Positions 1 through 63,437 of a stretch of 63,437 bases of DNA are shown here, one piece after another (the first letter of the stretch is position 1; every line of letters begins with the position of its first letter). Made by a program: the position numbers and the translations under genes. A model generated the notes under the pieces. The model was not told where the DNA came from, ran no database searches, and worked only from the letters and a program-made list of their open reading frames with translations. Origin of the DNA: a virus; IMG/VR virus record IMGVR_UViG_3300033407_000011, positions 1-63,437 of that record, one strand, 5' to 3'.

Positions 1-314
1 GTCAGATCCAGATTGTCAGCCGTGTGGCTGTGCAGCGCGTCCTGAACGACAAGAACATGGGCCTGCGTTAATACCAGATTATCTGCCGTATGCCCGTGAA
101 CGGCGTCATCAATATTTAACAGGTGCAACTGCGTTAGCGTGAGATTGTCCGCAACATGGCTGTGTTCTGCATCCTGTACGGTCAGGACGTGAAGTTGCGT
201 CAGCGTGAGGTTATCGGCTTCGTGGCTGTGGCTGGCGTTCTGAATGACCAGATCAACAACCGTTTGCGCCAGTGCCGATACCGGCGCTTCGGATATACTA
301 TGAAATCCAAGCAT
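1..314 (-). CDS. 5' part of a wrap-around gene: HxH-repeat fibre-like virion protein (continues at 63437..62977)
   Basis: ATG 314..312 overlaps the TAA of the upstream ORF (TAATG). The frame stays open to base 1 and, through the 31-bp end overlap, is in phase with 63408 downwards. Translation is MLGFHSISEAPVSALAQTVVDL, then 22-aa units VQDAxH(S/G)HxADNLxLTQxHxL. Confidence 0.75.
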   Translation of the reverse strand, partial: MLGFHSISEAPVSALAQTVVDLVIQNASHSHEADNLTLTQLHVLTVQDAEHSHVADNLTLTQLHLLNIDDAVHGHTADNLVLTQAHVLVVQDALHSHTADNLDL

Positions 315-601
315 TATCTGCTCTCAAGTTTTTCAACTCTTGCAGCTATATCGTTATAATTACTCTCAAGTGTTGCTACTCTATTCGTTAAAGATATTTC
401 ACTCGTTTCCGGTAATCCGGTCTCACCTTCAATAATCTCATAGCCGCCATTATTGTAAATGGCCTCTACTAATGGTGTAGCAGTAGGCGCTGGGACATTT
501 TCAGTCAGTTTGTGCGCTTCTTTTTCTACGCTGAAAGCTGCCACTGCCACGTCCAGATCGTAATCCAGTTTATTAATTGTTTCGCGTTCGACTTTTATCA
601 T
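314..601 (-). CDS. hypothetical protein with C-terminal coiled-coil, in the fibre module
   Basis: ORF 314..607. The first listed codon is GTG; ATG at 601 follows the upstream TGA by 2 nt. The C-terminus LTNRVATLESNYNDIAARVEKLESR is heptad-like. Confidence 0.6.
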   Translation of the reverse strand: MIKVERETINKLDYDLDVAVAAFSVEKEAHKLTENVPAPTATPLVEAIYNNGGYEIIEGETGLPETSEISLTNRVATLESNYNDIAARVEKLESR

Positions 602-603
602 AA

Positions 604-1395
604 TCACACTCCGGCGAAAATAATGTAATTCAAAATAATAGTTGGCTGAACATTGTTGTGCGCCGCATCGCCACCAGTCGAGTTGCTAGTTATGGTGCTG
701 GTCGTTGTTACCGCATTTTGAGAAATAACTGCATTACCTGTGGTCTGTGATCTGGTTGGTATAGTATGAGTATGTGCTGCTAATTGCGCTACAGTCAGAA
801 CGTGACTTTCTGTACCACCAGTGCCACCCAGTACATCCCCATCGACACCATCAGTCAATCCTGTCAATCTATCTGCACTGGTTCCACCCATATCATCCTG
901 ACCAGCAACCACCCTGCCACGTAGATCAGGAATACCGAAGGTTGTTGACCCATCACCAACACCATAAGTAGTGCTTATAACAGCAAAGAGAGCGGCGTAG
1001 GTCGTGCGACTGACATTCTGCCCGAAACATAACAACCAGAGCGAGGGTGCGGTAGACCCTCCATAGGGGATGATTGCCGCGAGAGGCGTTCCTGCATCAA
1101 CTTTTTCCGCAGACTGCGATGAAATCGTGCTGAAAACTTTTGCACTACCGGACAAGTCAAGTAATGATCCAGTACTGGAGGCGATCAGGTTACGGGTCAG
1201 TGTCGTGCCGGTGTGCGTATAAACACCAGAACCTTCCTCCCACGCAGTGCCATCGGTAATGGCATAATCAACTGTTTCACCATCCAATGCCGCAGGCATG
1301 ACCTGAAACCCGGAATCAGCGGCACCCAGCGTCACTGTGCCGGTGCCAGTCGTGGCTGTAGCAACCTTTACTCGGGGTGGAAATTTACGCGCCAT
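604..1395 (-). CDS. tail fibre protein with phage tail-collar domain
   Basis: 263 aa with a G/T-rich N-terminus. The block [58 protein letters not shown] matches the tail-collar consensus (GW..C.G..y..Lf...G......F.lPDLRGR). Confidence 0.8.
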
Positions 1396-1946
1396 CAGGT
1401 CGGAGCCAGAATTTCAAGTTTTAGTTTATGAACACGTTTTATCCAGGCATAAAATTCATCCTGTGACATTGTGTTCTTTGCTTTGTTACAAATGCCGCAA
1501 CATGAAACTACGTTATCGGCAACATACCCAGAAGAATTGTTGACACGATCAATTCCGTTATATGTATATGAAATAGTGCTTGTACGTTCACGACGGCATA
1601 TTTGATACGGAGACATTCCGCAATAGAAACAATGTCCATCGATCAGGATTTTAAATTGTTCTTTTGTTAGTGAAAATGGGTAACCCTTTCTCCGTGCCCG
1701 TGTTTGGTACAAAGAATAAAGTTCATTAATAGCGGCTTGGACAGTTGGCTTGGGGCCACGTACTATGCAACCACAAGACTGTGACTCGCCAGACCTTAGA
1801 TTTCTTCCACTAACTTCATGTTCATTGCCGCAATCACAAACACATTTCCAATAAACCTCAGTTCCCTTAATGCGTTGTTTTGTGCGGCCACGACTAACAG
1901 CGGTCAACCTTCCGTATTTATTACCGGCCAGATCAATAAGTGGCAT
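1395..1946 (-). CDS. HNH homing endonuclease
   Basis: 183 aa and Cys-rich. Motif [29 protein letters not shown] is typical of phage HNH_3-type endonucleases. The gene sits between fibre-module genes. Confidence 0.75.
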
Positions 1947-1969
1947 AGTATAATATCCTTATTAATCAA

Positions 1970-2344
1970 TTATGTGGGATCTAAAATTTCTATATCCCAT
2001 TGGGGAAAATTCACCGTATTTCCTGATGTTAGTGGCTGCGAAGTACAGGTCGTCACGTAATAGAGCAAGCTGCCAGTGGATCGGGTCAGGGCAATAAATA
2101 GAGCTGTGCCGGTAGTGTCTACCGCTACAGACGACTTGGCCGCGACCGTCACCTTGCGGCCGCTGGTATCACCGTTGGCCTTGGTAAAATCGGTATCCGG
2201 CGTCGTGGCGATGTCCGCCAGCTTAAAGGTCGTGATGGCCTCGGTGTAGGTCGTCGGTTCGGCGCTACAAACGGTCATTAAATCCGCCTGATCCAGCACA
2301 TCAAACGCCCCGTCGAGTACGTTGTCGTGTACAGTTTTAGTCAT
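1970..2344 (-). CDS. hypothetical virion-module protein
   Basis: 124-aa ORF with ATG start, co-oriented and tightly packed with neighbours. T/S-rich and beta-like. Confidence 0.6.
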   Translation of the reverse strand: MTKTVHDNVLDGAFDVLDQADLMTVCSAEPTTYTEAITTFKLADIATTPDTDFTKANGDTSGRKVTVAAKSSVAVDTTGTALFIALTRSTGSLLYYVTTCTSQPLTSGNTVNFPQWDIEILDPT

Positions 2345-2345
2345 A

Positions 2346-2567
2346 TCAACCCCCTACCTTATCGGTGACGCCCAGCGTCGAATTTTGGATATCCAGCGAA
2401 TGTTGCACTTTCTGCCGATCACCGGTCTTAACGACTCCAGCCACATCCTCAGCCCAGCCGTACTCGACAAAGCGGCGGCCACGCTCATCCTCCACCGTAC
2501 GAATTTCGTCTTTAAGAAATTCATCCCTGCCATCCAGAAATTTATCTTCAAGTACTTTGATTTGCAT
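2346..2567 (-). CDS. hypothetical protein
   Basis: ORF 2346..2573. The listed start is TTG. ATG at 2567 is preceded by GAGGG about 8 nt upstream. Confidence 0.55.
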   Translation of the reverse strand: MQIKVLEDKFLDGRDEFLKDEIRTVEDERGRRFVEYGWAEDVAGVVKTGDRQKVQHSLDIQNSTLGVTDKVGG

Positions 2568-2577
2568 ATTCAAACCC

Positions 2578-2943
2578 TCATGTTATTAACGGCATAATCA
2601 ATACCGACTGAATGCGGTGCTGGCTGTCACGCTCGGTGACGGTGATTTTCATACCGGCACTGTTCGTGTGCTGCATCATGGCTTTCATGGCGTTCTGTTG
2701 TGCCTGGACTATTTCAATGACAGACAATGTTTGTTGCCGCAATTCGGTCACAACCTGCTGCAATTCCCTGTTGTTGTTTACCGAATTCAGCTTATCCAGC
2801 TTAACAGCAATATCTTGCAGTGCCGTTAGTTGCTGCTCGTCCGTGGTGGGCTCCGGTTTCCTCGGCACCACCCGTTTCCCATCAGCATGGCGTGCCTGTT
2901 TCCTGAATGCCTCTTGTTGGGTAATCACCCGGCCTGTGTTCAT
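2578..2943 (-). CDS. hypothetical coiled-coil protein
   Basis: ATG at 2943 forms an ATGA overlap with the stop of the 980-aa gene. The listed 2955 start is GTG. Confidence 0.6.
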   Translation of the reverse strand: MNTGRVITQQEAFRKQARHADGKRVVPRKPEPTTDEQQLTALQDIAVKLDKLNSVNNNRELQQVVTELRQQTLSVIEIVQAQQNAMKAMMQHTNSAGMKITVTERDSQHRIQSVLIMPLIT

Positions 2944-5882
2944 GATCGTAAGCACGCCAATAGTTGTCTCGCCAATGTCAACTGGTCTTCATTTTCACGC
3001 AACGCCACGTCCGCCTGTTCCTGGTATTGTACCGTTTCGCCAGTCTCCTGTACGGTGGCCATCACGTTCACATTGATATCACCCAGGTCAGGATGGGTAA
3101 AGATGGCCTGCACCTGGTTCTGCTCAGTGGTAAACTTGAAATCCTCATCGGCACCCGCCAGTATGGACTCCGGCAGGGTGGCATAGATCGCCAGCAAGTC
3201 ATCCAGCGATAGATAACGCTCGTCCGCCAGGAAAGCCTCGCCGATATCTTGAGCCGGGACAGCTTCCTGCTCTGTGACTTGTTTTTCGTAGTGGTCAAAT
3301 ATGGCCGACAGTTTGGCATATAAACCTGGATCCTCGGTGGCATCCAGTTTCTTGATGGCTCTCAGGGCAGATTCCTTGATGCGTTCCTGTTCCACCAGTT
3401 GGGTCAGTGTCGGTGTTTCCGGGGCAGGTTTTTTGCCCTCTACGAGTTCTTCGGCAGGCGGTTCAGGCGGTGTAACAGCCTTCCCTTTCTTCTTTTTCTT
3501 CTTATCGTCTATGCCCTTGCCAGCAGTAACATCTACCGGTGTAACAGATTGGATTTTATCTTGTAATGCCGCCAGCGCTTCAGCCCTGGAATTAAAGCCT
3601 TCCAGCGTGCCGATCCGTTCATCGTTCGCAACCACAAACCATTTCCCGGACTTGATCTCGCTGTCAACAATACCACCGGTTTTTTCGTCCTTATTGGTGG
3701 CAATACCGCCTGGGCTGCCTTCTTCCCAGCCACCCGGAAGCGTTATTTTTTCTTGTGATGTGTCAGCGGCGGCAGTCCCGGTTTCTCCCGCCTTATCGAG
3801 TTGTAAATCTTCGCCGCCTTCTCCTTGGCCTTCGGGGGCGGCAACCCCTACCCCAGGAACTTGTCCCGTATCGCCTCGTACTGTTTTGGCATTGGCTTTA
3901 CCTCTGCGTTTGACCGGGCTCGGCTGTGTGCCGAACCGGGCTTTCTTGGTCGCCTGCGGGTGCTTCACCTGACCAATACTGGCCAGTTTGGCACGGCGTT
4001 CTTCCAGATATTGATCCAGATTGGCCGTGTCCTGGCCTTTAGCGGCACGGGCGGTACGACGAAATCCCGTGAACGCGATCTGCTTCTCGATCAGGGTTTT
4101 CTCGTCCGCCGCCAGTCCGCTTTTTTCAAACGCCTCCCGCGCTTTTTGCACGTCCTGATACAGGACGGGTCCCTGCTTGTCCACTGCTGCCCCAGCCTGT
4201 GTCTCTGTTTTCTGTTTTGGCAGGTGTTTCCGGATGGCCTTGATGACCCGCTCGGCTTTTTCTGGCGGATACAGGATCCGGTCATTCTCCGTGTCGTTCT
4301 GGAACCCTGCGACCCGTCTTGCGGCACGGATGGCCTGCGGTGTTGCGCCTTCACCCAATGTTACTGCAAATTTTAATCCGTCGTCTGTCGTGACCGCTTC
4401 AAAGCCCAGCCCACCAAGTTCGGCTTTGACCTTGCCGGTATAGGCTTCGCCACGATCTACGCGCTCCTGGATGGCCTTAATTTTCTGTTCAACGTGACTT
4501 TTAAGCGGCGCCTCCTCCTCAGTTTGGGTGGGGACGGGGGGCAACTCTGATTCCGGTGCGGCTGTTTGTAGTGTTTCCTGTTTTATTTCAACATGTTGCG
4601 GCTGTCCTTCAGTTTGATCCGTTCTGGGGGGCAAATCTCTTAAATCCTTGTCTTCGATAGTATCTGCAACGATGGGCTGGTTCGCACGCAATAATGGTTC
4701 TGTATACAGCAGCCACTGTTGCGCTAATTCAGGATCAACTTTAGCGGCCTCGTTATAGACAGTTTCTACTGCATTCGCACGGCTCTCTGGCGAAGTCTCT
4801 GGATCCGCCAGTGTTTTTGCCAGAATACGCCGGTTAAAACCACCTACCGTTTCACCAGTACCGAATGTCAACACGGATAATATGATGGTCGGCATGATAA
4901 TGGGTTTAACCGAATCCCAGTCCGGTTGTTCTTCGTCTATCCCTACATCTGCCCGCACCTTTTGTTGTATATAGCCCTGACCTAATTCAGTGCCGACCTG
5001 TGCAGCAGTGATAATCCCGAAATCCTTGACCATCTCCCCGGCAGGACGTAATCCTTTCATCATGGACTGTATTAAATTATCGCGCACGGGTTTCGGCATA
5101 AACCGGAACAGGCGCCAAGTCACCAAATCAGCCAATAATTCGCCGCCAGCTTCCACGGATCCATTAGTCAGAGCGGCATTATAGGCGACTTCTGGATTTA
5201 TCCCTTTCTCTAAACCTGCCCGATAGGTTTCTTCTGCTTCGGCACCGAAGAATAATGGCAGTGAGGCCAAAAATCCTACGGCACCGCCAACAGCCGTGCC
5301 TGGCCCTGGCATAATGGCCGTGCCGATTGCAGCACCAGTGAGTGCCGGTCCCATGGAAGGTGCCAGCATTTCACCACCCATGCCAGCAGCCCCACGTACC
5401 CCCAGAGGATTGGTTTCAGCCTCGACCAGTTCACGCGCTGATGCCTTGAGCCAAGGGAGTTTTTCCAGCACATCATGTGAAAAAGTCTCCAGTTTCTTGC
5501 CAAAATCACGCGCTGTGTCACTACCCCCTGGCTGGTCAAAAAACTGGAGGGTTTGTCCTGTCATTTGCGGCAACGTGGATACCACGCCACGCCCAACGCC
5601 ACGCGCCAAATCAACTGCACCACCTACAAATCCTGGTGAGCCTACAGGACGATTTTCCTCCCGCGCTAATGTCTGGATTTGTTGTTCTTTTTGATCCTGT
5701 GCTGGCAGTCCACGCGCTTGTTGCTGCGACTGGAGAACGCTACGGATGCGCTGCTGTTTGGCCGGGTCTATGCGGGTGGCCTTGTACTGGCCGTTATTTT
5801 CGACCAGTTGGAATATCTCGTTGCCGTCCGTGGCGTAATTGGCGCCGTCATCAAACTGGCCCAGAACTTGGACTTTCGCCAT
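2940..5882 (-). CDS. large internal virion / ejection-type protein (putative)
   Basis: 980 aa. A Gly/Ala-rich hydrophobic stretch (GAAGMGGEMLAPSMGPALTGAAIGTAIMPGPGTAVGGAVGFLASLPLFF), acidic and coiled segments, and a K6 tract. Its position after the tail genes matches podovirus ejection proteins. The function is positional inference only. Confidence 0.5.
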   Translation of the reverse strand: MAKVQVLGQFDDGANYATDGNEIFQLVENNGQYKATRIDPAKQQRIRSVLQSQQQARGLPAQDQKEQQIQTLAREENRPVGSPGFVGGAVDLARGVGRGVVSTLPQMTGQTLQFFDQPGGSDTARDFGKKLETFSHDVLEKLPWLKASARELVEAETNPLGVRGAAGMGGEMLAPSMGPALTGAAIGTAIMPGPGTAVGGAVGFLASLPLFFGAEAEETYRAGLEKGINPEVAYNAALTNGSVEAGGELLADLVTWRLFRFMPKPVRDNLIQSMMKGLRPAGEMVKDFGIITAAQVGTELGQGYIQQKVRADVGIDEEQPDWDSVKPIIMPTIILSVLTFGTGETVGGFNRRILAKTLADPETSPESRANAVETVYNEAAKVDPELAQQWLLYTEPLLRANQPIVADTIEDKDLRDLPPRTDQTEGQPQHVEIKQETLQTAAPESELPPVPTQTEEEAPLKSHVEQKIKAIQERVDRGEAYTGKVKAELGGLGFEAVTTDDGLKFAVTLGEGATPQAIRAARRVAGFQNDTENDRILYPPEKAERVIKAIRKHLPKQKTETQAGAAVDKQGPVLYQDVQKAREAFEKSGLAADEKTLIEKQIAFTGFRRTARAAKGQDTANLDQYLEERRAKLASIGQVKHPQATKKARFGTQPSPVKRRGKANAKTVRGDTGQVPGVGVAAPEGQGEGGEDLQLDKAGETGTAAADTSQEKITLPGGWEEGSPGGIATNKDEKTGGIVDSEIKSGKWFVVANDERIGTLEGFNSRAEALAALQDKIQSVTPVDVTAGKGIDDKKKKKKGKAVTPPEPPAEELVEGKKPAPETPTLTQLVEQERIKESALRAIKKLDATEDPGLYAKLSAIFDHYEKQVTEQEAVPAQDIGEAFLADERYLSLDDLLAIYATLPESILAGADEDFKFTTEQNQVQAIFTHPDLGDINVNVMATVQETGETVQYQEQADVALRENEDQLTLARQLLACLRS

Positions 5883-5884
5883 GT

Positions 5885-7402
5885 TTACCTCGACTGGGGC
5901 GGTGGCATTCCGGTCATGCTTGTACCACCACCGTAGTTGATTGGTTGCCGGCCTTGTTTATTCAATACCTCATAATACTGGCGTAATCGCTGTATCTCAT
6001 TGGGGTTCATACCAATAGCCAGCAATTCCTGATCATTCATACCGCCATAATTTACAATAGCCTCTGCCTCCTGCGGTGTCAGGTTACTGCTTTTACCAAG
6101 AGCCGGGCGCAGCAGCGTATTGACCTGTTCTGCCTGTAATTCTTGTGGCGTCTGAACCCATGATTGGACATTACTGCCTGCTTGGCCAAGTCCTTCCATA
6201 GATGCACCACCGGCGTTTTTCATAAAATCCCAGACTTTTTCCGACGTGGATGGCAGCACATTAATGTTACCCGGAACCGGCTGGTTTGGATCCATGGGTT
6301 GTTGTGGCGGTGGCATCCCAGCCGCAGGAGATCCACCCAAACGCGGTGGCGGTGTGGCACCAGTAGCACCACTTTCATCAATCGCACCTGCAGGGATTGG
6401 CTGTTGTGGCGGCGGTGTCTGGGTCATGCCCATACCATCACCTTCTGGCGCATCCATGATCTCCACGTCCAGCACACTCCCTGCTCCCAGCCCACCATTC
6501 GGCTGCGTGATCCCGTAAGCGGCCTCAACATTTTGTCCAGCCAGTTGCAGGAATTGATCTTTCGGCATGGTGGCAGGGTCGATATACCCTTCACGCACTT
6601 GTTTGTCATAGTCCTTACCGGCATCAGCCATGTATTTGCGTCGATCCTGGGCTATCTGGTGCTGTTCTGCCCGGTTCTCTTTGGCCAGTTCACCCCGCTG
6701 AGTCCTGAGATATTTATTATTTTCCTTGGCATTTTCAATTCGCGCCTGGATTCGATCCGACAGGAGCTTGCTCATATTGGTCGGGCTGGACAAGCTGGTT
6801 TGAATGAAATCTGGTAATTCGTCTATCGGGATTTCTTCGGTTTCGCCAGTGTCAGCATCCGTCCATTTGGCCACCTTGTCGTCGATTACAACATCCTTAT
6901 AGGTACCACCATCCGGCAGTCCTTCCAGCAACTGGTGCAATGCTTGGGTTCTCACCGTATTGTTACTGCTGGATAATACGTTCTTGATGTGTGGCGCATT
7001 AGTGTTCATGTATTCGCTATAGAGTTGGTTCTCATACTGCGGGATCGTCCCGATGAGCGCCGTCAGTGAGTCAAAGCCCTTGGCCGCTATTCGGCCATAT
7101 TTTTCATCTGACAACATCTGGAAGCCATTATGTATCGACCCATTCAGTTGACCCACGTAATTACTCTTGGCCATACCGGTGGAATCGGGTGAATGTGCAG
7201 GAGTGCCCTTGAACAAATTGGACGTGAAATCGGTAAACAACTCCTGATCAGCGAGTGCCTGGTCTTCCTGCTCTACCCGGCGTTTGCGGTCTTCCTGCCG
7301 ATCCAGTTCCTGTTGTTCACGGGTTTTTCGTTCGTCACTGGTTTTTCTCCCCAGCGCCCCAAACTGGTAGCCTTTTAATAAACTGTCTGAAAAAGAGGCC
7401 AT
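5885..7402 (-). CDS. internal virion / ejection-type protein (putative)
   Basis: 505 aa with P/Q/G-rich low-complexity regions (PPPQQPIPAG, GMPPPQQPMDPNQP). Coupled to both neighbouring genes. Confidence 0.45.
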   Translation of the reverse strand: MASFSDSLLKGYQFGALGRKTSDERKTREQQELDRQEDRKRRVEQEDQALADQELFTDFTSNLFKGTPAHSPDSTGMAKSNYVGQLNGSIHNGFQMLSDEKYGRIAAKGFDSLTALIGTIPQYENQLYSEYMNTNAPHIKNVLSSSNNTVRTQALHQLLEGLPDGGTYKDVVIDDKVAKWTDADTGETEEIPIDELPDFIQTSLSSPTNMSKLLSDRIQARIENAKENNKYLRTQRGELAKENRAEQHQIAQDRRKYMADAGKDYDKQVREGYIDPATMPKDQFLQLAGQNVEAAYGITQPNGGLGAGSVLDVEIMDAPEGDGMGMTQTPPPQQPIPAGAIDESGATGATPPPRLGGSPAAGMPPPQQPMDPNQPVPGNINVLPSTSEKVWDFMKNAGGASMEGLGQAGSNVQSWVQTPQELQAEQVNTLLRPALGKSSNLTPQEAEAIVNYGGMNDQELLAIGMNPNEIQRLRQYYEVLNKQGRQPINYGGGTSMTGMPPPQSR

Positions 7403-8901
7403 TATGCCGCCCTCATCTGTGGTGCCGGGATGCCCAGTGCCTGCTTGATCTGATCCATGTCTTTGGCCAGTTGTTTCACGCCGGCCAGGGCGAGACCTGC
7501 CGTGTCATTCGGGTTGACTGTCTGGCCATCAGACAAGCCCATGTCCTGCATCTGGTCGGCATACGGGCCCACATGACGCCCAGGTGGGGTCATTCCAGGT
7601 GCTTCCTGCATGGCCGCATCCGTGTATTCCCAACTGTCCGTATCCATGTTCTTGACCATTTCCAGCGTTTCCGGCGTGTCGGCCTTCTGTTTCTTCTTTT
7701 TCTTTTTCGGATCCGAGATTCCAGGAAAGCCGGCACCAGCCCATATTCCAAGTCCAGTGCCGAGAATATCCGTAACTGGGTTGGCTTGTGGCGGGTTGGC
7801 CGCATTCATGCCACTGACCCCGGTACCATAGAAGGAACTAGCGGTAGTGGGTGCCTGGATGCCGGTATTCAGGGCACCACTGATAATATTGGCGGCAGTA
7901 GTACCCGCATTACCACCCGCCCCGTAGCGGCTGATCGCCAGTTGATTGGCGGTATTGCCCTGGTTCACGGTATTGCCGATCCCGGCAGTACGCTGATCCC
8001 GGATCCCGAACCGGGCTTGGTTCCCGGCACCCACGGCCTGCGCCACAATCCCCGGCGCATTGGCGGCGGACTGCATCATCAGGCGTGATGGATCAATGCC
8101 CATCCGGCCAGCTTCTGTGGCCAGTGTATTCCGATGCCGGTTTTCCGCAGCACGCACGTCGGCCATGGCACGGCCTTCGGCAGCGGTTTCTGCGGATCGG
8201 GTGATGCCGGACAGTTCCTGCGCATACAACTGGTTACGTTCAAGCTGGCCTTTCTGGAGTTCAAATTCTTCCTGGGCGGCGGTCTGGTTACGGGCGTATT
8301 CCGCATCCAGTTTTTCCTGATAGGTCGGATCCAGTCTGTCCGCTTCTGAGGTGACTGGCGAGGCAGGAGGCCCCATACCCACACTCGTTCCTTGATAACC
8401 AAAACCAGCCAAATTACTAGCTCTTGGTCGCGTAGATTGCGTCCCAGTAGTGCCTTTCAGCTTATCAGTTGTTTGCCCGGTAATCGGTTTACCTTTACTA
8501 TCATATTTTGCCGGCAATGGGTTATCGCCCGCCCGCTGGTAGGACAGGTTCATGTCGGACAATTTGCGGTTAAAGGCGTCTTCGAGCGAGGTCAGTTCAT
8601 GGCCGAACTGGGATTGCAGGATCTGGTTCTGGGCGTCTTCATTGAGCCAGGAGAAGCCCATGGCATCCAGTGCCTGCAGGTTCTCCATGGGGGAATACAA
8701 CCCTTTATGACGGGCATCTTCTGTCCGCGCAAAGTCCAGGTTCTGGGTCATGGCACCGGTAAAGGCGTCGGCCAGCGGCTGGGTCAGACCAAAATTGACC
8801 CGTGCTAAGTCCTGGGCGCTGGATAACTGGCCGTGCCCGATAGCGACTTGGGCTTTTGCTGGAGCGCCGCCACCGCCGCTGGTTTGGCTACCAATACTCA
8901 T
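7402..8901 (-). CDS. internal virion / ejection-type protein (putative)
   Basis: 499 aa, G/A/N/Q-rich, with the K6 tract DPKKKKKKQKAD. The stop overlaps the next start by 1 nt. Confidence 0.45.
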   Translation of the reverse strand: MSIGSQTSGGGGAPAKAQVAIGHGQLSSAQDLARVNFGLTQPLADAFTGAMTQNLDFARTEDARHKGLYSPMENLQALDAMGFSWLNEDAQNQILQSQFGHELTSLEDAFNRKLSDMNLSYQRAGDNPLPAKYDSKGKPITGQTTDKLKGTTGTQSTRPRASNLAGFGYQGTSVGMGPPASPVTSEADRLDPTYQEKLDAEYARNQTAAQEEFELQKGQLERNQLYAQELSGITRSAETAAEGRAMADVRAAENRHRNTLATEAGRMGIDPSRLMMQSAANAPGIVAQAVGAGNQARFGIRDQRTAGIGNTVNQGNTANQLAISRYGAGGNAGTTAANIISGALNTGIQAPTTASSFYGTGVSGMNAANPPQANPVTDILGTGLGIWAGAGFPGISDPKKKKKKQKADTPETLEMVKNMDTDSWEYTDAAMQEAPGMTPPGRHVGPYADQMQDMGLSDGQTVNPNDTAGLALAGVKQLAKDMDQIKQALGIPAPQMRAA

Positions 8902-9362
8902 CGCTGCAAACCCTCCAGATAATCCTGTAATGGTTCGTCATAGGCCACCCGTAATACCTGCATCCGGACTTCGTTCATCCAGTCAAACCCGCCGATCAGG
9001 TACGCACAATGCGTCACCAGACTGTTAAAGCTGTCCCGCAAAGTATATGCAATTATCCTGTCATCTGCACTCTGGCTGTGCTCCAGGTCGTTGGCGTTCA
9101 TCCAGTCAATAATCCCATCCATGATTACCGGGAACAGATAATAATTGTATTGCCGGTAAAACGGGCTCATATTGCAAATCTCCAGCACCGTCACCACCAT
9201 TTTATTGACCTGCTGCGCGGTCACGTCTTGATCCTTGTCCGCCAGATCATCCCACGTCTGGCTCACCTGGAAAAAACTGTTGCACATTTCAATCGCAGGC
9301 TGGTTGCTTTGCAGCGCATAGCCCAGCAATTCCTGTTCGATTATGTGAGTTTTCTCATTCAT
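8898..9362 (-). CDS. hypothetical protein
   Basis: 154-aa ORF with ATG start and a 4-nt overlap with both neighbours. Confidence 0.6.
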   Translation of the reverse strand: MNEKTHIIEQELLGYALQSNQPAIEMCNSFFQVSQTWDDLADKDQDVTAQQVNKMVVTVLEICNMSPFYRQYNYYLFPVIMDGIIDWMNANDLEHSQSADDRIIAYTLRDSFNSLVTHCAYLIGGFDWMNEVRMQVLRVAYDEPLQDYLEGLQR

Positions 9363-9667
9363 AATTCTGATTTAATCCATAAAATATTCAACCTGTCGGC
9401 CATATCATGTATACGTTTTCTGACGCCACCATGCTTATCATTTATTTCATGATCAAGCCGATTTATACGTTCATCCAATTCCCTCAATAACTGATCGGCA
9501 TGTTCTTTACGAACATATTTACCGTTGATGATTTCAGTCAGTTGCTTCTCCAGTCGCATTAAATCGAGTTCTGATTCCAGCTTTACGGTTTTCAGGCGCA
9601 AGAGCATGATCAGATTAATACCAGATATAATCAAGACACCGATAGTAATTAGCATATTCAAGTCCAT
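9359..9667 (-). CDS. single-pass membrane protein with coiled-coil
   Basis: N-terminal TM MLITIGVLIISGINLIMLL followed by a charged helical region. Confidence 0.6.
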   Translation of the reverse strand: MDLNMLITIGVLIISGINLIMLLRLKTVKLESELDLMRLEKQLTEIINGKYVRKEHADQLLRELDERINRLDHEINDKHGGVRKRIHDMADRLNILWIKSEL

Positions 9668-9696
9668 ATCATTACTCCAATATAAATCACCATCAT

Positions 9697-10368
9697 TTAT
9701 GTCCAGTTCCCGCCAATTATTAGGTTCCTTGCACTCGGTCCGTCGAAGGTCACAGTTTCAGTGTCCGGTGTTTCCGCAATGGCGGTCAGCTTGTAACTAA
9801 ATGCGTAATCAATCAGGGAAATTTGCTGGTTGATTGATTCAATAGCTTCACTCCATGATTCAATAGTTAATATGGATAGCGTCATTGCACCGAATACACT
9901 CACACCATTCGTACCAGTGTTGATTTGCAGCGCAAGAGACGTTGATTCTGCATTTAAACTGTCCGCATCAACCGGGGTCGTGCTGGTGTAACCCGTGATT
10001 AAATAAACACCCACACCCACACCCGGACCATTGCCATTATTACCGCTTAATGCCACCGTGACATTGTGATCTCCAGCAGTCACTTCTTTCGAGGCGATAG
10101 CCCTTTTATCAAGATCATTCGGATTGGAGTGATGTATAGTTGCAGAAACCCCTCCAATGGAAAAGCTGGGGACTGTTTGGGCATTGTTCCCCCGTGCCAA
10201 AAACAGAGCGACTAACAAGCCATCTTCTGCGACAGTGAAATCGCCGAAGTCGTATGTCGCCAGATTAGCATTACTGGAAGCATGATTAATAAACGTAACT
10301 TCTATATTCCTTTGCTGGCCTCTGCGTTTGGCGGCGATAATGCGCTGAATGTGCTGGTTACAATCCAT
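9697..10368 (-). CDS. virion structural protein (putative tail or fibre component)
   Basis: 223 aa with beta-rich composition. Start/stop is coupled to the upstream 482-aa gene. Confidence 0.5.
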   Translation of the reverse strand: MDCNQHIQRIIAAKRRGQQRNIEVTFINHASSNANLATYDFGDFTVAEDGLLVALFLARGNNAQTVPSFSIGGVSATIHHSNPNDLDKRAIASKEVTAGDHNVTVALSGNNGNGPGVGVGVYLITGYTSTTPVDADSLNAESTSLALQINTGTNGVSVFGAMTLSILTIESWSEAIESINQQISLIDYAFSYKLTAIAETPDTETVTFDGPSARNLIIGGNWT

Positions 10369-11816
10369 CAGGTATTGTTCTCGCTGGCCCGGATCTGCAA
10401 TGTGGTTTCAACGCCGCTGTTGCTGATGCAATACTCGAACACGTTGCCGTCCGTGGTATCCGTGAGGGAGCCGATATCGCCAATGATTTCATCAAACCCG
10501 CCATCGGTAATGTTCCCGGCGCTGGCATTATTAATTACCGTAATAATGAAGTCCCCGATCTCGGTTGGCGGGTTCCACTGAAACGCGCCGCCGTTAATGA
10601 CCGTCTGACGTGCGCCCATACTGGGTTCAGGAGTAAAAGCACTGCTGTTTACGCCGTGATGCAAAGGGATTAGCGTGCTGTTATCAAACGGCCACAGTTC
10701 CACCTTGCCTGGTCCCGTAGCCCAGGTGCCTGCAGTGGTCTGTGTATCGGTGGTTCTGCCAATACAGATAAAGGGTACATTGGTGCGGACGGCGGCGGAA
10801 TACATGACGGTCGGGCTGTCCGCACCACCGATACCACCTTCGGCAGTGGTGCTGACAATGCCGTAATTCCCGAAATACCGGTTGGAGACCGCCAGTTCAA
10901 GCGTGCCGGCATTATCGATCAGGTACCAGTACAGGAACCCGGCCTCGGCATCCCGGTGCCCCAATGTAGAGCCGCTGGACACCACCAGACCAAGGGCGGC
11001 GGTCAGTGTCCTGACATTAAAGGTGCCATTCGTGACGGTGGCATGGCGCAGGGCAGCCTTGATCGGGCTGGCGGCACTGGCATCGGCACCAGCCGCAGTT
11101 TTAACAGCAGCCGTCAGGGCATTTGTTGCTACCGAGAAGGCCAGACCCAGGTTCTGGATCCGCCCAAAAATATTCAACTGTTCGGCGGTCAGTGTCACCG
11201 TGGCCGGGTTCAGCAATTCATACCGGGTATTCCCTGAATCGTAACGCAGGATCATTTCATAGCCAGCACCGGGAATATCACCCACGGCCAGTGCCAGGCC
11301 GCCGTTCTTGGTGATGGTGCGTGCTGGCAATTCATCCGGTGAAAAGGTGGGCGTTGTGGTCTCGTTGGCCGCGCCCGCCCGGACATTGAAATCCTGGCCA
11401 TTCACCAACGCCGTGATTGTGGGTATAAATATAGCGGTAATCGCGTCAGCCGTGCCGCCAGCAATCGCCCAATCGCTCACATCCGATTGCAATTCCTGAT
11501 TGCCTACAAACTCATCCATGAACTCCTTGGTCATAGCAAGATACACGGCATCGCCGATGGCAAAGGCTTTCTTGGTAGTGCCGCCCTGGGCGCGGTCGGC
11601 GGTCATGCTATCTGTGGTCCTGGCCGTGACTTTCAGTTTCTCGTAGTTCCCGGAACTGTCTACCAACACTACCGGATACCACTGATTGCCGGTCAAGGCC
11701 GGGAATTTGGCGCCGGCGCCTGCCGTCACACTGAAAGACACCGGATCGTCGCTGTTGTTGACGTTGGTCGTCAGCAGGGCTTCGGCATTATCGGAATACT
11801 GTACATCTTTCGCCAT
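10368..11816 (-). CDS. virion structural protein (putative tail fibre or spike-like)
   Basis: 482 aa, T/G/A/N-rich and beta-like, in the tail module. Confidence 0.5.
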   Translation of the reverse strand: MAKDVQYSDNAEALLTTNVNNSDDPVSFSVTAGAGAKFPALTGNQWYPVVLVDSSGNYEKLKVTARTTDSMTADRAQGGTTKKAFAIGDAVYLAMTKEFMDEFVGNQELQSDVSDWAIAGGTADAITAIFIPTITALVNGQDFNVRAGAANETTTPTFSPDELPARTITKNGGLALAVGDIPGAGYEMILRYDSGNTRYELLNPATVTLTAEQLNIFGRIQNLGLAFSVATNALTAAVKTAAGADASAASPIKAALRHATVTNGTFNVRTLTAALGLVVSSGSTLGHRDAEAGFLYWYLIDNAGTLELAVSNRYFGNYGIVSTTAEGGIGGADSPTVMYSAAVRTNVPFICIGRTTDTQTTAGTWATGPGKVELWPFDNSTLIPLHHGVNSSAFTPEPSMGARQTVINGGAFQWNPPTEIGDFIITVINNASAGNITDGGFDEIIGDIGSLTDTTDGNVFEYCISNSGVETTLQIRASENNT

Positions 11817-11817
11817 A

Positions 11818-12066
11818 TTATCCTCCGTGGCCAGCCTGGACTTGATCCAGTAACTGGTTTAAGGTCACTCGTAACCGCTCCACATCGTTGCGCAACGCAT
11901 TATAATCATTCTCATCCGGGGCAACAGTCAACGCATCACTTTCCAGCGCAGTAATCTGACTGACTGATCCGCCGCGAATCCCCATCACCCGCTCAAGACA
12001 TTGCTTGATCTTCTGCCCGAAGGTCGGATCGGCAGGTTTCGGTAAACTGGGCTTGTCGTGGCTCAT
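11818..12066 (-). CDS. hypothetical small protein
   Basis: 82-aa ORF coupled to the flanking genes. Confidence 0.55.
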   Translation of the reverse strand: MSHDKPSLPKPADPTFGQKIKQCLERVMGIRGGSVSQITALESDALTVAPDENDYNALRNDVERLRVTLNQLLDQVQAGHGG

Positions 12067-14474
12067 ATCCGCTCCAGGGCTTTCATGGTTTCACTGGCAG
12101 CCGCCAGTCGGGTACGCACATTGCCGGTCAGTGTAAACTCATATTCGTCACTCTTGTAGCCGCCCGGCATCCGGAAGGATCCGGTCTTAATCAGTGATTC
12201 AGCGTGGCGCAGGACGATGGCATTATTTTCCTGCTCGTTCCCGTGCATTTCAAACTGGATAAACTGGTTCTGGGCATCCACCAGATTTTCCAGAATCGTC
12301 CCTGCCATTTCAACCGTCTCCCGGTCAGTTAATGTATCATCCTTGAACGTCATCACCGCCACACCACTACCCATGGCACCGCGCAGGATGGCACGGAACG
12401 GATTGGCGGTAATGGTGCCGATCACAATGGCATTGCGGGCTATCCGGGTGGCATTTTCAGTAACAATCGCAGCGCTTTCGTCTTGATCAATATCGAATTC
12501 ACCCTCAACCCGTCCGGCACCGAAGTTACAGGGCTTCGGCACCTTGATTTGCGGGCTGGTCCACTCATACGTCATGCGCAGTGCCGGGTGCGCATCCCAC
12601 TGACTGACATTCTGATCCGTATCAATCACATAGGCAGTACCGGTTTCCGGGTCATGCCAGGCGCCATCCACATTCTGCACGGCCTGCGTGACCACGGAAC
12701 TGAGGTTATTCGGATCAAATATCAAACATTCACCGTTGCCGTTGGCATTGATCCAGAACGCATAATAGCGGTTGTCATAGAGCATCGAGGAGGCAAAATT
12801 GCCGCCATTGGCAAATTTTTTCCATTCATCCCGGGTGTAATACTCCTTGGTCAGGTTGTCCGCCACACCGCCTGGTTGAATCATCATCAACCCAAAATCC
12901 GAGGGATAAACCACGGCAAACCCCAGGGACTGGATGCCGCGCTTGGAAATACAGGGCGCAACACTTTCCACGTCATCGCCGGTGACGGTACCGGGCGTAA
13001 CGCCGGTCAGAATGGACGGCAAGGCTTTGGTCATCACGGCCAGAGACTGCCCTTCCCCGAACGCTGCCAGCCCACGGACAATATTGTTCATCAACTGACG
13101 ATTGACCAACTTCCAGGCATACGGTTTATATTGCTCTGCAAAAACGACCTCATTCTCCACGGCGCCTGCGGTCATGCCGTTGGCCATGGCGGTAATACTG
13201 TGCATCAGGCCGTCCGGCACATCGTAACCCTCGGTGACCAGATTACCCTTTAATCCGAGCCGTGGATCAGTGTCTAAGAGATCATCAGCAAAGGTCGTGG
13301 TCGCGGCGCCAGTTTCACCCACATACTCGAATTCAGTCTGGATATTGCCGGTCACCGTCCGGTAAATGACCTTTTTGAGCCCAGTCACATTCCATGGCGC
13401 TTCCCTGGTCCAGTCGCCATCGCTGGTATAGGATTGGGCCGTCGTCAGGGCAACCGTGAACAGTCCCAGTTGTACAATGCCAGCCGTATCAGCCGTATTG
13501 ACTTCATCGCCTCCGGTTTGCGTATAGGTAATGGTCTTGGCATCGTGATCCACAGCATCCAGTGTCACGGTGCCGTTATAATCACTGCCACCCACCACGC
13601 TCACGGTAATAAACTGACCAGCCACCAGATTTTCGGTGTTTTCCAGTTCCAGGATCACTACGTTAGTAGTACGTTCCCTGGTGACCGTGCGATAACTGAT
13701 ATTGATCGCACTGGCGACGGTGAATTCAGCATTGAGATCGGTCATCCCAACAATATTGGCCATCGTGATCCGGTGCCCGGCACGCAGGAAATTTACCGAA
13801 TCAGTATAAACAGTTACAACCCCACTGGTATGAACCGCTTGCACAATGCCACCGGTATTGATGAACCCGGTATCCGGCAATTCCAGGTTCCAAGTGCCGT
13901 CCGGGGCTCCGGTAAAGGTAAACGGCGGCGCGGGTCCTGACTCCTGCCCCCACGCATCGCGGAAGGTATAGAGATAGGCACGGGTGACATCGGCGGCGAC
14001 ACCCCCGGTAATGCTGGTCACCCGGCCACGGGTAGGTGGATTGGGGACGCCCAGTGCATAAAAGGCCAGCGGATAATCCGTGCCAGTATTGCCAAACCCG
14101 ACCGGATAGTTGTCCCCGCCACTGACCAGATCTACGCCTGTCGCCATCATTTCAAACGTGGCAACCCGTGGCTCATATTCCCCGGTATAATAAATGCGCT
14201 GGCGGGTATCTACGACCGCCCCGCGAATGACATCCACATCAAATGGCCACGTCGCCCAGAAATCCGATCCACCAATGCCATCATCCATGCGAAACATGGA
14301 AATGACAGCGGACTTGCTCGGAATAAACACGGCCAATGGCTGGCGTAATGGATCAATCGCACCGCTCCACAACTTGCAGTTGGCGGCAAACTGGGCGTGC
14401 AGACCAGGCAACAGGCGTTTGTCCCGCTTGGGCATCATGCCCATGAAGTTCTCCAGTTTAATCGGCCCCATCAT
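12063..14474 (-). CDS. large tail structural protein (tail tube or nozzle-like by size and position)
   Basis: ATG at 14474 forms an ATGA overlap with the upstream stop, giving 803 aa. Its position after a roughly 216-aa protein resembles the tubular A/B pair of podoviruses. No sequence motif was recognised. Confidence 0.5.
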   Translation of the reverse strand: MMGPIKLENFMGMMPKRDKRLLPGLHAQFAANCKLWSGAIDPLRQPLAVFIPSKSAVISMFRMDDGIGGSDFWATWPFDVDVIRGAVVDTRQRIYYTGEYEPRVATFEMMATGVDLVSGGDNYPVGFGNTGTDYPLAFYALGVPNPPTRGRVTSITGGVAADVTRAYLYTFRDAWGQESGPAPPFTFTGAPDGTWNLELPDTGFINTGGIVQAVHTSGVVTVYTDSVNFLRAGHRITMANIVGMTDLNAEFTVASAINISYRTVTRERTTNVVILELENTENLVAGQFITVSVVGGSDYNGTVTLDAVDHDAKTITYTQTGGDEVNTADTAGIVQLGLFTVALTTAQSYTSDGDWTREAPWNVTGLKKVIYRTVTGNIQTEFEYVGETGAATTTFADDLLDTDPRLGLKGNLVTEGYDVPDGLMHSITAMANGMTAGAVENEVVFAEQYKPYAWKLVNRQLMNNIVRGLAAFGEGQSLAVMTKALPSILTGVTPGTVTGDDVESVAPCISKRGIQSLGFAVVYPSDFGLMMIQPGGVADNLTKEYYTRDEWKKFANGGNFASSMLYDNRYYAFWINANGNGECLIFDPNNLSSVVTQAVQNVDGAWHDPETGTAYVIDTDQNVSQWDAHPALRMTYEWTSPQIKVPKPCNFGAGRVEGEFDIDQDESAAIVTENATRIARNAIVIGTITANPFRAILRGAMGSGVAVMTFKDDTLTDRETVEMAGTILENLVDAQNQFIQFEMHGNEQENNAIVLRHAESLIKTGSFRMPGGYKSDEYEFTLTGNVRTRLAAASETMKALERI

Positions 14475-15121
14475 TTGCAGTAGGCCACCACCCGGAGCCG
14501 GGCACGGGCAAAGCCTTGTGCCGCTTGTATATCTACGCTGCCCACCATGCTGTTGTATTGTTGCAAGTGCCAGGTGGCCAGATCTGGGCTGGACCAGGGC
14601 TTGTCCTTCATCATATAGCAACGATGTTTGGTGCGGTGCGTAATCGCATCGACATAGCGTTCCAGCAACACGTCCGGAACAATGGATGAACTCCGCTTGG
14701 GCGCCAGTGCCACTTTAACCAGCAAGCCAGCCGTGATCGAGACGCCAGGCGTCAACACCAACCGGATGTTACTCCGATCCAGATTGCTGAGATAATAACC
14801 TGGGGTACCGCGTCCGGTGGTGCGCCAATCGGAGTACAAGGTGTCTAGTACGGCTTCGCTGGATGGCGTCATGGGTCTGGCCTGGCCTTCAATTTGTCCC
14901 ACCAGAATATCCACGATGCGGTAATTGGTGGGGTCAACGTCCGGCGCAATCGCGTAGGTGTGCGTTTCCGCGATGACATTAATCGGGGTAAGCTGTTCCG
15001 TAATCGCCAGGCTGTCCTCAGAAAAATCCACGCAGGCGTTACGTATTTCCTGTTGCGCCACGCCCAATGGCAGGTCGCGCACATCAATCAAAATATAATT
15101 ATAAAAATCAGTCAGGTTCAT
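14471..15121 (-). CDS. virion structural protein (head-tail or tail adaptor-like)
   Basis: Internal ATG at 15121 (MNLTDFYNYILIDV...) overlaps the upstream gene by 14 nt, giving 216 aa. Confidence 0.5.
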   Translation of the reverse strand: MNLTDFYNYILIDVRDLPLGVAQQEIRNACVDFSEDSLAITEQLTPINVIAETHTYAIAPDVDPTNYRIVDILVGQIEGQARPMTPSSEAVLDTLYSDWRTTGRGTPGYYLSNLDRSNIRLVLTPGVSITAGLLVKVALAPKRSSSIVPDVLLERYVDAITHRTKHRCYMMKDKPWSSPDLATWHLQQYNSMVGSVDIQAAQGFARARLRVVAYCK

Positions 15122-15422
15122 GGGCGCATTCCAGCGGTCGAACCAGTTGACAGGGGGCCAATTGGGTAATGCCATCCTTACGTACCGGGTAATACCGGCA
15201 AAATTGCGCCGTCGCATCACTCGGCAAGTGGGCTGATTCACAGTGGCGGTAATAGCGGGTATTCAGATCGTGGTAAGCTGAGGGAATTAATGCGCCGGAT
15301 TGCTCCAGTATCTGCCGCTTGCCCACGCCATACACGGTAGGAAATTCAATCATGTCCTCAGCGGTTGCCAGCGGGGTGGCGATAATGGTAAAAATCAGCC
15401 CAATTAAAATAATTTTCGCCAT
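15108..15422 (-). CDS. small secreted protein (signal peptide, 4 Cys)
   Basis: MAKIILIGLIFTIIATPLATA-ED is a classic Sec signal with an AxA site. The gene is embedded in the operon. Confidence 0.6.
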   Translation of the reverse strand: MAKIILIGLIFTIIATPLATAEDMIEFPTVYGVGKRQILEQSGALIPSAYHDLNTRYYRHCESAHLPSDATAQFCRYYPVRKDGITQLAPCQLVRPLECAHEPD

Positions 15423-15751
15423 TATGCTAGTTGCTCCTTAAAAAACTGATAGGCCACGGTCACCCGCTGATTGACCACCTGCTCATCATCCTTGGTCTCG
15501 CAGCGCATGATAATATAATCCGCCACGCGCCGACGCAAACGGCCAGACAATGGGAAATTACTCAACAGGGTCAGGGTGCTGCTGTCAAAGGTAGTGAATT
15601 GCCCGTGAAATAAATCCGGGCGCAAGGAATACACGGCGTCCAGGGCATCCTGGGCGTATTTCAGGCACTCCGTATCTGGCCAGCGGACAGGTGGATCGTC
15701 ATTCAGTGTCTCGCGGGCCAGATCCAGAACATTCTGGATGGTGACCGGCAT
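15422..15751 (-). CDS. head-tail connector-like small protein (putative)
   Basis: 109 aa, positioned just downstream of the capsid genes. The call is by position only. Confidence 0.4.
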   Translation of the reverse strand: MPVTIQNVLDLARETLNDDPPVRWPDTECLKYAQDALDAVYSLRPDLFHGQFTTFDSSTLTLLSNFPLSGRLRRRVADYIIMRCETKDDEQVVNQRVTVAYQFFKEQLA

Positions 15752-15753
15752 GA

Positions 15754-16110
15754 TCAGGCATATCCGCCAGCGCGGCCACCGCCCATATTACGGATGCTGG
15801 TAAGGATACTGTCACGCTTCTCCTTATCAGAGAACCGCTGACCAAAATTCGCCAGCGCGTACTGACGCAACTGGGCATCGTCCATTTTACTCAAATCCGA
15901 ATAAATGGACTGTGGCATCGGCAGGCCATCGACCGGTTCCTCGTTATGTTGAGGCCCGTAGCGGCGGCCACTGATCCGCCCCTTGGGATTGCGCTGCTTC
16001 TCGGCAGCATAAGCCCGCTTGGCGCCCTTCTTCTGCCCGTAGCGCCCTGTGTACCCGGCTGTGGTGTGTTTGACCGCAACCGGGCTGTCGGATCCAATAT
16101 TGGTTTCCAT
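15754..16110 (-). CDS. small basic protein sharing its N-terminus with the capsid protein
   Basis: ATG at 16110 is preceded by GAGAGGG. METNIGSDSPVAVKH resembles the capsid N-terminus METNIASGSALAVKK. The protein is rich in K/R/G. Confidence 0.6.
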   Translation of the reverse strand: METNIGSDSPVAVKHTTAGYTGRYGQKKGAKRAYAAEKQRNPKGRISGRRYGPQHNEEPVDGLPMPQSIYSDLSKMDDAQLRQYALANFGQRFSDKEKRDSILTSIRNMGGGRAGGYA

Positions 16111-16120
16111 TAGCAACCCT

Positions 16121-16150
16121 CTCAAAATGGGGCACCCCGAAAGGTGCCCC
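16121..16150 (-). terminator. rho-independent terminator after the capsid/decoration genes
   Basis: GGGGCACC (16129..16136) and GGTGCCCC (16143..16150) form a perfect 8-bp GC stem with a 6-nt loop. On the minus strand it is followed by ATTTTG. Confidence 0.6.
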
Positions 16151-16164
16151 GGTGTTGGTCAGAC

Positions 16165-16605
16165 TTACTTCACACCCAAGTTCTGCATCTCCGCGATGGC
16201 CGTGAGCCGGCCAGCCGCAAACGTCGCGGCGGCGGTAGTCACTGTCACGATGATTTCCACGGTTTTCTGGAAGGTGATCGGCGCGAACGACAACCGATTC
16301 CTGCCAGCGGACTGAAGTATTGTCAGTCCGGATCCAAAGTAATCATCATCCGCCACCGGCGAGACGCCATCCACGGGCCGGTAACCGGCTTTCACGACCA
16401 GATCCGGATACACATTGCTATCCAGATCGGCGTTGTCGATTTCAAGCCCGGTCAGGCGCACCCCGCCAGGGATGCGAACCGGAACGTACACGGATGCCAA
16501 CGCGCCGGAGCTTGGTGTCACGGAGCCGTCCACGACGGTCGCATCACCAAACGGGCCAACGTGCAGGAGTTTACTGGCCAAATCCACTGCTTTATGTTCT
16601 GCCAT
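16165..16605 (-). CDS. capsid-associated protein (decoration-like, putative)
   Basis: ATG at 16605 follows GAGGAAA, 26 nt after the capsid stop. 146 aa and beta-rich. Followed by the terminator. Confidence 0.5.
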   Translation of the reverse strand: MAEHKAVDLASKLLHVGPFGDATVVDGSVTPSSGALASVYVPVRIPGGVRLTGLEIDNADLDSNVYPDLVVKAGYRPVDGVSPVADDDYFGSGLTILQSAGRNRLSFAPITFQKTVEIIVTVTTAAATFAAGRLTAIAEMQNLGVK

Positions 16606-16630
16606 GGTAATTTCCTCAGTTAGCGACCGG

Positions 16631-17920
16631 TTATGCCGGAACCACGAAATCCAACGCAATCACACCGTGATCGGTCGCAATCGGGGTGCCATCCTCGTCG
16701 GGTGGTGAGAAGCGTAACTTGGATTTCCCGCCCATGATTTCAGCGGCGATTTCCAGATTACGTTCAAAGTTATACCAGCGTTCCAGCCAGCCGTAGTAAT
16801 AATCGGTCGTCTGGTTGCGTCCATACACGTTGGCCAGCGCCTGGGCCCCTAACAGCAAACTGCGCTCCATCACGTACCCGGCAATACTGGGCACGGTGGC
16901 GGTACCGGTTTCTTCACCGCCCGTGTTGGCGCTGGTGTTATACGGCAAGGTGACGACGCCATCGGCGGTCCAACGCACCGAGAAGTCAATCTTCTTTACC
17001 AGAATGTTGTTCCAGATCCCCACTTCACCCTTGAACAACGGGTGCTTGGAGCCCCAGGAGGCACGGGTCCACGCATTCTGCTGGAACGTGCGCAACACCT
17101 GATTGGCGGTATTGGTCTTCATCTTGTTGTACGACCGGGCTGGCATCAGGATGACATACAGCGGTTCGTCTTCGGCGGCGGGGTCATCGGCAATCCGGAT
17201 CGGCTGTGGCCGGAACGAGAGATTGTCAATGTAATCGGCGATGACATCCACGTGCTCCAGTTTCGGGAAACAGTCACTGGTCAGGTTGTCGATTTGCTGC
17301 CCGCCCTGGATCAGGCCGGTTTCCGCACCCGCATGATCGCAGACAAAATGCCGGTTGTAGGTCGGTGCGTTGATCGCATTGATGACAATATCAGTGAAAT
17401 CCGCATCCGAATCCAACGGCACGGCCCAGTCATAACCAACCTGGGTGCCACGGCCTCCGGCCAGATGTACCAGGCAGAGTTGCGATTCCAGCCGGGGCAT
17501 GTAGCCGCCCAGATTGGCCATCGCTAACTGCCGCAGGTTGTGCTTGGTCCGCTGCTGGGTCATTTTACCGCCCACATTGACCGGCTTGGTGGCCAGATCA
17601 ATTTTCACTTCCATACTGGAGAAGGTGAGCGGGACGCCCTTACCTTCAGCATTCTGGTCGCCCATGATCGGTTTGCCGCCAATGATATCCACGGCATCGA
17701 CCGAGACGAGATCGCCTGCTGATTTACTGAGATCGGTCACCCGCACGACCGGCATGTTCGGGCTGGTCTGATTTTTCAGCTTGCGCTGGGCATCAGCCAT
17801 CTTCGGTGCCGGACCGGTCAGGTTCCGCATTAAACTGGGATTACGCAACGTCTGCGCAAACAACGCTACGCTGTATTTCTTGACGGCAAGCGCACTCCCA
17901 CTGGCTATATTGGTTTCCAT
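16631..17920 (-). CDS. major capsid protein
   Basis: 429 aa from ATG 17920 (RBS GGAGGG; the listed 17935 start is TTG). It lies directly after the scaffold gene. Size and the N-terminus METNIASGSALAVKKYSVALF are typical of HK97-fold capsid proteins of podoviruses. Confidence 0.75.
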   Translation of the reverse strand: METNIASGSALAVKKYSVALFAQTLRNPSLMRNLTGPAPKMADAQRKLKNQTSPNMPVVRVTDLSKSAGDLVSVDAVDIIGGKPIMGDQNAEGKGVPLTFSSMEVKIDLATKPVNVGGKMTQQRTKHNLRQLAMANLGGYMPRLESQLCLVHLAGGRGTQVGYDWAVPLDSDADFTDIVINAINAPTYNRHFVCDHAGAETGLIQGGQQIDNLTSDCFPKLEHVDVIADYIDNLSFRPQPIRIADDPAAEDEPLYVILMPARSYNKMKTNTANQVLRTFQQNAWTRASWGSKHPLFKGEVGIWNNILVKKIDFSVRWTADGVVTLPYNTSANTGGEETGTATVPSIAGYVMERSLLLGAQALANVYGRNQTTDYYYGWLERWYNFERNLEIAAEIMGGKSKLRFSPPDEDGTPIATDHGVIALDFVVPA

Positions 17921-17993
17921 TATGGAACCCTCCAAGTCATGTTAGTAATGACCAGGAACCAGCCCGCCCTCCGGCGGTTACTCTGCGGCTTGA

Positions 17994-19001
17994 TTAATCG
18001 GCGTGTTTCGCCAGGAAATTATCAATCCAGTCCTGGGATTTGCCTTCAAACAATGTTTCCAGTTGCAGCGCGGACAGATTCTCCACACTCTGGGCATCGT
18101 CTGGCGGCGTACCACCAGGAATTTCCGATAATGTCTCCGGGTCTACCCTACCGGCATCTTCCAGTGCTTTCTCAGCACGCTGTTTGATGTCCGCATCTGA
18201 TTCCTGCTTCTTGGCAGGGACTTTGGCAGGCCGTTTGGCCTCGGGGTATTCAACCAGTACCAGTTCAACAACCTTATTGAAACGGTCTGACAGCGGCTTG
18301 GCTTTGTAGACAGGATCCTGGCGTAACCGGACATCGTGTTCCCACGCCCGCCGGTAGGCTTCCGGATCCCCATGTTCCCATAAACTGACATACGGGTTAT
18401 TGTCCATCGCTTCACGGGCAGCGGTTTGACCGGTTTGGACTGCTATTTGGTGCTCGGCCTCGTCCTTCTGCTCCAGCGTGTTCAGTTTCTCCTGTACCTC
18501 AGTGAGTTGGGTTTTCAATCCTTTAACTGTCTTGCCCAACCCCGGGAAGTCTTCTTCCAGAGCGTCCAGTTCCGACAAGATAGCATCGGTCACCTGTTGC
18601 CCTTTATCCGCACTGCCTGACTCATCATCCAGATCCTTCTTGATCGTATCAACCCTGGCTTCGAGTCGTTTTTTCAGGTCCGCTATCGTCTGCTCGGCAG
18701 ACTCCAGTTGTTCCTTACTATACGCCTCGTTGGCCCGGGCATCCTGCAACGCCTTATACGGGATGACGTTTTTTCCGTCTTTAGATAAAATCCCTTGCGG
18801 GTCTTTATCCTGGTCATTGGCTGGTAGTTTGCCGTCTGCGCCGGGGGCTGCGCTTGTTACCCCCTCTTTGTTGACATCACTTCCAGCTTCGGTTACTGGG
18901 GGATCCTCCTCTGGATGGGCTAATGCCTCGAACTCTTTGGAGTTCTCATCCATAAATGCGGGATCCGTAAAAGTCGCTTCCGCGCCTTCATCTTTACCCA
19001 T
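17994..19001 (-). CDS. scaffolding protein
   Basis: 335 aa, highly acidic and helical or coiled (E/D/K/A/L-rich), located between portal and capsid. Confidence 0.7.
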   Translation of the reverse strand: MGKDEGAEATFTDPAFMDENSKEFEALAHPEEDPPVTEAGSDVNKEGVTSAAPGADGKLPANDQDKDPQGILSKDGKNVIPYKALQDARANEAYSKEQLESAEQTIADLKKRLEARVDTIKKDLDDESGSADKGQQVTDAILSELDALEEDFPGLGKTVKGLKTQLTEVQEKLNTLEQKDEAEHQIAVQTGQTAAREAMDNNPYVSLWEHGDPEAYRRAWEHDVRLRQDPVYKAKPLSDRFNKVVELVLVEYPEAKRPAKVPAKKQESDADIKQRAEKALEDAGRVDPETLSEIPGGTPPDDAQSVENLSALQLETLFEGKSQDWIDNFLAKHAD

Positions 19002-19109
19002 AAAGTCACCTACCTCATTACCGACTCACCGGCGGTATCGGGTCTGGACTATCGACATCCAGACAGTGCGATAAATCAACTATAAGCAATAATTCAGTGT
19101 TTCGCAATA

Positions 19110-19418
19110 TCAACGGTAATACAATACCTGCAAGGTGGCACTAGCAGCCAGTTCAAGAAATTTAATTTCTGCCAGATCGCCATCATAAAACAGTTCAAAT
19201 TCAGGACCCACCTTGATTTGCAGGCCGTCCGTACTGGTCGGGTTATTGCCATCGTCCTTATACCGGACCGCTTGGGCTTCGGCCTGGATCCTCGCATACC
19301 TGGCGCCATCTGGCACCGTCAAGCCCTTGGCGGCGCTTAATGCGGTCACTTTTTCATAGCCCATCGGGGTCAACGGGCCAGGTTTTGAATAGTCCCCCAA
19401 ATCGTCTTTCTGGATCAT
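19110..19418 (-). CDS. hypothetical small protein downstream of portal
   Basis: 102 aa. ATGA overlap with the portal stop. Confidence 0.6.
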   Translation of the reverse strand: MIQKDDLGDYSKPGPLTPMGYEKVTALSAAKGLTVPDGARYARIQAEAQAVRYKDDGNNPTSTDGLQIKVGPEFELFYDGDLAEIKFLELAASATLQVLYYR

Positions 19419-21844
19419 GCTGGCTTCCTCGGTTGTGTTTTGGGTTGCGCCTTGCGGATACTGCCGACGGCGGCACGCAAATCCGCAAGTGAGCCCATGA
19501 CGCTATTCAGTTCACTCTCGTTTTCACGCTGGATTTCGGCAATGCGCACATCCTTATCAATGTTCATCCGGGTCTTTTTAAGTTCGGTCTCCATTTTGGC
19601 CGCGATTTCCTGCTGGCGGTTGGCGAGTTTGACCTGCAGTTGCTCGATTTTACCGTTGAGGGTGCGGATCGTGTCCTCTATCTCGGCGGCGAATTGCTGG
19701 CTTTCTGCATCCTGTCCGCCCTCAGCCCGGATTTCCTGCAACTTCTGCGCGGCCTCGGCGGCCAGCTTCTGGGCTTCGGCCTGCAATTTGGCGACTTTAG
19801 CTTCCTGTTCCGCCACTTGCGCCTGGGTCATGCGCATCTGCAGTTCCTGCGCCATGTCATTGGTCTCCTGGATGGCTTGTTTTTGTTCCGGCGTCAGGTC
19901 GTCCTCGTCCACGTTCTCAACCCCCAGGTGCTTGCGCACCAGATCAGCGGCCTCACGCCGGCGCGGCATATCGGTCGTTTCCAGGTAGAAGGGGATCAGC
20001 AGGGCTTGCAGTTGCGGATCCAGCCCTTTCATCACTTCGGCCAGCATGGTCTGGAGTTGGGTACGGTAGGCCGGGGTGCTGGTGATTTCGGCCAGGGTCA
20101 CCTTGAAACGGGTCTTCGATACGTCATTTTCAAGGTATTGAATGTTGGTCTCAGGATCCACGGCGGGCTTGTTCAGGATGATGGTCTTGCGTTTGGCGCC
20201 GTGGCCGTCGATCAGCACTTCCACCGGCTGCCCGATCAAGTCCTGGCGCACCTGATCCATGAGCCGTTGCCCCACGCTTTGGCGTGAAAAGCCATAATTA
20301 TCGTTGATCTCGGCCAGTACCGTAGTGCTCTGCTCAATGAGCGAGTTAATGGCGATACCGGACTTGGCCTGGCCTTTCTCGTTACCCAGCATGGCATTGA
20401 AGATGCCCTTGACCTTCTGCAGGTCGTCCATGTTCTGGATCATCATCTTAAATTGTGCGTCTGCAAGTTGCAGATTATCGTCCACCTTGATCCCATGTTC
20501 TTTGTTTTGCCGGTTTGGGTTCAACACAATGGCGGCATCAGCGCGGGCAAGCTCCGCCAGCACGTCGGCAAAGCTGTTCACGGACTTGTCCAGCGCATCA
20601 CTGTCCATAAACAAGCGTTTGGCTGAAAGTAACCACAGCATCTTCTGCGCCCGGGCGTTCACTTCGTCCTGCGGGCTTAACATAGAGCGAATGAGCCCGT
20701 AGGGTACCCCGGTCAAGTCTTCGCGGTAGCCCCAGAACGGCACATACGGCAGATAGCGGCGCTCCGTGGCGCGATCACTGAGTTGATGCGGACCGGCCCA
20801 GAAGCTGCGCCGTAGCTTGGTATAAACGGCAGGGCGCGGCTTCACCATGCCGTTGGCGAGTAATGCCTGGTGCATTGGCTTGTTCAAATCCACTTCCACC
20901 ACTTCACCGTTTGGCAGCGTCATGACGTGCCCACGCACGAACCGGCGATACCAGACTTCAAAAATACAAATGCGCCGGTCAATGGCATTGCGCCACTCCC
21001 ATTCATCGAGACTCGTGCGCAGTTCCTGATCAAAGGATTGCCCCAGGGCATTGGCGCCTTCGAGCCCCGGACGCAGGGAGAATTCCAGCGGCCAGCCATC
21101 GCCAGCACTGCGCAGTAATTCAGCTTTGCCCGGGAAGAAAATGGCGGCTTGGTCAATATCAAACCAGCGCCGGCGCACCAGGTAGCGGGCGTCCTGCAAT
21201 TCGGCATCGCGGGCGGACCAGTCCCAGTAGATTTCGCGGCGGTGAATATTGTCCACCTTATGCGGATACCCGAACGGATCCCAGTTGCGCACCACTTCTA
21301 CCCAGCCCAGCCCAGCCTTGACCTGATGGGCGAACGCATCACTGTTGGCGCGGTCGGCGCGGGACTCACGCTCGGCCTCATAAAGTTTCTGGCTCAAGCC
21401 TTCGGCGGCATTTTGATGGGCGTCGGTATCACCCACTACCCGCCAGTCAGTGCGGGTCTTGGCCTCCATGCCCAGCACCACATCAATGGTTGGCTGGATC
21501 AGGTTCTTGATGATGGGATAGATCCCCCGGCGTTTGAGTTCGTCCAGCGTGTCCTGGTCCAGTTGGTTATTGTCGTAGTAGTCGCAACAGCGATCCGATT
21601 CCGTGCGCCAGTCCGGCTGCCACTGGATTTCCTCGATAAACCGGTTGAATTCCAGAAAGGTCAGTGCCTGTGGGTCTTCTTTGGAGCGGGCTTCACCGGA
21701 CTCCTGGGCAGTCAGGATATCCACCACCTGGCTGGATCCATCAGGCATGAGTTGTTTATCGGGTGCCACGTAGGCATTACGGATCCCGATGCGTGGATCT
21801 ACGGACAGCCCGGACACATCTTCATACGGTTCGCGGTCTTGCAT
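19415..21844 (-). CDS. portal protein
   Basis: About 809 aa from ATG 21844 (the listed 21847 start is TTG). It lies downstream of terL. The long C-terminal coiled region (AQVAEQEAKVAKLQAEAQKLAAEAAQKLQE) resembles barrel-bearing podovirus portals. Confidence 0.75.
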   Translation of the reverse strand: MQDREPYEDVSGLSVDPRIGIRNAYVAPDKQLMPDGSSQVVDILTAQESGEARSKEDPQALTFLEFNRFIEEIQWQPDWRTESDRCCDYYDNNQLDQDTLDELKRRGIYPIIKNLIQPTIDVVLGMEAKTRTDWRVVGDTDAHQNAAEGLSQKLYEAERESRADRANSDAFAHQVKAGLGWVEVVRNWDPFGYPHKVDNIHRREIYWDWSARDAELQDARYLVRRRWFDIDQAAIFFPGKAELLRSAGDGWPLEFSLRPGLEGANALGQSFDQELRTSLDEWEWRNAIDRRICIFEVWYRRFVRGHVMTLPNGEVVEVDLNKPMHQALLANGMVKPRPAVYTKLRRSFWAGPHQLSDRATERRYLPYVPFWGYREDLTGVPYGLIRSMLSPQDEVNARAQKMLWLLSAKRLFMDSDALDKSVNSFADVLAELARADAAIVLNPNRQNKEHGIKVDDNLQLADAQFKMMIQNMDDLQKVKGIFNAMLGNEKGQAKSGIAINSLIEQSTTVLAEINDNYGFSRQSVGQRLMDQVRQDLIGQPVEVLIDGHGAKRKTIILNKPAVDPETNIQYLENDVSKTRFKVTLAEITSTPAYRTQLQTMLAEVMKGLDPQLQALLIPFYLETTDMPRRREAADLVRKHLGVENVDEDDLTPEQKQAIQETNDMAQELQMRMTQAQVAEQEAKVAKLQAEAQKLAAEAAQKLQEIRAEGGQDAESQQFAAEIEDTIRTLNGKIEQLQVKLANRQQEIAAKMETELKKTRMNIDKDVRIAEIQRENESELNSVMGSLADLRAAVGSIRKAQPKTQPRKPA

Positions 21845-21899
21845 CAATCACCCCTCATTTGCTCTGAAGTGTAATATAAATTTGTTGGTTTGTAATATT

Positions 21900-22604
21900 T
21901 CATCGCCACTGCTCTTTCACCCAGGGGATATTCATATCCGGTGTGTGCGGTCCATGGAAACTGATGATCCGGGCATTCTCCGGGAGTTCCTGCCAGGTCT
22001 CACTCAGATTGGCTTGTGGCCCAGCCCCCAGAAAATGATCCAGGTAACTGTATATTCCGTCCTGTGCGTCCCAGTAATGCGGGTAATCCTCACCCAGATG
22101 GCGGCTGACAATGGCTTGGTCGGTGCCGCTCCAGCCTGCTTGCCGGGCCAGCGCCTTCTCGATTTCCGGCTGATCTTTAAATGCGCGATAGATGTGATCC
22201 ATGCACCCGGCATCCATCAGCATGATAGAGGTGTTGAATACCCAGGGCCGGCTCATGCACGGTGAACGCCAGATTTTAAAGGGGACATCCGTATCCACCA
22301 CCGGCACGATGTCACGGACAATGACCAGATCAATATCCAGCACCAGTAAACGGCTGCCAACCTCAAACCCGCCAAAGCCACGGGCCAATGCCCGCAACTT
22401 GCTGTAATTATGCCGGTGCAGGGCATCGGGTGCGAATTCACGGCCCAAGCGCTGGGTGGGTATGCCTTCTAACCCATCCACCCGGTCAGTGAAGCACCAG
22501 AAGGTATGTGGCCAATCCAAGTGCCGTTCCAGCATGGCTTGCAGCCGGTAAACATAATATTCCGGGTACTTGTCCCCCCAGAAGAAACAGACGACGTTCA
22601 GCAT
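21900..22604 (-). CDS. nucleotide-sugar glycosyltransferase-like protein (GT-A, DxD)
   Basis: 234 aa. N-terminal VVCFFWGDKYPEYYVYRL and LLVLDIDLVIV (DxD) are typical of small phage GT-A transferases. Confidence 0.5.
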   Translation of the reverse strand: MLNVVCFFWGDKYPEYYVYRLQAMLERHLDWPHTFWCFTDRVDGLEGIPTQRLGREFAPDALHRHNYSKLRALARGFGGFEVGSRLLVLDIDLVIVRDIVPVVDTDVPFKIWRSPCMSRPWVFNTSIMLMDAGCMDHIYRAFKDQPEIEKALARQAGWSGTDQAIVSRHLGEDYPHYWDAQDGIYSYLDHFLGAGPQANLSETWQELPENARIISFHGPHTPDMNIPWVKEQWR

Positions 22605-22607
22605 GGC

Positions 22608-23879
22608 TCAGACCTCAATCCGGATAAAGGAATGCTGCTCATTGTGGACGACATGCTCCCAGTGTTGCCACGCCTTAACGGTAAAATGTTCTGCCACAAA
22701 GGTCAGGTATTCCTGCGGTTGCCGAAACCGCATGTGATAGGTATGCCTGCGGCTGGTCTGGCTGTTTTCATAGAGCGCCAGGGTAAACCCGGCTGCCCTG
22801 ATGGCCGCCAGCGCCTGGAATATCCCGGCGACAATGTAATCGGAATTATGCTGGAGCACGTTCACGGTAAAAAACTGCTCAAACCCGGGCATCACTTCCC
22901 CCGGCAACAGATCGTCTGCGACCTGATAGCGGTAGTCTGGGTGACTCACCCGGGCGATATCAATGAATTCACGGGTAATGTCCACCCCCAGATAACGCTC
23001 TGGCCGGAACAAGTGGCTGTACAGGCCAGTCCCACAGCCATAATCCAGCGTCACCTTGCTGGTGTCCAGATAGCCCAGGATAAAGTCTTGCTTTTCCGCC
23101 AATAACCGGTGTTGCACATTTTCGGCCAAGCCGCCATACCCCACGGCGATCTCTTTCTGGCTGGCATACCGATCCACCCAGTATTGCCGGAGGTTCTGCA
23201 TCAGCAATCCCCCCGCCCGGTTCGCTTTATTACCTGCTTCTCCGGAAATGTCACCGCGCCAGGTTGACTGGTAGTGTTCCGCCGTGTGCAGGAGGCCAGG
23301 AACTACCAGAAAGCGGGTCTTGCCATCGGCCTGGTTGACTTTCATCGCGGACAAGGCAATATCAATTTTACTGCCCTGGCTATTGGCCGGGGTCGGGAAA
23401 GGGTGCATGGGTGTCATCGGGAACCAGCGGTTCCAAACCTTACGTCGCGCCGTCAGTTGCGTGAAGCGTGAGGAATGCTTGATCGGGTATCCGTTCACAT
23501 GGCTGAACGCGGTATGTTCCGGTGCGTCAAAGCCGGTAATGAAGTCGGCAGCGTCAATGTGCGCCAATTGTTGTTCCAGCCAGCCCGGATAGAACTCCAC
23601 ATCATCCTGAAATTCACACACGATCCCGGCATCACTGCATTGCAAGGCCATATTAAACCTCGGAATCAGCCCCATGCGTTTCCTGGCCTTGGGTAATAGC
23701 CGGATCTTGGGGAACTGGGATTGCAGGGAGCGCAGGTATTGGCTGGTGGTATCCGTGGAACCGTCGTTGGAAATAATCACCTGGCACACCTGATCCAGAT
23801 TGGTATGCGCCAGAAAGCTGTCCATCGTGCGTTGCAGCAGACCCACCCGGTTATACGTCGTCACAATGATATCGATCAT
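22608..23879 (-). CDS. fusion of family-2 glycosyltransferase and SAM-dependent methyltransferase
   Basis: The N-terminus MIDIIVTTYNRVGLLQRTMDSFLAHT...ISNDGSTD is the GT2 signature. The C-terminal half has LDYGCGTGLYSHLF (SAM motif I) and GVDITREFIDIAR. Confidence 0.7.
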   Translation of the reverse strand: MIDIIVTTYNRVGLLQRTMDSFLAHTNLDQVCQVIISNDGSTDTTSQYLRSLQSQFPKIRLLPKARKRMGLIPRFNMALQCSDAGIVCEFQDDVEFYPGWLEQQLAHIDAADFITGFDAPEHTAFSHVNGYPIKHSSRFTQLTARRKVWNRWFPMTPMHPFPTPANSQGSKIDIALSAMKVNQADGKTRFLVVPGLLHTAEHYQSTWRGDISGEAGNKANRAGGLLMQNLRQYWVDRYASQKEIAVGYGGLAENVQHRLLAEKQDFILGYLDTSKVTLDYGCGTGLYSHLFRPERYLGVDITREFIDIARVSHPDYRYQVADDLLPGEVMPGFEQFFTVNVLQHNSDYIVAGIFQALAAIRAAGFTLALYENSQTSRRHTYHMRFRQPQEYLTFVAEHFTVKAWQHWEHVVHNEQHSFIRIEV

Positions 23880-24445
23880 GGGTGCCTCGGCAATAACAGC
23901 AACCCGTCCAGCCCCACCAATTGATACTCATGCGTGTCCCGGAAAACAGCCAGATACGCCGCGAAGGTTTTGTCAAACATCAGGTGGCGGGGTTGCAGGT
24001 TCCGGCTGCCGATGTCCCCGCGCACCGGGTTGTCCTCGCTCTGGATGACGCGCAAATCATCACAAATGATAATATCCTGCGCATAACCAGGCTTGCGCTG
24101 ACGGATGACTTTCAGTTCCTCGTATAGTGGGAATTTGTTGCTGTCGCTTTCGATAATGCTGTTATCATACTGAGTCGGATAATGGGCATCCAGCCAGAAC
24201 ACGGCTTGGCCGGTAATCCCCGGGCAAATATCCAGCAAAAACGTCAACGAGTCCTGGTGCCGGAGGATCGCCTGCGGGAACAGCTTTTTACAATGCTTCA
24301 CGTACTTCCCGGAGATATCGCAGGCATAGAGATCAGTGAAATAGGCTTGCGCTGTACTGAGTCCTTCCCCCAGAAAACAGCCGGTTTCCACAAATACGGT
24401 ATGCGGTCCGGCCAGATACTGCGCATATTCGGCTAGTTGTCCCAT
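23876..24445 (-). CDS. class I methyltransferase-like protein (putative)
   Basis: 189 aa. VFVETGCFLGEGLS is a glycine-rich loop resembling SAM motif I. ATGA-coupled to the upstream gene. Confidence 0.4.
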   Translation of the reverse strand: MGQLAEYAQYLAGPHTVFVETGCFLGEGLSTAQAYFTDLYACDISGKYVKHCKKLFPQAILRHQDSLTFLLDICPGITGQAVFWLDAHYPTQYDNSIIESDSNKFPLYEELKVIRQRKPGYAQDIIICDDLRVIQSEDNPVRGDIGSRNLQPRHLMFDKTFAAYLAVFRDTHEYQLVGLDGLLLLPRHP

Positions 24446-25242
24446 AACAGCCCTTCAATCGCTGCAATCACAATGTCAGGTGGAATGTCCCGGCACGCCC
24501 AGCCGCAGACGCTTTTCTGTTCCAGCCAGTACAAGGGCGCGGTGAGTTGACACGGCTGACACGGCAGATCGGTACACAACGGCACCGCACTCTGATGAAA
24601 CACCGGGTCATAGTTCTTGTCCCTATCCGTCATGGTAAAGAGCACCACCACCGGTACCCCGAAGACACACGCCGCATGATAGAGGCCAGTATCGTTGGCC
24701 ACCACCAGCTTGGCACGGCGTATCAGCCCCAGCGTTTCCAGCAACCCGATACCGGTACAATCGTGGGTGCCTGGCAGGTATTCGTCCGGCAGACCCACCG
24801 AGGCTATCTGCAGGTGGCCGAAATGTTTAATGACTGCGGCCCAGTGTGGCCAGGACTTGACCGCCCAATCCGTCGCATTCTTCCCCTTCTGATAGCCGTT
24901 ACACAGCACGATATCAAACACATCCCCAGTGTCCTGATAACCGCAGAACCCGGTGCGATCCGTATCTTTTGGGTATTCACAGCCCACCTTCCGCAGATTC
25001 AGCATGACTTCTGACACACCCCCCAGGCGCTTAAACTCCGTGGGGACTGCGCCATGGTAAACAGGTTTCTCGCCTAATGGTATTTTTACCATGACCGGCC
25101 AGCCACGATACACCGCCCGTACCGGCTCCAGATACTTCTGGTGCGTGATTATCGTCACTTGGGATCGTTTGGACAGATACTTCACGGCTGGCGTGGTTTG
25201 CAGGATGTTACCCAGCCCGTACTGCGTCTGGTAATACAGCAT
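24433..25242 (-). CDS. family-9 glycosyltransferase (heptosyltransferase-like)
   Basis: 269 aa. LGNILQTTPAVKYL at the N-terminus and VANDTGLYHAACVFGVPVVVLF match the GT9 consensus (nDsGpmHlAaA.g.P.v.lFG). Confidence 0.65.
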   Translation of the reverse strand: MLYYQTQYGLGNILQTTPAVKYLSKRSQVTIITHQKYLEPVRAVYRGWPVMVKIPLGEKPVYHGAVPTEFKRLGGVSEVMLNLRKVGCEYPKDTDRTGFCGYQDTGDVFDIVLCNGYQKGKNATDWAVKSWPHWAAVIKHFGHLQIASVGLPDEYLPGTHDCTGIGLLETLGLIRRAKLVVANDTGLYHAACVFGVPVVVLFTMTDRDKNYDPVFHQSAVPLCTDLPCQPCQLTAPLYWLEQKSVCGWACRDIPPDIVIAAIEGLLWDN

Positions 25243-25496
25243 CAGCTATGCAGCCGTGGGTTCTGGCACTGCGCACAAACCAGCTTCTTGTTGTCGTGGA
25301 TCATCAGCGTCGCTTGGGACAGGAGTTCATGCGCCGCACACCGGCACACCCCTGAGCAGCCATACGTTACCATGCCTGAGTCATCGGCCATAATGACCAG
25401 CACCGAGCGCACCCCGGGCAATTGCGCCAGGTGATCGGCGTTCTTAACGGCAATATCGATCAGTATGGTCGTATTGGGCTCAGTCGTTGCGGTCAT
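25242..25496 (-). CDS. hypothetical Cys-containing small protein
   Basis: 84-aa ORF between terL and the GT9 gene. Confidence 0.5.
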   Translation of the reverse strand: MTATTEPNTTILIDIAVKNADHLAQLPGVRSVLVIMADDSGMVTYGCSGVCRCAAHELLSQATLMIHDNKKLVCAQCQNPRLHS

Positions 25497-25520
25497 TCAA
25501 TGGCTCCACGTGGAACAATA

Positions 25521-27059
25521 CTACAAAACTCTGGGGTTCGTGATACGGTCGTGCTTGATGGCGCCGCTCTTTAAATTCGGGCTGATGTTGATGGCAAAGG
25601 TCAACCCCACCGCATCCAGCCGGTTCGGGCTCTTGATGCCCTTGCTGCGCATGGTCTTTTTCGGGGTCAGCACGATCCGGCTACTGGAGTCGTAGGAAAA
25701 CGTCCGCGATATGGTTTCGCTGCGCAAGATGGGATCATCCGGTATTTCGCACGGCTCATCACTCAGCCACTCGCGGAAGCGGCCTATCATTTCATCACAC
25801 ACACGCATGTAGATGTGTTCATCCACCGCCCGTTCGCCCACCATCACCCGGTTGACCGGATAGCCGCGTTCACGTAACCGGTCGGCCACACCACTGCCAA
25901 TGCCAGTCGCATCCACATTAATGGCATCCGGTTCCCAACGGTCAGCTTCCAAGGCCACCCAGCCCACCAGTTCCATGGTATTCAGCCCATGCCTGCCAGC
26001 GACTCTGGGCACTCTGCGGCCTTGGCGGAAAGCCAGCGCGGCCTCATCTTCCACGCCATCGCTCGGATCCAGCCCCATAATCTTCGGCCCCCGGTTCTCG
26101 ATCAGTTCGCCTTTGGGGATGACAGCGCGATTGATCAGCTTGGCCGGGATCAGGGTCTGGCCTGTCACCCGCATGAAGGCTATCTCAGGGGTTGCCGGGT
26201 ATTCCTGATCAAAGAAGTTGATATCGCCCCGGAAGTCAGGACCGTCAATCTTGGCGCGACGCCAGACCAGGTGCTCCATGGTGCAGCCACGGTGCGCGTA
26301 GTTGTCCAGGTAGTCGATTTCTTCCGGTGTCGGTGCCCAGTCTTCGGGAATAGGCCGCCTATAATCAGGATCCCAGAACCACGGCACAAAGACCGCGATA
26401 TAGTCTCCCTTACTACGTATGGCATCTTCCCAGATGTAATAGAACTCGTTGTCCATGCCATTGCCAGTGCTTTCCAGGATGATTTCTGTCCCCGGGATGT
26501 TGGGGACAATTTGCCCCAAGGCCGCCATGTGATCGCGGGCTTGTGCCCAATAGGCTACCTCTGAACCATGGAAAAACTGGGCAGTCGCACTGCGGCCTGT
26601 GTCCTTGGCGCCCGCTGTGGCCACCAGATAACCGCTGTCCAGATCCCGGAAACTCAACTCCTTGGCATTGGCCTTCTTCGTGGCTGGTCGCAGCTCGTGC
26701 GGGCAATGGTTATGAAACCGCTCCACCATCTCAAAGATGTTGTTGGTCGCCTTGTCCTCATGCGTCAGGATAAAGGCTTTCTTGCCCATTTCCCCGGAGA
26801 CACGCCAGTAAAACCGGCCTTCGGTGTAAGTGCTGACCCCTTGTTGCCTGCCTTTCAGGACCAGGGCCCGCACCCAGCCCTTATCACTATACTGTGCCTC
26901 GATTTTGTTATGGATATAGAGTTGGGCTTTATTGGGATGAAACGCCCGTAATGGGCCTTCTCTGGGCCGGACCCAGAGACACCGTGGGGCGTAATACAAG
27001 AAATCACGCCGGAAGTGGATGAGATCAGCGAACTTGGGGCTGACCTGGACGCTACTCAT
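25521..27059 (-). CDS. terL: terminase large subunit
   Basis: 512 aa. The N-terminal ATPase region (LVLKGRQQGVSTY, Walker A-like) and a C-terminal nuclease-type region. ATGA-coupled to the upstream small ORF. Confidence 0.8.
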   Translation of the reverse strand: MSSVQVSPKFADLIHFRRDFLYYAPRCLWVRPREGPLRAFHPNKAQLYIHNKIEAQYSDKGWVRALVLKGRQQGVSTYTEGRFYWRVSGEMGKKAFILTHEDKATNNIFEMVERFHNHCPHELRPATKKANAKELSFRDLDSGYLVATAGAKDTGRSATAQFFHGSEVAYWAQARDHMAALGQIVPNIPGTEIILESTGNGMDNEFYYIWEDAIRSKGDYIAVFVPWFWDPDYRRPIPEDWAPTPEEIDYLDNYAHRGCTMEHLVWRRAKIDGPDFRGDINFFDQEYPATPEIAFMRVTGQTLIPAKLINRAVIPKGELIENRGPKIMGLDPSDGVEDEAALAFRQGRRVPRVAGRHGLNTMELVGWVALEADRWEPDAINVDATGIGSGVADRLRERGYPVNRVMVGERAVDEHIYMRVCDEMIGRFREWLSDEPCEIPDDPILRSETISRTFSYDSSSRIVLTPKKTMRSKGIKSPNRLDAVGLTFAINISPNLKSGAIKHDRITNPRVL

Positions 27060-27244
27060 TGGATAAATCCTTTCTCAGCAGACCAGATCTCAGTGGTGTC
27101 AGGGTCAGGATCGGCGTCTGGGTTACATTGACACGGCATCCCGGGCGCACCACAGCACCCATCACCACTTTGCCAGGCAGCAAGCGGGTGCCTCTCGCAA
27201 ACCCAACCTTCTCCGTGGCATACCAAACAGTCAGAATCTATCAC
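27056..27244 (-). CDS. small Cys-rich (zinc-ribbon-like) protein
   Basis: 62 aa with a GTG start. Contains CLVCHGEGWVC...CCGAPGMPCQC. Confidence 0.45.
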   Translation of the reverse strand: MIDSDCLVCHGEGWVCERHPLAAWQSGDGCCGAPGMPCQCNPDADPDPDTTEIWSAEKGFIQ

Positions 27245-27497
27245 GCAACCTCCGGATCATGCCCCCCAGACCACGCCGATCCACCACCTTGGCACCCAAC
27301 GCGATGGCTTGGGCGCGTTTGGTCAGGCAGATGTCATAGTGTGGTGTGCTTTTGGGTTGGAAATAATGGCGCTTCATGCCAATGGCTCTGGCCATGGCGT
27401 GCAACTCCTGCAGGTCGTCGGCCAACAGGTGACACAGCACATATTGCCGTAGCCCGCGCTTGATCAGGTGCCGGCTGGAATCCACGTAAACCGTCAT
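27231..27497 (-). CDS. DUF4031-like protein
   Basis: 88 aa. MTVYVD...LCHLLADDLQELHAMARAIGMKRHYFQ...HYDICLTKRAQAIALGA matches my recollection of the DUF4031 pattern. Confidence 0.6.
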   Translation of the reverse strand: MTVYVDSSRHLIKRGLRQYVLCHLLADDLQELHAMARAIGMKRHYFQPKSTPHYDICLTKRAQAIALGAKVVDRRGLGGMIRRLRDRF

Positions 27498-27571
27498 TTC
27501 TCGGCCATATCAATGCCTTGCCTATGTTCGTCCAGTGCAATGGCGGTCATTTTTCGCGGTCTTTTTTCCAT
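27494..27571 (-). CDS. 25-codon micro-ORF (MEKRPRKMTAIALDEHRQGIDMAEK), speculative
   Basis: ATG 27571..27569. The TGA forms an ATGA overlap with the DUF4031-like start. No clear RBS. Confidence 0.25.
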   Translation of the reverse strand: MEKRPRKMTAIALDEHRQGIDMAEK

Positions 27572-27573
27572 GT

Positions 27574-27633
27574 TGCGGTGCGATTTACTCATATTTGCGT
27601 AAATTTACTCAATTTTGCGTAAATTTACTCAAT
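27574..27633. repeat. tandem 20-bp repeats (two perfect copies plus one degenerate) at the terS stop
   Basis: TTTGCGTAAATTTACTCAAT occurs at 27594..27613 and 27614..27633. A degenerate copy with core ATTTACTCA lies at 27574..27593. The last copy contains the terS TGA. Confidence 0.85.
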
Positions 27634-28393
27634 GCACTCGCGGTGGTTTAGACTGGCTGTTTTCCTGTCCCTTTCCAGTAGTCTTCCCGGATGGTTCCTG
27701 TATTACGGTATAATCACCCTCCAAGATCCGGCCAGAGGCATCCGCCAAGGGGGTATTCATCAGGGCTTTCAGGCGTTCCTCATAGGTCAACTCAGTGCCT
27801 TCGCCACTGTCCTCGCGTAAACCAAAGGCTTGGCGCTCCAGTTTGACCAGGCGTTCGATGCTGCGGCTCAAGGTCTCCAGAATGTTGGCATCTTCACCCA
27901 AGCCCAGCAGTTTCATCATGGCCTGTAACTTCTTCTTGTCCAGTTTACCGTCCTGGTCGCCTTGCGCCATTTCCCGGGCGATCTCCATCAAATGCCCAGT
28001 GTGAATGCACTTGGTTTCGAGCCCGGACAGCAAGTTTTCCACGGTGGCGCGTAAACGGGCAATAATTTGGCGATGCTTGAGTACAATCTCGACCTGTATA
28101 TTACTGTTGGCCTCAATAATCTCGGTTTCAGTGGGATCCGGTACGTCCTTGGTCACTGTCTTGGTCACCAATGCCTTGGTCACTAATGCTTCTGTGCGCT
28201 GTTTGATGCGTTCGGACAGATCACGATCCCAGCCAAAACGCTTGGCACGCTTGAGAATATAAGGATGTCCGATGTGATCTTCCCGTGGTTTATTGTGGTT
28301 ATGTGCCTCGGCAATCTGGCGCACAGTCACAATGCCAGCCCGGTAATGCTTCTCGATAAACTCCCAGTCAATATTCTTACGCTTGGCGGCCAT
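27629..28393 (-). CDS. terS: terminase small subunit (putative)
   Basis: 254 aa. An N-terminal HTH-like segment (IDWEFIEKHYRAGIVTVRQIAEAHN...ILKRAKRFGWDRDL) and a helical oligomerisation-like centre. Located upstream of terL. Confidence 0.6.
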   Translation of the reverse strand: MAAKRKNIDWEFIEKHYRAGIVTVRQIAEAHNHNKPREDHIGHPYILKRAKRFGWDRDLSERIKQRTEALVTKALVTKTVTKDVPDPTETEIIEANSNIQVEIVLKHRQIIARLRATVENLLSGLETKCIHTGHLMEIAREMAQGDQDGKLDKKKLQAMMKLLGLGEDANILETLSRSIERLVKLERQAFGLREDSGEGTELTYEERLKALMNTPLADASGRILEGDYTVIQEPSGKTTGKGQENSQSKPPRVH

Positions 28394-28583
28394 AGATTAC
28401 ATAAATTACCTGTAATGCGTCCTCAATAGTCTCAACCTTATGAATTGTACCACGCCAGTCCCGGTGAAATTCAACTTGGGCTGGTGTCAGCTTGCGTTTA
28501 CACTGTGGACGGTGACTGTTTTTAACCTCCAACAGGTAATTCTTGCCCGCCAGGCCAACTACCAGATCCGGGAAGCCCTCTGA
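28377..28583 (-). pseudogene. N-terminally truncated VRR-NUC / PD-(D/E)xK nuclease relic
   Basis: An open 68-codon frame with no ATG, bounded upstream by TAA. It reads SEGFPDLVVGLAGKNYLLEVKNSH...LTPAQVEFHRDWRGTIHKVETIEDAL (the GxPDL...EVK motif). The N-terminal third of the domain is missing. Confidence 0.45.
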
Positions 28584-28612
28584 TTATCGTCGGTACGCTT
28601 TCTCACGGGGAG

Positions 28613-28649
28613 GGAAAGTGTCAACAGCGTGCTATTGACACTTTTTTCC
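28613..28649. other. AT-rich hairpin between the early and packaging genes
   Basis: GGAAAGTGTCAA, a 10-nt loop, then TTGACACTTTTTTCC. The T-run follows on the plus strand, but only minus-strand genes flank it. Confidence 0.3.
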
Positions 28650-28709
28650 GTTTGCGATCACTGCGGCGGCGCTGGTAATGGTGGCGGCGTGCCGGTTGGG
28701 GTTCGCGGT

Positions 28710-29357
28710 TCAGGCACCGGGGACCTGCTCTGATGCGCCCACGGCGACGCTATGGCGTTCCATGTGGTCAATCATGGCCTCGACTATCCGATCATTAGTC
28801 CAGCGCCGGTCAACTTCAAAGGGTGGCACCAGTTTACGGCCATAGTCTTCCAGCCAATCCGGACTCATCTGCAGGAGTTGACCGGATAAAGGCTCCTGCC
28901 AGGGGATGGCCAAACCATGTGGTGGTGAATTGCCGTCTGGCGGGTTATTATCTTGTTGAGGTTCCGGAGGTCCCGCGCTGACAGGGACGGCGTTTTGCAC
29001 CATAGCTTCTTCCGGGGTGACGTTGACCGCATGTGCAGCGCCTTCCATCAGGACCAAGTGTTCCTGAGATGTCCTGTATTCTTGACCCGTGATACCCGCA
29101 TCCCCGTGGTCTGAGCCAACCGCGACATTCTCGGTGGCATCCATCTCGATAACGATTAATCCATTGATGACCTCCCGTAGATTAGCATTCACGCTTTTGG
29201 CAACATCTTCCACTGAGCAGATGATGGCCTTGGTGTTGACCGTTTGCAGCAGCTTCTGGAACAGCACGGTCAGGGCTTGTTCACGTTCATGCAGCGTGGC
29301 CGCGCTGGGGCAGTCAAACTGTTGCCCGTCCTGTGTTTCATAGATTTGTTTGTGCAT
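28710..29357 (-). CDS. hypothetical protein
   Basis: 215-aa ORF with ATG start. No motif recognised. Confidence 0.6.
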   Translation of the reverse strand: MHKQIYETQDGQQFDCPSAATLHEREQALTVLFQKLLQTVNTKAIICSVEDVAKSVNANLREVINGLIVIEMDATENVAVGSDHGDAGITGQEYRTSQEHLVLMEGAAHAVNVTPEEAMVQNAVPVSAGPPEPQQDNNPPDGNSPPHGLAIPWQEPLSGQLLQMSPDWLEDYGRKLVPPFEVDRRWTNDRIVEAMIDHMERHSVAVGASEQVPGA

Positions 29358-29396
29358 AATGATTTCCTCTATTTAATAGCCGGTATTTATCCGGAG

Positions 29397-29708
29397 TTAC
29401 CAAATCTTCCACCAGGGTTTTTCTTCTGGCGGTGTAAACGTATCAATGGGGGCGGCATAGCCATAATCGGCGCCGATCTGCTCCAGTTTCAGGTTGGCGC
29501 GGGTGCCCCATTCCAGCAGCCGCACGGACCAGTCCTCCAGATGGCCGTGGCTGTTACCGGCCCGGACTGGCGACGCTTCCGTTATCGTCAGGTGGGCTGG
29601 CACGGTCTCCCGTATAATCTCCTGCTCGTACACGACGTTCTGCTTCCCGCAACCGGCGATCAGCAGTGTTATGCACAGGAGTATCACGCCAAGTTTTATA
29701 GCTTTCAT
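29397..29708 (-). CDS. o-spanin (outer-membrane lipoprotein, Rz1-like)
   Basis: ATG at 29708. MKAIKLGVILLCITLLIAGC has a lipobox (LIAGC). It overlaps the 3' end of the i-spanin gene in another frame. Confidence 0.7.
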   Translation of the reverse strand: MKAIKLGVILLCITLLIAGCGKQNVVYEQEIIRETVPAHLTITEASPVRAGNSHGHLEDWSVRLLEWGTRANLKLEQIGADYGYAAPIDTFTPPEEKPWWKIW

Positions 29709-30009
29709 CGGTGCTCTCCAGTTGGGCGGTGTGTTCGTCATAGCCTGCCACCAAGCCGGATAGTTGGCGGTTTTTGGCGGCCAGTTTTTTGGCTGCGGCA
29801 TCGGATTTCTCGGCTTGTAGCTTCATTTCTTGCATTCTGAGGCGCTGGCGCTCGGTCACCGCTACCAAGCTATTGATTTCCCCCTGCTTCAAGCCAGTCT
29901 CGATTTTGGCGTCCAGTAATGCCTGAAAGGTAAAATATAACGCAGCACACAGGACCAACGTAATGGCGGTCATAATCAGAAAGACTTTGGTTTGCAGGCC
30001 GAATAACAT
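29554..30009 (-). CDS. i-spanin (Rz-like)
   Basis: ATG at 30009 follows GAGGAAA. An N-terminal TM (VFLIMTAITLVLCAALYFTF) is followed by a coiled-coil. Confidence 0.65.
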   Translation of the reverse strand: MLFGLQTKVFLIMTAITLVLCAALYFTFQALLDAKIETGLKQGEINSLVAVTERQRLRMQEMKLQAEKSDAAAKKLAAKNRQLSGLVAGYDEHTAQLESTDESYKTWRDTPVHNTADRRLREAERRVRAGDYTGDRASPPDDNGSVASPGR

Positions 30010-30157
30010 CAGGGTTTCCTCGTGATTAACTGCAATAAAAATTCTATATGCTCGTACCGGATCCACCTTAACTTGGCCGTGGTTTCCCGCTTGAATCTTG
30101 ACTCAATCTCAGCCAGTGTCAGTGGCTCTGGATCATTGACCGGGCAGGTGATCCCCA

Positions 30158-30739
30158 TTACGGCCTCGTATCCGTGTAATCGGTAGGGGTGGTGGTGTCG
30201 TCTTCCGGGTAATCAGGAGGCGCATCATCAAGACGCTGCGGGTGACATGGCCGCACGGTCAATATTTTGCCGATGGCGTACAGCCAACCGTCCTGTTTTT
30301 GTTTGCCACGAACCCGCAAATAATCGTAAATCATCGGGTTAAGCAGTGCCACCAGAATGCCCATGGTGATGACCCACTTCACGGTCAGGGGCTGCGCCTG
30401 TATCAAAAATTGCAGCAATTCCTGAAAGGCATAGGTGCTCCACGCGCCGAACATGAAACCCACCACGATGGCAAACCAGTATTGCCGGGCGACTGAAGGC
30501 AGTATGTTGTGGGTTTTAACGCTGATTTTTTTCCAGTAAGTGATCACGGCCAACGTGAGTGTGACAGCCACAATAAATGGAAAGGCCAGCATAACCAGAT
30601 ACACCCAGCCGTCCAGCGTGGTGAACCCGGGTCCGCCGGGCAGGGTGTTCTGAGGTGGGTAGGAGTAGGTGTCCTGGATCCCGGGATAACCCTCGCCGTC
30701 ACCTATGGCATGAGCCCTCTGTAGCAGCCAGTCAAACAT
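30158..30739 (-). CDS. multi-pass membrane protein (holin candidate)
   Basis: 193 aa with about 4 hydrophobic helices and a charged C-terminal tail. It lies between the DUF5675-like gene and the spanins. Confidence 0.5.
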   Translation of the reverse strand: MFDWLLQRAHAIGDGEGYPGIQDTYSYPPQNTLPGGPGFTTLDGWVYLVMLAFPFIVAVTLTLAVITYWKKISVKTHNILPSVARQYWFAIVVGFMFGAWSTYAFQELLQFLIQAQPLTVKWVITMGILVALLNPMIYDYLRVRGKQKQDGWLYAIGKILTVRPCHPQRLDDAPPDYPEDDTTTPTDYTDTRP

Positions 30740-31238
30740 TACGGATCTCCAGCCGGAAGCGCTTGATACCTGCCATGTAACTCATGAACTGCCTGAATGC
30801 GATGGCGCTGTCTTTGACCATCGGCACGGCAGGATCCCGGGACAACCCGGGAGCCAGGCAACCGCCCAGTTCGTACGGATAGTTGGCAATGTGCATCTTG
30901 ATATGCTTGCGTCCAGGCACATGCAGAATTTCATAAGCTGGATAATCCGGCTTGCCACCGGGTCCGTCGCCACCGTAGTACATGCCGATAACGCACTCAA
31001 AGCTGTCAGCCGGAATACAACTGACGCCGGGCCGATTGTCACGCCAGGGCAATTCCAGGATATGCAGGTTAAGGTTTTTGAAGGCATCATTGGGATTGTA
31101 CAAATTGTCACGCCAGGGCAATTCCAGGATATGCAGGTTAGGGTTTTTGAAGGCATCATTGGGATTGTACAAAACGCCGAAGGTCACCCGGTCGGTGCGG
31201 TAATTACGATCCAGTATCAGTCTGCTTTTATCGACCAT
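30732..31238 (-). CDS. DUF5675-like protein (possible cell-wall enzyme of the lysis cassette) with an internal 23-aa duplication
   Basis: 168 aa. ELPWRDN...SCIPADSFEC...VPGRKHIKMHIANYPYELGGCLAPG fits my recollection of the DUF5675 pattern. Its position is upstream of the holin-like gene. Confidence 0.45.
   Translation of the reverse strand: MVDKSRLILDRNYRTDRVTFGVLYNPNDAFKNPNLHILELPWRDNLYNPNDAFKNLNLHILELPWRDNRPGVSCIPADSFECVIGMYYGGDGPGGKPDYPAYEILHVPGRKHIKMHIANYPYELGGCLAPGLSRDPAVPMVKDSAIAFRQFMSYMAGIKRFRLEIRNV
31035..31172. repeat. 69-bp tandem duplication (2 copies, 1 mismatch)
   Basis: 31035..31103 and 31104..31172 are identical except A/G at unit position 38. It is in frame and duplicates NPNDAFKN(P/L)NLHILELPWRDN. 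Confidence 0.9.
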
Positions 31239-31360
31239 GGCCTCATCATACCGTTAAAAGTCCCGGGTCACTGGGGAGATGACCAGGGGAGTTGCATCAC
31301 TATCCACAATTGGGGGAGGAGGTCTGAGGATAGTCTCGAAATAAAAAGATAGCACTAATA

Positions 31361-31594
31361 TCACCATCTTGCCACACCCTGTACCTGCTGCAACTGGCCA
31401 GGCTTAGTTAATGCAGGCTTGATTAATGGTGGTCTCGCAGCGAACTCCAGTTCCATAACGGCCAGTTGCAGGTGTTTCAGGGCGCGGTTATAGCGCATAC
31501 CGGCTGCACTGTCTTTTTCCTGGACCATGAGTTGGCTGACCATATTGATCTGCATGTTGAGCAGGAACAGGATATCGTGGTTAGTGTATTTCAT
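31361..31594 (-). CDS. hypothetical small protein
   Basis: ATG at 31594 follows GGAGGA. ATGA overlap with the stop of the 222-aa ORF. Confidence 0.55.
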   Translation of the reverse strand: MKYTNHDILFLLNMQINMVSQLMVQEKDSAAGMRYNRALKHLQLAVMELEFAARPPLIKPALTKPGQLQQVQGVARW

Positions 31595-32259
31595 TGGGTG
31601 TCCTCCAGATAACTCTCGATCACGGCTTTGGCCGGCCACGGGCTAATCGCGTTGCCGTAGGCGCGTAGTCGTCCCACATGATTGGCAGTCCGATGAGCCA
31701 CCGGGAATGTGCCGGGTTCAACTGCACAGAGTTCGTATTCTCCGGGTTTACTGGGGTGCCGGCGCCAGATCCACTCGGCATCTGCCCAGAATCCGCCAAG
31801 AGGGCTTGGTTGGATAATTGCTCTCCCTTCTTGTATCCATATCGCTTCTGGTAGGTATTTTTGTTTTTCCCCTTGTGATCGCGCACTGCCGGTGTCGCCC
31901 AGTTCGACAGCAGTACAGCATCCTTCAGGTCGATCCGGTAACTGCCCGTCGATTCCGGATCCCGCTGGATGTCCTTTTTCAGCCGTCCCTGTTCTTTTGC
32001 CTGCCGCGCTGAAAGGTTGGCAAGGGCAGGATCCAGTCCAGACCGGGCGCTCGTCCGGCCATTCGGCAAGTCTGAGCGCGTAGGACCAGACGCCGATCCC
32101 GGCGAAGAAGTGGCACTGGGTATAGCCAGCAAGTTCAGTTGGTTTGACATCCTCGATACTCCGTTCATCCACATCGCCCGACGCCAGTATGCCAGCGTCA
32201 ATCAGGTTGCGCAGCCACTGGGCACAGTAGGGATCAATCTCGTTGTAATACGCTGTCAC
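31591..32259 (-). pseudogene. cytosine-5 DNA methyltransferase relic (core motifs missing; second nested frame 31620..32201)
   Basis: GTG start in a GTGA overlap. Motif I ([10 protein letters not shown]) and motif IV ([13 protein letters not shown]) are present. No ENV or QxRxR motif appears in any frame. The +1 frame encodes [12 protein letters not shown] and [18 protein letters not shown]. Confidence 0.55.
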
Positions 32260-32999
32260 TCATCCGCCTTGTGATAGCAACGCGGCAGGTAGTTAATCAG
32301 CTTGTGTTCTGCCGCCCACTCCCATAATACGCCGGGCGGCACATCGTACCAGTGTTCAAAACCCAGTTGGGCTTTCAGGATTTCCCAGCCCCACTGTTCC
32401 AGATGCTTGATCACCTGTTGATCAAAACAATCCTTGGCTTGTTCTACGGTCGCTCCCTCGGGGAATATTTCATACGCGACCAGGCACTCCAGTTCACCGT
32501 TCTGGTGCTGGATGCTGTGCTCGGTATGGGTCATGGGGACCATCCACCAGCCCGGTTTATAGGCAGTGCCAGCGCCTTTAGCGATGCGGCGCACATGACA
32601 AGCGATAGATCGGCCTACACCATCCTTATGCTCGTTATAGTTGCCGGATATCCATGATTTGCAGTAGGTCAGCCAATCTGCATATTCTCCCGGTGAGCCA
32701 ATCTTGCCCCAGACGAGCGGACAGCGGAAAAAGCCGCTCACCTTCAATTCCCGCGCCTCGTTGCCGTACGGGTGGGTAGATTCAGTTGCATCGGCCAGGG
32801 TCGCTATGTCACCCTCGGCCAGAGTCACGTGCATAATATGGCCGGTTTTGGTGGCCGTAGCGGTATCCATGCCCCGGAACACTTCCAGTTGTTCAGGATC
32901 CTGCAGTCGCAGTTTAATCCAGGGTCCAATCGAGCGGCTTTCCCCCCAGTCCAGCAACTGAGCCTCGGAGTGCAGTAGAATATTCAGCGGATCGGTCAT
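32256..32999 (-). CDS. hypothetical protein (possible DUF968/HNH-like C-terminal half)
   Basis: ATG at 32999 in an ATGA overlap (the listed start is TTG). ACHVRRIAKGAGTAYKPGWWMVPMTHTEHSIQHQNG weakly resembles the DUF968 pattern. Confidence 0.35.
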   Translation of the reverse strand: MTDPLNILLHSEAQLLDWGESRSIGPWIKLRLQDPEQLEVFRGMDTATATKTGHIMHVTLAEGDIATLADATESTHPYGNEARELKVSGFFRCPLVWGKIGSPGEYADWLTYCKSWISGNYNEHKDGVGRSIACHVRRIAKGAGTAYKPGWWMVPMTHTEHSIQHQNGELECLVAYEIFPEGATVEQAKDCFDQQVIKHLEQWGWEILKAQLGFEHWYDVPPGVLWEWAAEHKLINYLPRCYHKADE

Positions 33000-33526
33000 G
33001 CTTGTGTCCAAATATATGCTGCATCCCGTGACATCCCATGGTTGTCATGGAAACCGTATTGTTTTTCTAACTGCTTTCTTTTAGCGATGGCATCATTAAT
33101 GTCCGCGTGTAAGCCGCCGCTGATGTGTTTGCCATTATGGTGAATCTGGGCTTCCCATTTCTTATCTCTGGGTTTCCAGACCACTCCCACCGTGCCGCTT
33201 GAATTATTTTTGTGTAATGACCGGTTCCTACTGTTTAATTTACGGGTTGCTTCACATAAGTTGGTAATACAGTTACAGTCACGTTTATGATTTTCATGAT
33301 CGATCTCATCAACAGGCCATTGCCCATAAACATATAACCAAGCAAGACGGTGTGCCAGATATCGCCGCCCGTTAATCTGAATGTAACGATAGCCATCAGG
33401 GTGTAAAGAACCGCCCACGTTGCCGCGCTTTTCTCTGCCTCTCGAAACCTTCCAGACAAACACGCCAGTATCCGGATTGTAGTCCAGCAGTTCTTTCAGT
33501 TCGCTTTGTGTAATATCGCTCACCAC
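32996..33526 (-). CDS. HNH endonuclease with AP2-type DNA-binding domain
   Basis: 176 aa. LAHRLAWLYVYGQWPVDEIDHENHKRDCNCITNLCEATRKLNSRN (HNH_3) followed by SGTVGVVWKPRDKKWEAQIHHNGKHISGGLH (AP2-like). Confidence 0.8.
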   Translation of the reverse strand: MVSDITQSELKELLDYNPDTGVFVWKVSRGREKRGNVGGSLHPDGYRYIQINGRRYLAHRLAWLYVYGQWPVDEIDHENHKRDCNCITNLCEATRKLNSRNRSLHKNNSSGTVGVVWKPRDKKWEAQIHHNGKHISGGLHADINDAIAKRKQLEKQYGFHDNHGMSRDAAYIWTQA

Positions 33527-33822
33527 GCCGCCTCGGTGAGCTCATACACGTTCCGGTTGTCCTTGCGTTCGCCGGTCTTGCGTATCAGCCCATTGGTCTC
33601 CAGTGGCTTGAACCTGGGGCTGATCGAGATAATCGCATTCTGGCCAAAGCCACGATGTTTGATCAACCAGTTGGCGGCATCCAGCGATGTGCCTTTCACC
33701 AATATCCGGAGCGCCAGCAGGGTCATGGCTTCCAGGTTCGGGAGTTTCTCGGTGACCTTGCGGGCGGCTTCATGAGAGGTCGTTGGATCACCGGTTCTGG
33801 CCAGTGCCTGATCAGTGCTCAT
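33520..33822 (-). CDS. winged-helix DNA-binding protein
   Basis: 100 aa with a MarR-like pattern (TLLALRILVKG...NGLIRKTGERKDNRNVYELT). Confidence 0.55.
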   Translation of the reverse strand: MSTDQALARTGDPTTSHEAARKVTEKLPNLEAMTLLALRILVKGTSLDAANWLIKHRGFGQNAIISISPRFKPLETNGLIRKTGERKDNRNVYELTEAAW

Positions 33823-34762
33823 GTTTTGCCTCCTCGGCTTTCAGCCGTTTGATCACCCGGTTGGTAAAATCATTCCAGTATTCCCCTTGCTTCCATTCGA
33901 TTCCAAAATTCTTGCCTATTACCTGATAATCCACTGGGTTACTGCCGTTTTGTTTTTTGGCTGTATCATTGCGCAACTCAACCCATTTTTCCCAACGCCG
34001 GCCTGATAACCAGCCCTGTGGCCATTTCGGTGTCAGCCCCTTATCCAGCAGGATATTGCGGTGTTTGGCTTCCTGCTCTGCGCCGTACAGGATATCCGGT
34101 AACAGTTTTTTGGTGACTTTCAGATCCAGCCAGGCATCTGCCGCTTCGGCCTTGCCGTCAAACTTGGCAAAGGTTTTCCAGAACTGATCAAACCAGAGAA
34201 ACTGATCCCCGTACAGCTTACGCTTTTTTTTGGTCAGGTAGGTTTCGGTGTCAACGAGGATTGGATCGGGTGGTGTTGGTTCAGTTTTTGAGACAGTCTC
34301 ACCTGTTTGTGTACCCGATTTGTGAGAATCGGGAAAGTTAGTATTCAATTCCCTTCCCTTCCCTTCCCTTCCCTTCACGATGGACGGGTACTGGACGGGT
34401 ACTGGAATATTACTGGAGTCTTCCCATGTTATTTTTATCTTTTTGATTTTACTGTCATTTTTATGACTGATGACCTGATGTTCTGAAAATGTACAGATGT
34501 TGCCGTAAGTTTTCCCGTCTTCTCCCCGCCCAATCTTGATCCACCCTACTTTTTGCAGTTGTTGGAGCATTACTGGAATGGTACTGGAATGTTCCCGTAA
34601 CGGTATGCACTCGGCTTTGACGAGTCCTGGATGGGCATTGAAATACCCTTCATCGTCGGCATAGTTGAGTAATGCCCCAGCCAGAATATGGGTATCCGCC
34701 GGGAGCAGACTCAATACCTCATGCTTCCAGAACCCCGGCTTAATAGTGCGGATCCTGGCCAT
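33812..34762 (-). CDS. replication initiator / replisome organiser-like protein (putative)
   Basis: ATG at 34762 (MARIRTIKPGFWKHE...LLNYADDEGYF). The C-terminus WLDLKV...PKWPQGWLSGRRWEKW is DUF1376/DnaD-like. The gene contains phased repeats and an AT-rich block. Confidence 0.5.
   Translation of the reverse strand: MARIRTIKPGFWKHEVLSLLPADTHILAGALLNYADDEGYFNAHPGLVKAECIPLREHSSTIPVMLQQLQKVGWIKIGRGEDGKTYGNICTFSEHQVISHKNDSKIKKIKITWEDSSNIPVPVQYPSIVKGREGKGRELNTNFPDSHKSGTQTGETVSKTEPTPPDPILVDTETYLTKKKRKLYGDQFLWFDQFWKTFAKFDGKAEAADAWLDLKVTKKLLPDILYGAEQEAKHRNILLDKGLTPKWPQGWLSGRRWEKWVELRNDTAKKQNGSNPVDYQVIGKNFGIEWKQGEYWNDFTNRVIKRLKAEEAKHEH
34351..34588. repeat. candidate origin: (CCCTT)5, five TACTGGA iterons at 11-bp phasing, and an AT-rich core
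   Basis: CCCTT x5 lies at 34351..34375. TACTGGA occurs at 34389, 34400, 34411, 34571 and 34582. The AT-rich stretch at 34420..34470 is atgttatttttatctttttgattttactgtcatttttatg. Confidence 0.5.
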
Positions 34763-34764
34763 AA

Positions 34765-34986
34765 TCAAACGTTCTTGTGATGACGTTTGAAATGTTTGAT
34801 TAAGGGGTGCTGTCGCAGTGCATCATAATGGGCTTGTCCGGCTGTTCTGCGGCCACTCCGGAACGCGTTATTGGTGATCTTGATAATGTAGTTGTAATCG
34901 ACGCCGGTTTCCCGGGCGATCTTCGGGTACTGACCTTTCAATCCCTTGAGCCGTCTCAGTATTTCTGCATGGCTCATGCGTGGCAT
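34765..34986 (-). CDS. small HTH protein
   Basis: 73 aa. YPKIARETGVDYNYIIKITNN is an HTH-like segment. Confidence 0.5.
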   Translation of the reverse strand: MPRMSHAEILRRLKGLKGQYPKIARETGVDYNYIIKITNNAFRSGRRTAGQAHYDALRQHPLIKHFKRHHKNV

Positions 34987-35027
34987 AGCGTGTCCTCTTT
35001 GTTGGTATCAGATTGATAGGGATCGGA

Positions 35028-35336
35028 TCATCCTCTTGTCATAGGGATTTTTTGTGCATCGATATATTTTTTTGCGTCTTCAGGGTGAATAACATACCTT
35101 CTGCCATGACCACAAGAAACCAGTCTTGCTTTTAAAAAGCCTTGTTTAATATCGTTTTGTATTGTTGCAATGCTTCGCCCGGATTCCAGCACCATTTCTT
35201 TTACCGAAACATACACGGCATCTGGGTCTATCGGCTCATTCCGCCCATACAATTCATTTTGTAAATCAATAGCTTCTTGCGCCCTTCTTTTTGCTTCAAC
35301 GCGCCGCCTTAGTTGTTCGAGTTCGTCTTTTGTCAT
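35028..35336 (-). CDS. HTH (MerR/excisionase-like) DNA-binding regulator; first gene of the leftward arm
   Basis: ATG at 35336 follows AGGAAAAG (the listed 35417 start is GTG). VYVSVKEMVLESGRSIATIQNDIKQG...YVIHPEDAKKYI. Confidence 0.5.
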   Translation of the reverse strand: MTKDELEQLRRRVEAKRRAQEAIDLQNELYGRNEPIDPDAVYVSVKEMVLESGRSIATIQNDIKQGFLKARLVSCGHGRRYVIHPEDAKKYIDAQKIPMTRG

Positions 35337-35452
35337 TTCTTTTCCTGCGTACAGTTTGCACATCATAAACACACCCGGCTGTGTTCGAGCAGACAACCGG
35401 GCATGTAGGCTGGCCACGTAGCGCCTATGGCGTCTCTGGGTAGCCCAATTTA

Positions 35453-35481
35453 ATTAAATATCATAAATGCAAAAAATGCAA
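35453..35481 (-). promoter_or_regulatory. candidate leftward sigma70-type promoter
   Basis: On the minus strand, TTGCAT (35481..35476), a 17-nt spacer, then TTTAAT (35458..35453). TTGCAT is repeated 9 bp downstream. The intergenic region is AT-rich. Confidence 0.3.
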
Positions 35482-35498
35482 GTAGCAGTAAATAAAAC

Positions 35499-35527
35499 TT
35501 GCTTTATTTTTTAGACTGGTCTATTTT
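35499..35527 (+). promoter_or_regulatory. candidate rightward sigma70-type promoter
   Basis: TTGCTT (35499..35504), a 17-nt spacer, then TATTTT (35522..35527), about 30 nt upstream of the first plus-strand ATG. Confidence 0.3.
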
Positions 35528-35558
35528 TATGGGGCAAGTAGTTAACAAGGAGATAATT

Positions 35559-35768
35559 ATGCACCCGCTTTATATCATCATGTTGTGTATGCTTGCCCTG
35601 GCAGGCACAAGCTATATGGCAAAATCCATTAATGACATGCCGCTGGTCTATGTCGGCAGCCCCAGTAATCAGTGCAAACAAGTCCTGTCCAAAGATCCAA
35701 TCCATACCTGCGACAATTTGCCGCGTAAATACGGTCTGGTCTGGGTTGCAGATGAATATCAACCTTAA
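35559..35768 (+). CDS. small secreted or membrane-anchored protein
   Basis: ATG at 35559 follows AAGGAGA. MHPLYIIMLCMLALAGTSYMA is signal-peptide-like. Confidence 0.55.
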   Translation: MHPLYIIMLCMLALAGTSYMAKSINDMPLVYVGSPSNQCKQVLSKDPIHTCDNLPRKYGLVWVADEYQP

Positions 35769-35792
35769 CCCGTACATTACAAGGAGCCTATT

Positions 35793-36248
35793 ATGTTAAG
35801 CAAAAACCTGTTACGCATTCTCCGTGAAGACATTAATGCCGCGCTGGTCGAAGCCGGCAAAAAACACAACATGACACTCCACGCCGGGAATTGCAGTTAC
35901 TCCGGCGATACCGCCACGTTCAAGCTGGAAGTCCAGACTGTCGGTGGATTGAGCAAGGAAGCACAGGCATTCAATGAACTGGCCAGCGCGATTGGCATGG
36001 AGCCTGATGATCTGGGCCGCACGCTGTATATTGATGGCAAGGAATTCAAGATTGCCGGATACCTGACTCGCGCCAGAAACAATAACATCCTGATTGAATC
36101 AGCGGATAGCAAAAAAAGATCCAAGATCAATATTTCAATGGCAAAAATCTTGTTAAATGCTCATGGCTCTAGCCAGCATGAAGATGATCGCGTCAATCAG
36201 GGCATGGGCGTGAGAACCCGTAATTCAGCCGGAATGGAACCATCGTGA
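35793..36248 (+). CDS. hypothetical protein (contains the left 59-bp inverted repeat)
   Basis: 151 aa with RBS AAGGAG. Confidence 0.65.
   Translation: MLSKNLLRILREDINAALVEAGKKHNMTLHAGNCSYSGDTATFKLEVQTVGGLSKEAQAFNELASAIGMEPDDLGRTLYIDGKEFKIAGYLTRARNNNILIESADSKKRSKINISMAKILLNAHGSSQHEDDRVNQGMGVRTRNSAGMEPS
35967..36025. repeat. left arm of a perfect 59-bp inverted repeat
   Basis: GCATTCAATGAACTGGCCAGCGCGATTGGCATGGAGCCTGATGATCTGGGCCGCACGCT is the exact reverse complement of 41093..41151. Confidence 0.95.
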
Positions 36249-36310
36249 AGACGCCGATCCAGCGATTGATAGCCGTAGTCAGGCGGAGATGGTGAACGGA
36301 TACCGATGCC

Positions 36311-36820
36311 ATGAGTTCATCATTTTGCACGTGTTGTGGCCGTGGTCTGAAAGACCCGACTTCTATTGAGAAAGGGATAGGCTCCATCTGTGCCGCCAAG
36401 CAGGCCGCCGAAAATGCAAGAGCCGAGGCGGAAAATGAAAACCCGGTATTGTATGGCGTTGGCAACATCCTTGACGTTGGTTTGGTCTGCAAACGGCTGG
36501 AGGGTGGCCGTCTCGCCTGCAATATTCTACAGATTCATGCCCACCACAGCCCAACTGGTATGGAATGCGGCTATGGCGGCAGCGGCCCGGCAGACTTGGC
36601 CTTGAATGTCATGGCCATATTCTGCCCGATAGATAAATCACACATGGATGAAGATCTCGTCAAGTTATATGACGGCAGCCAAGTATCAAGGCGTGCATGG
36701 GATCTGCATCAGAACTTCAAGCGCCAGTATATTGCCGGACTAAGTAAACATGGAGGCACGATCAGCGCTGAGACCATTCGCAAGTTCATTGCAGATAATT
36801 ATGTGGAGTCACTGATATGA
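36311..36820 (+). CDS. DUF6011-like protein
   Basis: The N-terminal CTCCGRGLKDPTSIEKGIGSICAAK matches the C..CGR.L.DP.S...GIG..C signature. Confidence 0.55.
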   Translation: MSSSFCTCCGRGLKDPTSIEKGIGSICAAKQAAENARAEAENENPVLYGVGNILDVGLVCKRLEGGRLACNILQIHAHHSPTGMECGYGGSGPADLALNVMAIFCPIDKSHMDEDLVKLYDGSQVSRRAWDLHQNFKRQYIAGLSKHGGTISAETIRKFIADNYVESLI

Positions 36821-37032
36821 AATTTGGCGAACTCACACAGTCACAGAAGATGCAGGCATGTAATCTATTTGGTGGACGGCATTATGATGGACTTGATTAT
36901 GAAGTTGATCCATCCGGGCGGGTACTATCACGCAGTTACCGCCCACCTGTGGAGTTTGTTTGCAGCTACTGCATGGAGAAGGTGATCGCGCCACATTACT
37001 GCATGGCTAAATATTCACAGGAGTCCTGTTGA
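36817..37032 (+). CDS. hypothetical small Cys-containing protein
   Basis: 71 aa. ATGA-coupled. Confidence 0.5.
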   Translation: MKFGELTQSQKMQACNLFGGRHYDGLDYEVDPSGRVLSRSYRPPVEFVCSYCMEKVIAPHYCMAKYSQESC

Positions 37033-37253
37033 TGACTAGGGTGAACTATGCCGACAATATGTATTACACGTTCACGGTGCAGATCGCCCGCCAGACCGAG
37101 AAGGCCATTATTATTGAAAACCTGGGCAAGCGGCGCGTGGTTATTCCCAAGTCATTGATACGCTATGCAGACCGGTGGGATAACGTCCAGGACGGTCAGG
37201 AAGTCAAAATCGAACTGCAACTCTGGAAAGCACGGGAGCAATATCTGGTATGA
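37032..37253 (+). CDS. hypothetical small protein
   Basis: ATG at 37032 overlaps the previous TGA (the listed start is TTG at 37029). Confidence 0.5.
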   Translation: MTRVNYADNMYYTFTVQIARQTEKAIIIENLGKRRVVIPKSLIRYADRWDNVQDGQEVKIELQLWKAREQYLV

Positions 37254-37552
37254 GGAAAGCATCTATAAGGGTCACGGTAGATTATGACCTTGGTGAATCT
37301 CAAACAATTTGTAAGGAAATTGAGCCTTTCCATATAGAGAAGTTTGCACCGATTGACGTGTGTGATGATGATACTTTTATTCTATTCCCAGACACTGTTA
37401 GTGAGGCACAAGCACAGATTATTAATGTAGAGCGTAAAGGCTTTGCCAATGATTTATCCAAGGAAATAAGCAATGCTTTATATGAATTAATGACCATAAA
37501 TGATACTAAAAATGGTTACAAAGAGAGATCCAATGACCAAGAAAAAAGTTAA
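37250..37552 (+). CDS. hypothetical acidic protein
   Basis: 100 aa. ATGA-coupled. Confidence 0.55.
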   Translation: MRKASIRVTVDYDLGESQTICKEIEPFHIEKFAPIDVCDDDTFILFPDTVSEAQAQIINVERKGFANDLSKEISNALYELMTINDTKNGYKERSNDQEKS

Positions 37553-38588
37553 ACCGTTTTCACAAAACCTGATTGCTATCAAGGCCGAACCCGCCCTGAT
37601 GCAGATCAATTTCGATGAATTAAAGGAAGCACTGGCCACCGAACTCCAGAAGTACGATATCACAGTCACCCTGGACACGGTAAAGGATGCCAAGGCACTG
37701 GCCACCGAACTGAACAAGACGGCCAGCGTCATTGACCAACGCCGCAAGGAGGCCGTAGCGCAGGTATCCGAGCCCATCAAGACATTCGACGCCCAGATGA
37801 AGGAACTGGTGACCATGTGCAAGGATGGCCGGGAGAAGATCAACAGCCAGGTCAAACAATTTGAAGACGAGACACGCGAACGCGCCAGGATCCTGTTAAT
37901 GGAATACCGGGATGAACTCTGGGAACTCCAGGACATACATCTGGATTACCGGAATGCGGATATCCATGATTTGGTGCTGCTGACCAGCCTGACTGACAAA
38001 GGCAACCTGACCGCTGGCGCCAAGGCCGCCGTTGAACAGCGCGTCCGGAATAATCGCTATAAGCAGGACAAGGTAAACATGCGCCTGCTGCAACTGGAAA
38101 ATGCCTGTTACAAGGCGGGTATGACCACGCCGCTGACCCAGGAACACGTTAAAGCCTTTTTGCTGGCAGAAGATGAAGACTATAACCGGTCTCTGGAACG
38201 CCTGATTGCCAGTGAATTACGGCGACAGGAAGAAGCTGAAATCAAAATGCGTGAGAAGCTCGAGAAAGAACGTCTGCAACAGGAACAACAACACCAGAAG
38301 GAATTTCAGCAGAAGGCCGAACAAGAGATAAGGTCTGATACGTTATTGCCTCAACAGGCACCATTGGGCAAGCCGCCAGAGACAAAAAAGAAACCAACAC
38401 CAGCCGCTGAACCGGAACCAGAAAAAGCCCCGCCAGGCAAGGTGGCTTTGACCGTCGTAGCGACGTTTGAAGTCGCTGTCCCGCCCACCGTGACGGATGA
38501 AGCGGTCATCAGTAAATTACGCGAGAAGCTGGAACAAGCCGGGATTACCAGTTTGAAGTCTATCGTGGTGGATACCATCAGGAATTAA
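37533..38588 (+). CDS. DUF1351-like protein (recombination-module associated)
   Basis: The start is ambiguous (37500, 37512 or 37533). INFDELKEALATELQKYDITVTLDTVKDAKALATELNK fits my recollection of DUF1351. The C-terminal half is a coiled-coil. Confidence 0.5.
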   Translation: MTKKKVKPFSQNLIAIKAEPALMQINFDELKEALATELQKYDITVTLDTVKDAKALATELNKTASVIDQRRKEAVAQVSEPIKTFDAQMKELVTMCKDGREKINSQVKQFEDETRERARILLMEYRDELWELQDIHLDYRNADIHDLVLLTSLTDKGNLTAGAKAAVEQRVRNNRYKQDKVNMRLLQLENACYKAGMTTPLTQEHVKAFLLAEDEDYNRSLERLIASELRRQEEAEIKMREKLEKERLQQEQQHQKEFQQKAEQEIRSDTLLPQQAPLGKPPETKKKPTPAAEPEPEKAPPGKVALTVVATFEVAVPPTVTDEAVISKLREKLEQAGITSLKSIVVDTIRN

Positions 38589-38589
38589 T

Positions 38590-39570
38590 ATGCTTGCTCT
38601 TGATTTTGACGAACCGGTAAAGGTAAAAATAGCGGAACCCAAACCCGCCGAGCCGGAAGTCCAGTTGATCAAGCCGGACGAGGTTCGCTGGCTGGGTGTA
38701 TATGACAATCTGGACTTTGCCACCTATCAGCGTGCGCCCGGGATCAACAACAGTGGCCTCAAGACCTTTCACCGCTCCCCTGCGCATTACATCACTGAGA
38801 AATACCACCCGCAGCCGGAGACACGCGCCAAGAAGGTAGGGCACGCCCTGCATTGTCTGGTGTGTGAGCCGGAGAAATTCAGGCAACTCTATATTGCCGC
38901 CAAGTACAAGAGTTACCGCACCGACGAGGCCAAAGCCTGGCTGCAGGCCGCCGAGGAGGCGGGCTTCTTTGTCCTGCGCACCAGTACCGAGTCTGATCCG
39001 TTCTGGAATCCACCGGAATGGGATCTGGTGCATCGCATGGCCGACAGCCTGCTGAACAATCCGGTGGCGGCTCTCTTGTTACAAGGGTATTTCGAGCGAT
39101 CCATCTTCTGGGTAGATAAGGGCGATAACCGGCATGAGGGCACGTACAAACTGTGCAAGATGCGGGCGGACATTTATAACCAGGATCACCGGATGCTGGT
39201 GGATTTGAAGTCCGCAGAGGATGCGAGTTACGAAGGGTTCCGCCGCGCTGTTCACAGTTGGGATTATCACCGGCAGGAGCCGTATTATTTGATGGGGGCA
39301 ACCTCAGAGGAAGCCGTCAAGGCAGGCATGGACGTGAAAAACGGGTTTATTTTTATTGTGGTGGAGAAACAACCGCCGTGGGCAGTGGCTGGTTACAAGC
39401 TGGATCCTGAATGGGTCCGGGTAGGCCGGGAAATCATCCACCGCGACCTGCAGGGATATAAACAATGCCATGATGCCAATGAGTGGCCATGTTATGGCTG
39501 GCAGGGCGGCGAAGTATTCACACGCGATCTGGTGATGCCAGGTTACGCCAATTTTCAACGAGTGTTTTAG
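38590..39570 (+). CDS. PD-(D/E)xK exonuclease (RecE/DUF3799-like)
   Basis: 326 aa. KVGHALHCLVCEPEKF and CKMRADIYNQDHRMLVDLKSAEDASYEGFRRAVHSWDYHRQEPYY carry the D...D/ExK core. Confidence 0.65.
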   Translation: MLALDFDEPVKVKIAEPKPAEPEVQLIKPDEVRWLGVYDNLDFATYQRAPGINNSGLKTFHRSPAHYITEKYHPQPETRAKKVGHALHCLVCEPEKFRQLYIAAKYKSYRTDEAKAWLQAAEEAGFFVLRTSTESDPFWNPPEWDLVHRMADSLLNNPVAALLLQGYFERSIFWVDKGDNRHEGTYKLCKMRADIYNQDHRMLVDLKSAEDASYEGFRRAVHSWDYHRQEPYYLMGATSEEAVKAGMDVKNGFIFIVVEKQPPWAVAGYKLDPEWVRVGREIIHRDLQGYKQCHDANEWPCYGWQGGEVFTRDLVMPGYANFQRVF

Positions 39571-39579
39571 GAGACAATC

Positions 39580-40698
39580 ATGCAAGACGAAGAAATTAGC
39601 AACATAGCCGACAGTCGGGCATTGGCCACGGTCATCAAGGCCGAGATCGACACACAAATCAGCACAGCCAAAGCCTACCCGCGATCCGTAAAACAATTTA
39701 TTGATGAGGCCAGCGAACTGGCAACCATGGATATCGACATTGCCGCCGAATGCTTTTATGTGCTTCCCGCCCGTGGCGAGAACAAGAAACCCATTGAAGG
39801 ACCCAGTTCCCGGCTGGCGGAAATCGTCCAGTCCTGCTGGGGCAACTGCCGCAGTGGTGCCCGGATCATCGGCGAAGAACAGGACTTCATCATCGCCCAG
39901 GGCGTGTTCCATGATCTGGAGCGCAATTCCTACACCAGTTATGAAGTCCGGCGCCGAATTACTAACAAGGAAGGCAGACGCTACAGTGGCGACATGATCG
40001 CCACCACCGGTAATGCGGCCTGCTCTATTGCCCTGCGTAACGCCGTATTCAAGGGCGTGCCCAAAGCCTTCTGGCGCCTGATTTATCAACGCGCACGGTC
40101 TGCTGCGGTAGGCGATCTGAAAACTATCACCGAACGCCGTGAAAAGGTGATGCAATACTGGGAGAACCTCGGTATCACCCGGGAGCAGATCTTCCGTACC
40201 CTGGACGTGGCTGGTCTGGAGGACGTAGGCCAGGATGAATTGCTGAAATTGCGCGGGATTGCCAATGCGATTAATGAAGGTGACACCACGCCGGAACAAG
40301 CCTTTGCGGATACGGATTCAGAGACGAACCCGGCGCAGTCCAAGGAAACCGAGGCGCTCAATAAGGAGTTGAAGGAGAAGGCCACCAAGAAAGCGGGCAA
40401 GAAACCCACCGGCAAAAAGGGTAAAGCCAAGACAGAACCGGACCAGGGCGTTGATAACCCGCCACCCACTCTCCAGCCGGACACCACCACGATGACCAAG
40501 GTGGATGTGTTCGCCAAGGTCAAGCTGATCGAGAACAAGCTGGCCAAGGCCAAGACGCCAAAAGACTATCAGGAAATCACGGATCTGCTGGATGAAGTGC
40601 TGGATCTTGGCCGTGAAGTCCTGACCGAGCCGGCAGACAAGGAAAAACTGGCACTGGCCGTGGATGGCGTTAAGGCGGCATTGCCTGAGAACGAGTGA
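39580..40698 (+). CDS. single-strand annealing protein (putative recombinase) with a K/E-rich tail
   Basis: 372 aa, directly downstream of the exonuclease, with RBS TAGGAGA. The family was not assigned by eye. Confidence 0.45.
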   Translation: MQDEEISNIADSRALATVIKAEIDTQISTAKAYPRSVKQFIDEASELATMDIDIAAECFYVLPARGENKKPIEGPSSRLAEIVQSCWGNCRSGARIIGEEQDFIIAQGVFHDLERNSYTSYEVRRRITNKEGRRYSGDMIATTGNAACSIALRNAVFKGVPKAFWRLIYQRARSAAVGDLKTITERREKVMQYWENLGITREQIFRTLDVAGLEDVGQDELLKLRGIANAINEGDTTPEQAFADTDSETNPAQSKETEALNKELKEKATKKAGKKPTGKKGKAKTEPDQGVDNPPPTLQPDTTTMTKVDVFAKVKLIENKLAKAKTPKDYQEITDLLDEVLDLGREVLTEPADKEKLALAVDGVKAALPENE

Positions 40699-40753
40699 AT
40701 TTTTACTCCCAAGCTGTGGGGGAATGTCCACAGCAACGAAAGAGGATATACCC

Positions 40754-41155
40754 ATGAGTGGATTGAGATCTTTTGTACAAATCCTTGGCAACTTGCGGCG
40801 CGGTCGTACCGAGTCCGAGTTGTCCGAGGCGCTGAGCAAACTGGTCGGCACCGTCCAGGAAACCGGTAAAGCCGGTCAACTGGTGCTGACCATTGATGTT
40901 CGGCGCATGAAAGGGGCGGCAGCGCATGTATTGCAGATTGCCGACAATATCAAGGTAAAGATGCCGGAACGCGACCGCGACGCTTCCATGTTCTTTGCCG
41001 ACGATGAAAACAACCTGCACCGTCAGGATCCGCGTCAGTATGATCTGATCCCGGAAGATGCGGACAAGACCAACGTCAAGGAGTTAGCGCAAAGCGTGCG
41101 GCCCAGATCATCAGGCTCCATGCCAATCGCGCTGGCCAGTTCATTGAATGCGTAA
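40754..41155 (+). CDS. hypothetical protein whose last 20 codons come from the right inverted repeat
   Basis: ATG at 40754 follows AAAGAGGA. The C-terminus SVRPRSSGSMPIALASSLNA is the antisense reading of the 35967..36025 sequence. Confidence 0.5.
   Translation: MSGLRSFVQILGNLRRGRTESELSEALSKLVGTVQETGKAGQLVLTIDVRRMKGAAAHVLQIADNIKVKMPERDRDASMFFADDENNLHRQDPRQYDLIPEDADKTNVKELAQSVRPRSSGSMPIALASSLNA
41093..41151. repeat. right arm of the perfect 59-bp inverted repeat
   Basis: Exact reverse complement of 35967..36025. It includes the ATG (41148) of the next gene. Confidence 0.95.
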
Positions 41156-41996
41156 ATACTACGACGAAGACGGCCATGAAGTGGTCGCACTGGCCGAACA
41201 GTTCATCGCGGAACTGGCCGCCAAAGGCATTCAGCCACACGTCATTGACAGCATCGAGCAGTTGGCAGCACCGTTGCTGGCTGTGCAGGAAGGTGTGAAG
41301 CTGGAAAGTCTGGAGCAGTATCTGCCACAACCGGTGCGGGTGAAGCAAACCCATATTCTCACCGCTGAAAAGAGTTTCATCGAGTACCTCAACCGGTTTA
41401 AAAACAGCGACAGCATTGTGATCGCACAACCGCAAGAACACACTTTCGGCTGCATTCTGGATTATCACGCAGCAGAAAGTTCACCGTCTGGCAAGCAGGT
41501 TACCCCGGCTTGGTGCGATCATACGTGCGTGCTTAAACTGGAACTCTCGAATGAATGGGACACTTGGCTGAAAATGAATAAACAGCCTTTCCAGCAAGCG
41601 GCGTTGTGCGACTTCATCCAGGAAAATGGGCCGGACTTTCTGCACCCGACTCACGCCGACATGCTGGAACTGGTGCAGAGGTTTGATGCCACCCAGGATG
41701 TCAGCTTCAAGTCCGCCATGCGTATGGAATCCGGCGATGTTGAATTGCGATATGAAACCAAGACCGCTGTACATGGGACTGTGCAAATACCGCAACAGTT
41801 TGAAATCAATATCCCGGTGTTCCAGCATGACAATGAGCGGGTGCCACTGAAAGCGTGGTTCCGGTACACCATCCGGGAAGGAGTGTTGATAATGCGCTAC
41901 AAGCTGCACCGCCCCGACAAGGTATTTGATAATGCCTTTGAAGCGGTGTGTGAAAACATCAAGGAAGAAACCGTATTGCCGGTGTATATCGCGTAA
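41148..41996 (+). CDS. DUF2303 (YfdQ-like) protein
   Basis: 282 aa. The overall pattern (SFIEYLNRFKN...CILDYH...WCDHTCVLKLELSNEW...) fits my recollection of the YfdQ family. Confidence 0.55.
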   Translation: MRKYYDEDGHEVVALAEQFIAELAAKGIQPHVIDSIEQLAAPLLAVQEGVKLESLEQYLPQPVRVKQTHILTAEKSFIEYLNRFKNSDSIVIAQPQEHTFGCILDYHAAESSPSGKQVTPAWCDHTCVLKLELSNEWDTWLKMNKQPFQQAALCDFIQENGPDFLHPTHADMLELVQRFDATQDVSFKSAMRMESGDVELRYETKTAVHGTVQIPQQFEINIPVFQHDNERVPLKAWFRYTIREGVLIMRYKLHRPDKVFDNAFEAVCENIKEETVLPVYIA

Positions 41997-42009
41997 CCAG
42001 CAGCATATT

Positions 42010-42041
42010 ACCCGCCCCACTCTCACTGAGGCGGGTCTTTT
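42010..42041 (+). terminator. candidate rho-independent terminator
   Basis: ACCCGCC (42010..42016) and GGCGGGT (42030..42036) form a 7-bp stem with a 13-nt loop, followed by CTTTT. Confidence 0.45.
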
Positions 42042-42051
42042 AAGGTGACTT

Positions 42052-42519
42052 ATGAGCAGACACAGAAAGAAAAAAAACAACTTGCACACTGAACAGTCGC
42101 AAAACGCTATCAAGCAGAATTTTCAATGGCCCACCTATCTGGTGGAATTGCCGCCCGAGAGTTGGAAAGACGAGAAAGCGCCGCCCAACCTGATCCGGGT
42201 ATTACGCTCCCGGAAATATCTGGTGCAGATCAATGAAATTACACCGGATAAATTATTAATGATGGGGATCAGTCGTATAGCCAACTTTAAGATTGACGCA
42301 AAGCTGGTGGATCACATTACCTGGCCGGAACTGCAAACCCTCAAGCGCGAGGCTGGCTATCACGATAAATGCGCCGTGGAAATTTACCCGCCAGACGGGT
42401 ATATCGCTGACACGGGCGCCCGGCATCTGTGGATTTACCTGCAAGGCGTGCCTTATTTCATGTTCGGGAAAGAGCAGTATATTGCCGATCAGCCAAAGAT
42501 TATTTTGCCGGGGGCGTAA
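42052..42519 (+). CDS. hypothetical protein
   Basis: 155 aa with a basic N-terminus and RBS AAGGTGA. Confidence 0.6.
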   Translation: MSRHRKKKNNLHTEQSQNAIKQNFQWPTYLVELPPESWKDEKAPPNLIRVLRSRKYLVQINEITPDKLLMMGISRIANFKIDAKLVDHITWPELQTLKREAGYHDKCAVEIYPPDGYIADTGARHLWIYLQGVPYFMFGKEQYIADQPKIILPGA

Positions 42520-42522
42520 GGA

Positions 42523-43293
42523 ATGACTATCGAATTACGCCATGGCCGCTATCAGGATGTGATGCACGATGTTATGTGTGATCACCTGATTACCGACCCG
42601 CCATTTTCCGAGCGGACTCACAGCGGCCAGCGTCACGGCAGGAAGGATCCGCGATATACCAAGGACAAATCTACCATCCTGTCCGCAAAAGGACTGCCGT
42701 ATGAACCGTGGACAGCCAAGGAGATTATCGAGTGTGTCCACTTCTGGCATGAGCGCACCCAAGGCTGGATGTGCATATTCACTTCACACGATCTGATTCC
42801 ACTGTACAGCAAGGTAATGAAACGGGCAGGCCGTTATGTCTTTGCGCCCATTCCCTGTATCCAAATGTACCGCAATGTCAGGCTGGCGGGCGATGGTCCG
42901 GCGAACTGGACAGATTACCTGGTCGTATCCAGGCCACGCACCATGCGGTTCTGGCGGGCGCTACCCGGTGTATATATTGGTGCTTCCCATGACCCCGGCG
43001 AGAATGCACTGGATCGCAGCAAACGCGCAGTGCCGGGCGGCAAACCCGTCTGGTTGATGCAACAGATTATCGAGGATTATTCAGATGGCAGCGACTTGAT
43101 TGCAGATTGTTGTGTTGGCGGTGGTTCTACATTAATCGCGGCAGCCTCACTGGAACGCCATGCCATTGGCGCCGAGAAAACCGCAAAGACCTATAAAAAA
43201 GCACTGCACAATATTTCCAAATTCAAGGCGGTTCCTCTGGAGTTGCAGGAAACCGGCCATATTCAGGATTTATATACCAATGCCAGCCTTTAA
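42523..43293 (+). CDS. DNA N6-adenine / N4-cytosine methyltransferase (beta-class motif order)
   Basis: LITDPPFS (motif IV) lies near the N-terminus. DLIADCCVGGGSTLIAAASLERHAIGAE (motif I) lies near the C-terminus. Confidence 0.75.
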   Translation: MTIELRHGRYQDVMHDVMCDHLITDPPFSERTHSGQRHGRKDPRYTKDKSTILSAKGLPYEPWTAKEIIECVHFWHERTQGWMCIFTSHDLIPLYSKVMKRAGRYVFAPIPCIQMYRNVRLAGDGPANWTDYLVVSRPRTMRFWRALPGVYIGASHDPGENALDRSKRAVPGGKPVWLMQQIIEDYSDGSDLIADCCVGGGSTLIAAASLERHAIGAEKTAKTYKKALHNISKFKAVPLELQETGHIQDLYTNASL

Positions 43294-43684
43294 CTATAAA
43301 AAACAGTTTGCTGAACTGGTGGCTACTGGCCGGAAGCGCCAGACCATACGCGCCATGCGCAAACGGCCTATCAAAGTGGGAGACAAGCTGTATCACTTCA
43401 CTGGGATGCGCACGAAGCAGTGCAGTCAATTATTACCGGAGCCAACTATATGCGTCTCAGTATGGACAATCTGGATTTATAAAAACAGTGCGGTGTATGT
43501 TGGTTATGGCGGCAAGTGAATAAGATTGCGCCCACTACTTGGTTACAATGCCATGTTGGGACTGCCTGCTGCACTTATTAATGCCATCACAGCGATGGAT
43601 GGTTTCGATTCATCACAGGCATTAATTGATTTTATCAAAAAAGAACATGGCCTCCCTTTCAAGGGGCAGGTGATCCGATGGTAG
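43280..43684 (+). pseudogene. ASCH-domain gene interrupted by one in-frame TGA (43517..43519)
   Basis: MPAFNYKKQFAELVATGRKRQTIRAMRKRPIKVGDKLY is an ASCH N-terminus. After the TGA the same frame continues ...AITAMDGFDSSQALIDFIKKEHGLPFKGQVIRW, an ASCH C-terminus. Confidence 0.6.
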
Positions 43685-44229
43685 ACGATTCAATGGTACA
43701 GAGCGCGGTGGCGCCGGAGCTTGGGAGCCACAGGGGGCATTCACACCCGAAGATAGACGCACACCCTGCCCGCGCTTCTGTACCTCCAGTTTGTCCGTAT
43801 TGCAACACCAATGCTGTGTTACTGGATCCAACGCCTGCCGAGGCTGGTGATTTGGCAGCTTATCCCTATAAAAAATATTATGGCCCGTTGTGGGTGTGCA
43901 GCCATTATCCAACTTGCAATGCGTATGTGGGTTGTCACCCTGGCACCACCATGGCCCTGGGCCGGCTGGCGGACAAGGAACTGCGGCTATTGAAATCACA
44001 AGTCCACGCCGTATTTGACCCGCTTTGGATGTATGAACATGCCATTCGCAAACGCCGTTATAGGCGTCGTGGCAACATGAAAAATATCATCCGCAATAAA
44101 TGGTATGAATGGCTGGCAGGGAAACTTGGGATCCCGGTAGAACAGTGCCATATCGGCATGTTTGATAACGACACCTGCCAGCGTGCCATTGAGATCTGTA
44201 AAAACCACAGAGGAAAGAGAACATGTTGA
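43678..44229 (+). CDS. DUF3268-like zinc-finger protein
   Basis: CPYCNTNAVLL...WVCSHYPTCNAYVGCHPGTTMALGRLADKELRLLKSQVHAVFDPLW matches my recollection of the DUF3268 pattern. Confidence 0.55.
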   Translation: MVDDSMVQSAVAPELGSHRGHSHPKIDAHPARASVPPVCPYCNTNAVLLDPTPAEAGDLAAYPYKKYYGPLWVCSHYPTCNAYVGCHPGTTMALGRLADKELRLLKSQVHAVFDPLWMYEHAIRKRRYRRRGNMKNIIRNKWYEWLAGKLGIPVEQCHIGMFDNDTCQRAIEICKNHRGKRTC

Positions 44230-44543
44230 TACTCAGCAGACGCGAAAATGAGAGTATTACGATTGGTGACAATATCACTGTCACGGTAACCAAGATCGCC
44301 CGCGACAATGTTGAAATGGTGATTACCGAGAATGGTAATCGTCACGTCGTTAATCGTGGCGTGAATGAAGTCGTGCCATTGACGGACGATATCCATATTC
44401 AGGTTACCAAGATTGTTTTCAATCAGGTGAAAATCGGGATTGATGCGCCCAAAAAGGTCCCGGTACACCGGGAAGAATTCAGGGATCGACTGATTAAAAG
44501 CGGTGAAGGTAATATCAGTTTGGGCGGTCGGCATGGCAGATAA
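44223..44543 (+). CDS. CsrA/RsmA-like RNA-binding protein with an internal partial duplication
   Basis: MLILSRRENESITIGDNITVTVTKIARDNVEMVI aligns to CsrA residues 1-34. VVPLTDDIHIQVTKIVFNQVKIGIDAPKKVPVHREEF aligns again to residues about 11-47. Confidence 0.7.
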   Translation: MLILSRRENESITIGDNITVTVTKIARDNVEMVITENGNRHVVNRGVNEVVPLTDDIHIQVTKIVFNQVKIGIDAPKKVPVHREEFRDRLIKSGEGNISLGGRHGR

Positions 44544-45630
44544 AAGCCGCATAGAATGGACAGAATCCACCTGGAACCCGGTCACTGGTTGCAGCAAGGT
44601 CAGCCATGGCTGCAAGAACTGTTATGCCGAACGTGACTGGGTGAGACTGTCCGCGCCACGCACACCACCGAATGTTTATACCGGACGTAAATTCACCGAT
44701 ATTATGTGCCACCCGGAACGTCTTGATCAGCCACTGCGCTGGACGAAACCGCGCATGATATTCGTCAACTCAATGTCTGATCTGTTCCATGAGAGTGTGC
44801 CGGATGAATTTATTGCGCAGGTATTTCAAATCATGGCGCAATGTATTGGTAAGCACATATTCCAGATACTCACAAAGCGCCCAGAGAGAATGATGAAATG
44901 GATCAATGCGTGTGGTAAATCAGAAACAGGTTACATAACTCACAACCGTCAGAATCCAAATGGATTCGATCCTGGCACTGGAATCATTGTGTCTTATCCA
45001 GAATACGAGCACTCGCACGGCTATACTAACTTTAAAAATGTTATCAGTGAAAACTGGCCGCTCCCCAACGTCTGGCTCGGTGTTAGCGTAGAAGATCAAA
45101 AGACTGCCGACGAACGTATCCCGCTGTTACTGCAAACGCCTGCTGCTGTCCGCTGGATCAGTGCAGAGCCGTTGCTGGGTGAAATTGATCTGACCGCGCT
45201 TGATCCGGACGGGGATAGTGAAATAAACGCATTGACTGGCCATACAGCCGGAGAGCAGGCCGAAGCATGGGGATGTAATATCTCCCGTTTCCATGACATA
45301 CCGCCATTGAACTGGGTGGTTTGTGGCGGCGAGTCCGGCCCACACGCACGACCATCACACCCGGACTGGTTCCGATCACTGCGCGATCAATGCAAGGCGG
45401 CGGGCGTGCCGTTTTTCTTTAAGCAATGGGGTGAATATTTACCATTTGAAGAACATGAAGAAAATATGATCAGGGATTGGAAATTAATGGATGCAAACGG
45501 AACAGTCGATATCCCTGATGGTCGCTGGCCTGATAGCGAATTGCGTGAAGTTGGAATTGAAAAACTCGGCAAAAAAGCCGCAGGCCGTCTGCTGGATGGG
45601 AAAGAACACAGCGAGTATCCCTATGGATAG
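44533..45630 (+). CDS. Gp37/Gp68-family (DUF5131) protein
   Basis: ATG at 44533. IEWTESTWNPVTGCSKVSHGCKNCYAE is the family signature. Confidence 0.7.
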   Translation: MADKSRIEWTESTWNPVTGCSKVSHGCKNCYAERDWVRLSAPRTPPNVYTGRKFTDIMCHPERLDQPLRWTKPRMIFVNSMSDLFHESVPDEFIAQVFQIMAQCIGKHIFQILTKRPERMMKWINACGKSETGYITHNRQNPNGFDPGTGIIVSYPEYEHSHGYTNFKNVISENWPLPNVWLGVSVEDQKTADERIPLLLQTPAAVRWISAEPLLGEIDLTALDPDGDSEINALTGHTAGEQAEAWGCNISRFHDIPPLNWVVCGGESGPHARPSHPDWFRSLRDQCKAAGVPFFFKQWGEYLPFEEHEENMIRDWKLMDANGTVDIPDGRWPDSELREVGIEKLGKKAAGRLLDGKEHSEYPYG

Positions 45631-45796
45631 AGTCCAGATTAACATGATTAAAGAAGCCCAGGACAACGAGAATATGCTGTCCGAGTGGGAGCATGACTTC
45701 ATCAACAGCTTGGCGGACAAGGATGAAGACTATACGCTGTCAGAGAAACAGAATGCTGTTTTATTGCGTATCAATAACAAAGTTATTACAGGATGA
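45623..45796 (+). CDS. hypothetical small acidic protein
   Basis: ATG at 45623 overlaps the previous stop, giving 57 aa. Confidence 0.45.
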   Translation: MDRVQINMIKEAQDNENMLSEWEHDFINSLADKDEDYTLSEKQNAVLLRINNKVITG

Positions 45797-45800
45797 TTGA

Positions 45801-45950
45801 ATGAAAACACTTAACCTATCGCCTGATTTAAAACTCAGGCTAGAAAGCAGACTGTTAAATGCCATTGAAAAAGATAATAAATCCGGTTGTTGGGTATGGA
45901 AACGCGGTTGTTTTAAAAGCGGTTATGGCCAGGTAAAGTGGCCTCAATGA
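45801..45950 (+). pseudogene. truncated HNH endonuclease relic (N-terminal 49 codons only)
   Basis: MKTLNLSPDLKLRLESRLLNAIEKDNKSGCWVWKRGCFKSGYGQVKWPQ then stop. CW.W...GYG is the usual N-terminal block. The catalytic HNH part is absent. Confidence 0.45.
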
Positions 45951-46008
45951 TGAAATGCTCACAATCTACAGTTTGGCGCATAACAAATAAAGCTACCAGA
46001 GCATCTGC

Positions 46009-46932
46009 ATGAAACAGAAAATTATATTATCAAAAGACTTATCCTTGCCTATTGATGCTGTCACCAGTACGCCTGCTTTTTTGGGCAGAAAAGGATCAGG
46101 TAAATCTTATGGCGCTGGGAAGTTTTCTGAACAGTTATTGGATGCCGGTTGTCAGGTCATTATTCTTGATCCTGTCGGTATTCATTATGGACTGCGCCTC
46201 GACAGCACAGGCAAGAAACCGAGTAAATATGAAATCCCGATCCTCGGCGGTATTCACGGCGATATACCACTGGAACCACAATCCGGCTCTCTCGTTGCTA
46301 ACTTTGTGGCAGAGACTGGAACCAGCCTGATATTGGATGTATCACAATTCATGAAGAATCAGCGTAAGCAGTTTGTCACTGATTTTGCCGAGCAGCTATT
46401 CCATCGGCAAAAGTCCAGACGCACCGCTATGCACTTGATCATAGAGGAAGCCCAGGTATTTATTCCACAACGATGCGGCAAAGATGAAACCCGCATGGTA
46501 GGAGCCATGGAGGATATAGTCAGGCTTGGCCGAAACTATGGTATTGGCTGCAGCTTGATCAGCCAACGTCCGCAATCTGTTAATAAGGAAGTATTAAATC
46601 AGTGTGAGCCACTGGTAGTATTTCAACTGGTCGGCACCCATGAGAGAAAGGCCGTGCAGGAATGGGTCTATCATTCCGGCGCGGATGTCACAGATTCGCT
46701 CAAACGTCTGCCGGAATTAAAAAATGGTGAATGTTATTACTGGTCACCCGGCAATCGTCAATTCGTCAAAACAAAATTTTACGCCAAAATCACTTACGAC
46801 TCATCAGCAACGCCGACTTTTGGGGTCAATACACCGCAAACCGGACAATTAAAACCTGTAGACCTGGATACACTCAAGTCCACGATGAAAGACACCATTG
46901 ACCGCGCCAAAGAGAATGACCCCAAGAACTGA
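46009..46932 (+). CDS. HerA/DUF87-like P-loop ATPase
   Basis: FLGRKGSGKSYGAG is a Walker A motif and HLIIEEAQVFIP a Walker B motif. GIGCSLISQRPQSV is also present. Confidence 0.65.
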   Translation: MKQKIILSKDLSLPIDAVTSTPAFLGRKGSGKSYGAGKFSEQLLDAGCQVIILDPVGIHYGLRLDSTGKKPSKYEIPILGGIHGDIPLEPQSGSLVANFVAETGTSLILDVSQFMKNQRKQFVTDFAEQLFHRQKSRRTAMHLIIEEAQVFIPQRCGKDETRMVGAMEDIVRLGRNYGIGCSLISQRPQSVNKEVLNQCEPLVVFQLVGTHERKAVQEWVYHSGADVTDSLKRLPELKNGECYYWSPGNRQFVKTKFYAKITYDSSATPTFGVNTPQTGQLKPVDLDTLKSTMKDTIDRAKENDPKN

Positions 46933-47030
46933 TGCACTACTTGGAAATAGTACGATAAGTGGTCTACATGAGACTATGTATGCTCATGCTTGTAAGCTAG
47001 AAACCGGAATCCTGGGCTGGAGAATAAACC

Positions 47031-47357
47031 ATGAGGGATAAGCTCTTAATAGAAAAATTAAAAAATGCTAATGATGAATTATCTAAATTATATGCAGAAT
47101 GTCTATCTAGGAAAGAAAATATTGAGCATGAATATAAAGCAAGGGTGTTTGAACTCATCCAGGCACAGGAAGATAATAAGCGGTTGAGGGAGGTGTTGGA
47201 GTTTTATGCCGCTGAGGATAATTACTATATAAAAATGCAGGTTATTGAACCTGATGATGGAACAATTGCAAGATTGTGTTCTGCGACTGGGACATTAGAT
47301 AATCCGGTTGAAATAGACAAAGGCCAACGCGCAAGAGATGCACTGGAGAAACCATGA
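47031..47357 (+). CDS. hypothetical coiled-coil protein
   Basis: 108 aa with RBS GGAG. Confidence 0.55.
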   Translation: MRDKLLIEKLKNANDELSKLYAECLSRKENIEHEYKARVFELIQAQEDNKRLREVLEFYAAEDNYYIKMQVIEPDDGTIARLCSATGTLDNPVEIDKGQRARDALEKP

Positions 47358-47405
47358 ATATGACATTAAATCAGGCTATTAATATTTTTATTTATCATAG
47401 ATGCC

Positions 47406-47861
47406 ATGGCTGAACTGGAGGCGTTAGGAATAGGTAAAGCGCCACGTGTGCAAATCGCCATGTTTTCCGGGTACACCAATATTATGAGTAAGGGGTTCGC
47501 CAATTCCATCAGCCAATTACGCACGGCTGGCTATATTGATTATCCCGATGCTGGCACTGCCAGCCTCACCATGGAAGGCCGGGTGTTTGCCAATCTGGCC
47601 ATAAAGCCGCGCACCACACAGGAATTGCAGGGACGAGTCATGCAGATGCTGGGCGGATCGGCCAGAAGGATATTAGAGCCATTGATTAGGAATTACCCGG
47701 ATGCCATGACCAAGGAGGAACTAATGGAACAAGCAGGGTACAGCAACATGATGTCAAAGGGGTTCGCAAACACGGTCAGCAGATTACGCACATTGAAACT
47801 GATTGACTACCCGGAACGCGGATATGTTGTCGCGTTGCCAGTATTATTCCTTGACAATTAG
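47406..47861 (+). CDS. tandem winged-helix-like repeat protein
   Basis: Two similar halves: GYTNIMSKGFANSISQLRTAGYIDYPDAG and GYSNMMSKGFANTVSRLRTLKLIDYPERG. Confidence 0.55.
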   Translation: MAELEALGIGKAPRVQIAMFSGYTNIMSKGFANSISQLRTAGYIDYPDAGTASLTMEGRVFANLAIKPRTTQELQGRVMQMLGGSARRILEPLIRNYPDAMTKEELMEQAGYSNMMSKGFANTVSRLRTLKLIDYPERGYVVALPVLFLDN

Positions 47862-47873
47862 AAAGAATAACTT

Positions 47874-48143
47874 ATGAAACTTGGTGTAGTTGGACACGGC
47901 ATACAAATAGACAGCTTGCTGGCTGAAACACCGGTTAATAGATACAGGCCGTCACGTGGCGAACCAATACCACTGCGATTGACCACTCATCCAGAAAAAT
48001 GCCCGAACGCACTACACGCACGATCTAAAATGTCATGCAATGCACCACTGGAAACACCGGCCAAGTCCGGGCGCAAGCTAGGAGACGGTCGTTGGAAAAC
48101 TTTTTGTATGAACTGCGGATTCGTGTACTACGATATTGAATAG
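47874..48143 (+). CDS. hypothetical small protein
   Basis: 89-aa ORF with ATG start. Confidence 0.5.
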   Translation: MKLGVVGHGIQIDSLLAETPVNRYRPSRGEPIPLRLTTHPEKCPNALHARSKMSCNAPLETPAKSGRKLGDGRWKTFCMNCGFVYYDIE

Positions 48144-48190
48144 TCGGTTTGACTGAGTAAAATGGCTTAACCCTGACCGGAGCCAATGCC

Positions 48191-48403
48191 ATGCAAGAAT
48201 CTGCCGTCTATTTCGGGATATTTATTACCTTCTGCCTGATTGCCTTTGCCATCGTCCTGTATAGAAAGTGGTTGACTACAGGTCAGGCCATCCTTGGCGC
48301 TCTGACCTTGGTGGCCATACTGGCCATACTGGATATTGTCCTGCTGGAACTGAAAGACGGGATCAGGACCGGGGAGCCTCCGCCGTACAGCTATCAGGAG
48401 TAA
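48191..48403 (+). CDS. small two-TM membrane protein
   Basis: VYFGIFITFCLIAFAIVLY and AILGALTLVAILAILDIVLL. Its 3' end overlaps the convergent minus-strand gene by 41 nt. Confidence 0.5.
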   Translation: MQESAVYFGIFITFCLIAFAIVLYRKWLTTGQAILGALTLVAILAILDIVLLELKDGIRTGEPPPYSYQE

Positions 48404-48893
48404 TGAAATATTCACCAGTCTCTACTCCATGCGTATCCTTGTTGTTACGTTGATCCAGCACGTAAGAGGAAATGTTCACCAGTTCATAACTGACAATCCG
48501 GAGTAGGATTTTTAACCAAGTGGCATAACATAGCTTCCCATCCGGCAGATCCCGACCACGGGTCCAAGTTTCCCCGGCGCGTGGTTTCCGTGAAGTAGCA
48601 ATGCAACCCAGATATCCGCAGTTTGCAGTGTCCTTGGGCGCACAGGCGGAAATGATGTACTCATTGTTATTGGTAAACAATCTGACCTTGATCTTTTCAA
48701 CGACATTCTCGCCAACTTCAGCATCACCTTCCTGCCGATGAATAATATCCACCAGAAAGTGAGTATCAAAATCGGCGTAGGCATTGCACAAGTCATCCCT
48801 GATCCAGTTCAGTAGATCTTCTGGTTTGGCAGCGACATGAGAAGCCTCTAATAAGGCTTGTTTGGAAGGATGATTGATGTTTTCATCGGTCAT
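48363..48893 (-). CDS. hypothetical protein downstream of the giant gene
   Basis: 176 aa with RBS GGAGG. Last gene of the leftward late arm. Confidence 0.6.
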   Translation of the reverse strand: MTDENINHPSKQALLEASHVAAKPEDLLNWIRDDLCNAYADFDTHFLVDIIHRQEGDAEVGENVVEKIKVRLFTNNNEYIISACAPKDTANCGYLGCIATSRKPRAGETWTRGRDLPDGKLCYATWLKILLRIVSYELVNISSYVLDQRNNKDTHGVETGEYFITPDSCTAEAPRS

Positions 48894-48973
48894 AACGACC
48901 TCCTATAGATTCATGTTGACACCCATAACGGGTGGACGATTGAATTATCAATCAAATTCCAATGGAATTCCAA

Positions 48974-51900
48974 TCAATTTGGAGTGAGTACCGTCTCCGC
49001 ATACCGGCGATTGAAGAATGCCTGGCGCTTCCGGATCAGGCTGTCAATATCATCAATCCGGCGCTTTTTCTCATCTGATGGCAGGATATCATTGGCCTGG
49101 ATATCACGGCGGCGCTTACGCAGATCCCGCAACTGGTTCCGGACCGACCGATCCAGTAGACGTAATCTGGCTTGCGGGCTCTGGATGGCTTTCAGGCGTT
49201 CCTCACCCTGGAGTTGTTTAATCTGCTTGTCCACATACTGCACGTCCATGGAACGCTCATAATACCGCTGGCTGATGGCATACTTGTTATCGTAACCGTA
49301 CAGCCGGCGCAACATAGGCACTTCCCGGACTTCGATTTGTTCGCCAGTCACAGCCTTGTGTGCCAGGTTGAACGAATCCATTACCACCCGCCCGGCAGAA
49401 CCCGTGGAGAAATCCACGAACACATCAACCCATTCCGGGGAGATATCAACAGCACCCGGGCGGATTTCATCACCACCGGAAATATCATTCAGGAACTTGG
49501 TAAATTCCTTCGAGACCTCACGGGCACTGGACCAGTGTTGCAGGTATTGTGGTTTGGCGGGTCCAAACGGGATCTCCTGCGGTTTCAATGGCCGTCCGGT
49601 CCAGTCCTTGTTTTCAGCTATCTGGACGAACGGATCCACCACGGTTGGTGCGAGAGTCTGCAGGAAGGTGGCATGACCCACCGGGTTAAAGGCTTCGGCA
49701 ATGGCGGCTCCTATCCGGCTGGCACTGTGCCATGCGTCAAAGCGTTCGCCCGTCATTAATTCGCCGAACTGCTGGCCGACCACATGCAGGGCGTTATAAC
49801 CCCAGGGCAGCATGAATTTGAAGATCGGTTCCTTCTCGCCCATGATGACCCAGTACCGCTCACGGATATGATCCGGCAGGGCGTCGTAATAGTTCTCTCC
49901 GTCGTCATCGTCACCCGCTGCTGCACGGTTGATGATATCCAATACGATGGCCACGCCAATGGTCGCCAAGGCCAGCCTGCGCCCTTTTTTGCTGGTCAGC
50001 ATGGCTTGCAGCATACGCACCGAACCCTGTATGGAGGCATTATAGAACAGGTACATGGCATTCAGGGTCGGTCCTGCCATACCACGGCGGTTAAAGTTGA
50101 CGGTCAGGTTCTTGGCCAGCGCTGCCGCACGGGTATCACTCAGCCCTAGTTCCACGGCTTTGCGGAAGGCGGCCAGACGGATCCCGTTCTCCACCACACT
50201 GTTATAATCATCAATAAAGTCCAGCAGCTTCATAAAGGCATTGCGGCCAGATTTGCCAGCCTGGATCCGTTTCATCTGGTCGGCCAGCTTATGACTGCGC
50301 TCGTTGATATCGCGGTAATGTTCAATCCAGCCCGTCTTACCACCTGCCAGCCGGAACCGCTCGGCCCAGCCGCCCCATTCACTGTGCCTGTCCCCTTTAC
50401 GCAGGTTGGCACGCAGTCCTTTCAGGGCGCCAGGCACCATTTTCAGAACACTCAGTTCCGCCTTGCTGAGTTCAGTGTCCGTCATGTTATACAGGGCGGT
50501 TTGCAGGTCACGGGCAAAATTTGAGATCACAAATTCAGGTGACCAACTGGTATTCAGTTGCGCCAGGAACCGGTTGAGCCCCAGCAGAACGCGAGTCAGC
50601 CGCCCGATATCACCATGATCCAGGTTCTTCATGGCTTTCAGGATACGCATACCCACTTCATTCTTTTGATTAAAGGTAATGGTATGCACTTGACCATCCA
50701 CCTTGACCTTGAGTTCATTATCATATTCACGCGGATCATTGAACCATTTGACTTCGCCATCCTTGACCGTGCCCATCTTCTTCGGCACATCGACGGTCCA
50801 GAAGGACGAATCCTTGTGTTTCTGGGCGAACTTCAGCAAGGCTTGCGCCACCCGGTTTTTCTCTGACCGGATGATCGAGGCTTCATATTGCGCCACTACA
50901 TTGACCAGCACATCCACTACGTCGCGGGTGGAACCCAGCCGGCGCTTGCTTTCCGGGCCACGAACACTGAATCCTTGACCACGGCTGGGCAGGGTGGCGT
51001 GCGCTTCATCCCGCTTTAAGGGGACATAGTGCTGATAGTTGGCCTGCCAGGCTGCGGCCATTTCCTCGGAAATGAGATCGCCCTGGATCAACAGCTTGAC
51101 ACGGGCAGCGTTGATTTCATCAATCAGGGTGCCAAAACGCTGCAAGGCGTCGTTGTCCCGGTGCTTGGCGAGGATAGACTCAGCCTCGGCGTCACTCATG
51201 CCGGACAGGGCAGTGTTGTCCTCACGCTCAGGATTGATGCGCTGCAAATATTCGTTGGCTTCGCTGGCATGACGGGCATGAAGCCATTCATCCAGTTCGG
51301 CCATGGCAAGGCCGGTCTTGCCTGCCATTTCCAGCATGGGTTCGATCTTGTCCCGGTTGAACCTGTCCAATTGTTCACCCGCCCGGCCTTGCCAGATGCT
51401 CTCGGCCATGTAGACGTCTTCATCTTCCGCGACACCACCCGTATCCTCCTGCAGGTGTTTCAGGTCAATGAACTTGTCCTGAATGACATAGCGGATGGGA
51501 TCCAGCCTGCGAGTGGCATGTTCGAGGGTCTGGGCAAACTCGCCATGGGTGGGGGCTGTAGCAGCAGTGGTATCTCGGCTATACAGCAGGTTATTATCTA
51601 ACGCATCAATCCCAATTGAATCAAGGTCTGATACCAGAGACCCCGCAATACCTTGCGCCAGAAGTGGATGCTTTTGAGTCGTACCGGGTACATATTGACC
51701 TGCGACCCGACCAAGTTTCTCCACCCACCCGGCGTAGTCCGATTGTAAAACGGATGCGGTAATAACTGCCCTTTGTGCCGTAGTATCAGCAATGCCCATT
51801 CCAACCGGGAACGTGGATATAAGTCGGATAACTGGTCTTCCCTGCGGATTAATTCCAGTGGCGAAATGTTTTGCAGTGCCTTGAACATAATATTGCCCAT

Positions 51901-54900
51901 CCTTAAAAATGATATTTTTCAAGTCCGGAAGGCGGCGCTGTGCCAGTGCAGCCGAGGCCAGCAGCATCGCCTCCAAGTTATTAAAGTATAGTTGGCGTTT
52001 CTCGAAACTGCTAGTAGTATTTGTCTCAGGCCGCCACAACACTACCTTTATCTGCTCCAATCGTTCCCGGATATGCCAGTTGCGATCAGAAAACTCAGAA
52101 TGCCGGTCTGTTTCACGGGTGACATCCGCCAGTGCGGTCTGCTCATCCAGTTGGTTGTACATATCGTCCGGCAATAACCCGATAAACTGCCCGATATGTG
52201 GCTCCAGATGTTCACTGGTGCCGTATTTCAGCATGGAGGAGATCATGGCTTCGGTGCGGCGCAGACGATTAATAACAGTAATTGTACGATCCGGAACCAG
52301 CACCTTATTATTGTTACGTGCCCATGCCATGGCAATCTGGTACGCCCTTGCGCCACCACCACCACGGCGGCGGCCACCTGGGCTGAATATTTCCGCAAAG
52401 GGTGCCTTAGTGTCAGGATTATGGATGGTCACTATGGGTGTGGCGTACTGGCCTATCTCATCCGTTTTTGGCACCTTAATAACGAATATGGGCGGCTGGG
52501 TCTGTTCTTCCACTGTCCAGTCATAACCAGCAGCTATGTCCTGTACCAGGGTTTTTAAGTCCTTTGCATCGCTGGGCGGCGCCTGGAACGCTTGGTCACC
52601 ACGGGCAATGTAACTCTGCCACACATCAGCCAAGCGGGTGCGGTTGATGCTGGCTGCGTCCTCTGCAGGCTGGGCAGGCACGGGCGGTCGATAGGAAACT
52701 TCTTCACGTGTGGTTTGCCGGATGGCAGCCACAGCCATGCTCACCAGCATGTTCGGATCTAGGTTGCGAATTAAACCCAGTTGATACAGGAACCGTTTGA
52801 TAGCGGCCAGGATCCGTTTCACCAGCGGCAGTTCCTGATTGGCGCGTTCCTGCACCATGTAAGCAATGACTTCCTCGGTATAGTTACTGCGCGATGTATC
52901 GTCCGGCACCTTCAATGCCGCATTGGCAGCGGCCTCATTCAGTTTGCCATTCACGCCACGCTTGGCCAGTTTGAGTGCGGCGGCTACATGCGCCTTGGTC
53001 TGGATCCAGAGTTTATCACCCAGCATCTGCGGCATCCCGTAATGAACGCCAACCTCATGCAGTAACACGGCATAGGCATTATTGATATCAGCCTCATTCA
53101 GGCTTAACCGGTTGGCGATCAGGAAGGTCTTGCCCGCCTTGCGATCAAACCAGCCAGCCACGTCTCCGGCATTTTCTGCCAGCGCCCAGTTCGGCAGTTC
53201 GCGCTTGGTGGAAATGATCTTGAACCGGCCTGAGTCCATTAACTGCTTCCAGGCTTTATGTCCCAGCTTGTCACGCAAGTATTGTTCTACGGCCTCACCG
53301 CTTGGACCAGTGCTGGTATCCATGACCGGCGCTTCAGCCCCCCGGCTCATCAGCATGTCTTCATCGGGTTCGCCGGCAATCTCCACGACCGGATCATTCT
53401 TGATGGTGATCTTGAACGGCTCCATCTTGCCCAGCGGGAAAAAGAACCGGGCAGTATAGTTAATGCGTTCCGAGATCAGGCCGCGATCCTGTAAATTGGC
53501 TGACCAGCGGTAACGATCAGCGGCGGGCAGGATCAGTTCCATGCGTTGCTCACCGGAGACCATACGCTTGGCAATCTGCCAGCCATTGGCCAGGATCAGG
53601 GTCTTACCGTCCTTCATCACCGCATTGTGCAGTTCCGCAGGCAACATCTGGACGCTGGCACGTTCAGCACCCAGGTTTTTCAGTACGGCATTAATCTGGG
53701 CGCTGGGGATCTGCATCCCGATAAACCGTTCATGGCTGTCAGTGGTCTGGGCACGCACGACGCGCACGCTGCGATCCCCTTCATGGACAATCCGGCTCCA
53801 GATGGGGAGGACGGCACCCACAATCATGTGCGTGTCGGCGGACTTGATCTTGGGTGCTGTTTCAAAAGCCTCCTGCCAGTGAGTGGCGGCACTCTCCAGC
53901 GACTCGATTTGTTTCCAGTTGCCTGCCATGTAATAGGTGCCATCATGATACTTATGCTGGACAACCTCGCTGTATTCGACCGCCTTGCTGCCTGTTGGGT
54001 CATACCGGCGCAGTTGTTTCACGACCTTACCTTCCTTGGTGGTCTTGTCCACAGTCGGTAGGAAGGCGGCAAACTTGTTGGACAGTTCATTTACCGCATA
54101 CACGGCTTCATGCAATACCTTGCGGCGTTCAGCCAGATCCAGAAATTCGGTGAAGGTCATCGGGTGCAATGGTGTTTCTACATTCAAACGGACATACTTG
54201 GTGACTGCGCTTGTCCCTTCATGCGTATGTACAATACGTTCCTCTTTTTTCTCGACCCGATCCCCGGTGACATTCTCGATGCCGACATCAAAATCGCCGA
54301 TTTCACGGTGGTAATCCACCACCTGCTGCAACCGGTGAAAGAAAGCCTCAAAGACCTCATTTTGACGCGCTGTTTTCAGTGACAGGATCCGGTTCAGGAA
54401 TTGCTGAATGGTCGGGGTCTTCTTGTCAGAAACATTCCCTTCTTCATCCCGCAAATTGATCCACATTTCATGCTCCAGCGTAGCAATACTGAGGCCCTCC
54501 ATGCCTTCCAGTTTGTTCCTGGCCAGATCCCGCACCATGCCACGCAGGGCTTCTTCGGAATACACGGTTTCCAGATTATGCTCGGCGCTGAATATCCCCT
54601 GCGACCCGGCTTCACGCTGGCCTTTAGTGAGCGCACCCAGTTGATCCAGGCGCCTGGCCACTGAGGAAATAAACCGCAGGTGCCCCTTGAGATCGGTGGT
54701 TACCAGCACATAATGCGGGGCTTGTTTCTGATTGGATCGGTGCGTCCGGCCAAAACCCTGCACGGCATTATCAGCACGCCAGCCAGGTTGCACCAGATAA
54801 TGGAACCGCTTGCGCTGGTTCTTACGCCTGAGATCCGCATGAAAGTCCTGGCCGGTACCGCCTGCATCGGAGAACACCATGATCTTTTTCTTGTCCTCCA

Positions 54901-57900
54901 TGAATTGGGAAATATCGGCACCCACCGCAGTCGCACTGCGCCTCTCCCAAGCCTTTTTTCCTTTCTTTGTGACCAGACGACGGGATCTGCCGGTGACCTC
55001 AGCCACCTGGCTCACGCCAAAATGATCAATAATCTGATCCAGCGGGCCGTGAGGTATAGCAATCGTTGCGATCATGTCCAGCATCTGGTCGCGGATGGCC
55101 ACGGCCTCGGCAGAGATCACCGGGTTGCCCTGCGAATCCTCCACCAGTGTCATGATCTTGTTGCCGTTACTGTCAACTGTTTCCTCGTATTTATGGATCG
55201 GAAAGGAAGATTCCAGAAACTGCATGATGGATTGGCGCGGGGTAATGTCCAGTTCATCCAGTGAGATCCCCTCATTGGCCGCCTGTGCGGCAGCGCGTTC
55301 GGTTTGCGCTTCATTGGTATTCACCAGTTGCAGCACGATACTGTGTTCTTCCTCGAGGCGTTTCTCAATGTCCTCGATCAGGGATGGCATCTGCATGGAA
55401 GTCAATACCTGGTTAAAAAACCGCTGGTGCGCTCCCCAAAAGGCGGACAAGGCGGATGATTTTGCATTCTTGGCCTTGACCTTGCCTTCCTCATTGACAG
55501 CACCAATCGCTTCCAGTGCCACACCAATGTTCTGTAATATGACTTGCCACCCTTCGGCCATCACATCGTACATTTCAACCTGTTCCGGCGTGAGTGCGTG
55601 GGTCAGTTGGCCGTAAGTCACATCATGGTAGGACAGGGAACGGGCGCCATACATACCCAGTGCTTTCATGTCCTGGGCGACCAGTTCCATGGCGGCGACA
55701 CCCTTGCTGCTGATAGCTTCGATAAAGGCCACGTTGTCTGCAAACGGCGTGCCTTCACCCCAGAGCCCAAGGCGGCTGGCATAGCCCAGATTATTGACCT
55801 CGGTGGCACCTGTGGCAGATACATATAAAATCCGCGCCTGTGGCACCTTGGTCTGCAACTCCACGCCAGTCAGGGCTGTTTGTGAGGGTTTGGTCCGGCC
55901 ACGTTTGCCTTTCATGGCAATCACATTTCCTAATTTATGGGCTTCATCAAACGCGATCACGCCATCAAAGTCTGGTCCGAGCCAGTCTGCAATCTGCTCC
56001 ATGCGGGATTTACCGCCGCTTTTCGTGGATGCCTGGCGCAGGGTGCCGTAAGACACAAACAACACGCCTTCCGTCAGAGTGATCGGATCTTCCGGTTTCC
56101 AGCGTTTAATGTTGGTAATGATCTTGTTCGCATCTTCCCCGGTGACACTGTTCCAATCCCGCCGTGCCAAGTCCAGTAATTTGTCATCCTTGGTGATCCA
56201 GATATGGCGCTTCCGGCCACGGCGGATGTTATCCGTCATCACCCCAACAACTTCACGCGCCTTGCCGAGACCAGTGTTGTGATGCACCAAACCGCCAGCA
56301 ATGTAGTTCTCCGGCCCTGGTACCCACATATCATAGAATTCAGCACGTCCTGATAATTCTATGGACACAATCCTGTCCCATCCCCCATAATATTGACATG
56401 AGGAAACCACGAAACTCGATCCCAGAGCAGGCGGTACCGCAGGTAATCGCAGATTATCAGGCTGGTGTTCCAACGACTGAACTTGCGAATCGTTATGGCG
56501 TGACACCGCCGACTGTGGCCTGCCTTCTAATGAAATATGGCATTCAGATTCGTTCTCGTTCTGAGATAAACGCGCTGCGTGCGCCTGTAGATGATGAGCG
56601 TCTGCGCCAGTTGAATGATGAAGCGCAACTGAACCACCAGCAAATTGCCCATGAGTTGGAAGTATCGACGGCGACTGTTGAGCGTCGTCTACGAGCTCTG
56701 GGTTTGAAATCAAAGAAGGGTCGCGGCTCTCCAATGGAGAAAAATTACTTTTGGAAAGGTGGCCAGATGACGGACGCCGATGGCTATATTCTCCTGAAAT
56801 GTCCTGACCATCCGCACAAGAATGCACAGGGATATGTGCGTGCTCATCGCCTTGTAATGGAGCAAATTCTTGGCCGTTATCTGGATCGTCTTGAAGTCGT
56901 ACACCACATTGACGGAGATACGCAGAATAACGTCCCAGACAATCTTCAGGTGTTTGCCTGTAATGCGGATCATCTTCGGCATGAATTGACTGGGCGGACG
57001 CCGAATCATTCTCCGGCAGGGCTTCGGCGGATGCGAGAAAATGCCCAACGCTTAAACCGTCTACGATACGCATCCAGCCGGAAGGTGTGAAAAATTTATG
57101 ATTTACCGTAACTTGTACTGAACGGCCACTTTGCATAACGACCCGATACAGATCATCCTCGCCTTTTTTGAATGGCGCTTGAGCATTAAAAGCCTCGAAA
57201 CCATCAGCAGTCAACGATAGCACCCTGATTGGCCTGCCAGCCTCAGCCAATGTCTTGATAGGCGTTTCTATCCCAGTGTCTGGGTTAAGGATCAGCGTAT
57301 CTCCAGCAACACATCCGTCGCCAATGAAGTAGCCGCGCCGCTCTCCATTGGGCAGCATTTTATCGTGGGCATCGCCCGCCCGGATGATTTGTTCAATCTG
57401 GGCATTGGACAAGGCGCCTGACTCAATGGCTTTCTTCGGCAGGTTAGGCACATAACTGGTCGATGGTGGCGTGACCGTGGCCATGGCCGCAGATTCGACC
57501 AGGGTGCCAGGGTGTGGCTTGGAACCCGGCAGTGTGATAAATGGCTGATACGCATCGAATACTGCGTCCGTCAATGCCTGATGCTGCATGATATTTTCTA
57601 CGCGATCCAGTGCAGCATAATCGCTGGTGATTTCAATGTTCTTGTTGGTAGTTTTGCCGTTATCACCGTTTTGCGTCAGTTCATTGGCAAACTGGATGGC
57701 ATACGGCCTGACCCCTTCCCCGAAATTACGGATCAGGAATTTAAAGAATTCTTTTAAGGACTTGCCAGCGGCCTTGAATTCAGACCAGGCTTTCTCGAAA
57801 TGGGGTTTGGCACGGGCATAGGTCAGATCATCAAAGCCCGCAGGGAAGGATTTTAGGGCGTTGCCGCCGAATAATTCATAGAGACCGGTCAGTGCTTCGG

Positions 57901-60900
57901 ATACCCCTTTGGCGCCGTGATCAGCCGCCTCAGTCAGGATATCGGTCAGTTCTCGACCATGGCCTCCTCGATCCAACTGCGCACCGCTACCTGGGCGCCG
58001 TCCAGTGCCAGCACTTCCAGGTCGCTGGCCTCCAGTGGGTTCAACTCCGGATCTTCCAGTATCTTCATCACCACCTTGGGCGGCAACGTCTCCAACTGGT
58101 TCAACGCCTGCTCCAGCAGGGAATTGACCGGTGGCGGTTCCAGCCGCGCCAGTTGTAGCAGGTACAGCGTCTCCGGCCCGGCTTCCGTACCCAGCAGTTT
58201 CTTGGCGGCCTGATTGATCGGAGTATTGTTCTCCGGGATAAACTCTGTCATTGCGTATCTCCTCCAGGGCTTCTATCGTATTGGACAAGTTTTCCAGTGC
58301 ATTATTCGCCTTGAATTCAGTAGTAAGTATAATGCTTGTAGTAGGTCCTGTCTTGTCAATTATCACAATTTGTTTATCAAACGTGGTACCAAACTTACGG
58401 TAACCCTCGCCGGACAGGCCGATATTGGCACGGACATTGTAACGGCGCTGGATTTCACGCCAGAAACCACTGGCTTGCGCCTTGTTCAATGCCAGTCCTT
58501 CACCCACCAGCGCGACCAGCCGGCCACCTGGCGCCAACCGGGTCAGCGCCTGCTCGATATGGTTCATGGACACACTACTGTCGCGGCTCCCAGGCACCCG
58601 TCCTGCCGTTGCAGTAAAGGGTGGGTTCATAATCACGACAGTCGGTACTTCTTCCGCTGCCAGAATGTCATGCAGGTGCGCAGCATCCTCCCGGGTCGGG
58701 TGTTCTGTGGTCAGCATTTCCAGCAGATTGGCACGGCGATCACTCAGTTCATTCAGGATCAGTGAATTCGCGCCAAACATCTGCGCCAATGTGGCCAGAT
58801 TGCCCGTGCCGGCACTGGGCTCCAGCACAATATCATCCCGGTTCAAATTAGCTGCCCGTGCCATCACATAGGCGATGGTATGAGGCGTGCTGAATTGCTG
58901 GAATTCCATCTGTTCCTCAGTCCGCTTGGTCTGGGTGGTCAGATTATTGATGGCGCTATTCAGTAAGGACAGTTCTGTTTTGGCCGTGGTCATATCCGAT
59001 AACTTGATATCACGAACAACAGCCTCGTTTGTTAATAACCACTGGTTAAAGGCGATCTCCATAGCGTCATACGCATCACGCGGGGTATAGACGCCCTCAG
59101 CCTGCGTGCCGCCATACGCCTGATCCGCCAGTTTGAACAAGTCCTGCCACGATAATGGTGTCTTGAATCCACGCTCGAACAAGGCCGCTACCAGCTTCGT
59201 TGCCGGTGTCTTTTGATCCGTGCCAGTGTTCTCCTGCTCCGCTTCCTCGGTTTCGGACAGGGCCTCATCAAACAGGTTTTCCAGATCCTCGGTGCTCAGA
59301 TCCTGGATATCATCCGGTGGAGCAAAAGTGGGGCTGTCTACCATGGATTCGCGCAGTTGACGGACTTCTTCTTCAGCCTTTTCCTGTGCGGCTTTGTCCT
59401 TTAACGCCTTGGCCTCGGCTTCAATCTTGGCCTCCGATGACCTCATCACTTTATTGCCAGCGGGCAATCCATTTTCAATCTTGTCCAGTGCTTCCAGCAG
59501 TTCCCCGATGTGTTTTTTGATCGGGTACTGGTCTTCCGCCACCTTGATGACCGGGTAACCGTCTTCGCCGATAGCAATGTCTTTCAGGAACTGTTCAAAC
59601 AATTCATTGAATGCCTGGCGTTCCTCATCAACCGGATAGGGTGTACCGCGATAACCGGCACTCTTGGTGACCTTGCCATCTGCCACCCAGTCACTGACCA
59701 GATAGGTGTCCATGCCACCCAGCGTATCAAAGACAAAGGCTTCCGCAGCGCGGGCGAACATTTCCCGCTTATTGCCCCAGTAGTCCTTGCCCAACGCGTT
59801 GGCGTGTTTGAAATAATCTGTTTGGGAGCCAGCAGAACTCCAGGCATCACCCCTTTCACCATTCCTGACAAAACCATTCAGACCACTACGCAACCGGGTA
59901 ATGGCATGACGTGCATTCCACAGCCGGCCATTGTGTTTGCTGCTTGTCCAAAAGGTATGGCCGGAGAGAAAATCTGCAACACGTGCCGCCATTTTCTCCG
60001 GTGTGGTCAGTTGATAACGCAACAACCCGATGAACTGCTGCAGATACGGGTGTAATGTTTCATCGTCATGCGCCACCTGCTGGCCGTGGTGTTTGTTCCG
60101 GAGCATGTAATCAATGGCATGGAAATACTCATGATTCACGGTGCCATCGCCGTGGGTATTGGTCAGGTTGATAACGGGCGTGACCTCACCGGTCGGGTTG
60201 TTTTCCTGGTCCAGTACCGGGTGACGATTGCTGTAATGGGCGGCATGGCGGCCATGCCCCAGAGCACCAAAGGCCAGCACCAGGCGGTTACCGAACCCGA
60301 TCTGCGCCAGCTCCCAGCCCAGTTTCTCCGCCAGATCCATGAACGCGTCATAGGCATAGTTACTGTGATCCTGTAATTGTGTGGACGTGACGTAGTTGCC
60401 GACCGTAATCCCCTTGAATCCAAACGTGGTCTGTAACTCCTCCAGCGTGATGTTCTTGCCTTTACGGTGATCGCGCAGCCCTTCCCGTTCTACCCGGTCG
60501 AATTTGGGACGTATCAGTTTGTTGACAGCGCCGCCGCGCTTGGCGGCTTGATCGTCGTCGAACCGGTAGGTAATAGATTTGGCAACCCGTTCTGCGGCAT
60601 GTTCCGAGTCACCTTCCACCTTCATCAGGTAACTGCGGTAACCCTTAAACACATCTTCCACGGTACGCATGTTATAAAAATATTCATGCGCATAATTGTT
60701 CATCGTATTGACGTACTCGGTAGCCGCATCCCGGACTTCATCCAGCCTTTTCTGCCAGCCTTCATTTTCTACGCTGGATTTACTGATCCGGCCTTCACTT
60801 TTATTGCTGGTATAGACATAACCCTCCAGCATGCCCGCCGGGTCTTTGTAGTTATACCCGGTGATTTTCCGTGAGACCCACTGTTTCGGCAGGGATAATT

Positions 60901-62977
60901 TGCTGCGGACATACTCCATGGCCAGTGTTGTCCCCGGTGTAGCGTCGCCATCCAGAATGAACGGGAAGGACGAGGCCCGGTCTGCGTGTTTGAAAATGTC
61001 CTCAATGCCTTTCCGGATGGCTTCATCAGCAGCCAAGGCGGTACTCCAGCGCAGATCCATCATGCGTTTCAATTGCGGCCCGATGCCCTCCATCTTGGCA
61101 CCGCGTTTTGCGCCCACTTTATATTCTGCCATGAAGTTCTGTGCCGCTTCATAGCCACTGCGCAACAAGGGCAAATCGGTGGGTGTTGGGTAATCAGCGG
61201 TTGGCAGGTTGGATAATGTCCCGCCGCCCAAGGCATGATCCCAACCCGCCTGTAAAACTCCCACATCCTCATCGCTCAGATTGTTGTCTGCCTGTTCTTT
61301 GGCCAGGTAATCCGCCATGATCTGGGCTGAGGCTTCACGCCATTCCGCCCGGCGTTTTTCCGCCTCCTGCCGTTGCTTGACCTTATTGGCCTCGGTCAAC
61401 GCCCCATTGAAATATTGATCGCCGAAGATGGCCGGATTCATGGCATTTCCTTCCATCAGTTGATCCAGTGCCGCCAGATAGTCTTTCAGGAATGGGGCTG
61501 ATTTGTTCTGGGCTTTGGCATTCTTCCGGGCGGTCTCAATCGCGTCCAGTAATGCTTGGGTCAGTGCAGACTTGAACGCTTCATAATGCTGTCCTGCGGC
61601 CTGCAAAACTCCCACATTGTTCATGGCTTCTTTATGCACATTGCCCTGCACCAGTGATACATCCACGGTCGGGTTGGCGGGTTTGAAATTGCGGTTGATG
61701 TACTCATCAACTACCTGTTTCAGCCGCTGCGGATTATTTAATGCTTCTGTGATGTAGTGTTTGAACGGTTCACGCAATGAATCCGGCATGGCGTAACCAG
61801 CAACATTCTCAACAATACCAGGCAGGATTTCCATGATTTTGCTGGTGATTTCTTTATCACGCCGGTTACGGTTGGTCTGGGTGTCCTTGAAGCCTTTTGA
61901 CAAGGCAACGGCCAATTCGCGCAATGATTGATCCTGGTTCAACTGCACCTGGACTGATTTTGCCGATGCCTCGTACCATTCTATTCTGGTATCCTCTTGA
62001 GTGGGGTACAGTAATTGATCACTGTCACTGTCCGGATGCCCAGCGAAAATCTTGCCGTTATAGGCGATATACCCAATCAGGGTGACACCCTCATACACCA
62101 GCGGGAATGCTTCCAGTTCAGAGGCGCCGAAATTACCAGTTTCACGCACTTGATCCCATTTACGGCTGGCATCCGCCAGAGATTCGACCGGGTAACTTTT
62201 ACCCATGAATTCCACCCGCAAGCCTGGTGACGTAGTGGCAATATCAGTTCCCGGTGCTGCCTCTACACTGTCAGAGACCGGTTTTTTGGTCCTGCCCTTG
62301 GCCAGCCATTCCTTGAACTGTTCCTGGGTCATTTCCGTAATGGCGCCCAGTCCTTGCCAGCCCTTGGTATAGTTGCGCTTATACATGACGCGGGCGGCAC
62401 CTTGAGAGCCGTAACCCAGCATGACCTTGTGCTCGTCAAACTTGCCGGTTTCCGGGTTAATCTGGTCAATGACATACACATTGCCCTGCCAGTCTTCTGC
62501 AATACCAGGCTTCACAAACACATCAATCTGTTCACCGTCCTTGCCCTCGGTCCGGTTGAAATAGCCATAATGATCATTCAATTCCGGCCATTCCGGGCGG
62601 CGGCGTGAGCCCTGCGGGTTCTCAATGGCAATATCCAGCCCCATGACCTGGATATGACCTTTCTGATAGTTCCCGGCCTCTTTCTGGGCAGCGGTGGGTT
62701 GTAACAGGTCATTTTCGGGTGAAGTGGCGGCAATGTGGGCAGCATCGTCCACAGTGACAGCGGGTTCGGCAAACTCGGGTTTCTGCTCCAGCACTTGCTG
62801 GATCAGGTTGCGTCTCTCGTCCAGCAAGCTGCTGATATGATCGTTAATGGCACGTTCGGCGGCATCCTTGGCGGTCAGATCCTCCTCACTCATCAACTCC
62901 TGTTGGCTGCCCAGCAGGATCGCGGCCTCGTGTTCTCCCAGTCCAAGTTGTTGCAGACATTGTTTCAGTGAGGCCAT
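48974..62977 (-). CDS. 4,667-aa polyvalent (DarB-like) protein: pyrophosphatase-like, zincin, N6-methyltransferase, intein-split strawberry-notch helicase, second HExxH region and a C-terminal membrane-associated region
   Basis: A single 14,004-nt ORF. ATG 62977 overlaps the TGA of the repeat gene (TGATG). Motifs are listed in the sub-features. Confidence 0.9.
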   Translation of the reverse strand: MASLKQCLQQLGLGEHEAAILLGSQQELMSEEDLTAKDAAERAINDHISSLLDERRNLIQQVLEQKPEFAEPAVTVDDAAHIAATSPENDLLQPTAAQKEAGNYQKGHIQVMGLDIAIENPQGSRRRPEWPELNDHYGYFNRTEGKDGEQIDVFVKPGIAEDWQGNVYVIDQINPETGKFDEHKVMLGYGSQGAARVMYKRNYTKGWQGLGAITEMTQEQFKEWLAKGRTKKPVSDSVEAAPGTDIATTSPGLRVEFMGKSYPVESLADASRKWDQVRETGNFGASELEAFPLVYEGVTLIGYIAYNGKIFAGHPDSDSDQLLYPTQEDTRIEWYEASAKSVQVQLNQDQSLRELAVALSKGFKDTQTNRNRRDKEITSKIMEILPGIVENVAGYAMPDSLREPFKHYITEALNNPQRLKQVVDEYINRNFKPANPTVDVSLVQGNVHKEAMNNVGVLQAAGQHYEAFKSALTQALLDAIETARKNAKAQNKSAPFLKDYLAALDQLMEGNAMNPAIFGDQYFNGALTEANKVKQRQEAEKRRAEWREASAQIMADYLAKEQADNNLSDEDVGVLQAGWDHALGGGTLSNLPTADYPTPTDLPLLRSGYEAAQNFMAEYKVGAKRGAKMEGIGPQLKRMMDLRWSTALAADEAIRKGIEDIFKHADRASSFPFILDGDATPGTTLAMEYVRSKLSLPKQWVSRKITGYNYKDPAGMLEGYVYTSNKSEGRISKSSVENEGWQKRLDEVRDAATEYVNTMNNYAHEYFYNMRTVEDVFKGYRSYLMKVEGDSEHAAERVAKSITYRFDDDQAAKRGGAVNKLIRPKFDRVEREGLRDHRKGKNITLEELQTTFGFKGITVGNYVTSTQLQDHSNYAYDAFMDLAEKLGWELAQIGFGNRLVLAFGALGHGRHAAHYSNRHPVLDQENNPTGEVTPVINLTNTHGDGTVNHEYFHAIDYMLRNKHHGQQVAHDDETLHPYLQQFIGLLRYQLTTPEKMAARVADFLSGHTFWTSSKHNGRLWNARHAITRLRSGLNGFVRNGERGDAWSSAGSQTDYFKHANALGKDYWGNKREMFARAAEAFVFDTLGGMDTYLVSDWVADGKVTKSAGYRGTPYPVDEERQAFNELFEQFLKDIAIGEDGYPVIKVAEDQYPIKKHIGELLEALDKIENGLPAGNKVMRSSEAKIEAEAKALKDKAAQEKAEEEVRQLRESMVDSPTFAPPDDIQDLSTEDLENLFDEALSETEEAEQENTGTDQKTPATKLVAALFERGFKTPLSWQDLFKLADQAYGGTQAEGVYTPRDAYDAMEIAFNQWLLTNEAVVRDIKLSDMTTAKTELSLLNSAINNLTTQTKRTEEQMEFQQFSTPHTIAYVMARAANLNRDDIVLEPSAGTGNLATLAQMFGANSLILNELSDRRANLLEMLTTEHPTREDAAHLHDILAAEEVPTVVIMNPPFTATAGRVPGSRDSSVSMNHIEQALTRLAPGGRLVALVGEGLALNKAQASGFWREIQRRYNVRANIGLSGEGYRKFGTTFDKQIVIIDKTGPTTSIILTTEFKANNALENLSNTIEALEEIRNDRVYPGEQYSDQSGRQETAGYGSRAGDAVPATTGAAGTATGQFPAGAGVEPVGDVAAQGGDEDTGRSGVEPTGGQRPGSAGTGRRPGSGAQLDRGGHGRELTDILTEAADHGAKGVSEALTGLYELFGGNALKSFPAGFDDLTYARAKPHFEKAWSEFKAAGKSLKEFFKFLIRNFGEGVRPYAIQFANELTQNGDNGKTTNKNIEITSDYAALDRVENIMQHQALTDAVFDAYQPFITLPGSKPHPGTLVESAAMATVTPPSTSYVPNLPKKAIESGALSNAQIEQIIRAGDAHDKMLPNGERRGYFIGDGCVAGDTLILNPDTGIETPIKTLAEAGRPIRVLSLTADGFEAFNAQAPFKKGEDDLYRVVMQSGRSVQVTVNHKFFTPSGWMRIVDGLSVGHFLASAEALPENDSASAQSIHAEDDPHYRQTPEDCLGRYSAYLRQCGVRLQDDPDNGQEFAPLQGDEHAHIPVHSCADGQDISGEYSHRRPSSGHLSKSNFSPLESRDPSLISNPELVDDAQQSPSILPTHGQFAGGSVALHHSTGADAHHLQAHAARLSQNENESECHISLEGRPQSAVSRHNDSQVQSLEHQPDNLRLPAVPPALGSSFVVSSCQYYGGWDRIVSIELSGRAEFYDMWVPGPENYIAGGLVHHNTGLGKAREVVGVMTDNIRRGRKRHIWITKDDKLLDLARRDWNSVTGEDANKIITNIKRWKPEDPITLTEGVLFVSYGTLRQASTKSGGKSRMEQIADWLGPDFDGVIAFDEAHKLGNVIAMKGKRGRTKPSQTALTGVELQTKVPQARILYVSATGATEVNNLGYASRLGLWGEGTPFADNVAFIEAISSKGVAAMELVAQDMKALGMYGARSLSYHDVTYGQLTHALTPEQVEMYDVMAEGWQVILQNIGVALEAIGAVNEEGKVKAKNAKSSALSAFWGAHQRFFNQVLTSMQMPSLIEDIEKRLEEEHSIVLQLVNTNEAQTERAAAQAANEGISLDELDITPRQSIMQFLESSFPIHKYEETVDSNGNKIMTLVEDSQGNPVISAEAVAIRDQMLDMIATIAIPHGPLDQIIDHFGVSQVAEVTGRSRRLVTKKGKKAWERRSATAVGADISQFMEDKKKIMVFSDAGGTGQDFHADLRRKNQRKRFHYLVQPGWRADNAVQGFGRTHRSNQKQAPHYVLVTTDLKGHLRFISSVARRLDQLGALTKGQREAGSQGIFSAEHNLETVYSEEALRGMVRDLARNKLEGMEGLSIATLEHEMWINLRDEEGNVSDKKTPTIQQFLNRILSLKTARQNEVFEAFFHRLQQVVDYHREIGDFDVGIENVTGDRVEKKEERIVHTHEGTSAVTKYVRLNVETPLHPMTFTEFLDLAERRKVLHEAVYAVNELSNKFAAFLPTVDKTTKEGKVVKQLRRYDPTGSKAVEYSEVVQHKYHDGTYYMAGNWKQIESLESAATHWQEAFETAPKIKSADTHMIVGAVLPIWSRIVHEGDRSVRVVRAQTTDSHERFIGMQIPSAQINAVLKNLGAERASVQMLPAELHNAVMKDGKTLILANGWQIAKRMVSGEQRMELILPAADRYRWSANLQDRGLISERINYTARFFFPLGKMEPFKITIKNDPVVEIAGEPDEDMLMSRGAEAPVMDTSTGPSGEAVEQYLRDKLGHKAWKQLMDSGRFKIISTKRELPNWALAENAGDVAGWFDRKAGKTFLIANRLSLNEADINNAYAVLLHEVGVHYGMPQMLGDKLWIQTKAHVAAALKLAKRGVNGKLNEAAANAALKVPDDTSRSNYTEEVIAYMVQERANQELPLVKRILAAIKRFLYQLGLIRNLDPNMLVSMAVAAIRQTTREEVSYRPPVPAQPAEDAASINRTRLADVWQSYIARGDQAFQAPPSDAKDLKTLVQDIAAGYDWTVEEQTQPPIFVIKVPKTDEIGQYATPIVTIHNPDTKAPFAEIFSPGGRRRGGGGARAYQIAMAWARNNNKVLVPDRTITVINRLRRTEAMISSMLKYGTSEHLEPHIGQFIGLLPDDMYNQLDEQTALADVTRETDRHSEFSDRNWHIRERLEQIKVVLWRPETNTTSSFEKRQLYFNNLEAMLLASAALAQRRLPDLKNIIFKDGQYYVQGTAKHFATGINPQGRPVIRLISTFPVGMGIADTTAQRAVITASVLQSDYAGWVEKLGRVAGQYVPGTTQKHPLLAQGIAGSLVSDLDSIGIDALDNNLLYSRDTTAATAPTHGEFAQTLEHATRRLDPIRYVIQDKFIDLKHLQEDTGGVAEDEDVYMAESIWQGRAGEQLDRFNRDKIEPMLEMAGKTGLAMAELDEWLHARHASEANEYLQRINPEREDNTALSGMSDAEAESILAKHRDNDALQRFGTLIDEINAARVKLLIQGDLISEEMAAAWQANYQHYVPLKRDEAHATLPSRGQGFSVRGPESKRRLGSTRDVVDVLVNVVAQYEASIIRSEKNRVAQALLKFAQKHKDSSFWTVDVPKKMGTVKDGEVKWFNDPREYDNELKVKVDGQVHTITFNQKNEVGMRILKAMKNLDHGDIGRLTRVLLGLNRFLAQLNTSWSPEFVISNFARDLQTALYNMTDTELSKAELSVLKMVPGALKGLRANLRKGDRHSEWGGWAERFRLAGGKTGWIEHYRDINERSHKLADQMKRIQAGKSGRNAFMKLLDFIDDYNSVVENGIRLAAFRKAVELGLSDTRAAALAKNLTVNFNRRGMAGPTLNAMYLFYNASIQGSVRMLQAMLTSKKGRRLALATIGVAIVLDIINRAAAGDDDDGENYYDALPDHIRERYWVIMGEKEPIFKFMLPWGYNALHVVGQQFGELMTGERFDAWHSASRIGAAIAEAFNPVGHATFLQTLAPTVVDPFVQIAENKDWTGRPLKPQEIPFGPAKPQYLQHWSSAREVSKEFTKFLNDISGGDEIRPGAVDISPEWVDVFVDFSTGSAGRVVMDSFNLAHKAVTGEQIEVREVPMLRRLYGYDNKYAISQRYYERSMDVQYVDKQIKQLQGEERLKAIQSPQARLRLLDRSVRNQLRDLRKRRRDIQANDILPSDEKKRRIDDIDSLIRKRQAFFNRRYAETVLTPN
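49934..49980 (-). other. predicted transmembrane helix near the C-terminus of the giant protein
   Basis: RRLALATIGVAIVLDIINRAAAG (aa ~4333-4350), followed by an acidic DDDDGE run. Confidence 0.45.
52778..53290 (-). other. region (aa ~3230-3400) with a second HExxH motif
   Basis: NNAYAVLLHEVGVHYGMPQMLG. The HEVGVH motif is at aa 3307-3312 (53042..53059). Confidence 0.4.
56362..56391 (+). promoter_or_regulatory. speculative promoter for the antisense HNH gene (would give a leaderless mRNA)
   Basis: TGGACA (56362..56367), an 18-nt spacer, then CATAAT (56386..56391). The ATG lies 7 nt downstream and there is no Shine-Dalgarno sequence. Confidence 0.2.
56398..57090 (+). CDS. HNH homing endonuclease with two N-terminal HTH motifs, encoded antisense inside the intein
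   Basis: 230 aa. GVPTTELANRYGVTPPTVACLL and LNHQQIAHELEVSTATVERRL are HTH motifs. GYVRAHRLVMEQILGRYLDRLEVVHHIDGDTQNNVPDNLQVFACNADHLRHE is the HNH motif. Confidence 0.8.
   Translation: MRKPRNSIPEQAVPQVIADYQAGVPTTELANRYGVTPPTVACLLMKYGIQIRSRSEINALRAPVDDERLRQLNDEAQLNHQQIAHELEVSTATVERRLRALGLKSKKGRGSPMEKNYFWKGGQMTDADGYILLKCPDHPHKNAQGYVRAHRLVMEQILGRYLDRLEVVHHIDGDTQNNVPDNLQVFACNADHLRHELTGRTPNHSPAGLRRMRENAQRLNRLRYASSRKV
58298..58930 (-). other. domain (aa ~1350-1560): N6-adenine DNA methyltransferase
   Basis: Motif I VLEPSAGTGNLA (E at aa 1386, 58802..58822) and motif IV VVIMNPPF (aa 1451-1454, 58616..58627). Confidence 0.8.
59798..60460 (-). other. domain (aa ~840-1060): zincin-like metallopeptidase module (HEYFH)
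   Basis: FGFKGITVGNYV...LAFGALGHGRHAAHY...INLTNTHGDGTVNHEYFHAIDY. The HExxH motif is at aa 949-953 (60119..60133). Confidence 0.5.
62294..62695 (-). other. domain (aa ~95-228): inorganic-pyrophosphatase-like module of polyvalent proteins
   Basis: AGNYQKGHIQVMGLDIAIENPQGS...GEQIDVFVKPG...VYVIDQINPETGKFDEHKVMLGYGS. The assignment is from memory of the InPase-type domain. Confidence 0.45.
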
Positions 62978-63437
62978 CAGATGCTCCGCCGTAACGCCAG
63001 TAGATCCACGATATCCTGCATATCCTGATTGTCCTGGGCTTTCAAGTCAATCGCATAGGGATTATAGCGCAACAAGTAGTCAGGCCAGTCATCGGCACCA
63101 GCCTGTAGTGTTTCAACAGTTACAATATCCACGGTAAGAATTATATTGTCTGCTGTATGACCATGAACCGCATCAGTGATCGACAATAATATAGAGCCAT
63201 CGTCAATGGTCAGTGTGACATTATCAGCCGTGTGGCTGTGTTCAGCATCCTGTACGGTCAGCACATGAAGCTGTGTTAATGTGAGATTATCTGCCTCATG
63301 CGAATGTTCAGCGTCCTGAACGACAAGAACATGGGCCTGCGTTAATACCAGATTATCTGCCGTATGCCCGTGAACGGCGTCATCAATATTTAACAGGTGC
63401 AGTTGGGTCAGATCCAGATTGTCAGCCGTGTGGCTGT
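62977..63437 (-). CDS. 3' part of the wrap-around HxH-repeat fibre-like protein
   Basis: Open from the window end down to TGA 62979..62977. It contains ...VQDAEHSHTADNVTLTIDDGSILLSITDAVHGHTADNIILTV... and the non-repeat tail WPDYLLRYNPYAIDLKAQDNQDMQDIVDLLALRRSI. Confidence 0.75.
   Translation of the reverse strand, partial: SHTADNLDLTQLHLLNIDDAVHGHTADNLVLTQAHVLVVQDAEHSHEADNLTLTQLHVLTVQDAEHSHTADNVTLTIDDGSILLSITDAVHGHTADNIILTVDIVTVETLQAGADDWPDYLLRYNPYAIDLKAQDNQDMQDIVDLLALRRSI
63407..63437. repeat. 31-bp terminal overlap identical to bases 1..31 (circular closure)
   Basis: GTCAGATCCAGATTGTCAGCCGTGTGGCTGT is present at both ends of the window. Confidence 0.95.

Follow-up and report, generated by a model that had tools for sequence, protein, structure and literature searches.

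A phage gene at positions 44223..44543 (+) of the 63,437-nucleotide stretch analysed here (the window; IMG/VR virus record IMGVR_UViG_3300033407_000011) encodes a 106-aa CsrA protein that is probably a self-complemented, single-chain pseudo-dimer, monomeric and with a single site for GGA-containing RNA. The strand pairing, monomeric state, RNA specificity, targets and biological role in this reading are those which we infer. The gene itself is real and is under purifying selection in both halves, because the identical coding sequence is present in five metagenome loci and its dN/dS is 0.086.

A CsrA homologue with an internal duplication

The product had originally been described as a CsrA homologue with an internal partial duplication, and both elements of that description are upheld. 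In the profile alignment proposed as a check, the Pfam CsrA family (PF02599) matched the protein in two stretches at 87.3 bits (E 6.7e-25), well above the curated cut-off of 27, which places it within the CsrA family. The PHROG 9500 entry, 'CsrA-like regulator', also matched (E 1.3e-18), as did CsrA, RsmA and RsmE chains in the PDB, with a best E of ~3e-9. Positions 3-49 of the Pfam profile correspond to residues 42-88, the second copy, and phmmer aligned residues 42-92 to RsmA (7yr6), while a local CsrA HMM aligned by its positions 1-34 to residues 1-34 in the N-half and by its positions 5-54 in the C-half. Self-alignment of residues 3-34 with residues 42-73 scored 51 (BLOSUM62) compared with 21.7 +/- 4.3 for shuffled sequences, and 0 of 2000 shuffles reached that score.

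The anatomy of the duplication departs from the original prediction in several respects. A spacer of about 17 residues had been proposed, followed by a repeat of the β2-β5/helix part; the second copy begins at about residue 39-42, leaving a spacer of only ~2-7 residues, and the duplicated segment is β1-β4. The chain had also been described as holding one β1, two central sheets and one β5. The single β5 stands, but there are two β1-equivalent strands, the second of which (residues 39-46) is degenerate and closes the first sheet.

The N-terminal partial copy, delimited by HMM and AF2, spans residues 1-36 (44223..44330, +) and comprises β1-β4 without β5 or helix, with AF2 strands at residues 2-7, 11-14, 18-25 and 29-36. 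Its β1, MLILSRR (residues 1-7; 44223..44243, +), is marked by AF2 strand 2-7 and by conservation across the family, and is predicted to form the first half of the single RNA-binding surface. The junction TENGNRH (residues 35-41; 44325..44345, +) is modelled by AF2 as a tight turn from β4 into the second β1, with only residues 37-38 left unstranded between strands 29-36 and 39-46. The C-terminal copy (residues 39-95; 44337..44507, +), defined by Pfam, phmmer and AF2, is near-complete, with strands β1'-β5' at residues 39-46, 50-52, 58-65, 68-74 and 81-84 in AF2 and an α-helix at residues 88-95. It opens with the degenerate second β1, NRHVVNRG (residues 39-46; 44337..44360, +), placed from the family columns and AF2, which on its sequence we read as a structural strand with no role in RNA contact; an arginine is kept here at the R6-equivalent position (R45), unlike in most family members. 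The segment GIDAPKKVPVHREEF (residues 72-86; 44436..44480, +), picked out by family conservation, covers the β4'-β5' loop, β5' and the start of the helix and is predicted to supply the second half of the RNA-binding surface. A C-terminal tail, GNISLGGRHGR (residues 96-106; 44508..44540, +), is of low confidence in both models (pLDDT ~50).

The residues of CsrA that contact RNA are thus present once per chain, as M1-L2-I3-L4-S5-R6-R7 and G72-I-D-A75-P76...V81-H82-R83-E84-E85. The protein is not the usual single β1-β5-α chain of 60-75 aa, having 106 aa and nine predicted strands plus a helix, and with a sole β5/R44-equivalent per chain the sequence anatomy and the prediction do not give a homodimer with two identical RNA surfaces.

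The gene and its locus

The coding sequence runs from an ATG start to a TAA stop, the latter included in the coordinates, and both the ORF list and the sequence give a product identical to that quoted in the original prediction. It is preceded by a Shine-Dalgarno-like sequence, AGAGGAAAGAG (44209..44219, +), identified from the sequence, with a GAGGA that ends 8 nt 5' of the ATG; this element, which contains GGA, sits within the 3' end of an upstream DUF3268 gene whose TGA stop at 44227-44229 gives a 7-nt overlap with the start of the CsrA gene. The downstream neighbour is a DUF5131/Gp37-Gp68 (PF07505) gene (44533..45630, +; PHROG 2045, E 2e-112). Its ATG at 44533, agreed by the gene calls in L002-L006, confirms the 11-nt overlap with the CsrA gene that had been noted at the outset. 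The overlap takes in the last 8 nt of the tail segment and the CsrA stop codon, and the two genes are probably translationally coupled. A portal gene at 19415-21847 and a large terminase gene at 25521-27059 bear out the phage context, and no tRNA genes were found in the window.

The identical coding sequence came from five metagenome loci from independent samples; the look-up covered 10 contigs carrying the protein, of which five loci were fetched. The dN/dS of 0.086 was measured against the allele in L001, which is 87% identical at the DNA level. Between these two alleles dN was 0.054 and dS 0.22 in the N-half, and dN 0.048 and dS 0.94 in the C-half. The one close relative found was P0002.

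This phage is known from metagenomes only. Neither the locus, searched by megablast against GenBank phages, nor a 12-kb block, searched against every complete Escherichia coli genome, gave a match, and a scan with the single protein across 185,579 species genomes was dominated by ordinary CsrA genes, with no close relative and no indication of a host. A portal search returned metagenomic relatives only, at no more than 60% identity; the nearest portal matches by tblastn were in Achromobacter phage CF418P1 (47%) and Stx phages (39%).

The 1.5x family

The protein had been treated as singular, yet it proves to be a member of a diverse family. The survey for the same duplicated architecture that had been suggested was carried out as an exhaustive HMMER scan of 50%-identity cluster representatives, and 53 of the best 147 matches have a layout which we refer to as '1.5x'. 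This is defined as an N-terminal β1-β4 without β5, a short linker, and then a degenerate β1 with an intact β2-β5 copy, within a total length of ~80-125 aa, the members aligning end to end. The query falls within this definition, as its residues 1-~90 align as a single stretch with dozens of the representatives, and by domain coordinates it is classed with the 53 others and has the same asymmetric conservation. P2-like prophages carry relatives, as does Pseudomonas phage vsMR, for which a cultured host exists, and the 1.5x group is widespread and phage-associated. MT836129 ('Bacteriophage sp.') was considered as a deposited 1.5x example and was rejected, as it proved to be a bacterial flagellar locus (FlgL-FliW-CsrA) encoding an ordinary CsrA of 72 aa.

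Conservation across 55 members falls on two separate parts of the chain. In the first β1, M1 (100%), L2 (98%), L4 (90%), R6 (100%) and R/K7 (83%) are kept, and in the last β4-β5 region the same is true of G72 (98%), A75 (90%), P76 (96%), R83, which is the equivalent of R44 in CsrA (100%), and E85 (92%). In CsrA numbering, G33, A36, P37, R44 and E46 of the C-half are retained at 90-100%. At least 90% of the family N-halves show only gaps where β5 would align. The second β1 is quite different; the R6-equivalent is arginine in 14% of members and leucine in 38%, in 67-92% of members the region could not be aligned with the CsrA HMM, and hydrophobic residues alternate at positions 43, 45 and 47. 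As judged from these alignments, each chain retains just a single β1 and a single β5 set of RNA-contact residues. The linker is variable, and 8-27 residues separate the counterparts of positions 36 and 49.

When the halves were compared with one another, the nearest half was of the same kind for 47 of 54 N-halves and 49 of 54 C-halves; the duplication is therefore old and has been maintained. The neighbouring genes, in contrast, differ between 1.5x lineages, even in a 90%-identical variant, and a conserved two-gene module was rejected as both upstream and downstream neighbours vary between lineages.

Predicted structure and mode of action

Two AF2 models were made of the single chain. With an alignment of ordinary CsrA sequences, pLDDT was 84-92 over residues 1-85 and nine strands were formed, and with an alignment of the family only, pLDDT was 91-95 over residues 1-80 (pTM 0.69) with those strands and, in addition, a helix. 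The fold is predicted to be one compact nine-stranded domain. One half of the model superposes on CsrA/RsmE chains at 0.8-1.0 Å over 45 residues, and unnamed phage proteins in BFVD match the whole model (for example TM 0.73/0.87, 1.4 Å over 84 columns). These two models, together with the conservation of one β1 and one β5 throughout the family, support the earlier suggestion of an asymmetric or pseudo-dimeric binder.

Each five-stranded sheet of the ordinary CsrA dimer combines β2-β4 from one subunit with β1 and β5 from its partner, which lie on either side (PMC7652899). The strand pairing proposed here, a β4-β1' hairpin and β1 placed beside β5', was deduced from the strand order and this published topology. 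An ancient internal tandem duplication of β1-β4 would have given the order β1-β2-β3-β4 / turn / β1'-β2'-β3'-β4'-β5'-α, with one polypeptide providing both 'subunits' of the dimer. Sheet Y would consist of β5'-β2-β3-β4-β1', in which the hairpin links β4 and β1', and sheet X of β1-β4'-β3'-β2', in which the slot of the absent first-copy β5 would be vacant; the exposed β2' edge of sheet X could mediate oligomerisation. The conserved β1 (L2, L4, R6) would lie beside the conserved β5' (V-H-R83-E-E) to create one canonical GGA-RNA surface. No site is expected at the opposite edge because β5 is absent and the second β1 is degenerate, and as only one RNA site can be formed, a monomeric, monovalent CsrA is predicted.

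The RNA targets of such a protein would be lone A(N)GGA motifs, usually within Shine-Dalgarno regions or hairpin loops, and by occupying them it could prevent or change the translation of mRNAs of the host, the phage or both at an early stage of infection. Since two-site bridging would be impossible, less avidity-based capture by multi-site sponge RNAs is expected, and since the chain would complement itself, mixed dimers with host CsrA are not. Plasmid RsmQ and other phage RsmA homologues offer an analogy that makes the host global regulator a plausible target. A search of the window for a sponge RNA found no Rfam families at gathering thresholds. The motif ACARGGATG, allowing up to one mismatch, occurs 45 times in the window against 31.9 +/- 5.3 expected, a weak enrichment, and the only exact copy falls within a small gene and does not coincide with a start codon.

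Comparison with known CsrA-type systems

Canonical CsrA, RsmA and RsmE (PF02599; PDB 1Y00, 2JPP, 1VPZ, 7YR6) have the β-strand elements of the phage protein in common and share its RNA-contact residues, namely L2, L4 and R6 in β1, GxxAP, and V-H-R-E-E in β5. They are obligate homodimers of 60-75 aa chains with two identical RNA surfaces that can bridge two GGA sites, whereas the phage protein, at 106 aa, has nine strands, among them a single β5 and a single conserved β1, and is predicted to fold on its own with a single RNA surface. The β1/β5 RNA surfaces of CsrA, the role of L4 and dual-site bridging are described in PMC7652899, and R44 is indispensable to RNA binding by CsrA, RsmE and RsmQ (PMC7652899; PMC9928087).

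A functional parallel may be drawn with the engineered heterodimer of wild-type and R44A CsrA (Mercante et al. 2009, as described in PMC7652899), which, according to that account, binds RNA without two-site bridging and gives incomplete repression of glgC. Like the predicted phage protein, it has one functional RNA surface per folded unit. It is, however, a two-chain laboratory construct made by point mutation, whereas the asymmetry of the phage protein is natural, lies within one chain and results from deletion of β5 and the helix; unlike the construct, this one-chain form has been kept by selection in a phage-associated family.

In RsmN an α-helix is inserted between β2 and β3, and the protein is a homodimer with two sites. 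RsmN/RsmF (PDB 4KJI, 4K59) likewise represents a rearranged CsrA fold and was the top Foldseek match by E-value, but its superposition on the phage model is poor (rmsd 9.8-11.2 Å in Foldseek for 4KJI and 4K59). A helix inserted in the manner of RsmN/RsmF is absent from the phage protein, as DSSP finds no helix before residue 88 in either model.

Full tandem 2x and 4x CsrA chains, such as P0003 (136 aa), P0121 (155 aa) and P0129 (310 aa), emerged from the same search as the 1.5x family and are also multi-unit polypeptides. They are built from complete β1-β5 copies, usually with the helix, joined by linkers of 10-30 residues, and because the copies are complete two or more sites may persist; the first copy of the 1.5x form, by contrast, is without β5 or helix. 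The phage protein is not a 2x fusion of two complete copies, since its first copy covers HMM positions 1-34, as compared with 1-57 twice in the 2x proteins.

Homologues of CsrA borne by mobile elements and reported to rewire host regulation include plasmid RsmQ (PMC9928087) and phage RsmA (PMC8450108), and according to Campa et al. (2021, PMC8450108) the sequences of phage RsmA/CsrA proteins closely resemble those of their bacterial counterparts. These share with the 1.5x protein their carriage by mobile elements and a presumed purpose of reprogramming host post-transcriptional control. RsmQ heterodimerises with host Rsm proteins, whereas the 1.5x form is predicted to be monovalent and insulated from such mixing.

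Alternative explanations

The conservation pattern demands only that an N-half pairs with a C-half, whether within or between chains, and it would be satisfied equally by a domain-swapped homodimer in which the N-half of each chain pairs with the C-half of its partner. With a pair of pseudo-dimer units and a pair of RNA sites, such an assembly would act like a bivalent CsrA or a still larger one. CsrA-family proteins are obligate intertwined dimers (PMC7652899), family linkers reach from 8 to 27 residues, and the existence of 2x and 4x chains indicates that multivalent single chains are tolerated. We nevertheless regard this arrangement as unlikely, as AF2 gives a 2-residue turn between β4 (29-36) and β1' (39-46) and a compact single-chain fold (pLDDT 91-95) that is shared by the BFVD monomer models of relatives, and an intramolecular hairpin is the simplest closure. 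A different kind of pairing underlies the original suggestion that the protein could poison the host CsrA dimer, with the extra half-domain or an exposed edge strand trapping host subunits in inactive mixed assemblies. In two-hybrid assays plasmid RsmQ does form heterodimers with the RsmA and RsmE of the host (PMC9928087), and a host β5 or edge strand might dock on sheet X, which is without β5. Yet the chain holds every strand needed to complement itself, which leaves poisoning structurally unnecessary as well as unsupported; the invariant residues, R6 and R44, are RNA-contact residues and therefore indicate selection for RNA binding and not for a protein trap; and because host CsrA dimers are interdigitated, capture of a subunit would need to occur during folding. 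A dominant-negative role is accordingly judged very improbable.

Two further readings concern what, if anything, the protein regulates. Its position within an early operon, overlapping its neighbours by 7 nt and 11 nt and with GGA in its own Shine-Dalgarno sequence, would suit a specific phage autoregulator whose single site controls one or a few phage mRNAs, such as those of coupled neighbours, and which leaves the host Csr regulon essentially unaffected. A monovalent protein fits a single dedicated operator, and one known CsrA target requires just one site (PMC7652899). On the other hand, neighbours vary between 1.5x lineages, the 90%-identical variant included, so that no cis partner is constant; a GGA within a Shine-Dalgarno sequence is not a specific signal, and motif enrichment is weak (45 vs 31.9 +/- 5.3). 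We think this autoregulatory role quite unlikely. Partial tandem duplications do arise easily and P0002 is the sole close relative, as might be the case if the duplication were accidental or in decay and the protein a pseudogene-like form of an ordinary phage CsrA with no distinct function. That explanation has been largely refuted already, and is exceedingly improbable, given a dN/dS of 0.086 with the N-half also constrained, the layout and asymmetric conservation shared by dozens of divergent members and the confident predicted fold.

Significance

CsrA/RsmA proteins are among the main post-transcriptional regulators in bacteria, and phage CsrA genes are already known. No relevant description of a CsrA in tandem, fused, single-chain or pseudo-dimer form emerged from searches of bioRxiv and open-access full texts. 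In the CsrA-family review by Sobrero & Valverde (2020, PMC7366521) the members are homodimers of 65-75 residues, and the words 'tandem' and 'fused' are absent. Searchable reviews and annotations label such proteins 'carbon storage regulator' or give them no name, with the 1.5x architecture unmentioned. The 1.5x form would add an architecture beside the full 2x and 4x tandem forms.

The understood mechanism of CsrA, including dual-site bridging and cooperative multi-site capture by sponges, rests on a symmetric dimer with two surfaces, and the question of what a single surface can do has so far needed engineered wild-type/R44A heterodimers. If the single-chain, single-site reading is true, a naturally selected one-site phage CsrA would be a ready-made probe of single-surface function, and a small, monomeric, sequence-specific RNA binder would be an attractive part for synthetic translational control. 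It would also suggest that mobile elements benefit from a CsrA that is unmixed with host subunits and untied from host sponge RNAs.

More broadly, we put forward as a tentative and still doubtful proposal that phages keep a natural monovalent CsrA, unable to mix with that of the host, which either escapes CsrB/RsmZ-type sponges or caps sponge sites singly, and that the 1.5x form is a new structural class of the CsrA superfamily. In the first case, collapse of the dimer into a single polypeptide and loss of one RNA surface would give the phage a GGA-binding repressor freed from the avidity-dependent capture by CsrB/RsmZ-type RNAs through which the host protein is controlled; in the second, sponge sites capped one at a time would release host CsrA. 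Either would constitute a previously unrecognised viral route to overtake, or uncouple from, the Csr/Rsm network.

A CsrA gene with an internal repeat

The gene at 44223..44543 (+ strand) runs from ATG to TAA and encodes a 106-aa product that matches the Pfam CsrA profile (two stretches; 87.3 bits, with the cut-off at 27), PHROG 9500 ('CsrA-like regulator') at E 1.3e-18, and solved CsrA, RsmA and RsmE chains at E values down to 3e-9. Its internal repeat scores 51 against 21.7 ± 4.3 in shuffled sequences (0 of 2000 shuffles as high) and is, by this measure, well beyond chance; the phage CsrA homologue with an internal partial duplication put forward in the original prediction is thus borne out. 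A local HMM made from ordinary CsrA sequences, used to map the copies, aligns residues 1–34 with CsrA positions 1–34 (β1–β4) and residues 44–93 with positions 5–54, while under the Pfam profile the second match already starts at residue 42. We place the start of the second copy at about residue 39–42, which shortens the spacer from the roughly 17 residues first proposed to a few, and the chain has two β1-type strands rather than one. We refer to this layout, a β1–β4 fragment followed by a near-complete copy (strands marked with primes), as 1.5x CsrA. By its sequence and its RNA-site residues the protein is placed in the CsrA superfamily, although in sequence anatomy and predicted fold it departs from both architectural hallmarks of CsrA, the lone β1–β5–α chain and the symmetric homodimer with two sites.

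Five fetched loci, taken from independent JGI and Logan samples, carry the identical coding sequence, and a look-up read 10 contigs with the protein, the longest contig carrying it being 63,465 bp. A second allele of equal length (P0002, in locus L001) has 87% DNA and 90% protein identity, and dN/dS between the two is 0.086, with dN 0.054 and dS 0.22 in the N-terminal half and dN 0.048 and dS 0.94 in the C-terminal half. As dN is below dS in each half, the extra half-domain is not decaying, and the gene is judged to be real and constrained.

A family of 1.5x CsrA proteins

A word-indexed search recovered P0002 as the only full-length relative. HMMER, run exhaustively over 1.84 billion representatives, returned many proteins of 80–125 aa whose alignment with the query runs end to end as a single stretch. 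Sorted by domain coordinates, the top 147 representatives include 53 with the 1.5x layout, 52 full CsrA–CsrA tandems, three with three or four copies and 32 ordinary CsrA. The window protein is on these alignments a family member and not a singleton. The nearest neighbour of an N-half is another N-half in 47 of 54 cases, and that of a C-half another C-half in 49 of 54, from which it follows that the duplication is old and the architecture maintained.

Other arrangements are also found in public data. Complete tandems of about 120–175 aa include P0003, P0121–P0124, P0127 and P0136, among others; P0129, P0142 and P0165 (282–310 aa) have four profile stretches each, and for P0203 (275 aa) the exhaustive scan gives three and the local HMM four. 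P0140 (106 aa) is another asymmetric variant, in which a first copy with β1–β5 and no helix (HMM 1–49) precedes a second without β1 (HMM 8–57), leaving one complete β1/β5 pair only, and suggests several routes to a one-site single chain. P0025 (133 aa) joins CsrA to a C-terminal cold-shock domain (PF02599 + PF00313), giving two RNA-binding modules per chain.

Among 50,697 deposited phage records the 1.5x form was confirmed only in Pseudomonas phage vsMR, where the gene is unannotated. A second candidate, MT836129, was rejected as a bacterial FlgL–FliW–CsrA locus. The stretch concerned (MT836129.1 3123-9416, reverse complement), from a GenBank 'Bacteriophage sp.' of human faeces, encodes consecutively a 523-aa flagellar hook-associated-type protein, a FliW-like protein and an ordinary CsrA, and it looks bacterial rather than viral because this gene row is typical of a Firmicutes flagellar locus.

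Conservation and predicted structure

Both halves of 55 members were aligned to the CsrA HMM, and the family alignment was also read directly. In the N-half M1 (100%), L2 (98%), L4 (90%), R6 (100%) and R/K7 (83%) are conserved, and the β5/helix positions are gapped in at least 90% of members. In the C-half G33 (98%), A36 (90%), P37 (96%), R44 (100%) and E46 (92%) are conserved; its β1 region is unalignable to the HMM in 67–92% of members, and at the position corresponding to R6 38% of members have Leu and only 14% Arg, with an alternating hydrophobic pattern retained. In the CsrA dimer the β2–β4 strands of each subunit sit in a sheet between β1 and β5 contributed by its partner, and each RNA surface pairs β1 of one chain with the adjacent β5 of the second, L4 and R44 being critical (PMC7652899).

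AlphaFold2 with an alignment of ordinary CsrA gave nine strands (pLDDT 84–92 over residues 1–85), and with full-length family members only, pLDDT 91–95 over residues 1–80 and pTM 0.69, with predicted strands at 2–7, 11–14, 18–25, 29–36, 39–46, 50–52, 58–65, 68–74 and 81–84 and a helix at 88–95. One half of the model fits single CsrA/RsmE chains (2JPP, 5Z38, 1VPZ, 2BTI) at 0.8–1.0 Å over 45 residues. The structure comparison found no PDB chain covering the whole model. RsmN and RsmF, with their rearranged CsrA fold, are the closest structural precedent, but lack of their defining feature sets 1.5x CsrA apart and they superpose poorly on the model (~10–11 Å). Several unnamed phage proteins of 81–106 aa in BFVD share the whole-chain fold, among them A0A6G5YEX0 (TM 0.73/0.87, 1.4 Å over 84 columns).

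A probable self-complemented CsrA

From strand order and published CsrA topology we deduce that one sheet would be ordered β5'-β2-β3-β4-β1' and the other β1-β4'-β3'-β2', the position of the first-copy β5 being vacant, and that β4 and β1' would form a hairpin of adjacent antiparallel strands, in keeping with the models' 2-residue turn. The conserved β1 + β5' surface would lie on one edge, and the opposite edge would be unable to make a site. We consider it probable that 1.5x CsrA is a self-complemented, monovalent CsrA, which would recognise single GGA motifs in a CsrA-like manner and repress or remodel translation, and would be unable to bridge two sites. Full repression of glgC and similar targets depends on bridging, as does cooperative capture by multi-site RNAs, and the engineered wild-type/R44A CsrA heterodimer is the closest functional analogue (PMC7652899). 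Mixed dimers with host CsrA paralogues, as made by the plasmid protein RsmQ (PMC9928087), would not be expected, because the 1.5x chain should need no partner.

Other readings appear less likely. The chain could form a domain-swapped homodimer with two RNA sites, which we think unlikely, and slightly more doubtful is a dedicated phage autoregulator, with which monovalency is compatible but for which there is no fixed cis partner in support. It is more improbable again that the protein traps host CsrA in a dominant-negative manner, as the invariant residues are those that contact RNA and the chain would be self-sufficient. An accidental duplicate in decay is very improbable, since both the selection on the gene and the family's breadth contradict it.

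Genomic context and significance

The phage genome (~63.4 kb) encodes a portal, a large terminase and a methyltransferase. AGAGGAAAGAG, which is Shine–Dalgarno-like, lies just ahead of the CsrA ORF; the end of the DUF3268 gene upstream, with its TGA, overlaps the ATG end of the CsrA gene by 7 nt, and the downstream PF07505/DUF5131 (Gp37/Gp68) gene starts at 44533, confirming the 11-nt overlap reported in the original prediction. L001 shares the DUF5131 gene and has a different, 209-aa gene directly upstream of CsrA, the DUF3268 gene being one further upstream. Further upstream in the window's early operon lie genes for an N6/N4 DNA methyltransferase and DUF2303 and DUF7694 proteins (42523-43293, + strand, and neighbours 41148-42519), a block kept in L002 and L003. 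A 4667-aa ORF (48974-62977, − strand) occupies ~22% of the genome; Pfam on an identical product gives InPase, LPD1, AAA_34 split by Intein_splicing, Helicase_C_4, LPD37 and LPD38, which identifies it by domain content as a 'polyvalent protein' with an intein in the helicase/ATPase region.

Members with retrievable context lie in the early/replication module of P2-like prophages (L026–L028, L030 and the IMG/VR locus L007), in the order GPA replication protein, small ORF, 1.5x CsrA, 316-aa protein. In L029 an ordinary 64-aa CsrA gene (8407-8601) follows 83 nt downstream of a 107-aa member (8001-8324), on a contig that also has an ANTAR response regulator, a hybrid histidine kinase and phage lysis genes (Glyco_hydro_108). 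No neighbour gene was conserved across the 1.5x-carrying lineages compared. A 7-nt start/stop overlap, ATG-YTR-A, in which the TGA or TAA of the preceding gene falls within the Met-Leu-Ile codons, recurs in the window (44223-44229), L026 (8001-8007), L007 (6001-6007) and L030 (1716-1722); L001 is an exception, with a 23-nt overlap of gene calls. Since the same overlap is common to the window phage and the P2-like lineages despite unrelated upstream genes, it suggests that translational coupling has been used repeatedly.

CsrA genes on phages and plasmids are already documented (PMC8450108, PMC7366521, PMC9928087), but tandem or fused forms are absent from the CsrA-family review of Sobrero & Valverde (PMC7366521), and our searches, which covered open-access full text and bioRxiv, turned up no account of such forms, whether 1.5x, full tandem or three/four-copy chains. 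An Rfam scan of the window found no RNA, and enrichment of a CsrA-site-like motif there is weak. Repression of host defences such as CRISPR-Cas has been proposed for phage RsmA homologues (PMC8450108). An early role in infection, or one in lysogeny, would be consistent with the position of 1.5x CsrA in an early operon and its close coupling to adjacent genes.

Follow-up and report, generated by a model that had tools for sequence, protein, structure and literature searches.

Does an open reading frame (ORF) that runs for 14 kb in the genome of an uncultured virus represent a single gene, and what could its product do? The window analyzed here is the whole 63,437-nucleotide (nt) stretch of IMG/VR record IMGVR_UViG_3300033407_000011. 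Its two ends have 31 nt in common, indicating a circular genome of 63,406 bp. As the sequence-only reading of this DNA had stated, the frame is uninterrupted: both the ORF listing and the translation gave 4,667 codons plus a stop and 0 internal stops, which amounts to 14,004 nt or 22% of the circle. The giant ORF and its neighbors are as follows.

48974..62977, minus strand: giant ORF, precursor of a 4,667-amino-acid (aa) phage-type polyvalent protein (uninterrupted frame and Pfam domains)
62977..63437, minus strand: 3' part of the upstream repeat-protein gene, continuing from window positions 313..1 over the circular junction
48363..48893, minus strand: 176-aa ORF downstream of the giant ORF on the same strand, without family match

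The giant ORF lies on the same strand as the genes for the terminase, portal, capsid, internal virion protein, and tail fibers. Both start/stop overlaps reported earlier with the upstream fiber-region genes are present: in TGATG, the TGA of the repeat-protein gene overlaps the ATG of the giant ORF, and TAATG couples a 95-aa ORF, located downstream of the tail-fiber gene (604..1395), to the repeat-protein gene. The late-operon context proposed for the ORF therefore holds, but it is not strictly the "terminal gene" of the virion operon, since the 176-aa ORF comes after it. Sepvirinae portals share 39% identity with the portal encoded here, and the source podovirus is a distant relative of the Stx/phi24B, Ralstonia GP4, and Vibrio group. 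When the giant ORF and the rest of the window were compared with phages by megablast, nothing was found except 230 nt of a cytosine methylase. No tRNAs were found, nor was a terminator 3' of the giant ORF. The upstream repeat-protein gene, outside the giant ORF, contains near-identical repeats, and its degenerate repeats were not picked up by Tandem Repeats Finder.

An ORF of this size could have arisen as a chimera during assembly or from neighboring genes fused by sequencing error, and the short-read-style circular assembly with its 31-nt terminal overlap, along with the near-identical repeats inside the neighboring gene, would be in keeping with such an origin. Yet there is no frame break across the 14 kb, the repeats fall outside the giant ORF, and 60 complete relatives of it range from 2,493 to 6,032 aa. 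Furthermore, every junction between its modules is also present in independent contigs, including one (L163) that combines a methyltransferase, a strawberry-notch helicase, a zincin, and an LPD38 module and another (L001) that combines a methyltransferase with an intein-containing strawberry-notch helicase. Because these junctions recur elsewhere, an artifact was rejected and is scarcely credible. The giant ORF is one genuine gene in an uncultured podovirus; it encodes a phage-type polyvalent protein and lies at the end of the late (virion) operon.

Profile searches and motif inspection of the translation yielded the following features, all on the minus strand.

62303..62689, minus strand: InPase (type-I inorganic-pyrophosphatase-like), aa 97-225; PF18823, E 7e-44
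60074..60487, minus strand: zincin-like metallopeptidase 1, aa ~831-968; HEYFH at aa 949, phrog_18947, CLCA_X
59576..59800, minus strand: LPD1, aa 1060-1134; PF18796, E 1.2e-12
58343..58957, minus strand: N6-adenine DNA methyltransferase, aa ~1341-1545; EPSAGTG, NPPF, phrog_9133, phrog_6263
57938..58210, minus strand: low-complexity linker rich in G/A/R/P, aa ~1590-1680; composition
57314..57610, minus strand: N-extein of the strawberry-notch helicase, ending in GYFIGDG (first half of Walker A); alignment with intein-free homologs
55565..56275, minus strand: start of the C-extein with TGLGKAR (second half of Walker A) and AAA_34, DEAH at aa 2344; PF13872, E 3e-104
54275..55045, minus strand: Helicase_C_4 (strawberry-notch C-terminal helicase) with FGRTHRSNQ; PF13871, E 6.6e-85
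52718..53230, minus strand: putative zincin 2, aa ~3250-3420; HEVGVH at aa 3307, motif only
52184..52609, minus strand: LPD37, aa 3457-3598; PF18853, E 3.6e-13
48977..51514, minus strand: conserved C-terminal module, aa 3822-4667; phrog_14770, phrog_616, phrog_10691

The order is thus InPase, a putative zincin with LPD1, N6-adenine methyltransferase, linker, and strawberry-notch SF2 ATPase, followed by a second HExxH region, LPD37, and an 846-aa C-terminal module with LPD38. The sequence motifs quoted in the earlier reading all occur in the translation in the order given there (AGNYQKGH at aa 101, DEHKVMLGYG at 181, HEYFH at 949, EPSAGTG at 1386, NPPF at 1451, DEAH at 2344, FGRTHRSNQ at 2742, and HEVGVH at 3307), and its module list agrees with the profile search, in which InPase, LPD1, AAA_34/Helicase_C_4, LPD37, and LPD38 all scored above the Pfam gathering score with significant E-values. 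It erred in treating "GDG-TGLGKAR" as one motif: 346 residues separate GDG (aa 1886 to 1888) from TGLGKAR (aa 2235 onward). The C-terminal part, put at about 1,300 aa, contains a conserved module of about 850 aa, and the transmembrane helix predicted there corresponds to the only hydrophobic helix in the protein (aa 4335 to 4354). The linker described as G/P/R rich was found as a G/A/R/P-rich segment.

The InPase region matches the C terminus of PDB entry 9b41_L ("gp19 Portal"; E 4.5e-22), and an InPase-like domain is indeed the C terminus of this solved phage portal. Two zincins had been proposed. The first is supported by NCBIfam CLCA_X (E 3.9e-23, with 82 bits being below the model cut-off of 260), whereas for the second only the HEVGVH motif was found; the latter segment is kept in 15 of 80 related loci, and P0031 has HESMH at the equivalent place. 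The N6-adenine methyltransferase call stands on its motifs and on matches of this region to two PHROG families annotated as DNA methyltransferase, phrog_9133 and phrog_6263 (E 1e-10). Bacterial methyltransferase/strawberry-notch proteins also align with the domain through their methyltransferase half, and there are weak matches to phage N6-adenine methylases and "DarB-like" proteins. The assignment to the polyvalent proteins holds as well: LPD1 belongs, together with InPase and LPD38, to the polyvalent-protein families, of which the latter two are confined to the phage type (Iyer et al. 2017, PMC5512222).

At the center of the protein, EPSAGTG (aa 1386) and NPPF (aa 1451) precede an SF2 ATPase that starts at about aa 1790, an architecture of a methylase-helicase dyad. 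The ATPase contains both AAA_34 and Helicase_C_4, as expected of the strawberry-notch type, and is 38 to 60% identical to proteins named strawberry notch family; strawberry-notch-like ATPases have been described in "a few" polyvalent proteins (Iyer et al., PMC5512222). A PDB sequence search with the methyltransferase and the helicase extein gave nothing meaningful. Viral relatives of the helicase were found by alignment-based search of viral contigs, where a close-pattern search had returned nothing. In this way, methyltransferase/strawberry-notch ORFs were identified on 80 uncultured viral contigs (IMG/VR); the 60 complete ones have a median length of 3,912 aa. A methyltransferase lies beside the helicase in 77 of the 80 loci, and other modules are less frequent (C-terminal module, 15; zincin/LPD1, 12; InPase, 8). 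The contigs that carry the related ORFs of 2,493 to 6,032 aa are 25 to 90 kb long. The earlier impression that the combination and size look unusual for such a genome was consequently not upheld, as ORFs of this kind are common in uncultured viral contigs in that range. Genes for proteins of 3,000 to 6,000 aa appear to be routine in uncultured phages, with N-terminal effectors shuffled onto one conserved C-terminal module.

The same core, with methyltransferase, AAA_34, and Helicase_C_4 at 38 to 44% identity, is found in bacterial and mobile-element proteins of about 1,450 aa (P0003 to P0008). These are stand-alone and intein-free, whereas the giant ORF places the core within a phage protein of 4,667 aa. 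The core had also been likened to phage P1 DarB. In both, an N6-adenine methyltransferase directly precedes an SF2/SWI2-SNF2-type ATPase in a protein that is, or for the giant protein would be, virion associated and presumed to protect incoming DNA in cis. Unlike that of DarB, the helicase here belongs to the strawberry-notch family and has no detectable similarity to deposited phages: tblastn of the helicase extein against 50,697 deposited phage records gave no match. The methyltransferase does match "DarB-like antirestriction" proteins of phages Parlo and Skulduggery at 24 to 28% identity; P1 was not among the matches, its presence in the searched collection being unconfirmed. Because the helicase lacks a detectable relative among the 50,697 phage genomes, we regard DarB as a functional analogy. 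The proposed kinship holds as an analogy of function only, and the giant protein would be an analog rather than a demonstrated homolog of DarB.

A link to virions comes from the C terminus of the protein. The C-terminal module, which contains LPD38 (aa 4362 to 4555; Pfam E 3e-39) and the hydrophobic helix, is 33% identical over 99% of its 846 aa to vb_24B_48 (gp47) of phage phi24B, and it is also matched in 345 phage records. The phi24B gene, too, is the last of its structural block, and its product was found in virions by proteomics and proposed by the authors to serve as a trans-periplasmic conduit (bioRxiv 10.64898/2026.04.10.717836). The AlphaFold2 (AF2) model of the module has a pLDDT of 87.5 and a TM score of about 0.9 to the C termini of viral polyvalent proteins. 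Since a Foldseek search against the PDB gave no fold match (best E 0.9), the mechanism of the module cannot be read from structure, and a module with no solved fold is a good target for learning how podoviruses package and eject megadalton cargo. Like the giant protein, gp47 (2,807 aa) is a giant multidomain protein encoded at the end of the virion gene block, with LPD1, LPD38, a zincin peptidase (putative in the giant protein), and a C-terminal module of about 850 aa. Where gp47 has LPD5 and MuF-C, the N-terminal cargo here consists of InPase, methyltransferase, strawberry-notch helicase, and LPD37; the giant protein is 1,860 aa longer and holds an intein, which gp47 does not. It could thus be described as a phi24B-type virion-protein scaffold to which methyltransferase/strawberry-notch cargo has been added.

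By this homology, the giant protein is probably carried in the virion, which is as far as the earlier claim of packaging stands. The precursor would be made late and taken into the capsid by the C-terminal module, which we guess to be a virion-incorporation and ejection module, and the protein would then be ejected together with the DNA, following the proposal made for phi24B gp47. The zincins may cut it into units. In the new cell, the methyltransferase-translocase pair would modify or shield incoming DNA against restriction, as P1 DarB does, and InPase would clear pyrophosphate or a nucleotide signal. Packaging and injection are in this sense inferred from sequence, as is the anti-restriction role, for which the analogy with DarB is the guide.

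Two other readings share the same observations. The protein could be made late but remain unpackaged and act in the producing cell, either as a methyltransferase-translocase of progeny DNA or as a helper in replication or recombination. The proteins of about 1,450 aa that occur in bacterial chromosomes and mobile elements without virion context would fit this, as would the finding that only 15 of the 80 related viral loci have the LPD38 module within the fetched flanks. Set against it are the full C-terminal module of a virion protein, the translational chaining of the gene to the tail-fiber genes, and the restriction of InPase and LPD38 to phage-type polyvalent proteins in virion-gene neighborhoods, and we consider an unpackaged protein very unlikely. 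Alternatively, the gene might encode mainly a structural ejection or conduit protein with degenerate or accessory enzymatic modules, in which case anti-restriction would be an overinterpretation. This is suggested by the conduit role proposed for gp47, by the C-terminal module being the sole part conserved across the phage group, and by the location of the single hydrophobic helix within it. However, none of the catalytic motifs is lost (methyltransferase motifs I and IV, Walker B, motif VI GRTHRSNQ, and, once spliced, Walker A), and the helicase is 45 to 60% identical to many relatives, which argues for retained activity. Moreover, structural and enzymatic roles are mutually compatible, and a mainly structural protein appears unlikely. 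We favor as likely the reading in which a late, packaged polyvalent protein with a self-splicing intein and a selfish antisense HNH gene is delivered and protects DNA; the case for packaging is the 33% identity of one module to a protein that a preprint reports in virions.

The 346 residues within the Walker A motif, which the earlier reading missed together with the gene they contain, are accounted for by three features.

56276..57313, minus strand: class-1 intein, aa 1889-2234 (346 aa), splitting Walker A as GDG|TGLGKAR; Pfam Intein_splicing, TIGR01445
56398..57090, plus strand: antisense homing-endonuclease gene within the intein, 230 aa, with two HTH and HNH_3; Pfam, comparison with L001, selection
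56362..56391, plus strand: candidate sigma-70-like promoter, TGGACA-N18-CATAAT, with its 3' end 6 nt upstream of the HNH start codon; consensus match only

The insert matches Pfam Intein_splicing (E 3e-12), TIGR01445, and DnaB inteins in the PDB. Its splicing blocks are intein residues 1 to 98 and 311 to 346, with the center serving as a passenger linker, and the invariant catalytic residues are C1, T69/H72 (TVNH), and H345-N346, the C-terminal end reading HHN followed by T at +1. The AF2 model shows a Hint fold with a pLDDT of about 90 in the splicing blocks and about 30 in residues 99 to 308, a low value that is not proof of disorder in the center. Foldseek matched the model to the Ssp DnaB and Mtu RecA mini-inteins (E 5e-8). 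A class-1 intein with all canonical catalytic residues kept thus splits the P-loop of the helicase. Intein-free homologs, including P0002 (60% identity), P0003 to P0008, L163, and 78 of the 80 viral loci, read GDGTGxGK at the same site, with GDGTGVGK in L163 and P0002, and the intein is present in only 2 of the 80. A split intein or fractured gene was ruled out because the sense frame is continuous. The intein would splice itself out and regenerate GDGTGLGKAR, giving an active motor; the predicted junction peptide is …GYFIGDGTGLGK….

On the opposite strand, the 230-aa product scores above the cut-offs for HNH_3 (E 6e-10, 39 versus 24.8 bits) and HTH_24 (26.8 versus 21.9). It is 58% identical without gaps to its L001 counterpart; read in the sense frame, the same stretch reaches 28%. 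Differences from L001 by sense codon position were 68, 129, and 54 in the center and 22, 21, and 58 in the splicing blocks. The same pattern extends to all 15 strawberry-notch-type pairs and about 80 other pairs, in which HNH-frame position 3 has the most differences and position 2 has the fewest or is within 3 of the fewest. When codons were shuffled synonymously, the sense frame stayed open in only 0.16% of cases. These data indicated that the antisense frame is under purifying selection and that all that is maintained in the sense frame is the lack of stop codons. The overlap is a natural, deeply conserved case of full antisense coding, with selection for function in one frame and only for stop-free reading in the other. 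An in-frame degenerate endonuclease was also considered and rejected: the center has no sense-frame family match, shows 28% identity versus 58% antisense, and varies most at sense position 2.

The promoter candidate has the same geometry in L001, L083, L082, and L244, lies in DNA constrained by intein coding, and belongs to a class of matches that was no more frequent than chance (3 found versus 1.9 expected). No Shine-Dalgarno sequence precedes the HNH ATG, and the mRNA would consequently be leaderless; in this comparison, the signals seen upstream of the antisense genes were limited to promoter-like or Shine-Dalgarno sequences. In our proposal, a sigma-70-like promoter of its own drives transcription of the HNH gene, a selfish passenger whose product would cut the intein-free P-loop codons of co-infecting relatives, with repair copying the intein in (homing). 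It could instead be a relic, unexpressed or inactive here, and the intein could have become fixed and lost its mobility. Under the homing cycle, endonucleases are predicted to decay once fixation is reached; the plasmid-like contig L244 holds a truncated strawberry-notch/HNH remnant, and the promoter call is weak. The ORF, however, is full length with its HNH residues kept and is 58 to 65% identical without gaps to many intact relatives, the position-3-biased divergence shows long-term purifying selection, and the sporadic occupancy (2 of 80 relatives) is what an active element would produce; a relic is rather unlikely.

The antisense arrangement is not confined to this helicase. Relatives of the HNH protein number at least 498 among viral sequences and 881 in the protein database. 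Of the 80 best viral ones, 72 lie antisense within open frames 300 codons or longer, 70 of these with intein blocks, and the ORF is in the same phase in 81 of 82 loci, with the inteins sitting in Walker A motifs. The arrangement recurs in about 70 other loci, mostly terminase P-loops, including unannotated ones in Pectobacterium phages; in phage Ymer, the antisense ORF of the TerL intein occupies positions 2447-3145 of L246. The intein search itself matched P0021 and L027-type terminases, whose splicing blocks are related to those found here. Inteins in the P-loop of the terminase large subunit are known (Kelley et al. 2016, PMC5050341) and share the insertion in Walker A; in the present case the host is a helicase, inferred to be injected, and the endonuclease is antisense. 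Terminase P-loop inteins may be the source of the lineage, with extein switching having carried it from one nucleotide-binding site to another.

Antisense homing endonucleases have been described in the Synechocystis DnaX intein (Gorbalenya 1998; Gogarten 2002) and, as LAGLIDADG or VSR-like nucleases, in actinophage inteins (Gosselin, Arsenault, Gogarten, bioRxiv 10.1101/2025.01.02.630785). Like ours, these inteins are contiguous, with a center that is the reverse complement of the nuclease gene and an open sense frame, and they occupy nucleotide-binding sites with extein switching between P-loop proteins. The nuclease here differs in being an HNH type with two HTH, unlisted in that survey (bioRxiv 10.1101/2025.01.02.630785), and the family differs in comprising about 70 loci with a single phase in Gram-negative and uncultured phages. 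Free-standing-type nuclease genes lodged inside intervening sequences are also found in fractured genes with split inteins (Dassa et al. 2009, PMC2677866) and in the out-of-frame HNH insertions of ShiLan (Arsenault et al. 2025, PMC11855218). Unlike here, the former have the nuclease gene in the same orientation, breaking the host gene in two, and the latter has no splicing domain and a nuclease on the same strand. Our literature searches found no report of an antisense HNH in an intein, only the antisense LAGLIDADG and VSR-like cases and the same-strand out-of-frame ones.

The giant gene is therefore of a known kind, a multi-enzyme polyvalent phage protein, and its helicase motor is interrupted by an intein with an antisense homing nuclease gene. 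Whether this represents a large undescribed family of P-loop-targeting inteins, with a fixed-phase antisense HTH-HNH that has its own promoter/RBS, unannotated in phage terminases, and with a jump to a virion-delivered anti-defense motor, we judge to be evenly balanced. Antisense nuclease genes in inteins have been described as rare curiosities, and a single search with one HNH lineage gave about 70, which suggests that such genes are overlooked systematically in intein surveys and in phage annotation. On the family reading, gene callers skip the HNH gene because it lies inside a longer ORF, leaving it unannotated in many phage terminases, including those of cultured Pectobacterium phages. A further possibility is that splicing sets the timing, with the helicase inactive until assembly or delivery is complete. 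Since cultured hosts exist (Pectobacterium phage Ymer and relatives), expression, splicing, and homing are directly testable.

The gene for the 4,667-aa polyvalent protein was borne out by the ORF listing and by translation of the window as one open frame of 4,667 codons without interruption (48974..62977, minus strand). It takes up 22% of the genome, a circle of 63,406 bp, since 31 nt are common to both ends of the window. All motifs quoted in the sequence-only reading were found in this ORF in the order claimed, and so were its TM helix, a single hydrophobic helix at aa 4335-4354, and its low-complexity linker, which is G/A/R/P-rich and lies at about aa 1590-1680. The main interpretation, that of a polyvalent, probably virion-borne, methyltransferase-helicase protein, was largely right.

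Domain map of the giant protein
aa 97-225, InPase (Pfam, E 7e-44)
aa 831-968, putative zincin 1, around HEYFH (NCBIfam CLCA_X, E 4e-23, below cut-off)
aa 1060-1134, LPD1 (Pfam)
aa ~1341-1545, N6A-methyltransferase (PHROGs 'DNA methyltransferase' and motifs)
aa 1900-2234, intein splicing domain (Pfam)
to aa 2471, AAA_34 (Pfam, E 3e-104)
aa 2645-2901, Helicase_C_4 (Pfam, E 7e-85)
aa 3307, second HExxH (HEVGVH), putative zincin 2 (motif only)
aa 3457-3598, LPD37 (Pfam)
aa 4362-4555, LPD38 (Pfam)

All four of the families InPase, LPD1, LPD37, and LPD38 owe their definition to polyvalent proteins, and InPase and LPD38 have been reported in phage-type polyvalent proteins only, among virion genes (PMC5512222).

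An intein with an antisense HNH gene, which the sequence-only reading did not report, became the main new result. The helicase residues quoted there as GDG-TGLGKAR are present, but they do not form a contiguous Walker A motif, which is split as GYFIGDG / CVAGDTLI...GLVHHN / TGLGKAR. The two features are:

56276-57313, minus strand, intein of 346 aa in the helicase Walker A motif
56398..57090, plus strand, ATG-initiated ORF of 230 aa opposite the intein center, with two HTH domains and HNH_3

Homologs free of the insert read GDGTGxGKxR, including the database relatives P0002 (60% identity) and P0003 to P0008 and the locus L163, and the more distant P0001, encoded at locus L001, has an insert of identical length, 346 aa, in this position. 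Intein occupancy was 2 of 80 related viral loci. The insert possesses C1, the T..H of block B, HN at its end, and a Thr at +1, and TIGR01445, Pfam, and the structures of DnaB inteins all matched it. AlphaFold modeled residues 1-98 and 311-346 with confidence as a β-rich fold (pLDDT ~90), which matches mini-inteins (E 5e-8); for residues 99-308, the pLDDT was ~30. These data indicated that the insert is a canonical class 1 intein, the central region of which looks unstructured in the sense frame. As read from the sequence, the helicase would work only after the predicted protein splicing. P-loop inteins are classic in phage terminases (PMC5050341).

The HNH_3 domain of the antisense ORF scored above the Pfam cut-off, and L001 carries an equivalent antisense HNH ORF. 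Identity between the two HNH proteins is 58% and similarity 76%, without gaps, versus 28% identity for the same DNA in the sense frame. In the splicing blocks, differences between the window and L001 fall mostly at sense codon position 3 (22, 21, and 58 at positions 1, 2, and 3 in one block and 5, 6, and 25 in the other); in the intein center they fall mostly at sense position 2 (68, 129, and 54), the one that corresponds to HNH-frame position 3. HNH position 3 was the most different in 15 of 15 pairs formed by six inteins of the strawberry-notch type and in about 80 pairs of inteins from other hosts, and in those same pairs HNH position 2 had the fewest differences or came within 3 of the fewest. 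When the HNH gene was reshuffled synonymously, the sense frame stayed free of stops in 0.16% of the trials, with a mean of 5.1 stops. Thus, the substitution pattern and the shuffle results indicated two separate targets of selection, the antisense protein and the openness of the intein frame.

The HNH gene of the window lacks a Shine-Dalgarno sequence, and 6 nt separate its ATG from the end of an upstream TGGACA-N18-CATAAT. L001 reads TTGACA-N18-TATAAA-N6-ATG, a geometry shared by loci L083 and L082, and L244 has kept the -10 hexamer and the 6-nt spacing. AGGAGG-type ribosome-binding sites are found instead in L164, L211, and many terminase-type loci. The signals would fit an autonomous antisense gene with a leaderless mRNA, possibly read early by the host RNA polymerase; its expression is something that we can only infer, because the consensus matches lie in DNA also constrained by intein coding.

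A search with the HNH alignment yielded at least 80 viral and at least 80 genomic loci. Among the best 80 viral loci, 72 have the HNH antisense inside an open frame 300 or more codons long, with flanking similarity to an intein N- or C-block in 70 of these and to both in 51. The phase between the two frames was identical in 81 of 82 such loci. The intein junctions sit in Walker A motifs, namely, GDG/TGxGK (strawberry-notch), G../[ST]GK[ST], and GK/T, and the host proteins by Pfam are terminase large subunits, DEAD/ResIII helicase, and others. In Pectobacterium phage Ymer (OP748252.2), a 754-aa 'hypothetical protein' by the portal gene (1074-3338, minus strand) is a terminase with a P-loop intein, within which lies an unannotated antisense HNH ORF of 232 aa (2447-3145, plus strand). 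The HNH protein was matched likewise at corresponding genome positions in the Pectobacterium phages Abuela, Sabo, Taid, Pappous, Koroua, and Amona and in Dickeya phage Setonix, detailed inspection being confined to Ymer. Providencia phage PSTNGR2lys has a free-standing, same-strand HNH relative. L244 (10001-12225) and L245 show a plasmid-like context (ParA, resolvase, Tn3 transposase). A called HNH gene in L244, 61% identical to that of the window, is overlapped by a 470-aa N-terminal fragment of strawberry-notch, seemingly what is left after decay of the same intein-bearing gene.

Contiguous inteins with an antisense nuclease gene have been described earlier for the LAGLIDADG type (Gorbalenya 1998; Gogarten 2002). 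A 2025 survey described VSR-like antisense nucleases in actinophage inteins, proposed extein switching between nucleotide-binding sites, and listed HNH as an in-frame type only (bioRxiv 10.1101/2025.01.02.630785). Same-strand out-of-frame HNH insertions that lack splicing domains have been described (PMC11855218), and in split-intein 'fractured genes' the nuclease genes have the same orientation. Our full-text literature search, of incomplete coverage, did not turn up any intein with a reported antisense HNH. The intein lineage, with its putative HNH homing endonuclease on the opposite strand, is large and apparently undescribed.

The size of the giant protein and its combination of modules had been considered unusual, a view not upheld by its uncultured relatives. 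A profile search of IMG/VR recovered 80 loci whose strawberry-notch helicase shares 42-53% identity with that of the window, and the complete helicase-bearing ORFs (n = 60) range from 2,493 to 6,032 aa (median, 3,912). A methyltransferase adjoins the helicase in 77 of the 80 loci; the C-terminal LPD38 module and the putative second zincin each recur in 15, zincin/LPD1 in 12, InPase in 8, and LPD37 in none. P0031, another database relative, has HESMH at the place equivalent to zincin 2. The intein-free relative at L163 (235-6081 and 6057-10502) has methyltransferase, strawberry-notch helicase, zincin, and LPD38 module in ~3,400 aa; gene calling divided it into two genes that overlap, probably because the metagenomic contig contains a frameshift or sequencing error. 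Chimeric assembly of the giant ORF was ruled out, as module combinations recur in independent contigs; their mix shows the combinatorial shuffling typical of polyvalent proteins.

An unusual point is that the window's strawberry-notch helicase was found in none of 50,697 deposited phage records, and the methyltransferase is at most 24-28% identical to proteins annotated 'DarB-like'. Because the helicase is absent from deposited phage genomes, the likeness to P1 DarB noted in the sequence-only reading holds for architecture and presumed action, as laid out by Iyer et al., and not for homology, which is not demonstrated; DarB is an analog. The methylase-helicase dyad, InPase, LPDs, and polyvalent proteins were described in PMC5512222, which notes 'a few instances' of strawberry-notch-like ATPases in polyvalent proteins and does not mention inteins.

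The last 846 aa of the giant protein match the C termini of three large PHROG families and 345 phage records (Stx, Vibrio, Ralstonia, and Burkholderia phages), with 33% identity over 99% of the length to the C terminus of phi24B vb_24B_48 (2,807 aa), whose gene is likewise the final large one in its structural block. This phi24B protein, gp47, is abundant in virions yet invisible in the cryo-EM reconstruction, and it was proposed from cryo-EM and proteomics to be an encapsidated ejection protein (bioRxiv 10.64898/2026.04.10.717836). An AlphaFold model of the module from a 60-sequence alignment was confident and mostly helical (pLDDT 87.5, pTM 0.85); a search of the PDB gave no match for it (best E 0.9), and it had a TM of ~0.9 to C-terminal pieces of many viral polyvalent proteins, the N-terminal cargo of which is quite different, e.g., lytic transglycosylase, RelA/SpoT, and type I methylase. 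We infer that this conserved module serves packaging and ejection and that the effectors N-terminal to it are exchangeable. In addition, InPase aa 107-234 (window ~62276-62659) matches the C-terminal 128 residues of PDB 9b41 chain L, 'gp19 Portal' (E 4.5e-22); therefore, a homologous domain lies inside the capsid in a determined phage structure. By these similarities, the giant protein is probably virion-borne.

The stop/start overlaps TGATG and TAATG do chain the giant ORF to genes upstream. The gene said to be terminal is next-to-last, since a 176-aa ORF follows on the same strand. The flanking genes are:

1-313 and 62977-63437, minus strand, gene crossing the circular junction (31-nt overlap removed), its TGA overlapping the giant ORF's ATG (TGATG)
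48363..48893, minus strand, 176-aa ORF after the giant ORF, no family match

The junction-crossing gene encodes ~245 aa of ~20-aa HxHxADNLxLTQxHxL repeats without a family match, and its ATG overlaps the stop (TAATG) of a 95-aa ORF that comes after the tail-fiber gene 604..1395. Because it contains two near-identical copies of ~90 nt, the assembly may have collapsed repeats here.

The minus-strand block comprises terminase (25521..27059), portal, major head protein, internal virion protein, and tail fibers. The portal is 39% identical to Stx phage (Sepvirinae) portals and 47% to that of Achromobacter phage CF418P1. Against the 50,697 deposited phage genomes, the sole stretch with nucleotide similarity was ~31990-32220 (76-84%), part of a C5-cytosine DNA methyltransferase common to Xanthomonas and Salmonella phages and EBPR podovirus 2; the genome thus has a second methyltransferase besides that of the giant protein. 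Lacking nucleotide similarity elsewhere, the window represents an uncultured virus that is distantly related to the podovirus group of phi24B/933W, Ralstonia GP4, and Vibrio. A free-standing HNH/endonuclease-VII-like gene (1395-1946, minus strand; PHROGs 1035 and 374) adjoins the tail-fiber gene in the late operon and is a second homing-endonuclease-type gene, separate from that of the intein. In the early plus-strand block, the product of 46009-46932 (plus strand) matches only the C-terminal part of a 'terminase large subunit' PHROG (E 1.5e-20); it is distinct from the true terminase and possibly represents a nuclease domain on its own.

Follow-up and report, generated by a model that had tools for sequence, protein, structure and literature searches.

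The giant minus-strand gene of the window (the whole viral stretch analysed here, 63,437 nucleotides long) contains what is very probably a mobile class-1 intein of non-canonical organisation, in which the homing endonuclease is not an in-frame domain but a separate gene lying antisense between the two Hint lobes. The intein frame remains open across this gene, and its openness is selected rather than due to chance. The locus provides a natural case of dual coding, in which selection maintains the protein of one strand and, on the other, no more than an open frame, and the example rests on approximately 144 replicates with no stops, against about 5 per locus expected, together with a matching negative control.

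The host gene encodes a polyvalent phage protein with InPase, LPD1, strawberry-notch (Sno) helicase (AAA_34 and Helicase_C_4), LPD37 and LPD38 domains, as identified with Pfam, and the intein splits the Walker-A loop of the helicase module (YFIGDG/TGLGKAREV). Its features, with the evidence for each in brackets, are:

48974..62977, minus strand: host gene, polyvalent phage protein of 4667 aa (ORF list; Pfam)
57314..57331, minus strand: end of the N-extein, YFIGDG, the first half of the Walker-A loop (translation)
56276..57313, minus strand: class-1 intein of 346 residues, Cys1 to Asn346, giant residues 1889-2234 (motifs; Pfam; in-silico excision)
57023..57313, minus strand: Hint N-lobe, about residues 1-97, with block A CVAGDTLI (Pfam Intein_splicing; HMM)
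56381..57022, minus strand: insert as read in the intein frame, antisense to the HNH gene, about residues 98-311 (Pfam; composition; conservation)
56276..56380, minus strand: Hint C-lobe, residues 312-346, WDRIVSIE...FYDMWVPGPENYIAGGLVHHN (HMM; alignment across loci)
56249..56275, minus strand: start of the C-extein, TGLGKAREV, which holds the +1 Thr and the GK of Walker A (translation; intein-free homologues)

The coordinates and Hint motifs proposed for the intein in the initial annotation are correct when compared with the translation and the ORF list. Specifically, the intein runs from a Cys codon at 57311-57313 to an Asn codon at 56276-56278, with the +1 Thr next, and it incorporates; 1) CVAGDTLI at its start; 2) a block B, TVNH, within the N-lobe (57098..57109); and, 3) FYDMWV...GGLVHHN at its end, followed by T. 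That this is a Hint intein seated in the P-loop of the helicase, as was also claimed, is borne out by a match to Pfam Intein_splicing (PF14890) at 3.8e-14, which is above the gathering score and whose profile spans the insert; 23 of 30 family members match the same profile. HMM searches matched the N-lobe at 56990..57352 (E 1.3e-39) and the C-lobe with an E of 1.2e-23. When the intein was removed in silico, the two-piece AAA_34 match (348 bits) became a single continuous match (375 bits; profile positions 1-305/306), and the AAA_34 and Helicase_C_4 modules downstream are intact (348 and 286 bits, Pfam). An uninterrupted GDGTGVGKGR is present in 33 homologues of the Sno helicase that are without the intein, and R[KR]G[YF]FIGDGTGVGKGR is the sequence at the N-extein position of intein-free homologues. 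Intein-free alleles of the Sno helicase are abundant, and occupied and empty alleles coexist.

All of the residues required for splicing are in place, namely Cys1, TxxH, the penultimate His, the Asn and the +1 Thr. Among the aligned loci the Cys1 column is Cys in 57 of 57, and the end of the intein reads ([HNS])HN followed by S, T or C in nearly all, the exceptions being two loci (L073 with HKN and L087 with SAN). We infer that the element undergoes protein splicing from the viability of the cultured phage Ymer, which carries it in its likely terminase gene. One alternative is that the Hint module does not splice and is instead an autoproteolytic site that cuts the polyvalent protein into pieces, or that the gene is simply disrupted. 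Polyvalent proteins are reportedly processed into modules, and N- or C-terminal cleavage is a possible side reaction of inteins, both of which count in favour of this alternative. We nevertheless consider it very unlikely, as the set of splicing residues is complete and the site lies inside Walker A, where cleavage alone would destroy the helicase, yet the modules downstream are intact. Moreover, the element is also found in genes for essential proteins (terminase large subunits) and in a viable cultured phage.

The endonuclease slot is, as the initial annotation had it, an intact HNH gene in reverse complement; the features of this gene are:

56398..57090, plus strand: antisense gene for a putative HNH homing endonuclease, 230 aa, intact (Pfam HNH_3 and HTH; homologues; AF2)
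56425..56535, plus strand: first helix-turn-helix domain, HTH1
56557..56697, plus strand: second helix-turn-helix domain, HTH2
56764..56988, plus strand: beta-beta-alpha HNH core
57013..57081, plus strand: C-terminal helix, overlapping the coding sequence of the Hint N-lobe

The 230-aa ORF matches HNH_3 at 6e-10 (Pfam), and its DNA-binding modules are two HTH domains (Pfam HTH_23 and HTH_24) which resemble the bipartite DNA-binding domains of Mos1, Tc3 and Pax. Its start codon, which had been placed 1-2 codons from block F, is actually about 20 codons from it and some 6 codons before the first conserved strand of the C-lobe (WDRIVSIE). Homologues of the HNH protein number 886, and H169, H170, N178, N182 and H192 are invariant across 26 HNH sequences. 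The AF2 model of the protein is confident (pLDDT 83) and predicts the strands and helix of the nuclease motif at residues 123-197. The best-matching nuclease fold is that of I-HmuI, a weak and partial match (Foldseek probability 0.98, 96 columns, 25% identity, E 0.12). The whole model gave no Foldseek match at E<=1e-3, owing to the flexible arrangement of its several domains, and the likeness is at the level of domains only (I-HmuI and the HTH domains of Mos1 and Tc3).

It could be argued that the HNH protein is not a homing endonuclease but serves the phage, as a terminase-associated packaging nuclease or as a defence or anti-defence nuclease. Many of the hosts of the element are terminase large subunits, and terminase-adjacent HNH proteins reportedly help cos cleavage in some phages (PMC3592412). 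However, the same HNH family is found in inteins of helicases, AAA+ ATPases, DnaB, TraG-like and Sno proteins, its combination of HTH domains with an I-HmuI-like HNH is an architecture of the homing-endonuclease type, and intein-free alleles are common; a service to the phage is therefore highly improbable, and a homing function is the reading we follow below.

The relation between the two frames is as the initial annotation described it, each codon overlapping positions 2, 3 and 1' of the codons on the other strand. In the intein frame there are 0 stops across the HNH gene. Elsewhere in the giant gene, the antisense strand read in this relation carries 0.0456 stops per codon, which would give about 10.5 over the 231 codons, and shuffles specific to the HNH gene predict 4.7-7.8 stops (P 8.5e-4 to <5e-5); the earlier claim that the open frame is selected thus holds against an expectation of about 5-10 (P about 1e-4). 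Specifically, 36 HNH codons end in TT, CT or TC, and the next base is A in 0 of the 36.

The claim extends to related loci. In all of approximately 68 non-redundant metagenome loci, drawn from the 80 best metagenome loci and from loci reached via protein matches, the HNH gene is antisense between Hint lobes in the same frame relation and the intein frame has 0 stops, whereas the remaining two antisense frames have 1-21; the HNH proteins of these loci are down to 32% identical. This was replicated in viral contigs of IMG/VR, where 76 of 76 embedded loci have 0 stops and the other frames have means of 5.2 and 9.2. With host codon usage, about 5 stops per locus would be expected for 48 loci, 240 in total, and 0 were observed. 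As a negative control, that frame holds 2-19 stops in 11 HNH homologues that have no Hint lobes beside them; free-standing homologues include phiH PhiH1_365 and one in Providencia phage PSTNGR2lys.

These data bear directly on two other explanations, to each of which we give almost no weight. The first is that it is a chance or compositional by-product of the HNH family, with no selection on the host frame. Antisense ORFs of approximately 200 codons are indeed common opposite the giant gene, but in the other two frame relations, and two free-standing HNH genes in GC-rich DNA (L039 and L148) have an open antisense frame without an intein. Against this stand the 5-10 stops expected in the relevant frame and the contrast between approximately 144 embedded loci with 0 stops and the 11 non-embedded ones with 2-19, and it is this contrast between embedded and free-standing genes that refutes an origin in chance or composition. 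The second is an assembly artefact, whereby an ordinary in-frame HNH domain of an intein was locally inverted in the window contig. The window is a metagenome-style assembly with a terminal overlap of 31 nt, which may be consistent with such an error, but more than 140 contigs from independent assemblies, as well as the genomes of phage isolates in GenBank, show this orientation and frame too, and an inverted in-frame domain would be expected to contain stops.

The two readings of the open segment are not constrained alike. Differences per site at HNH codon positions 1, 2 and 3 are 0.31, 0.25 and 0.58, and amino-acid identity is 0.62 in the HNH reading versus 0.31 in the intein-frame reading. 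Divergence mainly at position 3 shows that the HNH protein is under selection. The hydrophobic fraction of the insert is 0.263 and that of synonymous recodings with host codon usage 0.258; this position at the null, together with the low intein-frame identity, means that the intein reading is constrained only to lack stops. The initial proposal that both readings are constrained thus stands for the HNH protein at the level of its amino acids, and for the intein frame only in the sense of its being stop-free. Over the approximately 200-codon insert, selection at the amino-acid level is evident in the HNH reading only. There is one exception to the stop-only constraint, the last 20-25 HNH codons, which overlap structured strands of the Hint N-lobe.

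We also considered selection for a hydrophilic or disordered insert. As HNH position 3 is position 2 of the intein frame, such selection predicts fewer HNH codons ending in A. It was rejected, since hydrophobicity equals that of the recoding null, with 21 of the 48 loci below the null. The S/P/H/D/Q-rich composition that had been taken as the sign of a linker is a mere antisense product of the HNH gene. The insert lacks both stop codons and Pfam matches, and we presume it to be a disordered linker that is lost together with the intein. We deduce the intein fold and the disordered state of the insert from motifs and published analogues, because the AF2 model of the intein, made from a single sequence, was uninformative (pLDDT 32). 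A search for homologous proteins with the intein as query gave nothing at E<=1e-3, and so provided no MSA, likely because the read-through ORF is rarely called by gene callers.

For the HNH gene, the window has a candidate signal directly upstream of the start:

56362..56391, plus strand: promoter-like element TGGACA-18-CATAAT, within the coding sequence of the Hint C-lobe (consensus scan)

This element ends 6 nt upstream of the HNH ATG, and no Shine-Dalgarno (SD) sequence precedes that ATG; the two together suggest a leaderless antisense HNH mRNA in the window. Related loci of the Sno clade have the same layout with TTGACA/TATAAT. Across the family, -10-like hexamers lie 5-10 nt upstream of 21% of HNH starts versus 0.9% (P 1.5e-9), and SD-like motifs accompany 46% of HNH starts versus 13% of control positions (P 7e-7). 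In the consensus scan, promoter sites in the region are not enriched over shuffles (2 vs 1.8), and the element of the window is suggestive through its position and conservation alone.

A further possibility is that the HNH ORF is a decaying relic or pseudogene of a past invader, with only the intein and the host frame being kept and the element now immobile. Antisense ORFs should decay fast once homing stops (Gosselin et al., bioRxiv 10.1101/2025.01.02.630785), and a degraded copy of the element is present on a plasmid-like contig (L001/L002), though in that copy the break is in the host frame and not in the HNH ORF. We think a relic unlikely, because every embedded locus retains an unbroken HNH ORF, the catalytic residues are invariant, divergence falls mainly at codon position 3, the starts show an excess of SD and promoter signals, and the AF2 fold is confident.

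For a mobile intein with an active antisense endonuclease, we propose the following mechanism. The endonuclease gene is of the free-standing kind, its HNH_3 nuclease being preceded by two HTH domains, and would be transcribed from its own promoter inside the coding sequence of the Hint C-lobe, its mRNA probably being leaderless in the clade of the window and provided with Shine-Dalgarno sites in other clades. The host polyvalent protein would be translated through the antisense copy of the HNH gene, yielding an insert of about 210 residues that is predicted to be unstructured, and the Hint lobes would then excise the full 346-residue intein and rejoin GDG and TGLGK as a working Walker-A loop. 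In a co-infection the endonuclease presumably cuts or nicks intein-free P-loop alleles, and repair would copy the intein and the HNH gene into the cut allele, that is, homing. HNH junctions that create stops in the host frame (NTT, NCT or NTC followed by A) would be purged because the host proteins are needed, and avoiding them would be cheap because nearly all can be avoided by synonymous choice at HNH position 3. The window copy would be a member of one large lineage whose sites are the Walker-A loops of numerous ATPases from phages and mobile elements.

Stretches matching the family number at least 555 in viral and at least 568 in metagenome DNA, with 1259 clusters at E<=1e-30 (free-standing relatives are part of all three counts), and the embedded share of 160 sampled loci is about 85-95%. 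At least 8 ATPase families serve as exteins and the site is always Walker A (the P-loop), the hosts being terminase large subunits (many), helicases, AAA+ ATPases, DnaB, TraG-like and Sno proteins. GenBank genomes of isolated phages with the element include Ymer, Abuela, Koroua and others. In Pectobacterium phage Ymer, which is cultured and lytic, it occupies a 754-aa gene directly upstream of the portal gene. The product, labelled hypothetical in the annotation, is likely to be the terminase large subunit, judging by the location of the gene and by its P-loop motif. Pairwise identities of HNH proteins and Hint lobes, compared as a test of inheritance as one unit, correlate weakly (rho about 0.2), in alignments that are noisy. 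No near-identical inteins in divergent exteins, which would be a sign of recent homing, were found, a near-identity DNA search of the region against phage and plasmid collections gave no match, and a scan of genome contigs with a single HNH protein gave only two weak matches, neither of them embedded.

A broader reading, which we offer tentatively and regard as conceivable rather than probable, is that antisense-HNH P-loop inteins form a single lineage, ancient and highly successful, whose intein and endonuclease gene are physically interlocked. In the same joint proposal, the antisense orientation would uncouple the timing of endonuclease (HEN) expression from that of the host genes, which are probably late-expressed or very long, and the unit would jump among terminases, Sno, SNF2 and DnaB helicases, AAA+ and TraG proteins, enabled by recognition of Walker-A-coding DNA. 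As the C-terminal helix of the HNH protein is encoded on the Hint N-lobe, and the promoter and start lie in the C-lobe, neither partner would move or decay alone. If this were true, these elements may be the most abundant class of non-canonical intein, and perhaps a systematic reason why terminase and helicase genes of phages are called as 'split'.

Gene callers do pick the HNH ORF and split the host gene at related loci, and in phage Ymer the HNH gene was missed; terminases, helicases and giant polyvalent proteins are therefore mis-annotated. Since Ymer and relatives are cultured, splicing, antisense or leaderless expression of the HEN, and homing into P-loops are directly testable. The data support a model in which a pre-existing mini-intein was invaded by a free-standing HEN, and also the idea that Walker-A sites act as stepping stones in extein switching.

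The initial annotation had no precedent to offer for an antisense, dual-coded endonuclease gene in an intein. Such genes are already known, from the Synechocystis DnaX intein with its antisense LAGLIDADG (Gorbalenya, 1998; Gogarten, 2002) and from inteins of actinophages, which include antisense HENs (LAGLIDADG or VSR-like) and one that is EndoVII-like and out of frame (Gosselin, Arsenault and Gogarten, 2025, bioRxiv 10.1101/2025.01.02.630785), and the HNH type is a variant outside the described sub-types. The antisense-HEN inteins (Gorbalenya, 1998; Gosselin et al., 2025) share with the window a separate antisense HEN ORF between the splicing blocks, an intein frame that is open through the HEN with an unstructured in-frame reading, terminase large subunits among their hosts and a proposed origin by invasion of an intein by a free-standing HEN. 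However, their HENs are LAGLIDADG or VSR-like, whereas that of the window is an HNH_3 nuclease with two HTH domains, a type which the 2025 survey has only as an in-frame domain. The family of the window also differs in being very large, in its restriction to Walker-A sites, in its one fixed frame relation, in the overlap of the HNH gene with the Hint N-lobe and in having its start signals inside the Hint C-lobe. A literature search, which was not exhaustive, found antisense LAGLIDADG and VSR-like genes and the ShiLan domain, and no antisense HNH in an intein.

The ShiLan domain is a hidden out-of-frame HNH in DNA methylases of mycobacteriophages (Arsenault et al., 2025, PMC11855218). It is likewise an HNH gene of the homing type hidden in a host ORF whose frame stays open, with leaderless translation proposed, and the HNH core of the window (residues 105-186) is homologous to it (Mantra, Totinger, Starcevich and Pollywog, 38% identity by tblastn). 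The ShiLan HNH, however, is on the same strand in the third frame, without Hint, and its insert stays in the mature protein (PMC11855218), whereas the HNH gene of the window is antisense, is flanked by Hint lobes and corresponds to an insert that would be removed by protein splicing. Fractured genes, which are split inteins with a free-standing endonuclease gene (HEG) between the halves (Dassa et al., 2009, PMC2677866), share the placement of an HEG of the free-standing type between N- and C-intein coding parts, the overlap of HEG ends with intein coding sequence and the setting in phage-like metagenomic DNA. There, the host gene is two ORFs, each with an intein half, the HEG (GIY-YIG or Vsr-like) is on the same strand and splicing is in trans (PMC2677866), whereas the 4667-codon ORF of the window is single and continuous and would splice in cis. 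With I-HmuI the element shares a beta-beta-alpha-Me HNH nuclease with separate DNA-binding modules, and Hint splicing blocks are present; the nuclease of the window lies outside the intein polypeptide, and the order is HTH-HTH-HNH, in contrast to I-HmuI, where the HNH precedes the DNA-binding modules. The antisense-HEN layout of inteins thus extends to HNH nucleases and, for this family, is common in environmental phages.

The last 31 nucleotides of the window (63407-63437) repeat its first 31 (1-31), which suggests that it is a whole phage genome of ~63.4 kb, assembled in circular form; its genes include ones for a P22-like portal and a capsid protein (Phage_capsid_3). Direct repeats spaced by 66 nt lie beside the junction (37-229 and 63245-63437, 60-90% identity), and at 31035-31172, inside a minus-strand coding region, a 69-nt unit is tandemly duplicated in perfect register (68/69 bases identical). 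A giant gene takes up 22% of the genome, and its product incorporates, according to Pfam, InPase, LPD1, strawberry-notch (Sno) helicase (AAA_34 and Helicase_C_4), LPD37 and LPD38 modules. The helicase module holds an intein whose Hint lobes are separated by the antisense reading of an HNH gene:

48974..62977, minus strand: giant gene, 4667-aa polyvalent protein (ORF list and Pfam)
57313 down to 56276, minus strand: intein, 346 residues (giant residues 1889-2234), inside the AAA_34 module, directly after YFIGDG
56398..57090, plus strand: intact HNH ORF, 230 codons, with two HTH regions and an HNH_3 domain (Pfam, 6e-10)

Cys1, in CVAGDTLI, opens the intein; its block B is TVNH, and its C-terminal part, WDRIVSIE...FYDMWVPGPENYIAGGLVHHN, is followed by Thr+1 in TGLGKAREV. 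The initial annotation had recognised a Hint intein splitting the helicase P-loop, and this is borne out by a Pfam Intein_splicing match (3.8e-14, the profile being stretched across the long insert) and by in silico removal of the intein, which turned a two-piece AAA_34 match of 348 bits into a continuous one of 375 bits (profile positions 1-305 of 306). In 33 intein-free database homologues the loop reads R[KR]G[YF]FIGDGTGVGKGR without interruption; empty and occupied alleles co-exist.

The HNH_3 match agrees with the nuclease identity proposed for the 230-aa product, which has 886 homologues in the database (64% identity for the best). Its AF2 model, built from a 26-sequence alignment, is confident (pLDDT 83) and comprises:

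Residues 10-46 and 54-100: three-helix bundles
Between bundles and core: floppy linker
Residues 123-197: beta-beta-alpha HNH core
Residues 206-228: long C-terminal helix

Foldseek's closest match among nuclease folds is I-HmuI, a phage homing endonuclease, and the HTH pair resembles the bipartite DNA-binding domains of Mos1, Tc3 and Pax; these likenesses are domain-level only, because every E-value was above 0.05.

Could the open intein frame have arisen by chance? A codon of the intein frame spans positions 2 and 3 of one HNH codon and position 1 of the next (1'), and stops therefore come from the HNH junctions NTT|A, NCT|A and NTC|A. The initial annotation had argued that the HNH gene must avoid these junctions, with about 10 stops expected. 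Indeed, antisense to the remainder of the giant gene, in the identical frame relation, there are 197 stops in ~4320 codons (0.0456 per codon), so that ~10.5 would be expected across the HNH gene, and none of the 36 HNH codons ending in TT, CT or TC is followed by an A-initial codon, though 22% of codons are A-initial. The longest stop-free run in this frame relation is 298 codons here, the runner-up, antisense to the giant gene, being 127. Synonymous shuffling within the ORF gave a mean of 7.4 stops, with 0/20,000 shuffles free of stops, while codon-order shuffling gave a mean of 7.8 (P 1e-4 for none) and recoding by host codon usage a mean of 4.7 (P 8.5e-4 for none). Stop-free runs of 180-210 codons are also numerous opposite the giant gene, but in two other frames, one of them the codon-aligned antisense frame (0.016 stops per codon); they are compositional 'shadow ORFs' of the usual kind, unconnected with the HNH frame.

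The same relation recurs across the family. In the contigs of the nearest HNH homologues the HNH gene is again antisense to a long AAA_34 ORF, which gene callers had split at that point. A profile search returned 1259 clusters (50% identity) at E<=1e-30, and the matching stretches numbered at least 568 in metagenome and at least 555 in viral contigs, all these totals including free-standing relatives. We examined each of 80 metagenome loci fetched with an HNH alignment; in ~68 non-redundant loci the HNH gene is flanked by Hint N- and C-lobes encoded on the other strand, with HNH proteins down to 32% identity with that of the window. All ~68 have zero stops over the whole HNH ORF in the same frame relation, and 1-21 stops in the other two antisense frames. 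Homologues without flanking Hint lobes (n=11), in contrast, have 2-19 stops in the equivalent frame; annotated free-standing homologues include PhiH1_365 of Halobacterium phage phiH and a Providencia phage gene. As the lobe HMMs were built from the metagenome loci, the test was replicated on 80 loci from IMG/VR viral contigs, a set not fully independent of the first because some of these contigs had already been sampled as metagenome contigs. Both lobes were found in 76/80 loci and zero stops in 76/76, with means of 5.2 and 9.2 in the other two frames. Host codon usage predicts ~5 stops per locus, or 240 over 48 loci; 0 were observed. A single frame relation is thus conserved across the embedded loci, and selection keeps the host frame open, as had been suggested for the window.

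The sole embedded copy with stops (two in the host frame) is a degraded element, L001:5863-6974, of which L002 is an identical copy. It lies on a plasmid-like contig that also encodes ParA and a resolvase, with a Tn3-family transposase adjacent; the Hint N-lobe carries a frameshift and the remaining AAA_34 fragment is only 470 aa, with the HNH ORF still intact and extended to 296 aa. Two free-standing homologues in GC-rich DNA (57-60%), L039:4145-4756 and L148:2893-3438, have open antisense frames without flanking Hint lobes or a long host ORF, probably owing to chance or composition, and zero stops alone are therefore not diagnostic in GC-rich genomes.

The initial annotation held both readings to be constrained, which is overstated for the insert. 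Among 15 independent pairs of embedded HNH genes, the last 40 codons being left out, differences per site at HNH codon positions 1, 2 and 3 were 0.31, 0.25 and 0.58, and amino-acid identity over the same nucleotides was 0.62 in the HNH reading versus 0.31 in the intein frame. The HNH protein is therefore under purifying selection of the ordinary kind. The insert is poorly conserved, no Pfam match was found for it and its hydrophobicity is that of synonymous recodings, so it is constrained only against stops. Such avoidance is cheap, because synonymous choice at HNH position 3 avoids nearly all forbidden junctions. The exception is the HNH 3' end, which consistently overlaps the Hint N-lobe envelope (median 113 nt); in the window the tail ...RMRENAQRLNRLRYASS is antisense to the Hint strands WMRIVDGLSVGHFLAS. 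This tail, a predicted helix, is absent from alignments with free-standing homologues, which end at ~residue 185-201, and so may have arisen by overprinting.

A TGGACA-18-CATAAT element ends 6 nt 5' of the window HNH ATG, before which no Shine-Dalgarno (SD) sequence was found, and Sno-clade relatives have an equivalent TTGACA/TATAAT layout in the same place, within codons for the Hint strand ...RIVSI.... Together these sequence signals suggest that the antisense mRNA may be leaderless. Among 39 distinct loci with an aligned HNH N-terminus, an SD-like motif at -17..-5 accompanies 46% of starts versus 13% of internal control positions (P 7e-7), and a -10-like hexamer ending 5-10 nt upstream 21% versus 0.9% (P 1.5e-9).

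Insertion is restricted to P-loop sites, the Walker-A loop being interrupted in every host ORF translated. There are two registers: G-x-x-G|[S/T/C]-G-K-[S/T], such as GGRG|SGKT and GDG|TGVGK, and ...G-K|[S/T], such as GNRLGK|C...HN|T, where the Walker-A Ser/Thr is itself the +1 nucleophile (L017, L025, L029, L033, L034, L043 and L048). Pfam families among 30 host ORFs include Terminase_6N (10), Terminase_3 (5), Helicase_C and SNF2, AAA, AAA_2, DnaB_C, RepB_primase and TraG-D_C; the strawberry-notch helicase of the window is one more host.

A cultured example is Pectobacterium phage Ymer (OP748252.2):

1574-3838, minus strand: host gene, 754 aa, directly upstream of the portal gene, annotated 'hypothetical protein'
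2947-3645, plus strand: antisense HNH ORF, 232 aa, HNH_3 match, unannotated

The 754-aa protein carries GFG|CVHPHT...HIHHN|TGKS; its P-loop motif and the position of its gene make the terminase large subunit its probable identity. If so, the intein must splice in spite of the antisense-coded insert, since a lytic phage cannot do without terminase; the element sits in a likely essential gene of a viable phage. The HNH query also matches the Ymer relatives Abuela, Koroua, Amona, Sabo, Taid and Pappous, and Dickeya phage Setonix. The Ymer genus paper makes no mention of inteins (PMC11445585).

We propose that translation of the precursor runs on through the antisense gene and that the Hint lobes would fold around a disordered insert of ~210 residues and then splice. 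The HNH gene would be transcribed from its own promoter and its product would cut or nick intein-free P-loop alleles, into which repair would copy the intein and HNH unit; likeness of Walker-A coding sequences may permit jumps between ATPase families.

The initial annotation, largely right on the architecture and the selected open frame, knew of no antisense homing endonuclease (HEN) gene inside an intein, but precedents exist. HENs of the LAGLIDADG type are antisense in the Synechocystis DnaX intein and in one from Chloroflexus (Gorbalenya 1998; Gogarten 2002; as cited in bioRxiv 10.1101/2025.01.02.630785), the dnaX case being re-described in a 2026 preprint with SD motifs and frame-dependent dN/dS. 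Actinophage inteins, including some in terminases, are reported to carry LAGLIDADG or VSR-like HENs in antisense, or an EndoVII-like HEN out of frame (Gosselin, Arsenault, Gogarten; bioRxiv 10.1101/2025.01.02.630785). These authors likewise argue that essential hosts imply splicing and that annotation misses such inteins, as we do here; however, their survey has HNH solely as an in-frame domain, whereas ours is antisense. The ShiLan domain, from the same group, is an out-of-frame, same-strand HNH inside a methylase without a Hint domain (PMC11855218), and is homologous to the window HNH. Fractured genes have free-standing, same-strand HEN genes between split-intein halves (Dassa 2009).

A terminase-like ORF with an antisense-HNH intein (L015) holds a second intein, QM|CIAAGELV...LLVHN|CTF (182-1111, minus strand), and within the S/T/R/G-rich insert of this second intein lies a 161-aa ORF (282-767, minus strand), on the same strand but out of frame, that has the HNH motif WHVHHIDHDRGNN...HHRRH. 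We did not find this pairing of an intein with an out-of-frame HNH in the literature, where the out-of-frame HEN described in inteins is EndoVII-like and the out-of-frame HNH described has no intein around it.

Our full-text literature search, whose coverage was not exhaustive, found no antisense HNH inside an intein, and given also the in-frame HNH of the survey, the HNH type is a variant of the known antisense-HEN inteins. What is new is the combination: an HNH_3-plus-HTH endonuclease, antisense, interlocked with both Hint lobes, confined to Walker-A and very abundant. It is thus no new category but a large HNH branch of non-canonical inteins that had not been described before; its dual-coding signature is unusually clean, its consequences for annotation are real, and Ymer offers a cultured model system.
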